59,305 nucleotides of DNA, filler included, from Sphacelaria rigidula (GCA_964200075.2; 5 parts of 5 records of this genome joined end to end with filler, not necessarily neighbours in it), one strand, 5' to 3'; counted from the first letter of the whole stretch, positions 1 through 59,305 are shown. The notes: generated by a model not told the origin, from the letters alone. A program made the numbers and translations.

Positions 1-1747
1 AGGCGAGCCTACGTCTGTGACCACGGGTTCGCGAGATCGGACTAATGTGCGGAAATAATAATAAATAATAATAATCGCGCGGTTGATACTGCGTACTCGT
101 GATATATATTCACAACAACAATCTGTACTAGACTCTACAATACCATGCGGGACAGTGCGCTATACCGTGCTTATACGTGCGGCGCCATGTACTGCAGATG
201 GCTGCAGCTTATTTTGATATATGGGGGTGTTATATACCGTCAGGAACTCCAGTATTACACGCGCGTCCCACAGCATATGCGCACAGCTGCTGCAGCACAG
301 TAAGTAGGGCGTGAAAGGGAAGGCGGGGGAAAGTACAATACAGACAACGCAGGACAACGTATATATATATATATATATGTTCTCTACCTACAGTGCGACG
401 TGAAAAGGACTTGAACAACGTGCAGCATATCGTATGGCCTGTATGCTGCACTATGTTATCGGTGCGTCCAGCATGCATATGGTGAGTGTGTATGCATAAT
501 AGGCGGCCGGTTGATTGTTCCTCGCACCCGCCTACACCCCGCGTATGTCGTCGCCGCGCGATATCGCGACCACAAAAGAAGATTCTCAAGTTTTTCACCA
601 ACAAGAAATACATCATATCCACCCACGGCAGTGTGTATGTGTCTATATCCCTGTGCCCAACCCGTGCTCTTTTCTGCAGGGTTATGGTGGTATCTGGGAA
701 TGATACCGTTGTGTGGGCGGGTGTGCATTGATGTTCGATTTGTGAACAGCCGGTCGGTGATATATACGGAGCAGATATCTTCGGGTGATGGTCTATATAC
801 TATTAATATACGATTGATGAAGTGACTTTTTCTAAACATGGTTCGTGTTGGTAGACACTGGAATACGGTTTTTTTGTGAAGAACGTGGATTGATGGGCGA
901 GGTATACCCCGTTCACCCAGCATCTTATCACACCTACCAGGTGGTTCGCTTGAAGCACAGTTGTGGACATACACACGTATCCAATGTGTGGGATCTCTAT
1001 TCAGCGAAAGCTGTTGATGGTATTAATCCTTTAGCCCATGTATACATGGACTGGGGGGCAAAATGATGAATACCTTCCAACAAGTTTTTCTGCGTGTCGG
1101 ATGCCATGTGCTGGTAACGATGCACTATGCGGGATATGCCCAGCTGACGCTGCTCGCAATAAATCTCTTTTCCCCCGATCTCCGGATGAATTGGAGGGCA
1201 AAGTGAAGATTTATTTCGCGCTTCGTCTGCTGTACAAATTCCAAATTTGCCAGTGTGCGTGGGATTTGCGCAGCAGAAGAAGCGGTTCGAAAGAGATCCT
1301 TTTTTTGCCGAAATAAATTGGACGAGAAAAGGATCTGTTTTGAATAGCTTGGACTGCTGTCCAAAATAATTTTTTTTTTGCCCGATTCAAATCGGGTGAA
1401 CAGCAATTTACCTCGGACAGGAGGACAAGCTATTGAAAATATATAAATTCACAGATTTTGTACCAAAATATTTGGAATTAAAAAAAAAAACATCAGGGTT
1501 TTTGTGATGGTAAATGACCGAGTGCGTGAATTAAACTAGTTATTTGAGGTTTGCTGATGGTCCCCAGAAACGACCGGCGGGTATGAAAATATTCTAGTCA
1601 GATGTGTGCTTGTGTACGAGAGAAAGTAGATTGTTGAAGCCTTGATTCAGTTCCCTAGTCGGATAAGGTCTGTGCCCGATTAGCCGCGTGTACCCGCTGC
1701 TACTACAGCTTTGATTGGCTACAGCATGGCGCGTCGTGCTGGTTTTG

Positions 1748-2425
1748 TATTATGACAAGGTTGTCAGCGAGGAAGGAGGACGTGGTGGTAAAACAGCGAC
1801 CCGAGCTGCTGCTACCTACCTTCTTCACTCGACCCACCGACCAGTCTGCAGGCATCAATTGGATATAAGAAGAAGAGCTCTTTCACCCATCACCTACCAC
1901 CATCGGTCTCTCCTGTCTTGAGTGTCGCGAGCCCACAGCCTTGACGTGAGTCTTTAGCTGTGCTGTACTATCCCCCTTATCCACGATTCTTATTTGTATT
2001 CAGGCTTTGGGCTGGTGATTCTTCCCATACAGCTGGTTGATTGAAAGAGAAAGGACCCTCAGTTTGATATTTCGAGCCGAACGGAGGATCAGCTGGTCAC
2101 ATTCTCATCTATCTTGGGGTGTGGCTTGCTTGTTAGTGCTTACCGTCACACTTATGAGGCTTCAGAGGTTGCTCGTTTCATTCAAGTTGTAGGGTTTTCT
2201 CTTTTGTCGGCCGCTGTTCACGCATCGGTCAAACACAAACTCACGTTTGTTTGTTTGTTTTTCAAGTCCTGTATTTTCGGCCTTTGATTTTCACTTGATA
2301 TTTGTATACACCATTTATCGGGTGATCAGCTGTTTCTTTTTTCAAAGGTAGCTGCCTCCTTTTTCACTTAGAGTTGACGACCCCTCCGACTCTGGTCTAG
2401 CTTTAGGTCTTCGATGTGTCATACA
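1748..2425 (+). repeat. Possible 5' LTR of the Gypsy element
   Basis: Ends are short inverted repeats (TATTATGACA ... TGTCATACA) upstream of the gag-like region. No 3' LTR is present for comparison and no clear PBS was found. Confidence 0.3.
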
Positions 2426-3899
2426 GTATCCACGCTGGTTTTAGGCAATCGCGACCGGACCATTAGGCGCTTGAAGTACACGTACACGCGATCTGAACTG
2501 CTGTTTCTCTTTTTCACCCACGGGTGGTTCTCGGAAAATACAGCCTCTCCCACGTTCGTTGTTCACATACGCCCTCACGGGCCCGTAGCTTTTTCAACAC
2601 CCCCCGACCACCTGCTCCGCCAGTGCCCCCGCGCACCGCTTGCCAACTCTGTATCAATCGTACCAGCCGACATGTGTCCCACCACACGCCCATTCATGCT
2701 TGCAGGTAGGGAGCACGCGGGCTATTTCAATCGCCGCCCGCTGCGCAGACGATTTTTCTCTCCCAAACATGGAACGTTGAGCTCACCATGTACACCGAAT
2801 TATATCGATGCAACATGATGGGCCAGGACTAAGAATGTTGTCTGTACACGAGCATAATTGAACACGGCGAGACACGAGGCTCATGCTACTTGTACACAAG
2901 CTCTCGACTCTGTACTTTTGTCACTTTTACACGGCACCAGTGTACACTACAGTTTGATTGTCTCCCCACCAACATAACCACTGCAGTACGTACCAACCGC
3001 CCAGAATGCCGCGTACCTCCTGCGTTGAAATATTGTTCTGAATTGAAGTACTGTCCACAGTACGGTGCCTTTTGCATTACAAGTGATCTCAGCGGACAAT
3101 ATGTTTGCGGACGGTGAGGTGCCGTGCTGTATCATGCGTTGGTACTACTCCCCTACCTAAACAAAGCCATCTATATTGCAATCTCGATATGATCGCGCAT
3201 GGCGCGGGTATAACGTTGTGTCGGGTTTTCTTCATGGGATCCGAACAAATTGACAATCGCACTGCACTGTCGACCACGCCCGCTGCACCACCACGCGAAG
3301 ATCATATGTACGGTACTATGCCACACAGTATTTTGCTGTCTGGTGCTTTGTACGCTGCTGTTTGTACTGCACTACATATTTGTATTACGGTTGCGCTTGT
3401 ACATTTCTTGACTGTGTACCTGCACGATGATACGTGATCGAACCCCCGACTCGACTATTTTCAGCGAACTATGCGGTACTGTAATAAGTATCGCCAGCTG
3501 CGCTGGTATTGCCTCTGGAAACACGGCATCCGGCAGTTGTTTTTTTTCTCAACCTCAAGATGTTCTCAAAACAGAACTGGACGGTTTAATGTTGCTATTG
3601 CACTGTTGACAGTCACACCTTTCTCTTCATGGGGTGCAGGTTCGTCAAAGGCGCTGTTGCGGTGTTGACAGTCACTGTATGTCTGATTGTGACAACGGTC
3701 GTTTTCTTCTTGTCTCTTTGCTGTTACAGTTTATCCACCACACACACAAATACTGGTTGTCGTGTGCCTTCGACATTTGTTTTTCCGTTCGTCTGCACCT
3801 GATTGAAAAGGTGTTAGACCACATGCATGTGCGGAGTGCGCGGAACTACGTGTCGATTGAGACTGTCGACAGTACCCCGCCACTCTTTTTGTTAAATTT

Positions 3900-5320
3900 C
3901 TGTTCACGCCGCCTCAGTCCTCAACAACTGTGCTCAATTCCACGACGGAACGTTCACTTTTCAACCCCTGCATCTCTACGTTACCGGTCTGGCGCAATTG
4001 CGCAGGTGTCTGATATCAACCGCCCTTCGACTTCATCGGAGCACGATGTCGCGAAGGACGGTGCGCTCCTTACAGACAGTGGTAAAACAACTGTACGGTC
4101 GCCCATGCGTAATGAGACGGTTGCCAACAACAATCCGGAACGTTTCGATGCCGATAATAGCGTTCTTGCAGGGCACATTTCCAGGGGTGTGGCTGAAAAT
4201 TTCGATGAGGACCGTAGTTCTCCTCCCCATGCTCACCCCCCCTCCCTTAGTGAACATACCACTACATACCAAGCAGCCACCCAAAGCGCTGACGGTATTC
4301 CCACTCTTCTTTCTCAGATGACATCTCTCCACGTGAGCCCTGATGCTACGAAAATCTTCCCTGACGATGACCTCCGCACCCAAACCGGTGCTGAACCCTC
4401 TGATCGCCTCACTCTGGCTTTGATACGCCGCCCAAATTGGAACAATCCCTGCCCACGCGTGACGAAACACTCGACTGGCTTCGGCAAAAGCGTCCAGCCT
4501 TCATTCCCCCGCGCCATTGGTACAACGTTTCAGTGACTGAACAAACAGCGTGCTGGGATCAGATTCGCAGCAACGATCTAGCACAAATTGAACTTGAGCA
4601 CAGAGAGTTGGAATCCGCCCGCATACAGGTATCTACAAGAGTGCAGGAGCCCGCTCAGGCCTCCCATAATGGAGATGTCCACCCCGAGAAAAAGCCAACG
4701 GAACAGAATGAACTAGATCGCGCGATACGCGTTTCCACGAAGGCTCTGGAAATTGCGGAGCAAGAATATAAGCTGTTGACAAAAAGACACCTGGAAGCTT
4801 CGCGTCATTTTGTACTATGTTGGCAAGTCTGGCAATCACAACTGCATTCGTACTGTCGCCTGCTCCGCCCCAGAAGCGACAACTGATTCACCGCCTGGCC
4901 CACCTGACCTGGCCCACTTTCAACCACATGCACCGGCCCATTCACAAAACGGTAGACGTTTACACATGAGTGGACCTAGTGCCGCGGCTGAACCCCGCCA
5001 GGGCCGTACCCACACAGCACTGATGCTCACCTCACAACTTGACAACCTTTTGGGAACGTTCTACAAGTTCCGGAGATTCCAAATAGCATACAGTGGGGTA
5101 ACTCAGGACGCGTTGCTTAGCCCAAAACCTAAGCGCCGCCACCTGCCTGTTTATTATCTACTTCTGTAGTTCATTTATCATTAGTTGGTACAATCCCACA
5201 ATTAGAAATAACAATGACCGGTAATTCACCGCAGAATTATCCACCAATTTTATGTCAACTATTGTTTTTCGCTCGGCCAGGTCACAAACATCACACACGT
5301 GAATCAACGGCGGTCACCGC
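3900..5320 (+). pseudogene. Decayed gag-like region with coiled-coil segment and degenerate CCHC knuckle
   Basis: ORF fragments 3634-4536 and 4437-4886 (helical, LAQIELEHRELE). CQLL..ARPGH at ~5250-5290 resembles a disrupted zinc knuckle. Lies upstream of pol. Confidence 0.45.
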
Positions 5321-6219
5321 GGGTTCCCCCATGTGGTGTGGGTTCCTTGGATATGCTGACACTGCCTGGAAGGGTCCCAAGACAGTCGAAGCCCGTGCAC
5401 CGTTGCATGGCTATCAATTGAGCAGTGACCAAACCCAACGTTTTAATCCTGGATTTGATCACCCAGTTTTACATCCACCAGGTGCTAATCATATTCAATC
5501 GAATCCCCTCCCTTCGAAGGAGAGGAAGTCACGTAGTACAGTTTCTAATGCATCAGGAGCCGAACTATCTTCTGGTACGGTAGACACTGTCTCTCCGACC
5601 GTCCATCGGAGAACACAAAATTCAAAGCTACACACTCAAGCACCCCCCAACTGCTCAAGTGCCCGGCTAACCACCCTACCGAGCTCCGCAAAAACTACGG
5701 TACCCGGTTTCCTTTTATTTGATGAGCGTAATTATGCCTTGAAGGGTCGCAACCGCAAAGAACCCATGCTTTACGTCGCTCAGCGGGTTGGAATGGAACC
5801 CCAAGTGACAGCGACTCAAGTGGTGCGCCAAGAGCGTGACCTAGGTTCGACTGTCCGAGAACTCATTTCAATAGCTCCTGGAGCCGCCGACCCTTTCGTG
5901 CGCTACATGCGTCACCAGAGGCGGGCTCCTCCAGATGATCATGTAGATAACCCTGATGTAGCAAGCGCACGTGAACTCCAAGGAGGAGATTGCGTGTGGG
6001 CTCCGACAGATAAAAACCTTGGAGTGGAACAGGCCGGTACTCTCAAAATTTCGAACATATCGTTACTGCTCCCTGACCACTTCCCGTGCACTGCGTTAGA
6101 ACCCATTTCCGATAAAACGTTACCGTCTGTAGGGACAGAGACTTCGCCGACTCATGGACGTTCGCATCCTCGTGAAGGCATGTCAATCGTCTGTTCGTCA
6201 CGAGGCAAACAAAGTGTTA

Positions 6220-6480
6220 CCCACGACGACTCGTCTCCTAACTCGCCCACGTTGGCCCCTTAAACAGACGCCGGGTTGAACAGTACAGCTTTACCAACCC
6301 CGCGTCCTGACGAATCGTCTCCGAAACCTCCCATGTTGGCCCTAACTAGTGATGGTATTGAGTCGATTGGCATATCAAACTCAACACCGCTCCCCGATGA
6401 ATCGTCCCCCATTCTGACCAAGCTGGATAATGTAATTGATCTCGCTTTGCACAACGACGATTCGCCCCTTCTGTTGGCCA
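6220..6480 (+). repeat. Degenerate coding tandem repeat (DDSSP/DESSP units) between gag and protease
   Basis: Four related units near 6223, 6307, 6395 and 6455. Confidence 0.6.
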
Positions 6481-6779
6481 AAAAGGGCGAAACACCACGC
6501 ACAGATCAGTTGTCGGGTCTAACCATGACAACTGCCCTTCCCCGGCATCGCCCCTCCGTTGCTGTATATGAGATCCAACCCTCGACTGATGAAACAAATA
6601 TTCCAGGCACAAACACTGACACTCCATGCACGCACCATCCTTCCGACCAAAAGCTTGTCCCACAGGATCATCAACGGGTGTATTTTAGCACCTTCGTTCA
6701 AAATGCAAAGTAGGATGTGTCAAATGCCTTACCCGAATTCGGGCCCGATCTCGTCAGTGGTACTGCAACTATGGATGAT

Positions 6780-7130
6780 GCTTCTTGTACGACCAAAATA
6801 GGTTTACTAGTGGAGCGCGTGCAAACTGTCATTTGATAACTCTTGCACTACCAGACTCTGGTTCACTCAAACGTTCATTACAGCCAGCTGCTGGCAACAG
6901 ATGATCAACGCGGGTGCGACGAGCATTGTCTGTCCACCGTGCGCCCTCGTGGTTTTGGTGGGTTTGGTTCCTCCACATTTCTTACGGTCAATCAATCGGT
7001 GAGACTAAGTGTACAACTCTACCAGGATGCTACTCCCACTGCTCGGTTGTCCGTATGGGCATTAATTGTGCCCGACGGCTCCATGTCTTTTTAAGTTTTG
7101 TTGGGTCGAGATAGCTGGCTTCGTTTTTCC
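6780..7130 (+). pseudogene. Decayed retroviral-type aspartic protease
   Basis: PRGFGGFG flap-like segment and C-terminal VLLGRD motif, in the RT reading frame with an in-frame TAA at 7092-7094. The catalytic DxG region is disrupted. Confidence 0.65.
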
Positions 7131-7724
7131 ACACAGACGTATACGACGGACACACCTGTCCCGAACCGTCCAGTCATAGGCAAACTGTCACTGGGTCACT
7201 TCGACACTGATTCGGGAGCTCATGCTTATGAGGATGACCCCACGCAAACAGATAATGCTTTCCGTCTGTACTATGTTGTTGAACCGGTAGTCTCGCTTTC
7301 TCGTGAACCTCAACTTATCCAAGTAAACCTCATGAGACGCAATGGATCGCCCGCCCTCACAGGACATTATTTGGTCGAATTGCTCAAACCTGACCAAGCA
7401 CAGGTTGGTCTGTTTGAACAGACCGAAGTCTTTGTCCACGAAGGTAGGCAGGTCATTTACTTATCGTCCCCTGCATGTTTCGATATACTCAACGGTCAGT
7501 TGTTGGGTCATGCTCAGGCGCCTGTCATACGAACCGCCCTGTCAGATGTGTGCCCCCCTGCGGACAATAACTCGCCGACCGACCCCCCGAAATCCACGCC
7601 CCCCCCTCCGCTACACATGCCTGATCCCATGGTGGTGACAAATCCACCAGATGCGCCTGAACATTAGCCCCCAACTGCATTACTGGATAGATTTTCCCCA
7701 GAACAACGCTCCAGTTTTCAAAAG

Positions 7725-8600
7725 TTGTGGGATGACATTCCCCCTCACTTACGGCATATTGTTTTTGATCTATCTGGCGATGGTTGGACACCCAGTGTAA
7801 TCGATAGATTGAGATCCAGCTTGATTAGATACTCTGAACGGTTTTCTACTGCACCCTTGGATTTAGGTCGATGTACGACGACACCGTTCAAGATCAAGAT
7901 TCTTGATGGCACTCCGCCTATCGCTATGCGTCCGTACCGTACGAACCCCCCCTTAGCGGATAAGATCCAGGTAATTCTCGATGGTTACTTATCCGCCGGT
8001 TTAATTCGGCACTCGACGTCTCCGTGGGCCTCGCCTTTAGTAGTCGTCCGTAAGAAAAATGGCAAAATCAGACTGACGGTCAATCATAAACGATTGAACG
8101 CTGTCACCAAAATCGCCCGGCTGCCACTTCCACGGATTGATGAAATTATTGACTCTCTTGGCGGGGGTAAGGTATTTTCGAACTTTGATATGCAGTCTGG
8201 CTATCACCAGCTCGTGGTGGATCCAAATTCCATTGAACTGACAGCGTTCTGCACGCCATCAGGCTTGTACGAGTGGCTGGTTACACTACAAGGTGCCGCC
8301 GGAGCTCCAGGTGCGTTTCAACGTGTAATGTTCCGTGTAATGGATGGATTGCCTAAATGCCATATGTACCTTGATGATGGGGTGTGCCACGACTCCACAC
8401 CGGCTGAACACGTCGAACAGTTGGCATCATTCTTTAATCGGTTTGAACAACACAACTTGAAACTCGCCTCCTCCAAATCCCCCATTGGCGCCACGAAGAT
8501 TGAGTTCTTGGGTCATTGAATCACCCCCGAAGGTCGTAGCCCAAACCTCGACAAGGTCGCCGCACTCTCCGATATGCCCATGCCACGGGACACTTCTCAA
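7725..8600 (+). pseudogene. Reverse transcriptase domain (Ty3/Gypsy pol), premature stop at 8517-8519
   Basis: Motifs SPWASPLVVVRKKNG, LPRIDEI, FDMQSGYHQ, TAFCTPSGLYEW, YLDD and FLGH. The frame continues past the TGA as ITPEGRSPNLDKV. Confidence 0.95.
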
Positions 8601-9145
8601 CTGCGTTCCTTGTTGGGAGGTCTAAGCTACTACAGACAGTACTTGCCAAACCTTGCCCAAAAGCTAAAACCCGTCACCACCCTCCTAAAAAAAGGAGTGA
8701 AATTTGTGTTCACATTGGAAATGGAAAAAACCGTCCGCCGTCTTTTTGAAACCCTTTCGCTCCCGCCAATTCTCGTCTTTCCCGACTGGTCGGCCGCGGA
8801 GCAGGGTTCCCGCCCTTTCCGACTACACACAGATTCTTCCAAAAATGGGTTTGGCTGCACATTAGAACAGGAGCAAGCCGATGCTACGGTTCGTCCCACT
8901 GTCTATCTGAGTCGCACCACTTTTCCGAATGAAAAGAATTGGTCTGTCATGGAACTAGAGATCGGCGCAGTTGTATGGAGCGTGCGACGTCTGCACCGAT
9001 CACAACTCTTTGGAAAGCCTTGCCAAAATGGCGGAACACAACGCTAGGGTCCAACGTTGGTTCGAAATCCTGTCTTCTTACAACTTTCAACTGAATTACC
9101 GCACAGGTCCCCAGAATGCAAACGCCGGCTTTCTGTCACGCTTGC
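8601..9145 (+). pseudogene. Connection and RNase H domain (Gypsy pol), frameshifted near 8990
   Basis: LRSLLGGLSYYR, LHTDSSKNGFGCTLEQ, NWSVMELEIGAVVW; then in another frame TDHNSL..RVQRW..Y.F...YRTG..NANAGFLSR. Confidence 0.92.
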
Positions 9146-9824
9146 CCACACCAGCTCAACCTATCGATGAATCCCCCATGGGACGTGTCACCGATCGCAC
9201 CGAAGACATTGTATATTTCATAAGCAGGAGTGGACATAGAGGTCTCTACACACCACTTTCACTGAGAGAAACGCCGGCTTTAGGCATGGGTGGGCTGACG
9301 ACCACAGCCCACGCATCAGTTCTAGGCAGCTTGCAACCTCAATAGTTGTTTGGAATGGACTGTATACGAATCCGGTGAGCTATACTCATTTTCGTGCAAC
9401 TGGCCAGAGCATGGTTTTCGCAGCAGGTGTAGAACCATCCTTTGCTGACTCCGTCTTACCAGTTCAAGTTCGAGATTTGATTTCGAGTAGGACTCGTGGA
9501 CGGCGAACCGCCGAAACGGCCACCAAATTAGCCGTATCTGGTCCTGACCTTCCCCTCCCTGCCCCCACCCCGGTCCCCGATAGTTTCCTTGTGCCTCCTC
9601 AACCTCCACGACACAAGGTCCCCAGAAAATCGACCCCGACCGTGCCGCCCCTGCCAACCATAACCGAAACCACGACTGTGCCCCCCTCCCTTGGTGATGA
9701 TATTGCAAACACCACCACAACACCGTCCACGCTAACCGACGCAGGAGTAGACGCTAACGTTCCGTCTGAGAGTACACCAACTGGTAGGCTCACCCTTGAT
9801 TCCGAAATCACCGCTTCGTACCAA

Positions 9825-10117
9825 CACGGGTGGCCACTGGGGTCTGTAACCTGGCCATTTTGGGACCTTATCCACCTTTGGCAAGGTCCGCGGATTGGGT
9901 AGACAACTGAAGAGCATTCGCACAGCATGGACAGGTTTGGAACAAAGCATGTTCCAGTCTACAGGGGAGTCACCCGCCTATAGACTGGGACATGTTTTGT
10001 TTCGATCCTGTCCATGCTGTACGAATGCTCCTCAGTTGTCTACCCAACCCGCGGACCTTGCCAAAGGTGGATAAGGTCCCAAAATGACCAGGTTACAGAC
10101 CCCAGTGGCCACCCGTG
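9825..10117. mobile_element. 293-bp fold-back MITE-like insertion (CAC...GTG termini, AA target-site duplication)
   Basis: Arms of ~140 bp are near-perfect reverse complements (CACGGGTGGCCACTGGGGTCTGTAACC ... GGTTACAGACCCCAGTGGCCACCCGTG). AA lies at 9823-9824 and 10118-10119. Excision restores the pol frame. Confidence 0.9.
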
Positions 10118-10479
10118 AACCCTGCCCCGAACCGACCCAACACGAAGTCGATGCTTCAACAGATGGTGTATTCAAGGAACGTTTGACTCTCTTCTCCCAC
10201 GCCGATTGGGCCCGGGAACAAGAGGCAGAACCTACTTGTAAATCAGCTATTCATTATCTATCTGAAGGTTGCCCATGTCCATTCTCAGAAACCAAATTCC
10301 TTTTGCCAGTCGGGAATCTCAAAGCGCCCACACAGGATGAAGTTACTGAACTTTTAAGGAAATGTATGCTACATACGGATGATGATGGTATAGTTCTGTT
10401 AGTTCGCCGGCCCACAGCAGCCCTCCCCAGGGGGAAGCCTACATGTCGACATGCCCGCTTGCTAGGTGATGAACCCATC

Positions 10480-11700
10480 CGCATCTATGTCCCGATGCTC
10501 CTGCGCCCATGGGTTCTACGCGAATGCCATTCACAGGCATCGACTCATTCAGGCGCCATTAGGACCTCCCAGATGTTGGAACGTTTTTATTGGTGGATTT
10601 GTATGGATCAGTGTTGTCGCTGGTGGGTGAGGCGTTGTCTTTTGTGTCAGGCGCGAAAAACTTCTCGTCAAACAGTTCGTTGGCCGATTGTTTCCATGCC
10701 ACTCCCAAACGGGTCTGGTGAAGTAGTTTCGTGGGACTATTTTGGTCCTTTGCCCCTGACGGATAGTGGGAATAAGTATATTTTGTTGTTCACGGATAGA
10801 TTTAGTCAACATGCGGTGATGCACGCTGTCCCCGCTAGTAGCTATAACGTGGAAGGTACACCCAACATTCTTGTCTACATGTACATCCCACAGTGGGGTG
10901 TGCCCAAACGCTTACTGTCTAACAACGGCCCGCATTTTTCAGGCAAACTTTCAGCCGCCGTCAGTGACCTTTGGGTGCCCATCGCATTTTTGCTAGTTCA
11001 TATCACCCTTCCACCAATGGTGGAACGCAACGAGTGAACCATACGATGGCACAGATGCTTGCTGCTGGAGCAAATGAGAGACAGATGGACTGGGACCTAC
11101 ACCTGCCCCTTGTCCAAATGAACTACAACAATTCTGTCAACGCCGCTATGGGATTGTCGCCGAATCAAATTCATATTGGACGCATGCCTAGGTTACCTCT
11201 AACGGTATTCGAACGCAAAAATACAGGCGGACATCAGAGTCTAGATCGTGATGTTGTAGAGTATCATTTATCGGTTAGCAGTCGCCTTCGTCTTGCATAT
11301 GAAGTGGTACGAGAACAGGACCAAATCAATTTGGCCAAGGTGGCCAGGGCGAACTCGATGTTGGATGATGTGGTACATAACCGCCCGGTGTGGAAGTTAA
11401 TCCAATGGGCATGGGTGTATAACGATGTGAAGACCATCAATCAAGGGGCTAGCTCGAAATCATCATCTTTGGACAAAGTGTTGAAGGCGAAACTATCCCT
11501 GAATTGGACTGGTCCCTGGGAAATTTTAGCTGTTGGTCCAAGCGCTACGCACCCGACAAGAATCCTGTGGCAGCGACACTTTTGTAACTAGATTTTCCCA
11601 CGGATGAACCTGGTTTGAAACCGAAAAATCGCGTCTCGATGCTACGATGCAAACCGTGTATCTCCCGTCATGACTCCTCTGACATGCCCAAACAACTGCC
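10480..11700 (+). pseudogene. Integrase (H2C2 zinc finger, DDE core, C-terminal region), inactivated
   Basis: CH..STHSG and CLLCQARK zinc finger, WDYFGP, TDRFS. LSNNG has N where the catalytic D is expected. YHPSTNGGTQRVN has Q where the catalytic E is expected. Frameshift near 10970; NWTGPW (GPY/F-like) motif follows. Confidence 0.92.
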
Positions 11701-11783
11701 GCTAGGGCTCAGCCAGTATATAACAGCCGATCCTAATTTTTGGGGTTGAAACAAAATATGAGGTTGAAGTCCCATCCCTCCAT

Positions 11784-11883
11784 NNNNNNNNNNNNNNNNN
11801 NNNNNNNNNNNNNNNNNNNNNNNNNNNTTAATTAATTAANNNNNNNNNNNNNNNNNNNNNNNNNNNNNNNNNNNNNNNNNNNN
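11784..11883. other. Artificial contig-joining spacer (N44-TTAATTAATTAA-N44)
   Basis: Exactly 100 bp, with a 12-mer giving stops in all six frames; identical at four positions. Confidence 0.98.
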
Positions 11884-12457
11884 CACGAGTTGACTCACTG
11901 TATTAAAACCAAGTAATTTTCAGACGAATCATTATTTGTCCGACCCTTGGTTGTTTGTCAGTTGTCTTGCATTGGTCCCCGCGGCACGAGTTATCACCTG
12001 AGCGAACCGCAGGTTTGGCTATAAGGGGCCTTATTACATATGCACGCGTGGTCAAGTGAAAAACGGACCATCCTTATGATTCTTCGGTATGCGATCGTCC
12101 CGACAGACAGTGCTCTGAGCTCTACGGCAACTTTTTGTACTCCGTGCCGCTACGTTCATCGTGCACATACATGCTTATGCCCAGTCTCCTGCGTTGACTC
12201 CGAGACAACGCTGCAGCTCGACCGCACTGTCGCTGGAATGGGCCTTGTTGGCTGCATTGATGATTAAATACAGATATAGAAGTATATCGCCAAGTAGAGA
12301 TAAATACCGTCCTCTACAATCAACCATTCTCAGGTACCGCCATGCATATATCATACAAGTGCGAATACATACGTCAATGTTCATGTCCCTTGCTCCCGCT
12401 TGGATTCTGACCACACTGGCGGAATACCCCTCTTTGCATGCGACATTACGAAACCAG

Positions 12458-15400
12458 GCAACAGGCACAGCCACCGCCGTGTCCCCGGATCACTCTCTCG
12501 TCGAACGACTGTACGCCGGCCGCGGTCTCAAAGACCGCCTCACGCACACCTCTCCTCCGCGAAATACAACATTCGGAACGACGTCCCCGCATCGCCAACG
12601 CAGTAGCGAAGACAATATCAACAGCAACGACAGTTTTCCTGGTGGCCGTGGAAATGACGATACGACTTCATCTCCAGCGGTGGGAGTATCGGGTATCCTC
12701 AATCGCGCTCGTGCGATTGCAACAATAAACCCTTCTAGAGATTCCTTCGGCACCTTGGCATCGTCTTCATGGGCAGGAGGAGATGCAACGGCACCAGGGC
12801 TTGCTCCTCCCGGTCAGCAGGTAGAGATCTTCGTAAGCATGAAAAAGTCCTATTGGATACGGCATACATATACAACATATATGCTTTAAGACATTGACAT
12901 GCCTTCTCCCACACATTTCCGGGTACTTTTTTACTTCTTTTTTTACGTCAAATTCTTGACCCCTCCCCTTCCTCGGGACGTGTCCGTGGCCTCAACGGAC
13001 CAGCCCATCTCTATTCCGGTACATGGTCAATATCTTGATATCGTGAATTCGATCGGCACTCCCGCATCGTGTCGGCTCTCGTCTACCTTCGTTTTCTACT
13101 CACGTCGTCGTGGTTTCACCCACGGAAATAGAATATTCCTCAGGGTTCGAACACTCAATCTGCAGGCGGAAATAGTGAATTCTGTATCCTTTTCAATCTA
13201 CTGCAGTCTTCGTGGATAGGTGGATTTTGCAACATTCTTCAACGCACCCAATTCCGTACACGGATAGAGAAACAGGAAGGACGAGGGCAAGCTGAATGTT
13301 TAGTGCGTTGATGTCAACGGGTACAAGTTCGGAACACCGACAGATTTCGTGACGTCTGCTAGACATATGGCGGTGACGATCGACTGTAGAATAAATTGCC
13401 GTTTTGCTTAACAAAAGCCCTGTCATCCAGTAAACATGAAATTGAACAGATGCTTGGAGTTTGGCAGTCGACGCTTTGATGTATCGTGATATCAGCTGAT
13501 ACGGATAAACTAATACGCATCCCAACCGGCAGGGCGCCATGATACCGAGGATAGGACAACAAGGACAAGGACAGCTGGCGGGTAGTTCCTCTTCCAGCGG
13601 CCTTTCCCCCCCTCGGTCTCAGTCCCAGCGAATTGTAATGCCCAACAGTCCACCGCGTATTGGTGTGCGGCGGCTATCGTCGGAGGGGACTCGATCAAGG
13701 GCTTCGACAAACTCAGCAGTGGGGGAGAAGTGAGACTTTTAACAATTATGAAGAGCGTCTTTTCTGTGACCTGCCGAATCATTACACAACGTTTTTCTGT
13801 TTGTATCCCCAGGAACATTCCAGTATCGCTATTATATCCTGCTCGAGTTTGTTGTACCGCCTAGTACAGTAGTACTACCCACGCTACCAGGAAGTCCCCA
13901 CTACCCACGCTCACCCGTGCTGGGATCGAAGAGCATCATCCAAGCGTGAGCGGTTCATAGGATATTCGTCTTTTGATACCGCCCGATGACGTTCAACCGT
14001 CGGACAAGAAAATAATCCACGCTTGGGCACTAGATCTGAGACATAGTCGAAAACATGTTTTATTTCGCAGGCATACATCCTATCTTACGTATGCATACTT
14101 TTGTCAGCATAACAGCCCTAAAAGCGAAATTATCATGTATACTTTTGTGCATATTTCAGAAACAGAATACACATAGCTACCGTCTGAAAGTACAGTAGAC
14201 AATGTGTTGGCCAGGGTCAGATTTATTGACCCTTCTCCAAATCGGACCCTTTCTGCTCTTCTGCAGTTTGAATCTGAATGATGATTACTTAGTCAATGCA
14301 CTTGGAACAAACATGTACTCCCTTAGTCGTGAGCATTATGTGCCGTGTCTACTACCTCATTTCAATTACAAGAATGTCCAGCGATTTTACGAAACATGGC
14401 CGTTTACATAAGCGGTCTCCTACTTTTAATTATCCATCATTAAGGAACTCATTGATTCCTGTAACTTCTCCCAGTATTCTCGGATTTGGAAGGTAGAGGC
14501 GAGATGTTGCCCGCACCAAAAGGACCTGGATGTTTGTTCGGGGTCTATCGGCTGATGTAGCCCCTATGTGCAGGTTTCATCCGGCAGAAAACTAGCATAT
14601 AGTTCAAGACCTGGAAAGCGCAAGGCGAATTGGCCTCGATCGTCTAGAACCACTCCTTACTTCAGTCTACCCATGTTTACAGCACATATATCTTATTCCA
14701 TTATTCGAAAAATATGGGTAAAGAAGCACGGTGACGGGCGGAGCTACGGCGGCGGGGGTAGCTGGTGCTCGACGGGCACCGCCCGTGAATGCTCACGCGA
14801 GTGACGGTGCAGGGGTAATCGGAGGAGGGATGTCGTTGAGTCGTAGCCTGGGAGCTTTGGGGCAGCACCAGCAGCAAGGTGGTGGGATGACAGCGGTGAC
14901 GAAACCGGGTGTGTGTGCAATCGTGAATACGATGGACGATGGCGCCCCGTACCTTCGTAGTGAGAAGATGTCGCCCAAGTCGACCGTTCGGGGGGAGTCT
15001 ACTGGTGTGCGTCCGTCGCCAGGAGGGGGATACTCCCCGAGGTGAGGGAGGAGCCTCATCGTCAATGTTAGCTACCAACAACTCACATGCCTCCTCTAAG
15101 TTGGCGCTAGCTGCTAATCACTCGCATGTGCACAGTAAGTGAGGCCAACGAACTAGACGTGGGTGTAATTGCTTCGGCGCCGAGCCCAACCAAAACCCGC
15201 ATGTGCGTATAGAGCTGCGTACGCATGTAAAGGTACATGGCAGTGGGGCTTGGTAAGTCGATTCACTTCGATATCATGGGGCCGGTGCATCGGTAGAGGG
15301 CGGGCTGAAATTCAGAACGCACAAGTTTTACTATTTTCTACGCCGGACTGAAGCGCCCGCGGTCGCTGTTTCAAACACACACACAAGAAAAAAACGTTCA

Positions 15401-18400
15401 TTTTCAAAGGAGCGACAGTACGATTACTTACATGTGCGCGCGCGTTGATCTACGACATCTTTACCGCTACAGCCCTACGATTACCTTACCCCTCCTGTCG
15501 CGCCCATTCCATGATCAACACTAACCTGTTACCGACGCACCGGCGAACGGAAACCGTGGGAGCAATAGCCCGGAGAGACATCGGCAAGGAGGAGGACCGG
15601 GCTTGTGCCACTCCGTCTCTGCCGACGAAATCCGATCTCCTCCCGTCGCCAGTGCAGTCGCAACGCGTAGCTTGCGGGGAGGCGGGGGCGCTTCGATCAC
15701 TACCCTGAGCGCGAATGCAAGACCGGGCGGTGAAAAGGACTCCACACGTAGCCCGCACTTATCTCCCGATCGAGCCAGGTCCAGGGCGGTGGCTGTAGTG
15801 CCGCCGGCGGCAGGGGTTCGAGGGCGACGGGAGAAAAGTGTCCCCGGTCTCGTGGTGGAGGAGACGTTTCTTGATTCGTTGAAGTTGAGCCCAGACCAGC
15901 TGTCGGACTTTTCGAATAGTGAGGGGCACTTCTTGTATTTACGGCAAAAGCCCGGGACGGATGCTACGGCGTACAATTTGGAGGTTAGTTCGCACATGGC
16001 TCAGGGGCGACGTGTTTTCCGGGAGTTGCCAAGGTGATCGCCCATATATGAAGTTAGTACTAAAATACACGGCTTGTGCGGTCGTGAGAGTATATATGTC
16101 TGACCCCAGAATTCGAGGTTTACGAAAGTTTCGAAGGGGAGGTTCCACCTAACATCAGGCTTCATGGGGTACGGAGCTGGGTGCACCTCGACAAAGTGAG
16201 CCTTGCGCTACCTTAGACAAAGCACGGGCATCGCGTATGTCCGATTTGGGGTGCTGATCACGCGAGTTGTTCGGGCTATCCCGGCGAACCCCAGCACCTA
16301 CCTCCCCGCCCCTCACTAGTGCGTTTTTCTTGTTACTAATTTCGCTCATGGAGGGCAAATTCTGTGGTGGAAGGCTTTTATCGTGCTCGAGGAAAGCACA
16401 CTTCGTGTTTTAGTGCGGTATAATCGGAAAGAATGACGTGGCCTCCTCACACACCCAGTGCGTATAATTGAACATCGTGGTGACTGCTGCCGTATTCTCG
16501 GCGACACATGAATATGGGTACTTGGCATACCTCCCAGTGGCAAAAAACAAATCACAGACGGGGCATACATTATTGCTATTTAGCTCCTAGACCCTACAAC
16601 ATTCCCGGCAACACATTACTTGACATACCTCCTCGTGGCAAAAAAGATGTCACAGACGGGGCATACATTATTACTGTTTAGCTCCAAGACCGTACAACAC
16701 GGCGTGGAGAGAAAATACAGAACTCTGAAAAAAGGTTGTTGGCGTATATGCGTTGCAGATTTCCAGCGTTGGACGATTTTGCGGCATGGACCTGTAATCG
16801 TTCTTGTGCGTGCAGGTTCCCTATTGCATGTCCCCTCTGATGTACACCATGAGCATTTCCCCTCACGTAGATCGGCCTGGTCCCCAACCGCATTTAGCAT
16901 ATCCGGGCCGTCGACAGGAGAGCGTGGTAGGCATCCTTCGCTTTGCCTCCCTGTCGCGTTGGTGTCCCTGTATATGCTGTCTACAACATTTCACCACCGC
17001 CTACGCATATTCGGCAGAGTGAGTTGTTTCCGACCGCACCTGAATTTTCGTCTAGCCTCCCCTCCCCCCCTCGCTCCGAAACTGCATATCCTGTGTACAC
17101 CCCCGTCGCCGGACTCACCCTAACGAAGGTGACTAGCAGCTTCGACAGGCAGGGACCGCCACCAGGGGCTCAAGTCCAGACAGAGAGTAAGGGACAGTCG
17201 CCACGGAGAGGAGGGGCCGCGGCCGGCGGCGGCGGGGGCGGGGGTAAAGGTCGCCCTCCGGCGCAGGATTACTACACCCTCAGTCGCGCTGGGATTACGC
17301 ACTTGAAGGACTCGTCTAGCGACTTCACCGCTTTGGATCGATGGGAGCGAGAGTACGCATCATTCCATCACATTAGAAGGTGGATGGATTCTGCTGGTTG
17401 ACATGGTTGGCATGAAGGTGTTGTCGCGGGCATGGGTGCGGCGTTACCGTTCGGGCCGGAAAAGCCATGAAAGGGCGTGTTGGGTCACCGCAACTGTTGA
17501 TGAAGCGAAACACAGGATACCGGAACAGGGTTTTGCGGGCGATCCTTTGCTGCAATCCGCACGAGAGCTTGAGCTTCCGTACAAATCCTGTAACCGCCTC
17601 TTACCCGGAGCTTTTTGCGAAGACATCCATCGAGCCTGCCACCCCGGAACCACTTCACAAGTCTGGTTATGCAGTTTGGTTCTCCCCGAAGGAGCTACAT
17701 TGAAAATGTCTACTGTACAGCTGAATTAAAATTCCCAAAATGCTATCGGAAATGTGTCTCACCGGTCATGGTGCCCCACTTCAGTCAACCAGCGTGATGA
17801 AAAATGCAGAGAGCAAAAGTGGACGCAATGTTTCCCCCCCCCATCAAGCAGCTCCAGTGAGTTTTTTCCCACACACAACACGATGGCCTTTTTCACGTGC
17901 GCAAAACACGCAGAATCCCATTCTTCGAGCAATATCGGCGTTGGAAGAGCTTCACTGTCTGGAAGAGAGCAGTCAAGGCGTTCAAGTTTACGGAAGCATC
18001 GGCAGCTCTCAGGACGGGACTATTCTCGTTTGTCACCCCGCTCCGCCTAGCGATCGCGGAGATTCGCAGACAGTGCGTCGAGGTCGAAACGCGTCGATTA
18101 TTTGCTGTCGGACGCGGGGAGACCATCACTCTCCAAGCTTTCCTTGAGCGACAACGCACGACCCAACAGGATGTAGCTCAGGTATGCGGAAGTCCTGTGG
18201 ACAAATAGCCGTACAGGGGGGAAACGGGGTGGACGATGTGTCTAGAGCGATCGATACCCCCCCCCCTCCCCCCCCCCTCCGAAAAAAAGAAGAGATTGGA
18301 GGATCATCGGACATTTTTTACTTGCTGTAGATAATCCGAAAATATCATCAAAATGGTGAAAGCTCCGACACCTGCATCTTGACCCACATTGCGCAACAAA

Positions 18401-21400
18401 CGGACACGGTAAGAGCCTCACTTTGAGGGGTTGCTGAGGCGTGTTTGTGCTGGTCGTTTTGGTAACCTCCTGGAAAGTCATCATCCAACACTTGCGATGG
18501 TGCGAGATACAATTCCCGTTGCCACGGTTTTGAAGACGGAAAGATCGAAATAGCCATTCTTCGAGATTGGTTTGAAGACAAGCATCCTCTATCGCCCGCG
18601 CTGTACTACCGCAGCTCGATCGAAAAACGCGATTGGCAAAAGCACCTCAGACGACGATCACCTCGCATGGCGACAACAACGCAATTTAAAATACATATCG
18701 TAATCTCTCTTACGTCGGCGCTGTCGTATTGCAGTGGTTGTGGGCGTCTGCCCTAGCAATGAAATACCGTTTGTAACACCAATTTCATGAGGACAACCTG
18801 CCAACCCCGTATGCCTCCTGCCCGTGCACAATGAACGACCAACCACGCTTCCTCAGCTCCTACAAGAATTTTCCGAGAAAATTCACGAGGTGGCCCGGTC
18901 TTCGCTCGACGAGGTAGTGGACGCCTTCTTGCGTAACAACGGTATCGTGGCGGACCATCGAATGACTTTCATGGAGCGCACAAGCCTCCGATCTGAGTGC
19001 CGGCGACTCACACGCTTCTTGCGGCTTGTGGACTTCGTCGTTGTGGACACACTGAGGGATCTGGTGAACATAAGTAACGGCGCTCCCCAAGAAGCGACGT
19101 GTGCCTCAATTTGTTGGAATGTTCATGTTGTCGCCGTCGTTGTCGTCGCCATGCTTCTACGCTAAAACCAATGAGCTACATACAGTGGAGTAAAGTTCGT
19201 TGACGGTGCTGAGTATGACGAGTGATCGTGCACACTCATTCATCTCATGACGCGTACGTTTGTTAGGAAAGTGAAACATCATAAGTATCGACCCGTGAAC
19301 GTGTGAGGTAAGTGTAGCTGTCTGTTCCCCCTGAGTACCACTAGAAATTACGGTGGCCACCACCCCTTGGACGAATACGACAACCGCGATCATCATCACT
19401 ACTATTGTTAACCCCTCACCCATTTTTCCTGCGTAGATCCATCCCTTTGCAATGAAATTCTCTGCTGTTAAATCGTATAGAATTGGAGATGTGAATTTGT
19501 CAGTTGGCTGTGGTCACTATCGCCACTTGAGAGGATCGAAAATAAGTACTCGCAGCGTGTGTGTACTTCCACTATGGCACAAATAAACTAGGTTACGTGG
19601 GGCAGATCGTATCACCCCCATCACGGGGTTAGAGATGTTGAAGTTAGGCTACGCAGGAAGATATAGTACAGGGGATGCTGATGAGAGGGGAAAAAAAAAA
19701 GGAAAGACGAAATGTATTTTGTGTAGATGTTTGGGTCAAACTATTCCTAATTTTGCGCTGCTTTTGGGATGGTTTCGATATTTTTGTTTGAGGTTTGTTG
19801 GGAGGAGTTTGGAAAAAATGGAATCTTGATACCTCTGCGCAGCAAGCACCCTGTGTGCTATTTTTATTTCACCCATATTTCATTTTTTTCCCTTTTTTGC
19901 ACCTGGGATAGGGGCGAAATACGGCCATTAGGTCGACTGTTTTTTTCAGGTCGTTCGGCCACCTGGTGGGGTGCGCACACGAAAACAAAAATGAAATCGA
20001 CCCAAAAAAGTCCGAACCTTTGAAAATACTGAACAAGTAAGGCGTCCATCACATTTAAGGGTCAAACGTAATCTACTTTACTTTTGTGATGGAGGAAGTT
20101 TGCATGTACTTGCTGTGAAGACAATTTTCCTCCACACAGACCACGGCCACGGCGACTACAGACGAAAATGAATCTTGCAGAAAGATAAACGATGACTTGC
20201 TACATAGACGGCAGATAAGAAGTTTACAACGATGCACAAGCTGGATGTGGTCGTTTTGTGGAATTTCCTTTTCTCATATATATATATATATATTCAATGA
20301 ATACGTCTTCCGGATTTCAAAACCAGACGTCAATGTTCTGTGCTATTTTCTCTTCTTCCCTAAAATATTTCAGCATGTCTGCCCTCTAACGTCTAACCAA
20401 GGTTTTGGGATCAGTAGCCAAGGCAGCTAGCCTCGTGGCCCCACGCGACATTAGGGTCGTCCATGCCCTTGGGACAGAAACAACGTCACCCTCGACAGCG
20501 GGAGGTGCTGCAGCCGTGGCCAGTGCTGCTGCCGCTGCTGCTGCCGCAGTCGTTGATGGTACAGCTACGGGGGGGGGCGGTGGCGGGGTTGGTGGAATGG
20601 GAGGTACGGGTGGAGGTGTCGCAGCTGGGCGAGGAGGACGACGTAGCATGGGTGCAACTTTACCTCAGGATGAAGTGCCACTTTTCCGGTGCGTCGCATG
20701 GACTTGAAAATGGGTGATGTGAGTGTTGTCTTGCCTCACGGCGAAAATTTCCATCCAGCTATGCCTGCGTCGGGATAGAGTAAATGTTTAACGTAGGTTG
20801 GGTGCGTAGTTGATAATGCTTCACCGCGAACTTTCTCCTTTTCCAGATACGTCGTCGCATAGACTAAGGGAATACATTTTTGGGGGAGTGTCTTTTCGTT
20901 AATTCACGCTCGACGCGCCCCTCTCGGCGAGGTCCTGATCGCTGTGGTTAATACATTGCGTCCTTTGCAAAATTGTGTGGGACGGTACGTTCGAATTATG
21001 GACATCCGGGTGGCAAGAACGTTGAAGAGGATCAAAAGGTACGTTACGGGCTTACCATATGCCTGAGTGAATTTTTTTCTGGTCGCAGGTGAGTAGGAAC
21101 TTTGTCTGAATGGAAAACGTGAAATGCATTGGGTGGTGGAGTGTTGTGGGGAGTTAGTTCCCTTTGCATACTGCGGACTGACTTGTGAACAGACAGCGTG
21201 ATGACGGTCAAACCATAGGTACCCCAGAGCGACATAAACATCGTCTTTGAAGGAAAGTCAACCCCCAGAGAGAGAAAAAAATGGATACATACAAAGGGGG
21301 GCAGAGAGTCGGGCAGACCTGTACTCACTCCATCATTTCACCGTATTTTTCAAGAACAATGTATTATTGCTGGGGCGTTAAATACTGCTCAGGTTCCATA

Positions 21401-22029
21401 TGGTGTACATTCTACGTGATTGGCACCGTAATGGAGGTTCAGTAGGGAGCCACCGCGGGTACGAGAAACCATATTTTGTAAGGACTGCTCTTGGGTCACA
21501 AATTTGTTGCCATTCGCGGTGCCAGCTCCCCCACATCAGGCCTTCCGCTTGTGGGATCTTGAAAAGGTATGGACTCATTCGACAACCTTTAGAGCGCGTC
21601 CCGCTGCCGACACGGCGCTCAATGATCGCACATGGATAAGCCAAGACCCTCGACTATTTTTCGAATTTCGCAGGAAACAAAAATAGCTTGGGAATGGGCT
21701 CTGTCAAAACGAACACTGGAACCCCCGTCGTACGTAATCACCCTGCGAGCAACTAATGATGGATGGTGGGCCGTTGTTTTGTTGCACACTATTTTTCACA
21801 GCTTAACGCTCTCCTCGATTTGACTACAATGCCAAACCGCATATAGCCTTTTTCACAGAAGTTTGAAAGTGATGCACGCTTGCTTCCCCTGTGAAGGAAA
21901 TTTATAATTATTTCTTTGCTGCCGTCAAACCAAATCGCCTATTTTTGCACAGAATTTCAGCGAACTTCACCGAGGAAGGAGAACTAGCGGTGTCTCCAAC
22001 ATCTGAGGACATCACGGAATGCTTCAGAG
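12458..22029 (+). CDS. Axonemal dynein heavy chain, DNAH6-like, partial (N-terminal exons only)
   Basis: Predicted exons 12458-12820, 13533-13729, 14727-15041, 15569-15983, 17129-17379, 17914-18181, 18857-19063, 20402-20688 and 21953-22029; all GT-AG with matching phases. Recognisable motifs: FLYL..AYNLEV, DYYTLSRAGITH, LDRWEREY..F..IRRIPFFEQYRRWKSFTVWKR, MTFMERTSLRSECRRLTRFLRLVDF. The first three exons are supported by splice phase only. Confidence 0.8.
16521..16700. repeat. Direct duplication with ~100-bp period in a dynein intron
   Basis: GTGGCAAAAAA....TCACAGACGGGGCATACATTATT.CT.TTTAGCTCC occurs at ~16537 and ~16636. Confidence 0.8.
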
Positions 22030-23665
22030 GTGACTTTCACTCAGAAGCGCTTTCGTTTGTCGACGGCTATTCCATCGAGATTCAGGATTTGTCATAAAAC
22101 TATGCTGCCACGGGAGACTGACCCCCGAAAGGGCTGTATCCGTGCCTGGTTGTCGAGCCTGCCTTCGTCAGCATAGTTTTAAGTCCACTCACGCCGCTTG
22201 CTACAGGGAGTGGACCTCTCTCGAGAATTAAATCATCAAGCACGATGGAAACAGGCGTGCGAGACATGGTGTGTGAGATCCGAACCTAAAACATGAAACT
22301 TGTCCAAGCGTTCATGTGTGAGCAGCTTGTACCTTACAATGCGGACCACACCAGGCGTGTCAAATCGTCCACTCACTCCCTGTGCCACGATATTTTGGTC
22401 CTCGGAGGATGACTCGTCAGGGTAGGCAAAGTCTTGGCACCCTGTCTCCCACCCACCCCCATCTAAATCCACATCCATGCCCACAAACACAGGTCCATGC
22501 TACATGTTTCTTCCGTAGTGCGTCAAGAACGGAAAATGGACAGAATCAACATTTATTTTCTTGTTCATTTATTTTTTATTCATCACGATCAACATTATTT
22601 TCGCTGCTTGATTCCACCGCCTCGTGCTAAAGCGGCACAATATTTTGAGAGGGCCCCGTGCACGCACCAAGTCGCTAGAATGTTGCCTGATAGTCCCACA
22701 GAGTTTGGAGGATGGCCCTTATAGGGGTAGATGACCCGTTCGTACCATCGAGTTTCTCGCGAGTCTTACTTTTTCGTCCGTGAGGATTTGTCTCAGGTCG
22801 TGTCTTCGCACATTAGGTTTCGATCGAAAATGTGCGGTGGAGACAAAAAAAATCCCGATCTGATACGTCGTAAATTCAACCATCGCCGAAAATTGTGAAG
22901 ATGGTTAAAATCACGGTCTATCAGATCGGGATTTATGTCTTCCACCGCACAGTTTCGATCGAAACCTACTGTGCTGAGACACGGCCTCATCTGTATTTTT
23001 GGGCAGCAAGCAAGTGCGGCGGAAACTCCCAATTTCGACAGGTCCGCATCATTTGTGGTCCTCGTTTTTTCACTATGCTCTCCGAGATCCTTCACTTGCT
23101 ACCGATAGGGGCAAAATCGAAAAGTTAACTTTTTTTGCAGCGAAAATACAGCGCGAAACATTTGTATACCGATCAGGAAATAGGGTGAACGTTTGTGATG
23201 TGCCGCGGTTGGTAACGCGTGCTTCACCTCTCTGCGCGCATGCCTCGACACCAACAGGTACCCACGTTCGGTGCTTGACACCTTCAGACGTAACCAGAGT
23301 CCACAGCAGTACGATATTGGGGGAGTAGCGGCCATGTGCACCGATGCTTACTACAGCTGTTGAGAAAACGTAGCATTGTTGGAGTAGCGTCTTGGTCCGA
23401 AAACCGACAACGCTTCTTCAGTTTGTAGGCAATTGACACAGGGCGAACCGCATGGTCCATGAGTTGATTGAAAACTCTGGCTCGGGTTATGGGGCGCCAT
23501 ATTGGGCGCAGAATATTTCGTGCTGGCGTGTGAACAGTTGTGAGGCGGGGGATGCCATATACCGTTGATTAATAACGCCCCCTCCCCCCCCCCCCCCCCC
23601 CCCCCCCACCCCCCCCAACCCCTCTCTCCCCCACCGCATGCGGAGCGCACGTGGAAAAAACAAGG

Positions 23666-23765
23666 NNNNNNNNNNNNNNNNNNNNNNNNNNNNNNNNNNN
23701 NNNNNNNNNTTAATTAATTAANNNNNNNNNNNNNNNNNNNNNNNNNNNNNNNNNNNNNNNNNNNN
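23666..23765. other. Artificial contig-joining spacer
   Basis: Same 100-bp N/TTAATTAATTAA/N linker. Confidence 0.98.
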
Positions 23766-23787
23766 GGTGATGACGATGATAATGATA

Positions 23788-23852
<65 letters not shown>

Positions 23853-23975
23853 GAAGATGATGGTGATGATGATAATGATGATGAAGAAGATGATGATGAT
23901 GATGATGGTGGTAATGATGAAAACAAGAACGAGAACGAGGACGAGAACGAGAACAGCATGGTACTTCTACCACTA

Positions 23976-24007
<32 letters not shown>

Positions 24008-24040
24008 GCTACTACTACTACTACTGCTACTACTACTATA
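23766..24040. repeat. Compound microsatellite (GAT)n-(GAGAAC)n-(TAC)n
   Basis: Directly visible at the start of contig 3. Confidence 0.95.
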
Positions 24041-24763
24041 CATGAAAACCAGAACAAAAAACAAATCGACAACAGAAGAAGCACACAAGAACTCTTGATA
24101 GTGGAACCAGAGCACCTGTTTTTCTCTTCGCGACTGATGGGTGGAAACAGAATTCCCACTTGATCTTCGTGTGCGCTTCGCACATTGGCGTCGATTGTAC
24201 CAGGTTTGATCTCTTTATGCGCAGTGACAACATCTTTAGAGTAGACGCGCGGAGTAGACTAATGATCAGGTCAGCATCAATGCTTATTTGAGCCTAGAGC
24301 CCCGAAATGCACCAAAGCGACGAAAACGCGCGCGTTTGAAAAATAAATGACAACACTAGTATCATACCTACACCGTTGAGCTATGTCTGACGAGGTATAT
24401 GCGAACTATAGTCATGATTGATAATTTCCAGCATATTGAAACGTTGACCCGGACCAAAAGCACGACACAAACGTATTGCCATAGATTTTGAGCTTGTTGT
24501 TGTTGGAAAGTGCTTTCGAATCTCAGACGCGGCCCCCTTTGGGTTTGGAATGAAATGTACTATAGTGTTTCGAGTGTCTATGGAATATTTCATACCTCCA
24601 TTACGAACAGCATTCAATGTTTACACCTTATATACGCATTGGACAACAACCGCAAAATCATACTCCGCGCGAGTGTTTGTCTTAACCTGTCGGTGCCGTC
24701 ACGAACGTACAGCAACAATCCATCTGTTGAGCTGCATGCTTTGAGGTCGTCCCCGAATCGTAC

Positions 24764-27700
24764 CTTTTCGACAGCATCTTGCTGCAGTGCCAGGGCCTTT
24801 GCCTTTCGCCTAAGCTCGTTGATTTCTCGGGTCAAGACTACGTTTTCTCTGTTAAGCCTCGACCTGTCCTGGTGGAACATTCGCATGTCCTGCACATATT
24901 GAGCGAGAGCGACAACGATAACGAGAACGAAGCACACACACACACACATATATAATTTAGGGAAAGACGATTCACCGCGTAACTTGGCATTTAGATCGCA
25001 GCCATATCGTAGCCCCTCCCCAGAGGTTAACCTCGCACATCATCTCACCATACATAGCTTATGTGGCCTTCGCGGTTTGGAATCCAGACTGACAGACGGT
25101 AGGAGACTCGAGGGTTTTAATTCTTCTTTCAGTGACGAAAACAATCGCTGAGTTTGTTTGTCCAATAGTAATGAGAACCTCTTTCTTTATCGAGGCGGGA
25201 TATGGGCTTCAGTCTTTGTGAGTGTCTCCGGTAAAACACGTGGCGACGGCCACGCATACGTCGAGGTGCGCGGCATGGGTACGATAAACACTTGCGAAGT
25301 CACTCTCGATCGTGCAGTCTGGGGCATGTGACACGCTTGATATCGCCGTTGAATGTGCGTAGCAATGAACGCTGTAGATACGTTCACGTGTAGTTACTCC
25401 AGACAGGAAGGCAAGCGGGTGGGCAATCGCCGTGATTAAAATGATCGCGTGCCCTTTGACTCGAGAGCAGCATGATCTTTGCACGTTTGACGAACCGTGA
25501 TAGTCAAATAAAACCGACGTGTACGGCGGTGAAACGACAACTGTAATTGTGATTGTACATCATGCCATCACACGATGAAGACCACCCACTGAAGGCTTGG
25601 TGGACGAATCGTCGCTTGCTTGCCTTATCGATGCTGCCCTTCAGGGCCTGGACGTTTCTCTCAAGGTGTTCCCGCTGGCGGTTGTACTCTCGTTGCACAT
25701 CGCCGTCTTCGCCCCCGCTAACCGCCGGTCCGAGTTTGTCCTGAACCGCAATGGCGGTGCAGAGGAAAATGCGCTCATGTTTTGAATGCCTCTTAGCTAC
25801 TGAACCGTTCCCACAGCCTCCTCGAGAAACCGGAGTAGTAGATCACGGGGAGTTGGGCGTCTACCAAATCAGAACGTTTCCCCTCAGGTATCCGTGGTCA
25901 ACCTACCACCCATCGCCACCCCTTGCAAAATACCGGTCGGTGGCACCTCTCTCTTGCTCTTTCCTCGGTGAGTGACCTCGTAGTCACCACCCTTCTGTAC
26001 TATCGCTTTGCACTATGGGCCTCATCTTTTTCGCGAGCTTATGAAACCGTTTTACAGCCGCGCCCCGATGGTATGATATCTGATGGTACAACTGACACCA
26101 TTAGACAGGAATAGACAAACGCTGGTTTGATTTCCACTATTATAGATGCGTCTAGTTCGTTTTGTTATCTCCGGAATATCTGGTTTCCGTCATTGAAATA
26201 TGTGGACATGTGCAGCACCAAGAGTTTGTTGGACTCAGGCGGTATGGATGTGAGACGACAGTCGACGTGGTATGGGTGTGCTGATAATCATGATCCAATC
26301 CGCATTACCAAAGTGCAAGGTGTGCACCGGAGGAGAGATCGGTCGATCCCTTGAGACACACCACGGACTCGTCTCGAGGAGGAGGGGGGAAGGGTTAAAA
26401 GCGAGGAACACACATACGCACATGATAGTGGGAAGTATGCTCAGCCGTCACAATCAGCCTGATCACACATTTTTCTTGGACGAACGCCGTGAGGAAAGTG
26501 ATTTTTGACACGTCACGATGTTTATCCCCCCCTGTCCCCCTCCTACAACAAATGAGTACGCCCCCCCTCTGCCCCCCTCATGCTCCGCCTCGAAAGGAGT
26601 GCGTGGTCGATGGTCAAACGACTAAGGCAAGTAACAATTGAATACGCCCCCCCCCCGCTGCCCCCCTCCCTCCTAACGCTACGTGCCCCGAAACATGAAG
26701 CCAACACTTCACCGAAAACGCTACACATATAGCTATCCACCACTTCACGCGGACGCTGGCCTAGGTCAGGGTGTATCACACCCTGGACAATACAAAATGT
26801 TTCCAGTATATATTAGTCGATCATTTTGGAATTTTGCGATATATTGCCGGCGTAATATATATTGGTACCCTTGGACTGCAAACGTATTGCGCGCCCAGTA
26901 TATATTGATGTCGTGGGACTGCATACATATTACCCGTCCAATATATATATTGGTACCGTGAGGTTGAACACATATTGTCCCATCAATATATATTGGGGCA
27001 GCGTGCGCGACAGCATACTGGGCGACCAATATATATTAGGGTCGCATTGATGAAAATATATTGACCGGTCAATATCTATTGGGTCTGCGTGGGTGCCAAT
27101 GAATTGGCCGGTCAACATATACTGGATATTATAATTATGGTGTACGCTTCAAGAAGGGTCCAGACGCGATGGATGCCGGAGCCCGTCCAAGTTGGGAAAA
27201 GCTTTAGAGGGAGCCACAAAAGTTCGCGTGCATTACTACGGAGAGTTGTCGAATGCGCTGACACACACATATATATATACTCCGGTCAGAAAGTATAGTG
27301 ACAGAAGAGGCGACCCGGCGTATACGCCTTCTGATACCTATCTGACCAACGGGGCGAGACCGCTCATCCCTTCACGGCATGTATTTAATATATCTTGGCT
27401 AAACATCACGATGGCAGAAAACGCGGGTCGATATGCACCTTTTGGTACTCCCGTGGTCACCGGGGCTGTGTTGCTTATACCCTGGACGATACAAATGTTC
27501 CAATATGATACCAACACTTTGTGTTGTAGCCAGCTCAAATATTGTCCTTTCAATATATATTGTGTTGAACTGTCCTCGGAGACATTGAAACAACAACATA
27601 TACCGCTCCTGTCATGATCATGAAGTAATGTATGACAATATATATTGGACATGCATTTGCTCCGGGAATAACAAATTCAATATATATATTGTGCATGCCG

Positions 27701-30700
27701 GCCGTGTATGTATTGAAGTGTCAATGTATATATTGAGTCAAAGCGATACGTAGCATATCGTTACCATAATATATATTGAACGCAAACCATGCAAAAGTAT
27801 TGTTTTTTCCAATATATATTGCGCACGCTCATCGCATAGCTATTTTGCAGCCAATATATATTGAACACGCGTGCGAAGGAATATATTGAGCGTTTTCGGC
27901 ATGTGGTGATGCATCTTTCAATGGCCCGCGAACATAGAGTTGCCCACCATACGAATTCCAATACACTTTCCAATCTGCACGTTGAAAATCAGAATATATT
28001 GCTACACCAATATGTATTGTGACCGTCGGTTCCCTCGAGTACCGTCCGCCCAATATATATTGGACGCATTGACGCACGACATATTGGGGCGGCAATATAT
28101 ATTGACGTTTCGGGTGTTGAGTATATTGAATAATCAATATATATATATATATTGACCTCGTGTGGCAGCCAATATATTACTCGACAAATGTATATTGGTG
28201 CCTTCTCGCACCAACATATTACTCGACCAATATATATTGAGGCGGCGCGTGTCGCGATATATTGTTCGGTCGATATATATTGCATGTCGCGGGCCTTGAC
28301 ATATTGATGGCACAATATATATTGACCACCCGACGCGTCGACATATTGAGCGGGCAATATATATTACATATTGTTTTGTCCAGGGTGTGGGGTGTATCAA
28401 ACTCGTAACTTGCATACGACGCCGTCGCCCTAAAATGCTACTCCTGGGTAATAAGATGCCGATGCCTGAAGCAAAATCTACGATATCGGAAATCGTTGTG
28501 TACTATTATATACTGTTCAGCATCCCCCTTGAAGACCCCGAAGCCCCATCGTCCGGAGAGGCTTTGTACACACCGTAGCCTGTCGTGCTGCAAAGCATAT
28601 CTCTGCTGGGCATCATGCGGCGGAAGAGCCGAGGCACAATAAGATGGGCGACATTTGCTCGCCGATTCTGCTTCTTTCGGTTTGCATCTGCTTTTATATC
28701 TACCCATACCGGCATCACTATATTCGCCTTCTGCCATGTTTACCAGTGTTCGAAATGATCTTAAATCTTTTCTTACGATCTACCCATATCGATATTCAGA
28801 GCGCTACCTATTCAATTCAATGTTTTGTCGATTAACTGCACCGCTTTCCAGCTTAGCCCACCCTACCACCCGACAAGCATATCCCGGGGATGGTCAAGGA
28901 GGCGGCAACGAGGAGAGACAGTTTTCACCGGGACCCTCGTCGACGCCTTCCATCGCGCTCGTGTCGTCACTCAGTTGTACCAAAAATGTTTAGTTCTTCA
29001 TTAAGTTCGTTGGTTGTGCATGAATGGTCAAGTGCTCTGCCTCGTCGCACACACCTGGTTGTACAGTCTATACAGGGAAACTACCGCCTTCTTGAGAGCA
29101 CGGTCGTCGTCCGATGCGATGTTCTGCGCAAGTGCGAAGGTAACGTACACGACAGGGTTAAAGCGGCTATGGGTGGGAGTTAGATCATTTGGCAATTACA
29201 TTTTTGCTACGACGGTCAGCATATATAGACATGCACTTATATATAGGGGGAGATAGAAGGGTTAAACTCAGAGTGACTTTCACATTGCTCCTCGTCAGTG
29301 CATTATCGCTTATTTTTGTTTCTTTTAGTATTTGTCCTTGTTTCCCACTCACGTTTCCCTCGTCGTGACCGTGGTCGTGTCGTCTTTTCTTGATTGCGTC
29401 TATCCCGCGACCTTTAAACGATCCCCGATAGATTTTCGATTGCGCGAGTCATTGGCAGCACGTGTTGTTCATTTTTGTCGTTATACTCTAGACCTAACTG
29501 ACTCGAAACCAGGCCCGGGCCTCAAGGTGTTGTAATAACCAAGGTATTGTATTAACCTACCTCTTCCTCGGTACTTGGTTTGCAATGAAATATGTTTAGC
29601 AGCGCACGTAGTCAAACACGCTCTACGCCCAAACTGTGTGGTCGATGGATGAAATACGACGGCACTGTCCCGTGAGGGAAAAATCAAGACTATTTAACTA
29701 CAACGGAGGCTCCTATATACCAACAAGAACAAAACAGCGTATCATATCCAGTCACGCTGGAACGATGAACATATACATGCGTTCTCTGACTCCCATCGCT
29801 CGTCAACTTCTTGACCTCTTCTTTGCGTTGATATTCGTGTGGCATGCATTCTCGAGTGAAAACGAAATGGGTGCAGAGTAAAGCGTGTTGACATCGATAT
29901 CGATGTACCTGAACTGCCGCCCGCAGATCGGAATGGAATTGATCATTAAACTGAATGCCCTCTTCCAGCCTCTTGCTTTGCGCCAGGAGATCCTTTTGCA
30001 TACCGTCCACTTTCAGTCTCAGCTCTCCGATCATCAAGTCTAGCGCCGAGTTACTCTTGTGATACTGCAAGTAAGATCAGCAGCAGCAGCAGCAGCAGTC
30101 TGCCTCGCTGAAACAGTGTGCATGAAAGCCATTGATACCCCCACGTTGTTACATCTAATACCCGCCGCGTACTACACACTGGTAGTAACAGTGTTTTCGC
30201 GAGATTGAGAGTAGAGGGCTGATCGAGAGTGGGTTTTATCATTCGCTTTACAACTTGACCAACTTTTTATTCTTTGTGTGCTTTTATTTGCCTGTAACAC
30301 TGGCGTGTGCTTCCAGCTACACGTCGATATCCTACTCGGGGGCACCAATGGCTTCAGTCGCAAGCTACTACAGAAAGCGTATCGGGTCTCGTGGAGGGGC
30401 GTTTCGTAACCGAAACTATTCGTTCATTAACTGACCGCTTTTCGCACTCAATCGTATCCTCTCCTCTCCACGTCACGACAGCATTGTTCAGAACAGATAC
30501 TGCAGTTGTTAGACCGGTTGTTGAGTTTTGAGGGTGTGATTTCTTTCACGTACGTCACCGGAGAAAACGCCTACTGGTTTGCATATACCCAATCGACAAC
30601 GACACATCTGATGAGCTACCATGTTTTTGCAAAATATGAAAACGGATATCATTCGGGTACCGTCTGAACGTACTTCAATTGCAATGCTCTGTGATAGCGG

Positions 30701-33560
30701 GCCTTAGACAGCGCTTGCAGGTTCTGCTAGAAGTTGGGTTTTAGAGTATCAGATGGCAAAACCGATTCCGTGGATGTTGGTTTTTCTCTTGGATATACTA
30801 CTGCGGTAACAACGTTCAGATTCAACAGCACAGTCATCCACAAGTTGAACGTGTCTTTTTTGCTTCTCACACACTTTATTGAGGACATTTTCTCGCGCTC
30901 AGTTCGCGGGTACTGCAGTACGTATCTATCGTGGTTACATTTGAAAGCAGCGCCGAAGAGCCAAGCGTTATTTTAGTAGGACGGAAGAACATCGACGCTG
31001 TGCTATCCGTACCATGCGATAGCGCAGTCGCTTGAGGCGTCAACACGACGACAAACATATCTTCATTTTAGAATTCAATGCTCCTTGCGATGTACTCCAC
31101 GCAGTCGCGTAAAGTGAAGCACTCGAAAACCAAATACGCCCTGAATTTTTTCAAGTAGCTAGTACAGAGAGGGAATTTCCGCGGGTTGCGTTCAAGCATC
31201 AGTGTGCTGAATCAAGCTGTGTGTGCGTGTTATTCAGAATGATATATCGTCGACAATTAAGAGAATGCGTGCTTTTTATGGGCGCTGGCTGAGAAAAATG
31301 CCACAATAGGCAGAATGACACCTTCGAGTATTCATGCATCAACAACACCGACAAGCTCTCAGTACCACACGAGGGATCATCGACGATGGGGGTAGACGAG
31401 GGTGTGTGTGCTGCGGCACTACGACAGCACCTGCTCCAACTCGAGATCCATCTCCTCTATCTGCTTCTTCATGTCCGAGATTTCCTTCTCGCGTGGCTCG
31501 ATCTGTCTCTTCAGCTCCTTTATCTTGTAGTCCAGCACGAACTTGAACTTCTCCAGCTGTTAGTGTTCACCACGTACGGCGGTTTCGACATGTATGTAGT
31601 ACATGTGTGCAATGTCATGTAGTACATGTGTGCAATGTCATGTAGTACATGTGTACAATGTCATATAGTATGCATCTGATTGACTGATTGAGTTGATCGT
31701 CGCACATACACTCGCTGGTCCGCTACGAGCGCAGCCGCGGTCACAGGATAGACGTGCGTAAGTTGATGAGTAGGTGAGACACTCGCTATAGCAGAATGCT
31801 GAGAAATGGGGAGTATGAAGGAGTAAACAGGGAGCAAGGGACTAAACTGAAGACGAACATGTTTGTCCGATACTGTAATAAGACGTGAACATTGCGATGC
31901 ATGCAGTTGTCCGCATAAGAAGCCGAGGGTACATCATGTTCGACTCATGCATATATGTACATATACCATTTGCGCAACACTAACATGAAATCGTATTCAC
32001 ACAATACTACTGTACACGAAACGTTTCACTACTAGCGGCCGGCAGAAAGACGAGTGCACAGGTGAACACCCAAAATGTAAACACGCGGCCGGTAGGATGA
32101 TGGCGATACTCGGAATTAAAGTTACCAACATGTGCTGCACGAGCCAGCCCTCAACTGTGTCCCATATATTTCTGTGCAAATTCAAAACTACGTACTGTAT
32201 GTATAAAAGTGAATGTATACTGTAGGAACCTGAAAAAACACGCAAAAGTAGGCTTGCAGTGCTGCCCGATGCAGACGGTTAAGCTTTTACGGCACGCTAT
32301 GATATTGATTTCAATGTATACGTATTCATCGCTTGGCCTCAGACAATTGCAGACTCCGCACTGGCTGTTGGGAATCACGAAGAACAGTACAAACCGTACC
32401 CGTACAGGCTCATATATATGTATATATATACAGTATATGTCTCCTACGGCATATATCTTACCGCTGAAGCTAATGCACACAAGCAAAAAGAAATAGCGAC
32501 CAGATATTTGATTACGAAGCTGTACACGAATGAAGCCGCAAAACAACCGCAACGCGTTTGGAGAGCTATAAAAGATTAATTAGGGACGGCTGGCTTCTCA
32601 CACAGCTACCTTGCCTGGAATAAATAAACCACAGGAACCGTGAGGAGTAGTGTTTACAGCTAGGAGCCATACCTACCCCAGACAAGTCTTTTCAACATGT
32701 AGAGGGTCGCGTGTTTTAATTCCTACCTTGATACGAGTAGCCGAAGAGCTAGCTTTCGGGGGGCACAAGATTGACAGTGATCCTTGAATGATTAAAAATG
32801 CCCCGGGCTACGGGCCGGACTTCAGACGCGAGCACTCAGCTGCCGCTCGCCAGCTACTCGTATTTTGGGGAATAATGTATACTATTGAACTGATCAAATA
32901 TAACGATAAAAAAAAGACAAAATGGAAGGAGGAATGGATAAAGGAGCATTCCTTAGGTGAAGACGCGTGTACCTCTTGATTTTTCTTCTTGAGATCGTAG
33001 ATGCGCTTCTCCTTATCGGCGATAGTTTCCTCTCTCTCCCGGATCTCCTTCTTGTGTCCCTGCACACTCCGACGAAACCATTGCATCACATGGTTCAACG
33101 CCATCGCCGTCAGTATTGAGCTGTCGTCACTGCCTACTAAATAGATTACTCGTCAGCGCGATGATATAAAAACGTGTACTTCGTACGTATGTATATGTTT
33201 CTCCCTTGGAAACACCGCAAATCTACCGAGATGTTATCGTGAACATGATCGTTATCCAACAATAAGAACCGATCTTGACACCGTCACTCGTTCAGTATCA
33301 CTGAAATCACCACTTGCCACTATTATCGTTGAGGTTCGTGGCGCCAAAAGCGGGAAAACAAAAATCTCAACAAGTACGATTGTTGTATCGTATATCTAGG
33401 CGACAAATTCGGTGCTACTCTTCTCCAGACTGATGACAATGACAATGCAATAGGCCTCGTCATCACCTGGATGTCCTTTTCCAAGGACTTGATGGTTTCG
33501 AACAGATCCCTTTGGCGGTCTTGCAGACTGGTCATGTCCTCCTTCTGGTCTTCCACTTGT
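24764..33560 (-). CDS. CFAP57: Cilia- and flagella-associated protein 57 (WDR65), partial (C-terminal coiled-coil exons)
   Basis: Exons 33560-33467, 33059-32973, 31556-31431, 30064-29909, 29123-29055, 25740-25624 and 24889-24764 splice in frame. Translation: [61 protein letters not shown]...[13 protein letters not shown]...[15 protein letters not shown], which I recognise as the CFAP57 signature. Confidence 0.92.
26777..28389. mobile_element. Non-autonomous TIR DNA transposon (1613 bp, 8-bp TSD GGGTGTAT) carrying an internal ~43-bp-period array, inside a CFAP57 intron
   Basis: TIRs CACACCCTGGACAATACAAAATGT and ACATATTGTTTTGTCCAGGGTGTG. GGGTGTAT lies at 26769-26776 and 28390-28397. No transposase ORF recognised. 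Confidence 0.88.
31590..31670. repeat. 23-bp tandem repeat, about 3 copies
   Basis: ATGTAGTACATGTGTGCAATGTC repeated. Confidence 0.85.
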
Positions 33561-34474
33561 CTGTGACGGACAGAATATGACAAATGCGTCGTGATTGAGG
33601 GTAACAGCAAGGACCATCGACATGTCTAAATGAAATCCAAAACATGATCTAGCAGTATCACATAACACAACACGTGAACAGTAAAGGGTGTGGGGATCGG
33701 GGCTGTTGTTGTCATCGCGAAACACTTGAGCGGATGCCCAATGCTGGACGATAGGTTGTTGCCGTAAGGGAAACGCTTGTGAAGGATCTGAGCAAACCAC
33801 CCCTTTGTTTGTAGAACCAGGTGCGTGGACTAAGATAACACGCTATTATAGATAGCAATGATACGCCGAGGTATAAAAATGTGCGTAAAAGGTTAACTCA
33901 ATTCCTTGTATTAACACATGAGGAGAGCTCTAGACAGGAGGGTCACTCACGGCGAGTGAGGAGCGCGGTACAGACCAGCTGACTGTACTCCTCGCTACAT
34001 AATCATGCCCCACACAACGTTCTGACTACAGTACCCGTAGATCATAATTTCGGACCGATTATCCCAAACATCCTTCCCTTGCGCATCGTGCCATGCTTTT
34101 TTGCTTGACCAAAAATAGTAATAGTCGATGAAAGTCGACGGGTTACGGGAGCGGTGACAGTCGTGATCCAACGCTTGATATTGAATTGCAAGACCCTTGA
34201 GAATACAAACCCGTTTCGAGAAAGAAGGGTGTGGTGGTGGTGGTGGTGGTAGGTTAATGACGTCAGACGTAAGAAAAATATCCTAAAACAGAAGAGGAAC
34301 GACGGACGGAAACAGAGCAGAATTCATGCGTATCATCTACAGCTTGTTCTAGGGCACAGGCTTGAGAAACATTCAATCGAAAGCGTTTCGTAGTGACCAA
34401 TGCAGGCCATGAGTGACACTGTTCATCGCCGATGCGGAGTATTCCACCCCCCCCCCCCGCCCCCTTCCCCTCCT

Positions 34475-35465
34475 AACCGTTTCAACAACCCAGGAAATTC
34501 TAGAGGGATAACGCTTTTCAGCACCGTAGGGGAAACATTCTGCAAGATTCTGGACGATAAAGCGGGAGCGATGCTAAAGAAGGATGCAAGAACCGGCGAG
34601 GGACAAGCAGGGTTTATACCGTAGCTAGCTGCGTAGATCATATGTACACATTAGGTAAGATCATTCAAGCTAGTAAAGACGTTGGGCTAACAACATACTG
34701 CTTCTTTCTGGACGTACAAAACGTGGATGAAACAGTATGGAGAAATGGGTTGTGGGAAAAAATGCAGGAAACTGGAATCAGAAAAAAGATATAGAGAATG
34801 GTGAAAAATATGGCAGAATGGGCGGGAAGTGCTATGGTGCTACTGTAGAAGGGGAAATAGTAAAATTATTTAATATTTTGCAAGGAGTTGCGCACGGATG
34901 TGTGTTATCATCGCTTTTATTCAAAATATCCATTTTTGACCTGATAATAGCAGAAGGCGTAGACTAAGAAGGAGTTAAGGCGGGAGAAGAGGCGCTGTCG
35001 GGATTGACGTTCGCGGATGTTTTGTGTGAATAGCAGAAACCAGAAGGATGGCAGAAACAAGTAGAGAGTGACAACGAACGTGAGCAAACACGCTGGTACT
35101 TGTATGCAACGACGCGAAGGAGAAGCCGATAGGATTTAGGACGGAGGTGGAGAGAGAAGGGATTGCCGATCGTACACCAGTCAATATTTCTTGGTATAGA
35201 GATGCCAAACAACTCGTCTTGGGATGCACACATAGAGAGGGATAAGGCACAGGTAGGCAAGATGGACGTGATTTTGCGTGACTCGCACCTAGATACTAGG
35301 ATTAAGAGGCTAATTCCCATGGATGTGCTTGTACCGAAGCTAGATTATGCAGGAGAAGCACGGGAAGAGAATAAGAAGTTGGCGAAACAGGTAGAGACAG
35401 TGCAGATGGCATCAGCTAAGGAAATGCTGGGATGCTCAAAAGAGACGGGTGATGTGTCCGCTTAA
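34475..35465 (+). mobile_element. Decayed non-LTR retrotransposon (LINE) reverse transcriptase fragment
   Basis: Frameshifted LINE RT motifs in order: PGNSRGITLFSTVG.TF.KIL, EGQAGF, CFFLDV, QGVAHGCVLSSLLF, FAD, IFLG, PKLDYAGE. Confidence 0.85.
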
Positions 35466-35546
35466 ATTAAGTAGTGTGTAAGAGTCATCCTACGATAGGG
35501 GGGAGGGTATTTGGTTGCACGAAAAACGAGGCTCATAAGTGTATCA

Positions 35547-35646
35547 NNNNNNNNNNNNNNNNNNNNNNNNNNNNNNNNNNNNNNNNNNNNTTAATTAATT
35601 AANNNNNNNNNNNNNNNNNNNNNNNNNNNNNNNNNNNNNNNNNNNN
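35547..35646. other. Artificial contig-joining spacer
   Basis: Same 100-bp linker. Confidence 0.98.
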
Positions 35647-36164
35647 GGTGCTGCTTGGGGTGTGCGCTAAGGGGGCGAGGGGTGGGGGGGAGCGGGGCTG
35701 GGTGGTCGGGGGGGGGGGGGGGGGGGGGGGGGGGGGCGGGGTGTACTCATGATCATGCATGCCATAGTCATCAGACCATTGACCTCGCACCCCTGCAAAG
35801 CAGGAACGGAGTACTCCGGGTTTTCCCCGGGCCGGAGGGAGGGGGGGGGGGGATTATAGGTGTTGATCTGCGGTATGTCGTGGTTGCGTTTGTCTGCTTT
35901 GTGCGCGTTTGTGTCGGTCATTTGTGTGTCGTTTCGCGAGGATCCGCGGGCGTTATGGGTATGTCGTTTGCTGAAGCGCCGTTATAATAGTGTGTGGGTG
36001 GACAGGGAATATGTGAGAATACTGGCGGTGAGGGTCAGCAGTACGCGTCGACATTTCGCGAGATTTGCTCCTGTTCTGAGGGCGGGATGCTATACAATTC
36101 AAAAGTCAATATATTGCTGTTTTCATCGACTCTTTGCGTCTCCGCTCTGACGGTTATAGCCGAT

Positions 36165-36310
36165 GTTAGTACTAGTATCAGTGTTAGTGTAAGTGCTAGT
36201 GTTGGTATTTGTTCTAGTATGAGCAGTAGTATGGGTACTACTGATAGTAGCACTAGTATTAGTGTTAATATTGGTGGTCGTATTAGTATTAGTATCAGTA
36301 TTTCCGCCCA
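36165..36310. repeat. Degenerate (TAG/TAGTAT)n low-complexity tract
   Basis: Directly visible. Confidence 0.7.
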
Positions 36311-36553
36311 TTAGCCCTATCTTTTCAACCCGTAGTCACAGGCAAGTTATGCACCCGTGTAGATAGTGTGCCAATGTAGCTCGTTGGATCTTTTCATTGC
36401 AGCGCTTTTTCGCCCAAGGCCACGGTTTGATTTGCACTGTGCTTGGTGATTATGTTCGAGGGATACATAGTGTTTCCTCTTTTTCTCTTGGCGACTCTGA
36501 ATGATGCACCATGGGTTCGTATGGCCTCTCCACCCACTCATACTCGACAACAG

Positions 36554-38146
36554 GTGTGTCGTCGACAGAAGCCCGATTGGCCCAAGGCGTGTTACCGTAT
36601 GGCGGTGGCACGGCTGGCGTTGAAACGTTACGAAGATGCCGCTCTTGCGGCGTGGGAGGTGAGCCCCACTTAGTTCGCCTGCCGTACGTTATTAATTGTA
36701 CGGAGGTGTACTGTACAATGCTCGCGGCGATAAGAAACAAGAGAAGCGGTTACCCCCCCTTCCTTCAGCCTGGTCCGGCAAAAACCTGGCGTGCTCCGTC
36801 CCGACTTTAGAGGCAATGACGCTGTAAAACGCGCCACTCACTGCGTAAGCTAGGCAACCAGGTTGCCGATTTTTCTTGTGCGCCTTCGTTTTTTATTTTG
36901 AGGTAACCATGGTGGTGGCCGAGCTAGAATATTTTGTGGGTGGGAGAACCTCAATTCCGCGCAAAGTAGGTGGTTATACTTCGTAGTGTTCCAATGATAA
37001 GATACCCATGAGGCAGTGTGTAACCCGCGGCTCTCTCTGGAAGTGGCGATACCGGAAAATGAAGCAACTGATTCGAGGCTGTAATCCAAATGCAAGATAA
37101 TCAGTAGGCTTCGGGCCGAACAATCTCAGCAGGATGCAGCTCACCCGTCACGCGACTCCCCGAACACATATGCGACGTCTCCCGCTTGGTGATTGATTGC
37201 GTGCCTGGTCCGGTGAAAGCCCGGCGTGCTCCGTCTCGGTTTTGTAGGGGTGCGAGGTCAACTGTCATCAGACTACGGCATGCAAGACCATGAGTACCCC
37301 CCCCTCACCCCCCATCGTAGCATGACTCGTAGCAAAAAGGAAGGGGGAGGGGGGGAAGGGTGTGTGGATCCGCAGAAAAAAAGGCTCAGAGGTGTGTCAG
37401 ACTACCGGACACACTAGCGATGCAATTGTATTCGGGCAAGAACGGTGTCGAGCAGTATGACTTGGCGTTGCTTGTCGGTGACAAGCTCGTTCGAACAAAC
37501 GTTGCTGCTGTTAACTACGATTTGAAGTGGACTTTCGTGTAAGAAGTGGCCCAAATTCCTCCTATCGTTTCATGACTATTACTCACCTCCTCACGTTTTC
37601 AACGAAGGGAGTCAGATAGTCCCGGTTTCAACATGTATCTACGGTACAGTTATTTCTGCTGCGAACCGTCGCCATTTTCAACACGTAACTGTCAGACCAC
37701 CACGGAGGCGCGGGTACACTATATATAGTTATACTAAACATATACCACACGTCGGACAAATCATGATCCAGATCATTTGGCCCCCCTTTTCCACATTTGC
37801 TCCCATTAGCACCGGACGCCGAGTAACGCAAAAGTTGCTCCTTGGCTTCTCCGACTCCGCGGTTACATACACTGTGTTTGTGGACCTACCGATCCGAGAT
37901 TCTTTCATTACTTATTTCAGACGGATCATGATATTGTCCGACGTTTGATATATTATATATACATACATACCTCTTTCTGATTGCTCTGCTTGCTGAACAC
38001 TATGCTTCGCCTTGCTCGTCTCTCTCTTTGTATCTGTGCCATTTCGAAAGGGTGTGCAATTGGACAACGAGAACTTGGCTCTCAAGACCCTGCTTCAGAA
38101 ATGCGTCAAGCAAGGCCGTGAATCTGCTCTAGGGCCCAAAGTATGA
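36554..38146 (+). CDS. TPR-domain protein, last two exons (resembles the C-terminus of ankyrin+TPR or STI1-type proteins)
   Basis: Exons 36554-36658 and 38051-38146 join in phase 0: VCRRQKPDWPKACYRMAVARLALKRYEDAALAAWE|GVQLDNENLALKTLLQKCVKQGRESALGPKV*. P.W.KA.YR...A.....Y..A...EG..LD..N is a TPR consensus. Confidence 0.8.
37000..37312 (+). repeat. Dispersed ~300-bp repeat family member
   Basis: Its 5' part matches 47290-47426 (direct). Its 3' part matches 35738-35825 (inverted) and more weakly 55855-55930 (inverted). Confidence 0.8.
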
Positions 38147-41100
38147 CGAGCGGCCCGTTTGGCACGAGGTGCTTGCTTGCAAGATGTCTTCGGTCAAACT
38201 CCATTGTCGCGTTGTGGGATGTGAATTTATTTGCTTGTATCGTGGGATAAGCGGAGCGCATGTTCGGTACAAAAAAAACCGATGACGAGTGCGCTTGATC
38301 GACCCCGTTTTTTTTTTTTTGTCGTTGCCACAAGAAGACCAAAAATAGGTCACTTTTTTTTCTTCAGAGCTTTTTTGTGTAATTGTTTGAAGGATTTGGC
38401 GCGTCGTTTGTGTTGTTGCGACTGAAGGGTGGTGATGGCTGTGAAGTATGAACGCTTGCCGGGCAGGGGTGTTGAGCGGCACTGGGATGCAGTCTCCTTT
38501 GGCGGAACCCCAGTTGTTGGTGGGATGTGAGATGTTGCTCTAGAGGGATGCACTTTTTAGACCCAAACTCGCCTGAGGTTGCACACGTGGGCCAAGATTG
38601 TTGTTTTTCTGAGAGGCTCTTGACGTGAAGAGCCTCAGCAAGTTTTTCTGTACGCCTACCGTGGCACCACTCTCCTGTGAAGAGACGTAACGTCCGGTGC
38701 GGATGTCGTGAACTCCGTCATCGCTCCTTTGTCGAGATCGTGAAAACGAGATTTTTGTGTCCAACTAGCCGTAACCTTTGCTTGTTTCTTCCTGGGTGAA
38801 ACGGTGTGGTATCTGTATTGTTTGCGACTACCAAGACAAGTCGTTCATGGATGGGAGCTGGAACCGTCGTTTGCTCGAAACGCTAGGGTACACGCTCCCA
38901 TAGGGCGTTGTTGTGTTTTGATACCGTTCGTTGTAGATTGTGAGTTTTTTATTCGCGAGGGGACGAATCATGTACTCGTTGCTTGTTCGATGGGCCCGTC
39001 TCATCACGTTGCTATCGGGTGCGCTGCTTTATGCGAATCAAGGCTGCGAAAGAGACGATCGGTTTGGACGTTCTGGTGGGGTCTGTTTGTTGTGACTGCA
39101 CTACTGTTGGTCTGCGCAAACCGCAAAAAACGAAACAGTTTTTTTTCTCACCTACCTCCGCTCTGTTACCTTGAATGTATGGTCATCAGTTCTCAACAAG
39201 AGCTGCCAGTCACCATATCGCGGGGGTTATACAGGGGATAAGCTACAAACGCGGTGTGGGGTTTGTTGTGGATTAAAAGATTTTGGGTACTTCAACGAGT
39301 AACACCCAAGCTTGACATTTTCGTTCAAGTTGGACAGGTCAATTGATGGAGGCCGTGACATATCTGTGCGTCCGCAAATACCACGCTACTGTTATAAGTG
39401 TTGCTGAAAACGTACGGTGCTCGCTAGGGCTCGCCTCGCCCAGTGGCGGAGTGAACATCGCGCACCGCCGGCACTTCTTACTCGTGCACCGAGTCGTGGA
39501 ACGGTTTTGCAACCTGTACACAAAGCGCGCATCTTATCTTGCGAGGCCCGCCACGCCAGGTAGTATTCACCCTGTTGGAACCGTTGGTGGAAAAGTGACG
39601 ATTTACAATTGACGTTGATCCAGCCGACCAAAACGGTGCACCACTCCAAGGCCAAGTATACTTATGTGAAAAATTCGTGCACCGAACTCGAAGTGACGAT
39701 TTCCCGGTGACGAAAGCTCGCATATTGAAGTTCGTACTGTTTTTCGCGAGTTCCGTAAGAGTTGATACGCACACCCATTCGTGTACTTCGTGCCTTGCGC
39801 ACGGGCAGTCGGGATGTGTGATCAAGTGCTCATGCGTGACTGAATAATGGTGCCTGTTCACTCCCGAGACTGGCTGGTTCACGTCCGGAGAGAGCTAGGG
39901 GTCCAACAGAGAGAGTGCGAATCATTCGTTGCGTTTGGTGGCGCGTCCCCATCGCAAAGACGAGTGATGCTACGGTAGAGGTGCACAAATATTTTCTGAG
40001 GTTAGAATTGTTAGGAGCCCCTCATCTCATGCAAAACACGACCTTTGGAAATATGTTAAAGTACGCCAGGATTACTATTTTAATGTGCTGGGGATATCCC
40101 GAATGAATTTGCAAACGGGGATGCCCTGACTCATATTTTTATGCATTAAGAATCGTTAGGAGCCCCTGAACTAGACATAATTTCGCGAAAAAAGTGCACC
40201 CCTACCGTAGCATTGCTCAAACATGAAATACACCGCAACGAATGGCCGTCCTCTCCTTCACCGGAAAACGTCGCAGCGCGGGGGGAATCACAGCACCACA
40301 CACCATGTCCATAGCTGCGCACGTTCCAGGCCATGGCCATGTGTTACGTACACGCTATTGGATTATGGAGCATAAAATTGGTCGCCTGGTCACTCTGGTG
40401 TACTGTTGTGACTGCGGCCGCGCGTCTCGGATCCGTTCGTTTCCTGATGATACTCAAACCAAGGATGCCCGACACTTTGGGAGAGCAAGTTAATGTTTTT
40501 CCAAACACGAAAGCGAGCGCGCATCAATTACTTTTAGGCCATACATATCCCTAGTTGTTCCTCGTCGCGTGCCCCCGCTCAGGGCTACAAAAGCTACGAG
40601 GGTAGTCTAGCAGGCGGGGGCAAGGAAAGGTAAGATACACAATTAATTACTTCTGTATTTGATGCACCTCGTGGATGGCTGGCCTGAAGAGTGCAGTACA
40701 TGCTTGAGAAACGGGACCGGAGGCCGCCTTTCATTGCGCATCCCCGAACTAGGCCCAAGTAAACGACAGTCAGCATCCTACCGTTTACAGGCAATACACA
40801 CCCGAAGGTGTACCTTATATCCACTGAAGAAAACTCCACAGGGTTTCTCACCAAGGCCTGAGGGAAGACGGCTTCCCTGTCCCCCCGTCAGGTATCAATG
40901 AAGGGCGGTAGAGTTTTTATAACCGCATACAACACTAATGGGGGTACGGAGAGCTTCTTCTCCATGAAAATACGTGTTTTTCAACCTGCAAAGCGTTTCA
41001 TGCGCATTGTTTTCTAATACGAACGGTAACTTGTTGATTTCTGTTCCGTTCTCCACGGACTGCCTGATGCTAATCCCAGAAAAGTTTGGTATTGCTGTTC

Positions 41101-41819
41101 GACGGTATCTTCGCGTGTTTAGGCGGACCCTAGGCGGCCACCTTCCCTCAGGTCTTGAGAGTCGTCCAAATTAGGTGGATGTAGTTGAGAAAAATCAACT
41201 GTTTAGCTTTCTACCTGTTATGAACTTCGGTCGGGAGTATGTACGGTAGAGCAACGAAAGCTAGCTATGATCGGGTTTGCCTGCCGTACTACCGACAGCG
41301 TTGCGTGAAAACCACAAGGCCTTTGCTGTCGGCGGTTGATGGCGTGGGTCTCAAAAGCAACGACAAGTGGTTGATCGTAGAGCACTCTCGTCCCAGCTTG
41401 TAATGCATGATCTCCTCACATCGGAATAATCCTTGAAAGCTACTCGTATTGTACCGAGGTGTGCACGCGACCAGCGTGTGCTCCAGATTGCAGCATGGAC
41501 GGACTCCTATGCGCCACACTAGCAACAATTACTTCACCACCATAGGTATATGTTTTCACTCCGCATGTCAGAAATGTCTCCACAAGTGTTTGATCTCTCA
41601 TACACCCCCCTCAACTGGCGTATGGCACGCTGTTCTCGTCGGGAACCCAGAGGGTCAGATGTGGGTAAAATCAACGATGAATGACACCACCCAAGTTCAA
41701 ATTGAATCTATTTGTTATGGCCGAACCACCGCCCTTGCTGGCATGTGTGTGACAGACAACAGTAGCGGCGGTGACGGGAACATTGCCCTGTTTTTCAACA
41801 TGTTTTTCAGCGCACAGAG

Positions 41820-43325
41820 GCGCGTCCTGTCCAAAAGGAGAGGCAGAGAGAGATCGATCTTCGCATTGGTGAACTTGACAGGCAATTGTAAGAAGAGAGG
41901 AAATCTCTCCACAGCTCGATATTTCGGGACATGGAAAATTGGGCACATGCTGGTAACATCGATGATGCCAGTCTCTCGAGAGTTTGGTAATCGCCCAGCT
42001 AGGACACGCGAAGGATATGAGCGAGGAGGGTCCTCTCTGTCATTGCTTCTCTGGTGATATCGTCATCGACACGCGTGTATACCGCATTCGTTAGGTGCAC
42101 TTAGCCACAGCTGCTTAACTGCTGCGAACATTTGGGGGGGAAGATGGCTTCGCTCGGTCGTAAGTGTTTCGCGTCATGCCTGCAAAAACAAAATGCCACT
42201 TCAACCTCATTTTTGAGATGGACCCCATTTTCCAGGATCCACTGTTCATTGACAACTGCCACACGCCATACAAATTTGGATGTCGATAACCGAAATGTTG
42301 TGGTCCCAAGTGAAAAGCCATCTTTGGAGGATTTTAGTTATCCGATCGAACGCCAAAACTGGTTTTTCACCTAGGATCCCAACATTTCGGTCATCGAAAT
42401 CCAAATTTGTACGGCGTGTAGCAGTTGTCAATACCTACCAGCAAGTGAAGGAAGGGAAGCATACTTCGAAGATTCGGTGTGGATACGAAGATTATACTGA
42501 AATTTCCATTGCCAATTTGTAAAATCCCGTGTTAGAGGCCCGTCCTGTCCAAAAAGAGAGGCAGAAAGGAATCGCTCCTAGCACCGGTCAGCGCAACAGA
42601 CTAGACACGCATACATCAAAGTAACCGGGGCCCTATATCTTCTTTTGGGCTGTCCAGCTAAACGTTTACCGTTTTTGTGTCGACGAAAGGGCTGGCAAAT
42701 AATGGTGGGTGTGGTGATACCCCGATGCCGATCTCTCGACGGATTGGGAATCAACATGGAAATTGACAAATTTGGGATTGATCTTTTACTACTGGAGATG
42801 AAAACCCGGAGAATTAAATTTTTCGTATCCACACCAAGTCTTCGAAGTATGCTCCCATTACTTCACTTACTACTGGTAGCTACTGACAACTACTACACGC
42901 CATGCAAATTTGGATTTCGACAACTGGAATATTGTTGTCTTAGGTGAAAGAACAATTTGGGGGATTTGGGGTGTCCGATCGGACGCGATAATTGTTTTTT
43001 ACCTATAGGACCCCGATATTTCGTTATCGAAATCCAAATTTGTATGGCGTGTAGTAGTTGTCAATAGCTACCAGCAAGTGAAGAAATGGAAGCATACTTT
43101 GAAGATTTGGTGTGGATACGAAGATTTGAATTCTTCGATTTTTCGTCCCCAATAAAAGATCCATCCGGAATTTGTATCATCCCGTGTTTATCGCCGAATG
43201 AAGACACACATGAAGGATACGGGCTGGGAGTTTTCTCTCGGCGATTGCAGCTCCGGTGACATCGCCATCGACACGCATGTAGAACGAATGAACTGGATGC
43301 ACACAGCCACACCTGCTTAGTTTTC
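41820..43325. repeat. Cluster of two related fold-back hairpins and duplicated flanks (probable non-autonomous TE remnants)
   Basis: Hairpins at 42248-42432 and ~42812-43132 share sequence. Direct repeats at 41823/42542 and 42050-42117/43251-43320. Confidence 0.75.
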
Positions 43326-46300
43326 ACCACAAATAAAACAGCAGAAAGCGCATTCCTATCGCAAACTACTTCTGGGGTAATGTCGAAAGTACAAACACAG
43401 GTTCAACCTTACCGCGATTTTGAAACCCATTTTTGAGGAGACCCTCTTTCAAGTACATCTTATTCCGCAGTCAGGCGCTGATGCTGTTGTGTAATCCCCG
43501 AAGCTCGACCATCAAGTGATATTTGAATGTGAGGGTAGTTCGAATTTTCAAGATCTTAGAAGATGATGCTATTAACGTCGTTGTGATCTTGACTGCATTA
43601 TTGATTGGCAGCAGGAGGTGGCGCTGGCAATAACCCCGCCTGTCAACGACAGAAAAACGAGGTCAGACATCAGTCGTACACTTTGTTTCAACCATCGCGG
43701 TAAATAGCCAATGTCACAAAGAGAGATTAAGGTAGATGTGATCGCTGTTATAATTACTACTTCATGAGTTTTGCTCTGGGCTGATAGAAAAACTGCTTCC
43801 TTGTAATTGTTATTTTCTCACTATTCACCACGTATATCCACGAATATCCACATATATCCATGCCATACATCACCGGCTGTCCTTACAGTTTTCCAAAAAC
43901 AGTGCATCCGCAGACAGTCTCCCCCCCATCCCTCTCGCCCCTACCCGCCCCCTCATACCCCAAAACAACCAATCGAAACGGTATCTCCCATACCCACAAG
44001 ACAGACAACAGCGGACCACGGCGAGCCATCCAGAAATGAAAGATTGTGGTCTCTCTGTCGATCTCTTTCCCCCCTGTGCGCCTCAAATCCTAGAAAATTT
44101 GCACCCATAGTGATTCTGACTTGAAAATGGAAACGCATATCAACACCCGCAAAAAAAGCATATGAGGGGTAAGAAGAAGGCCTGCCTGCTCCACTCATTG
44201 TTCTGGATAAAATGATATGCCGTGTGCTTTCATGGAGGAACCTGTGCTGTCTGTCCAACCCGCATGAAAAATTGCTGTGTGTGAGCCCGTTGAGTTGGGT
44301 GCTACGAACTCTCACTCAGCAGTCTACTGTAGCGTGTCGTTTCTATTCTCTACCGAAACCTGACAAGTTCATTCAGTGACTGATGCGTCACATGCCACCC
44401 CCTGCCTACTATTTTTTCCCCGTCCCACCACCCGTCCGTGCGCATACACGATGAGGGTCCAAAAATAGGCACGTATACCAATATACGTGAACTTCAAACG
44501 CGCCGCAACATCATCCTGATTTGTTTTTTTCTTGGTTGCCATGGGTACCAACTATTGCAAGCGTAGCGCCGTTGACTTCATTCAGACAAATGTGTGATTC
44601 CGTGATGACTTGCTGAGCACCGCCTACAGAAGGATTCACGTGTAAATAGCTGATACTATTACCCCTCCCCCCTTGAACACCGCGCTCACACGCCATGCAA
44701 TATGCAACACCACGCCCAGATATATATGCGGCCTTTGCAGCCCGATCTACGGTTGAGTAAGTCCCACTCGCAGGCACGAATGGTGGAAACGTAGCTTGCC
44801 ATGTGCACAACGTCGTCGATGGGCACAATAACAACGACTCGATCGATCCAATCAATCGAGCTCCTATTTCTCCACATTCCTAACCATGACTTTTTTTTTG
44901 CGAGCACGGATGAGACAAAACCCAATTCGGGATGCAAGCAACGAACTATTATACCCACCTCCGATACCCACTATAATTGTACTGCACAGCACACAAACAG
45001 CGCAACCCCCAGCAATAAGAAAACAAGATGCACAATACACACTTTGAATAAAGGGGGTCGATCCAACAATATGAAAGAAACAAGAGTGTATCCTCTAGTC
45101 CAACAAGAGGTTGACAATGCACGGAAGTAAAACACTGACCCCAGTCGACGAACCAGCCAGCAAACTGACCGCCAAATAAGACAGAAAAGCAGCTTGGTCG
45201 AAACACCGTTGTGGCTACGTATAAGGGGCGCTACGAAACTGCAGATTGCATCCATCCCGCGATCATCTCTGAGGAGCTGCTGCGGCAAGAACCCTAACCT
45301 CGGCCAGCCGTTAGCCGCACGGAAATCGCGCCGCAGGCTATCTCTACCATGATCGGGAAAATAAAATACGCGTCTGCGACCAATATGCGTTCTCGAGTTT
45401 TGCCAGGACGCTGTGCACCCGAAATTTCGCAAAACGTCGATACCCTACTCGTACTGCATGTTGTTGTGTTTTTACTGTTCTCTCTTCTATTGTCATCTAG
45501 CTTGCAGCACGCCCATCCAAGTCTTTACGTGATGAACGCACATCCTTGCGCCCATGATCTAGGGTGCATAACGCTCCACGAGAGAAACGAGCCAGTAACG
45601 ACGGGGTACTGTACTTTTCGGAGACGATCGCGACTTATACTCGACACGTGCACGAACAGAGGCGCACGCACGGCGGGAACACGGCAATGTAACGCACCAA
45701 AGCACCCCCCCTCACGACGGCCGAAACCCAACTGACGCTGACTGTGTAAAAAAATCAAGACCGCGTGATGTCTTCCGAAGATGGCAATTTCGTTGCCCTT
45801 CTAGACGTGTCTCGATGCGGTAAGAAAGCAACACACACTAGCAAGAGGCCATCACTGCCGCCGCAACCGCATCGGAGTTGAGCTGGAACACGCGAATCAT
45901 CCGCACGAAGGGGGTTCATACATACTCCGTCAGCCTACGGTACGACTGGCTTGATGTCTCAGTTCGCGTACGGGCACTTCTAGACGAGAAGCTGCACTAT
46001 TTCCTTTCGTCATCATGCAACAAATTCGTGACGCATACGCTGGGGGCGTCATGAACAAAAGAAAAAGAAAAAGACGGTGAGTCATTTTTGGGACCGCGGT
46101 GGCTGGCTTCAGCAACTCATTCTGACTCCAATCTAGACCTTGCCAAGCGAAAAAGACATGACTGGAAGTCTCAAGATCACGCTTGCTCAAATACTTGCAG
46201 GTTTGTTTCTCCTCTGTTCTCCTCGTCCTGTTTTTTTTCGTCCACGCAAGTCAGTCAACCAGCAGCCGTGATGTTTCTACAGTACATGAAAAACAAGAGC

Positions 46301-46391
46301 GATACGATACCCCTTCCCTATAGTACGCGTCTTTTGAAGCAGTAAATACTGGAGGAAAGCAGGAAATATTGAAGGACGAGCGTCCACCCCT

Positions 46392-46769
46392 TCAGTCACG
46401 CGCGAGCTCTTGCATGAGCAACTGAATCGCTTTCAAAGACCTCGCGTTTCGACCGCCGCCGATCACAATGCCACCGTCGACGCCCTTCCCTCGTCTGCCA
46501 CCCCCGCCCTTTTTGGGAGATGCGACACCCTTCGTGCCGCCACCACCGCTTTTCACCGGAGATGCGACACCCTTGAGGCCTATACCGCCGCCTTTTATCG
46601 GAGATCCGACCGCCCTGAAACCGACGCCGCTGCTGCCCTTTGTCGGAGATCCGGAGCCCCTCATGCCCCCGCCGACGCCACTGCCCTTGAATTCGGCGGC
46701 TGCCTTGCGGGCAAGAATGTCAGATATGCTCTCCAGGCGCTGTACATTCTTGGGCTCGTTGCAGGCGTC
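46392..46769 (-). CDS. Probable terminal exon of an unidentified gene, Gly/Lys-rich with SPxK repeats
   Basis: Acceptor AACAG precedes DACNEPKNVQRLESISDILARKAA; GC-rich open frame to a TGA at 46394-46392. No family recognised. Confidence 0.5.
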   Translation of the reverse strand, partial: DACNEPKNVQRLESISDILARKAAAEFKGSGVGGGMRGSGSPTKGSSGVGFRAVGSPIKGGGIGLKGVASPVKSGGGGTKGVASPKKGGGGRRGKGVDGGIVIGGGRNARSLKAIQLLMQELARD

Positions 46770-47254
46770 CTGTTCATTTTTGTTTTTTTTGTTTTTTGGG
46801 GATAACGTGTTATGACAAAAAGCTTTCGGCGGCGGGGGTGGTAATGCTGCTGCTGGTGGCATTAGTATCCTCATGTGTCATATTCAAGTGTAGATAAAAG
46901 AGTGGTCAATTTCATGTGTGAGTGCGTCCCCAATGGATATACTGGTAATTATTTTGTACCATGAGCCAGAAGTCTGGTCGGCTATGGGCAGTACTTTGTT
47001 TCGGTGCAACGGTGTTGACGATGACCTTATAGTAGGGTTCTATAGAAAGATAAAGCGCATATGAAGCTGATGAGTAAAAAGGAAAGAAAAAAAAGAATCT
47101 CGTTTTCAATGCTAAAATCAGGTCAAAATATACCCCATTTTGGCATTTTATTTGAGAAACGTTATGAGATTTTCATGAGATCGTTTCTCTCAAGAATTCG
47201 TGTTGAACATCCTACACCTAGCCCACAGATATCACACCAAGATCGGTTTGCCCC

Positions 47255-47426
47255 CGAGTACTCCCCCCCCCCCACCTTGCCTGGTTAGACACCCATGAGG
47301 CAGTGTATAAGCCGTGGCTGTCTCTGAAAGTGGTGATACCACAGAATAAAGCAACTCATTGGAGGCTGTCACCCCAATGCAAGATAATGAGTAGGGTTCG
47401 GGCCGGATCATCTTAGCAGGCTGCAG
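47255..47426 (+). repeat. Copy of the same dispersed repeat, cut by the contig end
   Basis: ACCCATGAGGCAGTGT...AAGCAACT.ATT.GAGGCTGT...AATGCAAGATAAT.AGTAGG.TTCGGGCCG is shared with 37003-37140. Confidence 0.8.
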
Positions 47427-47526
47427 NNNNNNNNNNNNNNNNNNNNNNNNNNNNNNNNNNNNNNNNNNNNTTAATTAATTAANNNNNNNNNNNNNNNNNN
47501 NNNNNNNNNNNNNNNNNNNNNNNNNN
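47427..47526. other. Artificial contig-joining spacer
   Basis: Same 100-bp linker. Confidence 0.98.
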
Positions 47527-47541
47527 CACGTACGTCACCTC

Positions 47542-47639
47542 AAAAAAATCGGGGGAGTCACGATCTCGGAACGGTTTTCCCCGATTTTTCGGGGAAAATG
47601 AGGGAAAACCGTTCCGAGATCGTGACTCCCCGATTTTTT
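47542..47639. repeat. Inverted repeat with ~38-bp arms
   Basis: AAATCGGGGGAGTCACGATCTCGGAACGGTTTTCCC ... GGGAAAACCGTTCCGAGATCGTGACTCCCCGATTT. Confidence 0.85.
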
Positions 47640-48301
47640 CGGCCCCGATGTGGCCCAAATCGGTGTCCATAGAATGCGTTCCCCGATTTTTTTTCCCCCG
47701 ATTTTGAAAAAATCAAGATTCGTGCTTGCCATAAAAGTGGGTCTTACACCCGTTTCTACGCTGGCCCAGCTCGTACTCAACCTCATGCAATACCATGCGA
47801 ACAGTTTGCAGCACGTTCAATAATACATGCAGTTACAATCGGTGACATGACACGTGTCCGCTTCTCAGGCAGCCTTTTTTCGGCCGTCTTGTCACGACGC
47901 ATTATGTCCTAGAAGAGACGCCGTGGTAGGAAAGATAAAATCAGGGAAAACTACACGACCATTAGTAATGCACCAAGCTGGAGACGTTGAGGGCACGAGA
48001 AACGATCTGCCCGTCCAGAGAGGGGGGAAGGGGGTACATGCATGCACAGCCATTTTTGCCCCTTTTCTACGAACGAACGGCGGTGGAATCTCGATATATA
48101 TATCATGCTGGATCAGACGGCTGGACCAATCGCAGAACGACACAAATGCCAAAACAGCGAGCAGAAACACTACTGTGAAGGGGAACCTTTCTGCAAAACG
48201 AGAACAAAAATTCGGTGTTGTTTGGACAACACAACAACAACAGTACAAATGCGACGATTTGTCAGCAGCAGGATGCAACTGAACTCGGTTGTACATCTTA
48301 C

Positions 48302-48927
48302 CCGTGTAGATATCGGTACCCCAATGCAGCGTGCGCCAGCGGCTCCCCACCAAGCGACGCAAAAAAATCGTAAAGCACAGCCTCTACCTCTCCGCCCGTA
48401 TCCGCGCTCGAGGCAAGCACAGCCGCGAGGGCGTGCTGCGATGCCGGATGTCCAAGCTCTGCCCCCTTGGCATACAGCTGTCTAGCGGCACCTTCGTCTC
48501 TCTTGATGCCAATGTCCGGTCGGCCTTCGTCGTGCGCCCTACCCAGCTGGAAAAGGGTGTCGCCTATGGAAAACCCCGACTCACTTGCGAGGTGGTCAAA
48601 CTCCTCGAGGGCCGTGGCCTTGTCATCTTGCCAGAACCTTTCGAAAATTTGGCGCCCCCAGCGTAGGGCGTCTTCTGGGTGCGTCTGGTCTGTGATCGTC
48701 GTTGTAGTTGATGTTGGTGGACCCTGTCTGGAGGTACTACCGGTTGCTCTAACTCCGCTGGCAGACGTTGCGGTGCTCGTGAGGAGCGCAAGAATGCACA
48801 GGGTGTGACGCATGGCGGCACCACCACCGCGGCCGCGGCCGCGACCAGTATCAGCAATAGCACCCCTGCTGCTGTTGTGGCTATGTGGTGCCGGTTTGGT
48901 CGATTGTCGCAATCGCCTCACTCTCAT
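48302..48927 (-). CDS. Sel1-repeat protein, SEL1L/HRD3-like, first exon
   Basis: Signal-peptide-like MRHTLCILALLTSTATSA (ATG at 48813; alternative ATG at 48927). Sel1 repeats including AVLYDFFASLGGEPLAHAALGYRYLHG, typical of SEL1L/HRD3. GTAAG donor at 48301. Confidence 0.75.
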
Positions 48928-49506
48928 AATTTACCCACTACTTGACCCTTCTCTGTGTTGGTGCTGTACTGTTCTCTCTAGCCTTCTTCCTGGTCTAACG
49001 TTCTTCAGTTTCACTGCAGAAGGAGGTTTCGGATGTCAACTTCCTCGCAGAACAACAGCACTCTGCTTATATGAACGATAGTAATATCCCTGCGTTCAAT
49101 GGTGCATCTCTGCCGCACCACGGTACTATCTGTCGGTACTGTTCCGAGGTCTGTATCGATTGCCTGTACTGTTGCGTATTTGCTGTATACCGTCCACGTG
49201 GGGCTCGGTGCCCGCTCGCGTTTACATGACCAACTTTCAACGCGTGGCAGAACGACTCATAATGGACCTGCGAGGGCACACCCTTTTGATTGCTGTCACG
49301 GCACCGCAGTGCAGGGTGCTGGTCATTCACCTTGCCCTAGGTGACGGGATTGGATAAGGGCAGAGGCGGGAGGTGGGCAGCGAGTGAGATTGCTTGTGCA
49401 TCAGTGGGTAGGACGCTGTAGTGAAGAAGTACATCAGACCAGCAAAGTTTTTTAATCCGTTACAAAATAACAGTAGTGGTACAGCACTACATCACCTCGT
49501 TGCACA

Positions 49507-52500
49507 ATGGACAACGTGGAAATATCGGCCGACGTAGATAACGTTCCATCTGGTACCGCTGGCACCGATGCGGCAGCAGATACAGGAGCGTCCCCGCGTA
49601 AAGCGGACGATCTCCCTGAAGCAAACGATACCCCCGAAGCTCCTCTTCCAAAGCAAGCCGCGACTTTCACGACTTCCACCACCTCCTCAGGCACGGCGGG
49701 CACCGGTGAGATTGTCGATCATGCCGGCGGGGCGATTACGGATCAAATCACCAGCGACACCACCGAGAGAGTCTCGGCGACCGCGGCGGCGGCTGCAGCT
49801 ACGGTGCAGCAACTACCGGCGACACCGGCAGCGGTGGCGAGATCGATGGTGCCAGACAAAGAAGACGACGAGCTGGCAGAGGGTCCGCCTCGGCACGTTT
49901 CGCTGCAAAATTACGCTAGCAAAGACTCGGGGGCGGTGATGCTAGAGAGCTCGCCTGGGTCCAAAGGTATGAGTAATCTTTTGATGAACAGTCGGGACAA
50001 GTACGCGATATCCCCCTGCGAGGAGAAGCAGTGGGCGGTGTTTGGTCTTTCGGAGGATATCATGGTGCGCACGGTCAAGATCATCAGTCACGAGAAGTAC
50101 TCTTCACTTGTCAAAGATTTCCAGGTAAGTTTGTGACCCCAACTGTATTGTGCCGAACTGTGGCTGCTGCATGTGTGCATGTGTGTAGATTTTTAGTTCA
50201 AGACACCGAAAACCACACAGTACACACAGTACAGTACACGGTCCGCTTCAGACACAGCCACGAACCACCGGCCGTAACGTCCAGGTGGCTAGTCAGGGTT
50301 AGTCAGAGCGACATACGTACTTCAACACTTGAGTATCTCTGTCTTGCGACATTTGCGACTACTGATGCTGGGCGGTGGATCAGCGTAGAGTTGTGGACCC
50401 CTTCCCTCCCCCCCTCCCCCCCGCTGCCAGGGCGAAATTGATTTGGCACCGCAGGTTGATCACTGCCAGCTGCGAGAAGATAATAATTACATCATCACCC
50501 TGGTCGCTCTTGCGGGATCTATTTTAGTTTGTTTTGTTACGATTCTTCCTGCGCCATCCTCGGTCCTGCTGCAGACTGACTATACAATACGTATACCTTT
50601 CACCTCGGACGTGCTACGTGCTGTTTGTGAAGCTTTGATGGAACAATAATGTGCGTGATATCTCAATCTCTCCGAACCCGCCGCTGGCTTGCCTTTGCCG
50701 CCCCCATTCTTGCATGTACTTCCGCCTGCTTGGCTCTTCGCGTTATCTTTCGTTGGTCTCCGACCGGGCTGTCGGGCTGTCACCTCGATAAACTGTCTTG
50801 CTCCTGGGGCACAACAGGTGCTAGCGAGCCCAACATACCCAGTGAATGAATGGCTGGACCTCGGCACCTTCACGGCCAAGTTTTTACAGGGGGAACAGAC
50901 CTTTGAGGTGCCTCAACCAGCGTTTGCCAGGTGACATATTGCTGCTGTACGCGGTGTATCTTTCCGTTTCTGTACAGACGTTGCATGACGCGTCCTACAT
51001 GGAAGTAGCATGTGGTTTCGTTGACACACTGGACAGTATGAACAATAGTTACGATAGACAAGAAATTTACTGCGTAAAGTATTGGTATGTTGTATATTGG
51101 AACTATTATCGGCGTTTCGGTGTAGTCGCGGAGGTTTTGCAGAATCACACATCGCATGTAACCGGGCGATTCATGCTCGATCTAGAAAACGTTTGATGCA
51201 GTGGTGGGGGGGATACCATGTGTGTGTTGTGTGTTGTCGTCCCATTTATTCTGGGCGCCAGTCTACCCCTTTCGGGATATGTGGGCACATCAGGTATGTT
51301 GCAAAATGCATAAGCTTGTCTCAAAATGAGCGTTCGACACCCCGTCACGTCGCTTGACTTCAACGTTTTCAATATTCTCAACGGGATCCCGGGCGTACCA
51401 CCATCGACAAGGTCATGGGCGTGGTCTGAATTATTCTAGACTTCGCTGTAGAGTATTGTTATCGTGGCGTCGACACTTATTTTGTAGCGGCTCGGAAACG
51501 AACTTAGCAGCTTGTTGACTACGCCCACGAAATGCAAAGCACGCCCGACCAGCGCTACTTCCGTCGACCTCTACTCAAAACCAGGTATCTCAAGTTCAAG
51601 TTCCTCACCCACTACGGTAACGAGTTTTACTGCACGGTGAGCCAGATTAAGGTGCACGGCTCCACCATGATGGAAAGCTTCCATGACGAGTGGCAGCAGA
51701 GCTCGGCCGAGGTTCGGGAAGTTCAAGACTCGTTGATGTTGACGAAGAAGGACAACACGAAGGCTGCCGCGACCGCCAGTGGTCTTGGCACCAACGGTAA
51801 CGGCACCAAAACTACGACGTCCGCGCCGTCATTGGGCGCTGGTGGCGGTAGCGAAGGCGGAACCGCACCCACAGCAACGCCGACGCGGCATTCCACCAAG
51901 CATCAGACTCCGACGTCGACCGCCGCAACCGGCGATGGCGAGGCCGGCGTGGAGCATAGACCGCACGCTGCATCCGCCGCCACCGTACCACCGTTAGCAG
52001 AAAAGCGAACAGGCACTGCAAGCCCCGGAGGAGGTGGCGACATCGGCTCGGCGGAGTTGACGGTAGAGGATATCGTGCGCGGGGTCCCCGCGGAGATGGT
52101 GGTGCCAGCCACGACGTGCTCGGGACCGATTGGAGTGGACGGGGTGTGTCATGGAAAAATTTTGACGGATATTGCTTCCGGTGGCGGCGATGATGTTGCC
52201 GAGGGGGCGGGTGGGTTAGCGGCAGCGGCAGAATCCAAGATTTTGGCAACCGAGCTGCCAGCCATGGGGGCATCTTCCAGCAATAGACCAAACAGTGGGG
52301 GAGCGGGTGGTCGAGAAAAGGATGCAGCAGGCTCCGGGGCTGGCAGCAGTGGTACCAATACTGTAAATGGGGTAGATGGGGGTGTGCGGCGGAGCGGTGG
52401 TGCCGAACAGCGAGTAGCGATAGAAATTACCGCCGATGATATCGTGGGTGTCAGCGAGGCATCCGGTGCCGCGGGGAGGGAGGCGACGAGAGATCGAAGA

Positions 52501-55500
52501 GAAGGGCTGAAATCAGAGGTTGGGATTACGGGAGAGGAGACTGGAAACGTTCACGGCAACAAGCAGGTCGCGGAAGGTGGTGATGGAGCTGTTGATAGCA
52601 ACGCAGGCGGCAACGGTGGCGACCCGGTCGAGACGAGTGTGAGACCGGCTGTTCAAGCAGTGGACGAAGAAATAGAATCCCCACCCCGCAAGGGCATTAT
52701 CACGAGCACAATGGAGGCAATATCAAAGGCTGTCGGTGGATCAGATGCTGGGAAAAAGCGTAGGAGCGACGATGGCAAGACGGTGGAAGACGCCGCCGCC
52801 GCTGGCGCGCACCCATCGTCGGGATCCTCCGAAGCAACAGCGACAACCACAGACGTATCGAGCTCGGACTCAGATGCCACCGGTGATGGTGTTGTGCAGG
52901 ATGAACGTGGAGCAGTTGAAGTTGATGACGCTCGAGGCGGAGGGAAAGCAATCGGGGTTTCGCCCGAAATCGGTTCGCAGCCCGACGTTGAATTGGGATC
53001 ACAAAAGTCAGCTGAGGCGGGTGGGGGGACGTCACCAGACGACTCGCGGACTTACCCCGCGATGGGCACCGACGACGGCGTGCCGCAGCCGCAGGCGAAG
53101 GAGACAGCGAGTGCTGCTGCTGCTGCTGGCGGAGGTGGGGGTGGTGGCGATGGTAATGGCCCCAATGAGATGCAACACGCGGCGCAGGACCCTGCGGCAG
53201 ACTCAGGGTCTGGAGGGAGCGGAAACATCATTTCCACGAGTAATCGAGGTCGACCTCCGGTACAGAGCGACGCGCCAAATGGAACTCGTGATCGTATAAA
53301 CGGAAATCACGATAGGTCGGAGGCAACGGGTGGTGCGGGCGGGTCAGACGAGGCAAGGCAAGGCCCGGTGGCAGGCGAGTTGGGGGAGACCGGGGAGACA
53401 CTGACGGCTGAAGTCGGAGGCAACCCCTCAGACGTGGTGGGTGCGTTGGCAGACGTGGCACCCGTCACTGATGCTCAGGCGGCGGCGGCGGCGGCAGATG
53501 CTGGGATGGATGTCGACGTGGGCGTAATTGAAAATGACGGTGTTGGTTCAGTGGCAGACGAGGTCAAGGGACGCGCTGGGAGTGATTCCAACGCGGCGAC
53601 GGCAGTCGCCGGATCATTCGGCGATGCCCCAAGCCCGGCGTCGTCGGAGAGAGTCGACAACCAGCAAGACTTGTCACTGCCGTCAGCAACGGTAGCAGTA
53701 CAGAGAGAAGGCAGGCAAGAACCCCTGCCGTCAGACGCCGATCGGCACCGGTGGGCTGGCGAGGGTAATAAGGATGATGCGTCGGCACCTGCGGAGCAAA
53801 GTTTTCCGGAGAATCTGGTGCAATATACAGACGCGGCGCGTGCGGCGGCTTGTTTGGATAGGCTAAGCTTCAGCGAGTTTCGAGATCAAGTCCTTGCACG
53901 CACGCAGCAGGCGCAGCAATCGTCCGGCGGGGGGGTGGCAATTGGCGGACAGTATGAAAGTATCTTCAAGACGCTCATGAACAAGATCAAGACCTTGGAG
54001 ATCAACCAAAGCTTGTTCTCCTTGTATGTAGGTGAGTGATGAATAAAGCTCAACACAGGCACTGAATGGGCGATAGGGGTGTCGCTGTCCGTGCAGTTGT
54101 GCACAGTCGTTCTTAACACCATCATCTTGACGGGAAGCAAATGGTTGAAAATGTTGCTTTTTAGCCCTACAACGTTGTCAGATTTTCCCGACACCTTTTT
54201 CTCGCCTTTACTTCATCCATTTGTTCGCCCATTGTACCTCCTTGGCCATGTCCATTCACTCAACAGTGGAACTTTTGTACCGAAAGAACACACCACGATA
54301 CTACATATCTCTTCCAAAACTCGTCTGAGTGTACCGCGCTGTCCACCTGACTATTTTCACCTTTCTTTCTTTTCAACGTCACGTCTTCAGATGAAGTTCA
54401 CGGGTGCTATCAGGACGTTATCGGGCTCATTCTCGCGGAGCAAGAGCAGGCGCATGCAGTGTGTTCGGAGTTGCTGAGCGCCCATTCCGCCAGTCTGATG
54501 AAGATCGGCGATCAGTGGCCGGCGTTTCAAGAACTGCAGGTAGGGCAGACCGGTGTGATGTCAAGTGTCAGCATTTCAAGAAAGGCAAATAGGGCAGACG
54601 AAGGGGATATCTTGGACGGGGATGCTCGCTTGTCGGTGTCCCGTTTTCTCCACGCAAAGAAGTGCATTTGTTTGTGTTCTCATATCTCCTTTGTTATATT
54701 TACGGCGCGTTAGCATACGCTGGCACGGTGAGATGGAAGAAACCGCGCCACCGTGTTCCCCGCCTGTCGTGTCGTCTACTCAACAAATAGATCCTTTTGT
54801 TTAGAGATCACGTATACTGTAGGGTTCTATTTTTTTTGTCAACCCGAAACCAATCCCTCTTGGCACTTCGAACATCATGTCGAACATCATGTCGCTCGCT
54901 GCCGTGTCTCTTTGTGCGAACAATCCCTTGACACACACACGCACAGACAAAAGTGGCTGAAGTCGAGAAGAGAATGCTGCTGGGCTCCATGGCGTGGTTC
55001 ACGAGCTTGCTCTGCCTCCTTGTCATGGTTTCTACCTGCTGCATCCGATCGTGTGGTCTTTTTGGCGGTGGCCGTCGAAGGGGCCGCAAGGCAAGGGGGG
55101 GGGCTTCGGGTGGAGAGAAGAGCAGGGAAGCGGGAGAAGAAGGTTGGGGAGAAGGAGAAAGCGGGACACCTCTCTCACCACCAGAGAAAAGTCTTCGCCG
55201 GCGGGAATCCACGTTCGATCGGAGCGCTAGCCCATTATCTTCGAATGGTTTCGATTGTGACCACGTAGGCGCGATCGGCAAGGGTGACGGTAATGGGTTT
55301 CATGGGACGGTAGCTCCCAGTGGCAGTGGGCCGGCCTTCCCCATAGCTTGCTCGTCAGATATGAGGGAGGATTGTAGTCGGCGGGATAGCGGCTATTCCT
55401 TGCTGAAGTTTCTGAAACGATCTTCGTCGACCGGCAAGGATTTCGATGCGGAGCGGCGATGGGACGGGAAGCTGAAGGATTCAACAGGCCGTGACGGAAT

Positions 55501-55519
55501 CTTGTCACGTTCGGACTGA
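49507..55519 (+). CDS. Mid-SUN domain membrane protein (SLP1/SUCO/plant SUN3-5 family)
   Basis: Exons 49507-50124, 50818-50930, 51585-54031, 54391-54539 and 54947-55519 are phase-compatible. SUN motifs NYASKDSGA, DKYAISPC, LSEDI, HEKYSSLVKDFQV, YP..EW..LG.F, RYLKFKFLTHYGNEFYCTVSQIKVHG. ESIFKTLMNKIKTLEINQSL coiled coil and a C-terminal TM helix follow. The true start may lie upstream. Confidence 0.9.
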
Positions 55520-56334
55520 CTGCCACTATGATTCTAGTGGCGGGAGGTGCCGGCGGACGGGTCATCGTAAAATTTCGACGACGCTCGAGAGAACAAAGGT
55601 CGTACTCGGGGGCAGGGAAACGAGCAGAGGACGCCGTGCACATCCCCGCAGCTGAAGGCTTGGATGGCGCACGAGAGTCCACGTGATGAGATAGTTGAAA
55701 CTGGACTGAAGCATGCAGGATCTTCGCGGTGATACATGGCGCGGACACTGCAGGCACTCAATGCGCGCATGGCTGATCATGTACGTTTGTTCTTCACCGA
55801 ATGTAGCAGACCACCGACGAGTGGCGAGGAAACCAAGACCGCCGCCGTAGACGACGGGGGGGGCGTACTCATTCGTTGCGTGCCTTGGTTGTTTGTCCAT
55901 TGACCACGCATCCCTTTCGAGACAGGGCCGGAGACGACGGAGGGGAAAGGGGGGGACCTTCCAGCCATGAGTTGCTTTTGCATACAGGTGCTAAGACCGC
56001 CGACGGCGTGCTATCAAGGCTTTTAAACGTGAACGGCGGCAGGGGCACAGAGGAGGCTCAAATTTTCCTCAGTACGGATTTTGGGGTGAATTTGCACGTT
56101 GGTGTCTGTTCGTGGTTGTGCGTTGCTGGAGTGACCGTCTTTTCTGTTGTTTTTTTCGCATGGTGTCTTTCATTGCTGCTACGTTCGCCCCGAGAAGAGA
56201 TGGATGTTGCAAGTAGTGGTGTTCGTATGGCGGCTGCCGCGCCCTCTGCGGCCAATTGTCTCTTGCTTGTCGTTCGCTCTTGCTTGCCTCTGTCAGGTCG
56301 AGCTGTTTGCAGCTTGCTCTGACGCGAACATGTG

Positions 56335-56405
56335 TGTACGCGCGCACACGCACACGCACACACATACTCTCACACACACACATACACACACACACACCGC
56401 ACACG
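56335..56405. repeat. (CA)n-rich microsatellite
   Basis: Directly visible. Confidence 0.85.
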
Positions 56406-59305
56406 TTTGCGTGGTTCGTGCTCTGTTTGTTTTTGTGGTTTCTCGAGGCGTTTTTGTCACGCGAGCACGGCCTCGAGTTCACGGACTGCTTCATTTGTGT
56501 TGTTGCTGTTGTTATTGAAAGTGCATTTGCGCGAGTGCTCTTTGTCTTCGGACCTCGCTTTGTTGTTTCTGTGGTTGCTGCTGCTTATCCTTCCCCTCTC
56601 TGTCGATCCTTTGCGTATGTTCGTATTGCCGCTGTCTCTCTTGCCAACGAGCGGATGATTTCCCGCTCTTTTTCGTTCCTTTTTTCTGGGGGGGGGGAGG
56701 GGAGGCTGTGTTTGATCTCATGCCCGCTGACCACCCTGTCCACGCATGCTTTCATTTTTGATGGATTGGTTTTGTTTTTTGTTTATCTCCGTTGCCAGCG
56801 ATGGAAGCCGGAATCGGTCGCATTTATACATCACGACACGCACACGGTGTGCTTGAGATTTTTGGTATGAGTGAGAAGGTGCCAGAGAGATATTTTGTGA
56901 TATGAATCACTAGCAAGGCATGGCGGAAAAGAGCGACAGCGCCGTCAGCGGTACTGTACAGTTGTATGTGACAGCTACCGAAAATATCGAATAAATTCAA
57001 ATTAGTTAGGCCCTTTTTTGTTTCACAGAGGATGACATCGTTCGTCCGTATGTGGCGTAAGGAGCTCTCATTTGTGTTTTTCATGTTGATCGTGTTTTTT
57101 GTCGCCGAGCGTAATTATTAGCGGCGAGACAGTCTACACTGGTCACGGGGGGGGGTCACAACGTGTGCTATAGTAATGGTCGGTTTCATGTGTATGTATA
57201 CGAAAGCAGACTCACCTGCTGCTGCGGGACGTTCGCGGTTTGTTTAGTGGAAACATTTTAGGCCGATACCCGGCAGGTCTGACCTCTTGTGTTGTTAGTG
57301 AGCATTCATGAAATGGATATTCGTGCCAGGGTCGAGTGTAGAATATATCAGTCAGGTCAATAGTCCAGGTCCTCTCTCTGTACGTTTGCGCGGGTATTTT
57401 AGACATGCTATTCGCCATGGGCGTATGTTTGAATGTGTCGCCCGTTCTTGAAATTTTCTCCATTGGTGGTAGTAGTCTTTGTCGTGGATAGGACGCGAAC
57501 ACACGATGATGGCATTTTTCGCCCTGTGTTGCTGTAAATTATGTACGTGCATATAATACGTAAGAGTATGGATATTCGCGTTACGTTCATATCAGGTGGG
57601 TTGCGAAGTGTTGAGTGTTTATTGATGAGAGCACGCGCGATAGTTGTGCTTTTGCGCTGAGTGATTTGATGAGAGTTATAACACAGGCAGCGCCACATCC
57701 ATGGGGGGATTGTTTTGCTGTGCGGTGCTGTGCGGTGCGATGCTGTGCACCAGGTGAACTCACAAAAGCAATATCAAAGCTTTTGTTTTTACTTTGAACG
57801 TGAGTGGTCTATACTACTTATTAAATACGAAGGCAACCGAGAGAGCAACAGGGCATTGGAACGTGCAACTATATATCCTACCGTAATATACGTTTAGATT
57901 ATGGCAGCTACAAGAAATTTCGATTTTGAATCTCATCCTGCGCTCTGAACGATGGAGATGAGAAGACAGTGCCTGGTAATGATACGAGACACAGCCGACG
58001 ACTCGTCACCGTCGTCAACTCCTCCTGTGGTGGGGAACGCGGTATTCGAACATACATGCACTACACACCAAATAAACAGAGAAAATGGTCTAAAGGTTTG
58101 TTGACCGAGCAGCTTGAAATGGTTCACGGTGTGTGCAAGTTGCAGACTGCTGCATTTCAACCGTCGCAAAAGCTGGGTCGGCCGAGAAGCACCAAATGAT
58201 GGTAGAAAAAGGGTAGATGGCCATGCCTTCTGAATGGCACTGAGTGAGGGAAAGCTGGAAGTATCGTCGTAATCCTCTAGGCGGGTCACGCGCAGCCATC
58301 CGAGTTAAGAATCCATGTCTGTACTGTTTTCGACACCGCCGTAGTTCTCTTGCTGTTATTTGGAGAAGAAAATCTAGGAGTGAGCGATGGAAGAGTAAGC
58401 AGATTTCGCACAAAGTTTCTGAACGTGCAACTCCCGAGGTGAGGGTGAGAGTGGTCGACGTCTCATCCCGCGTGATGCGTCGTCGTTCGAAAATTCGGCC
58501 GAAACCCCGCTGTTGTCACGTCTGTAAAGTTAAAGGCGGGGAAGATTTTGATGAAATTATCGACACACGTCACCCAATAATGTTGTCGGGGGAAAAATCG
58601 AATAGCTACTACTGGGGCACTAGTTTTTACTCGTCATTGCGAGGAACTCGCTGACACGTTCCATATGGATGAACTTTGCTATTTTGTGGACGACGAGATA
58701 CGACCAACATCCCAAACAAATGTGTGGACAGAGAGTCGGAGGCAAGCCGGCGAAGAAAAAGGAACATGTTCAGGGAGCAAAGAGAAGATGTCAAGGGTCG
58801 GACGAATTATAATGATTCCTCCGGAAATTCCTTTGAGGCCCTTGGGGCTGAAAAAACTTCTACTGACCCGAAATTCAAAAAGTGTCCGTCCGCCCGTCCG
58901 GGCCTCATTATGGAGCTCCGAACCACGCACTTTTTTTTCCCGAATTGATTCGAAGCCACCAGCTGAGAGGCTTGTACTGCTCGAAAATGCCATTGAACGT
59001 AGCGGGCGATTCGAAAATAATCCATCTGTAGTATGCAGTAGCAGAGACTCTCCATGGGGAGCGGGGGATGGGAACAAGTAAGTCAAGGCTGGCAGTACCC
59101 GGGGACAAGGGCGCAAAATTCTTCACGTCCGGACCGGGAAACACGCCTGTCGTTGAGTAGAATGCTTGTGTATTTTTCGATCGCGGGTTACCATTTGTTA
59201 GTTATTGTTTTTTCGGATGAGGAATCACACGTGGCCATTTGGCTACACCCCAAAATGCCTCCGGAGGGATGCGCGGCCCTCCAGGGGGAAAAAAAGCCTC
59301 CGGAG

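Follow-up and report, generated by a model that had tools for sequence, protein, structure and literature searches.

Phased palindromic repeats as probable subterminal transposase sites in a high-copy TIR transposon of Sphacelaria rigidula

Introduction

The role of subterminal sites in the recognition of transposon ends is a question recently opened by the structures of Hermes. In Ac, the transposase binds subterminal motifs cooperatively, the subterminal region required in cis is about 200 bp long, and non-autonomous derivatives move with the transposase supplied in trans (PMC3260210). About 220 bp of each end of Hermes are needed in cells, and its subterminal repeats, which include a palindromic pair adjoining the TIR, are bound by the BED domains of the octameric transposase, the phasing of the sites being reported as crucial (PMC10368747). 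In En/Spm, the element-encoded protein TNPA binds subterminal repeats that are cis-determinants (PMC2613891). Ordered repeat variants at fixed positions, a palindrome at the unit junctions and a variable number of units have been described for the element DTC84 of Donax trunculus (PMC3879986). As to the brown algae, the curation of their mobile elements has until now centred on Ectocarpus (excerpt of PMC12477816).

The locus considered here combines TIRs and a target-site duplication (TSD) with arrays of a palindromic motif repeated in a 43-bp register. It lies in a 59,305-base stretch of DNA of Sphacelaria rigidula, the whole of which was analysed and is referred to below as the window.

Results

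Ends, target site and boundaries of the element

The element is 1613 bp long (26777-28389) and is composed, together with its target site, of the following features (the strand is given where one is assigned):

26769..26776, target-site duplication, left copy, GGGTGTAT; 8/8 match to 28390-28397, directly adjoining the TIR tip
26777..26800, + strand, left TIR (inverted repeat), tip CACACCCTGGA followed by the half-site-like CAATAC
26804..27124, + strand, left subterminal array, 8 units in phase, degenerate in its first and last unit
27125..27475, internal non-repeat segment without coding signal, with the lowest family depth in the element
27476..27499, + strand, internal second TIR copy, left-end-like; 27478-27494 fits the TIR pattern with 2 mismatches
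27539..27894, + strand, middle array (8 units), in a more decayed state; it belongs, as subterminal array, to the left-end copy inside the element
27895..27995, decayed sequence that separates the middle array from the right one, without recognisable core
27996..28366, + strand, right subterminal array of 9 units, the best preserved, in direct orientation like the other arrays
28366..28389, - strand, right TIR, holding the half-site CATATTG, with a one-base overlap with the last core
28390..28397, target-site duplication, right copy, a perfect 8-bp match to the left copy

The first-pass annotation of this DNA had placed the repeats inside a TIR element, and the 24-nt inverted repeat bears this out: 26777-26800 and 28366-28389 are complementary at 22 of 24 positions (92%), perfectly so over the 14 nt counted from each tip inward (14/14), and both contain a half-site-like motif. 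A TSD match at these fixed positions has a chance probability of 1.5e-5. The internal TIR copy can be aligned to both true ends, and contigs of other copies cross it, so that it belongs to the structure of the family. At all three tips the distance to the first core is 23-27 nt. The TIR pattern is found in the window at the three sites of this locus and in two matches with 3 mismatches, which we read as chance; a blastn search of the window with the element gave no match outside 26700-28450, that is, no second copy.

The alignment of other copies ends at exactly 26777 and 28389, where their flanks are heterogeneous (agreement 0.40-0.41). In run X3, 76 contigs diverge just upstream of 26777 and 96 just past 28389, and single contigs start or stop at the left boundary in X1 and X6. 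The single-copy flank contigs start at 28362, i.e. 28 nt inside the element, in X1, X3 and X4 alike, hence the insertion is apparently present in all three. None of the 15 joints listed (of 407) skips the whole element.

Copies of the family in the sequencing runs

In the three DNA runs, 18,710 (X1), 16,372 (X3) and 11,777 (X4) contigs align to the element at an identity of at least 80%, most of them at 80-95%. In X1, bins inside the element have a summed depth of 36,448-243,769 and the right flank one of 76.9; X3 and X4 give similar ratios. Taken over the three runs, the summed depth of the element exceeds that of the single-copy flank by a factor of about 350-3,200. These sums are not a copy number and give an order of magnitude only, which corresponds to a family of roughly a thousand copies. 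Contigs of other copies, 260-520 bp long, are colinear with the element over 6-12 units, spacers included, so that the spacers are a constant feature of the family rather than individual acquisitions. The number of units differs among copies: among the joints listed, some skip 43, 45, 43, 123, 126, 72 and 206 bp. Judged by these alignments, the highly repeated element with its exact ends is one transposon family, with which the spacers are inherited.

Contigs of X6, a run that we presume, as a guess, to be RNA, cover parts of the element within longer records.

Layout of the repeat arrays

About 25 units of 42-45 bp lie across 26804-28366, each consisting, in this order, of the 12-bp palindrome CAATATATATTG (the core), 18-19 bp of GC-rich DNA, the half-site ATATTG and 6 bp; 18-20 of the 43 positions of a unit are conserved. 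The arrays span about 320-375 bp each and cover about two thirds of the element. Six consecutive units of the left array have a layout of exactly 12-14 / 19 / 6 / 6. Core-to-core distances are 49, 43, 43, 45, 43, 43 and 43 in the left block, 43, 42, 42, 44, 45, 43 and 42 in the middle block and 43, 42, 42, 51, 42, 43, 42 and 42 in the right block, where the 51-bp step is due to an (AT)n expansion within a core. Such expansions occur in four cores (26939, 27678, 27722 and 28135). The middle and right blocks are 156 bp apart (27852 to 28008, core to core), which is no multiple of 43. As all units are in direct orientation, the two ends are not mirror images. With at most 1 mismatch, CAATATATATTG has 17 matches in the 59,305-base window, all between 26853 and 28366, vs 0.13 expected, and a count of 17 is reached in 0 of 100 shuffles.

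The 22 core positions that had been noted by eye are all confirmed to within 1 nt (21 of them are recovered at up to 2 substitutions, the 22nd, 27722, having an extra AT), each of the six N6 loops named with them (TCCCAT, GGCGAC, ACCGGT, GGGCGG, ATGGCA and AGCGGG) is present, and three units can be added to the list, namely 26804 and 27594, both degenerate, and 28186. The unit alignment agrees with the earlier description of hairpins and spacers as constant in length and variable in sequence. TRF, which had been proposed as a check, was run and, because of the strong divergence of the spacers, reported two short 43-bp arrays only (26841-26957 and 27027-27125).

Conservation between units

Among 18 canonical units, the mean pairwise identity of the core is 0.92, a value inflated by the choice of units with a recognisable core, and that of the half-site is 0.82. 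The corresponding values are 0.29-0.34 for the spacers (0.25-0.26 when shuffled) and 0.29 for the N6 loops (0.24 when shuffled). Seven of the 25 unit rows were left out of this comparison: the degenerate or incomplete units 26804, 27113, 27594, 27636, 27810 and 28008 and the terminal core at 28355. An ordinary decayed minisatellite, with spacers as diverged as the core, had been named as the outcome that would speak against a special array; the spacers are in fact far more diverged than the core. The most similar spacer pairs come from adjacent units (0.68 for 26853/26896, 0.64 for 27027/27070), and this common ancestry of neighbouring spacers places an ordinary tandem duplication at the origin of the array. 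The pattern as a whole points to an old duplication of the 43-bp unit, of which the motifs alone were kept. At 3 of the 3 motif positions where the window copy differs from the family majority, the majority restores the motif; inherited copies are not independent, and conservation seen within a single copy records no more than the history of the master lineage.

Coding content and surroundings

Within the element, Pfam gave no match at E<=0.001 and one chance-level match at E<=5, and the 160-aa open frame in 27125-27475, the longest, has no relatives among 5.8 billion proteins (88-280 residues searched). The 123 stop-to-stop frames in the window with a length of 110 aa or more match retroelement, SUN, Sel1 and low-complexity families only. 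By this Pfam search the window contains neither a transposase nor an autonomous partner, and the frames are without cas-like or nuclease domains, as the first-pass annotation had stated. Named relatives of the SUN gene come from brown algae. A distance of more than 20 kb separates the element from the nearest recognisable gene in the window.

Searches of other collections and of the literature

The pattern of half-site, N6 and core was met at 6 loci in viral contigs and at 82 in prokaryote genomes, with a single exact match each, which we read as chance; none of these loci has more than 3 core-like sites at <=1 mismatch. A two-core pattern was found in metagenome contigs at 6 loci, all of them AT-rich (GC 0.32-0.39) and with other repeat periods. 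Locus L091, a near-perfect 41-bp tandem repeat with the same 12-mer CAATATATATTG, has a different unit layout and was judged unrelated. The 12-mer was not found in a literature search, the scope of which did not include Repbase and Dfam. On the strength of this search and of the excerpt of PMC12477816, the family appears to be undescribed.

Discussion

We consider it probable that 26777-28389 is a high-copy non-autonomous TIR transposon, inserted by an 8-bp staggered cut, and that its arrays are phased subterminal sites for the transposase mobilising it. The annotation had offered two readings of the array: the "extreme set of subterminal transposase sites" is the one best supported, by the TIRs, the TSD, the exact boundaries, the copy number and the conservation of the motifs, whereas the CRISPR-like or structured-RNA array is not supported. 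Each of the three arrays lies behind an end sequence, be it the left end, its internal duplicate or the right end. They would have been made by tandem duplication of the 43-bp unit, after which drift would have left the spacers nearly random, with the 12-bp palindrome and the half-site, A-Y-ATATTG, retained. We suppose that these motifs are bound by the DNA-binding domain of the transposase, or by an accessory protein, of an autonomous partner elsewhere in the genome, the palindrome taking a dimer and the half-site one more subunit. Since 43 bp is about four helical turns, all sites should face one side of the helix, which would allow the cooperative loading of many subunits and the pairing of the ends, as in Ac, in En/Spm with its TNPA and in the Hermes octamer. 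Against this reading stand the lack of a transposase or an autonomous partner in the window and the direct orientation of all units, though the ends of Hermes are asymmetric too.

The element could also be a transposon in which the 43-bp units are a mere passenger, an internal minisatellite without a binding role, and we regard this as rather unlikely, though worth serious attention. The AT-rich palindrome at the unit junctions would in this case persist as a hot spot of slippage or recombination for the gain and loss of units, for which there is a precedent in the clam MITE DTC84, where a palindrome near the unit junctions was proposed as a hot spot (PMC3879986). The joints that skip whole units, the (AT)n expansions in four cores and the ancestry shared by neighbouring spacers fit such a history, and a variable unit number is minisatellite behaviour that needs no function. 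However, a neutral minisatellite would decay evenly or homogenise whole units, and here the core stands at 92% and the spacers at about 30%; the arrays begin at a fixed offset from three TIR copies, with the motif present within the TIRs too; and slippage leaves unexplained the 82% conservation of a half-site situated 18-19 bp away. The strong conservation of the motifs at the sequence level, without structural compensation, would also suit sites for a host protein, e.g. a homeodomain-type factor recognising CAAT...ATTG; the palindrome resembles homeodomain-leucine-zipper sites. A highly repeated family would disperse many such sites and thus spread regulatory or chromatin-organising arrays across the genome. 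We find this improbable, as the motif in the TIRs and the arrays adjoining the ends fit a role in transposition better and the nearest recognisable gene is more than 20 kb off.

The conserved palindromic repeat, the variable spacers of constant length and the regular period invite yet another reading, in which the units are transcribed and cut at hairpins and the spacers carry targeting information, as in CRISPR-like, structured-RNA or small-RNA arrays. The right array does fold better than its shuffles on the + strand (z = -4.8), but the opposite strand folds equally well (z = -4.4), which is expected of palindromic repeats. Single 6-bp hairpins have energies of -1.3 to -2.3 kcal/mol and are equalled by 7 to 74 of 200 shuffles, 0 of 22 stem positions off consensus are compensated, and Rfam families and tRNAs number 0 each; the structured-RNA alternative is left unsupported by these results. 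As to the CRISPR-like one, it fails on the spacers, which are colinear in other copies at 80-95% identity, paralogous when adjacent and thus inherited with the transposon; besides, the host is eukaryotic and there is no cas-like gene among the 123 window frames. The probability of any reading of this kind seems to us close to negligible.

An extension of the transposase-site reading, to which we give little credence, is that the 43-bp register itself is under selection and that the lattice of about 25 same-face sites nucleates a long filament of cooperatively bound protein that covers the transposon almost entirely. Such a filament would pair the ends, or would titrate and silence the transposase. 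We know of no description of filament assembly of this sort for eukaryotic cut-and-paste elements, whose known subterminal sites are few and irregular. If it exists, roughly a thousand copies would put tens of thousands of sites in the genome, enough for a sink or a regulatory network of the binding protein.

With the spacers inherited within a transposon family, the tempting lead of a "eukaryotic CRISPR-like array" is removed. What takes its place is a natural tandem array in which the presumed protein-binding motifs alone survive, with their spacing kept within 1-2 bp, and a very abundant, apparently undescribed DNA-transposon family added to the brown algae. Should the partner transposase be found, the family would offer a convenient test system for how end recognition depends on the number of subterminal sites, their phasing and their asymmetry.

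Comparison with known systems

The resemblance to CRISPR is superficial and lies in the partial palindromy of the repeat, the constant spacer length and the regular period: CRISPR keeps the whole repeat and its spacers are individually acquired, whereas the element keeps the 12-bp core and the 6-bp half-site only and has paralogous spacers inherited with the family. Everything expected of a non-autonomous class II element is present, i.e. TIRs, a TSD, many copies with different flanks and no transposase gene inside. MITEs in the strict sense are below about 800 bp, and both the element (1613 bp) and its inner unit 27476-28389 (914 bp) exceed this length. CACTA elements have CACTA tips and a 3-bp TSD; the tip CACAC and the 8-bp TSD set the element apart from them and from En/Spm, and the three bases flanking it on either side differ (TAT vs GGG). 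The 8-bp TSD matches hAT elements, whose TIR tip consensus is YARNG, but the tip CACAC does not fit this consensus. Duplications of 8 bp also occur in P, Zisupton/KDZ, Novosib and some Mutator and Merlin elements, so the TSD is not diagnostic of hAT.

Internal repeat arrays have companions among other high-copy non-autonomous elements, reportedly including the foldback element Tetris, and the units of DTC84 are said to be longer than those described here and alike over their whole length. With DTC84 and the pearl-type MITEs the element shares a high copy number, the lack of autonomy, an ordered internal array, a palindrome where units join and a variable number of units, while the putative TSD of DTC84 is AA vs the 8-bp GGGTGTAT (excerpt of PMC3879986). 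With En/Spm it shares subterminal motifs that combine GC-rich and AT-rich parts (PMC2613891). Like Ac/Ds of the hAT superfamily, it has an 8-bp TSD, short TIRs and a short motif repeated in the terminal few hundred bp (PMC3260210); the Ac hexamers, in contrast, are irregularly spaced and lie in both orientations, whereas here a 12-bp palindrome and a half-site are repeated directly in a strict 43-bp register. Hermes, also a hAT element, has multiple short subterminal repeats and asymmetric ends as well (PMC10368747), and the length of each array, about 320-375 bp, is on the scale of the subterminal regions of both Ac and Hermes. The repeats of Hermes are 4-bp motifs without tandem-unit ancestry, whereas the element carries 25 sites in a decayed tandem array.

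Boundaries and architecture of the element

The repeats are carried by a transposon whose terminal inverted repeat (TIR) arms, at 26777-26800 and 28366-28389, are 24 nt long and 92% complementary, with perfect pairing over the outermost 14 nt. Both tips are directly abutted by the identical 8-mer GGGTGTAT (26769-26776 and 28390-28397), which is a target-site duplication (TSD) of 8 bp, and the element is 1613 bp long. Its left flank and TIR tip together form a perfect hairpin of 7 bp around a 5-nt loop (26760-26790), owing to the similarity of the target site to the right TIR's last 8 nt; the element may have been inserted beside a TIR-like sequence. Neither the Pfam analysis of the open frames of the element nor the search for protein relatives of its longest frame gave any coding signal. 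The inner parts of the element are the following.

Internal features of the element
26804-27124, left block of units
27476-27499, third, diverged copy of the left end, followed by an array of its own (the middle block)
27539-27894, middle block of units
27996-28366, right block of units

These end copies and arrays give the order of the element as the left end with its array, about 350 bp of non-repeat sequence, a second left end with its array, about 100 bp of decayed sequence, and an array with the right end.

The repeat array

Across the window, CAATATATATTG has 17 sites with at most one mismatch, every one within 26853-28366, while 0.13 were expected and none of 100 shuffles reached 17. 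The repetition described in the first-pass annotation is correct and far beyond chance, and all 22 core positions that it gave are accurate to within 1 nt. With up to two substitutions allowed and an in-register reading, about 25 units are recognized in the three blocks, including three absent from that annotation (26804, 27594, and 28186). Their layout is very regular: a 12-bp palindromic core, a spacer of 18-19 bp, the 6-bp half-site ATATTG, which pairs with the next core as a hairpin stem, a loop of 6 bp, and the next core. The core-to-core steps are 42-45 bp, with the exception of one of 49 and one of 51 bp, the latter containing an (AT)n expansion; such expansions stretch four cores to 14-20 bp. 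At all three ends, 23-27 nt separate the tip from the first core-like motif, and a half-site-like hexamer is found within each of the two true TIRs. TRF did find 43-bp arrays, but just two short ones were reported, because the spacers are so diverged.

Conservation was expressed as the mean pairwise identity of 18 canonical units; the seven rows excluded from the 25 were the units at 26804, 27113, 27594, 27636, 27810, and 28008, which are degenerate or incomplete, and the terminal core at 28355.

Mean pairwise identity and GC fraction of the parts of the unit (the choice of the 18 units favours core identity)
Core: identity 0.92; GC 0.17
Half-site: identity 0.82; GC 0.20
Spacer, first 9 nt: identity 0.29 (shuffled 0.26); GC 0.58 (whole spacer)
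Spacer, last 9 nt: identity 0.34 (shuffled 0.25); GC 0.58 (whole spacer)
Loop, 6 nt: identity 0.29 (shuffled 0.24); GC 0.56

The surplus identity of the spacer's last 9 nt was traced to the two or three positions adjoining the half-site, which is therefore really the 8-mer A-Y-ATATTG, identical to the right two thirds of the core. Of the 26 listed differences within the element between the family majority and the window copy, three concern motif positions, and all three restore the motif.

Other copies of the family

Logan contigs from four coded sequencing runs were aligned to 26000-29200 at a likeness of at least 80%. The three DNA-like runs yielded 18,710 (X1), 16,372 (X3), and 11,777 (X4) aligned contigs; in X1, 1,056 of them are at least 99% identical, 2,805 fall at 95-99%, 7,237 at 90-95%, and 7,612 below 90%. 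Transitions make up most of the differences. The summed depth in X1 is 36,448-243,769 for bins within the element versus 76.9 for the right flank (28461 onward), and the ratio of element to flank is about 470-3,200 in X1, 360-2,700 in X3, and 460-2,400 in X4; summed depth does not equal copy number and is taken here only as a sign of repetition of the order of a thousand-fold.

The boundaries recur in other copies. In X3, alignment is lost immediately before 26777 in 76 contigs and immediately after 28389 in 96; the flanks at these diverging ends are heterogeneous (agreement 0.40-0.41). Single records in X1 and in X6, a run guessed to be RNA, also begin or end at 26776/26777 and 28390. The internal left-end copy (27476-27499) is crossed by contigs of other copies (records 3, 10, and 12), so that the composite structure is a property of the family rather than a rearrangement private to one copy. 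Contigs of 260-520 bp are colinear with the element through 6-12 units; some of the joints skip 43, 45, 43, 72, 123, 126, or 206 bp, and the number of units therefore differs among copies. The single-copy flank contigs of X1, X3, and X4 all start at 28362, so the insertion at the window site appears to be present in all three runs.

When aligned by eye, and with an agreement of only 0.40-0.41, the X3 consensus flanks of other copies show one AT-rich, nearly palindromic 8-mer on either side, matching at 7 of 8 positions, and the five positions beyond it are inverted complements of each other. This symmetry speaks for a cut staggered by 8 bp with a preference for symmetric targets; alternatively, many copies could lie inside a larger palindromic repeat. 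The TSD of the window copy differs from the consensus 8-mer.

Other repeats and genes

A short repeat rich in C-runs (26535-26656) lies immediately upstream of the element and exceeds it greatly in abundance: the summed depth in X1 is 1.87 million at the bin 26535-26641 versus 76.9 for single-copy DNA, and many loose contig ends fall at 26581 and 26653-26656. It is partly duplicated (26547-26579 and 26633-26668), and blastn within the window found related pieces at 55856-55921 (83%), 35710-35794, and 34447-34477. Simple and tandem repeats occur in 23578-24038, 35671-35741, and 16519-16699: a tract of poly-C/CCCCCA, long trinucleotide arrays of TGA and of TAC, a G-rich run of 71 nt, and 1.8 copies of a 98-bp tandem repeat. 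Two larger features were annotated.

Larger features of the window
About 7095-11588, plus strand, Ty3/gypsy-type LTR retroelement with RVT_1, RNase H, and integrase zinc-binding and core domains
49477-54036, plus strand, SUN-domain (Sad1/UNC) gene with a long exon of 835 aa

The RVT_1, RNase H, and integrase domains of the retroelement, at about 7.7 to 11 kb, are spread across several frames, for which reason it is probably degenerate. Relatives of the SUN gene in other assemblies are 78%, 51%, and 46% identical; named relatives come from Ectocarpus, Laminaria digitata, and Choristocarpus tenellus. The window is thus eukaryotic, and one of the sequencing runs in which it occurs carries the label 'algae metagenome'.

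A pattern search with two cores also matched a metagenome contig (L091, Ga0310342_100341917, 1-1604), an AT-rich sequence of 1.6 kb with a 41-bp tandem repeat (96-97% identical) at both ends that includes the 12-mer palindrome of the window cores; between the ends lie a repeat of 89 bp and, on the minus strand, an ORF of 148 aa. The contig may represent a small element that is circular or bounded by repeats, and we judge it unrelated to the transposon family of the window.

Origin and possible role of the array

The array, carried in a TIR transposon, is phased, and its sites are likely to bind protein. Selection for protein binding would be expected to retain motifs and spacing while other sequence is lost, as is seen here, and the position of the arrays, which span about 320-375 bp directly behind each end, together with the recurrence of the motif inside the TIRs, points to the transposition machinery, a protein of which would bind the core and half-site motifs. 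The 43-bp period corresponds to about four B-DNA turns, which would place the sites on one face of the helix. The simplest history would be an old tandem duplication of the 43-bp unit in a master element, then a long drift sparing only motifs and spacing, and, as the last step, amplification to about a thousand copies. An array of sites for a host factor would have the conservation of the motifs as its sole support, and we regard it as improbable. The main rival, in our opinion rather unlikely, is that the array is a passenger minisatellite inside a MITE containing tandem repeats, similar to DTC84 of Donax, in which the repeat variants are ordered, the number of units varies, and a palindrome at the unit junction has been proposed as a hot spot (PMC3879986). 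Such a passenger accounts for the length variation among copies, but leaves unexplained the contrast between 92% and 30% identity, the conservation of a separate half-site, and the constant distances of the arrays from the TIRs.

The first-pass annotation had proposed a phased binding array or, alternatively, a structured-RNA array, and had called the architecture CRISPR-like; the first half of this interpretation stands as likely, while a CRISPR-like or RNA reading is hardly credible. The colinear contigs of other copies demonstrate that the spacers are not gained singly but are shared, in the same order, throughout the family, and neighbouring spacers are recognisably related (identity 0.68 and 0.64 for the two best pairs). 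The Pfam analysis of 123 frames of the window revealed no cas-like domain, and no Rfam family matched. Folds of the array do beat shuffles, but equally on both strands (z = -4.8 and -4.4), which is the behaviour of palindromic repeats; the single 6-bp hairpins have energies of -1.3 to -2.3 kcal/mol, equalled by 7 to 74 of 200 shuffles. In the stems of 22 hairpins, 22 of the 132 positions are off consensus, giving 11 G-T pairs and 11 mismatches, none of them compensated. Since the hairpins are weak and compensation is absent, the motifs are conserved as sequence and not as structure.

Comparison with known transposons

A TSD of 8 bp is compatible with hAT, P, Zisupton/KDZ, and Novosib elements and with certain Mutator or Merlin elements. 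The tip of the window element, CACAC..., presumably lies outside the hAT tip consensus; CACTA elements are excluded by its tip and TSD. For Ectocarpus, hAT, KDZ, EnSpm, and other superfamilies have been reported (PMC12477816), so that several candidate superfamilies exist in brown algae.

The family is very abundant and appears to be new, but is of a kind already known, a DNA transposon that is non-autonomous and whose subterminal repeats arose in tandem, and it is notable mainly for the regular register of its units. Precedents for its subterminal arrays are Ac, with multiple hexamers in the terminal 200 bp, cooperative binding of the transposase, and an 8-bp TSD (PMC3260210); En/Spm, where TNPA binds subterminal repeats that act as cis-determinants (PMC2613891); and the Hermes octamer, whose BED domains bind several subterminal repeats, including a palindromic pair beside the TIR, and whose ends are asymmetric, with phasing called crucial and about 220 bp of each end required in cells (PMC10368747).
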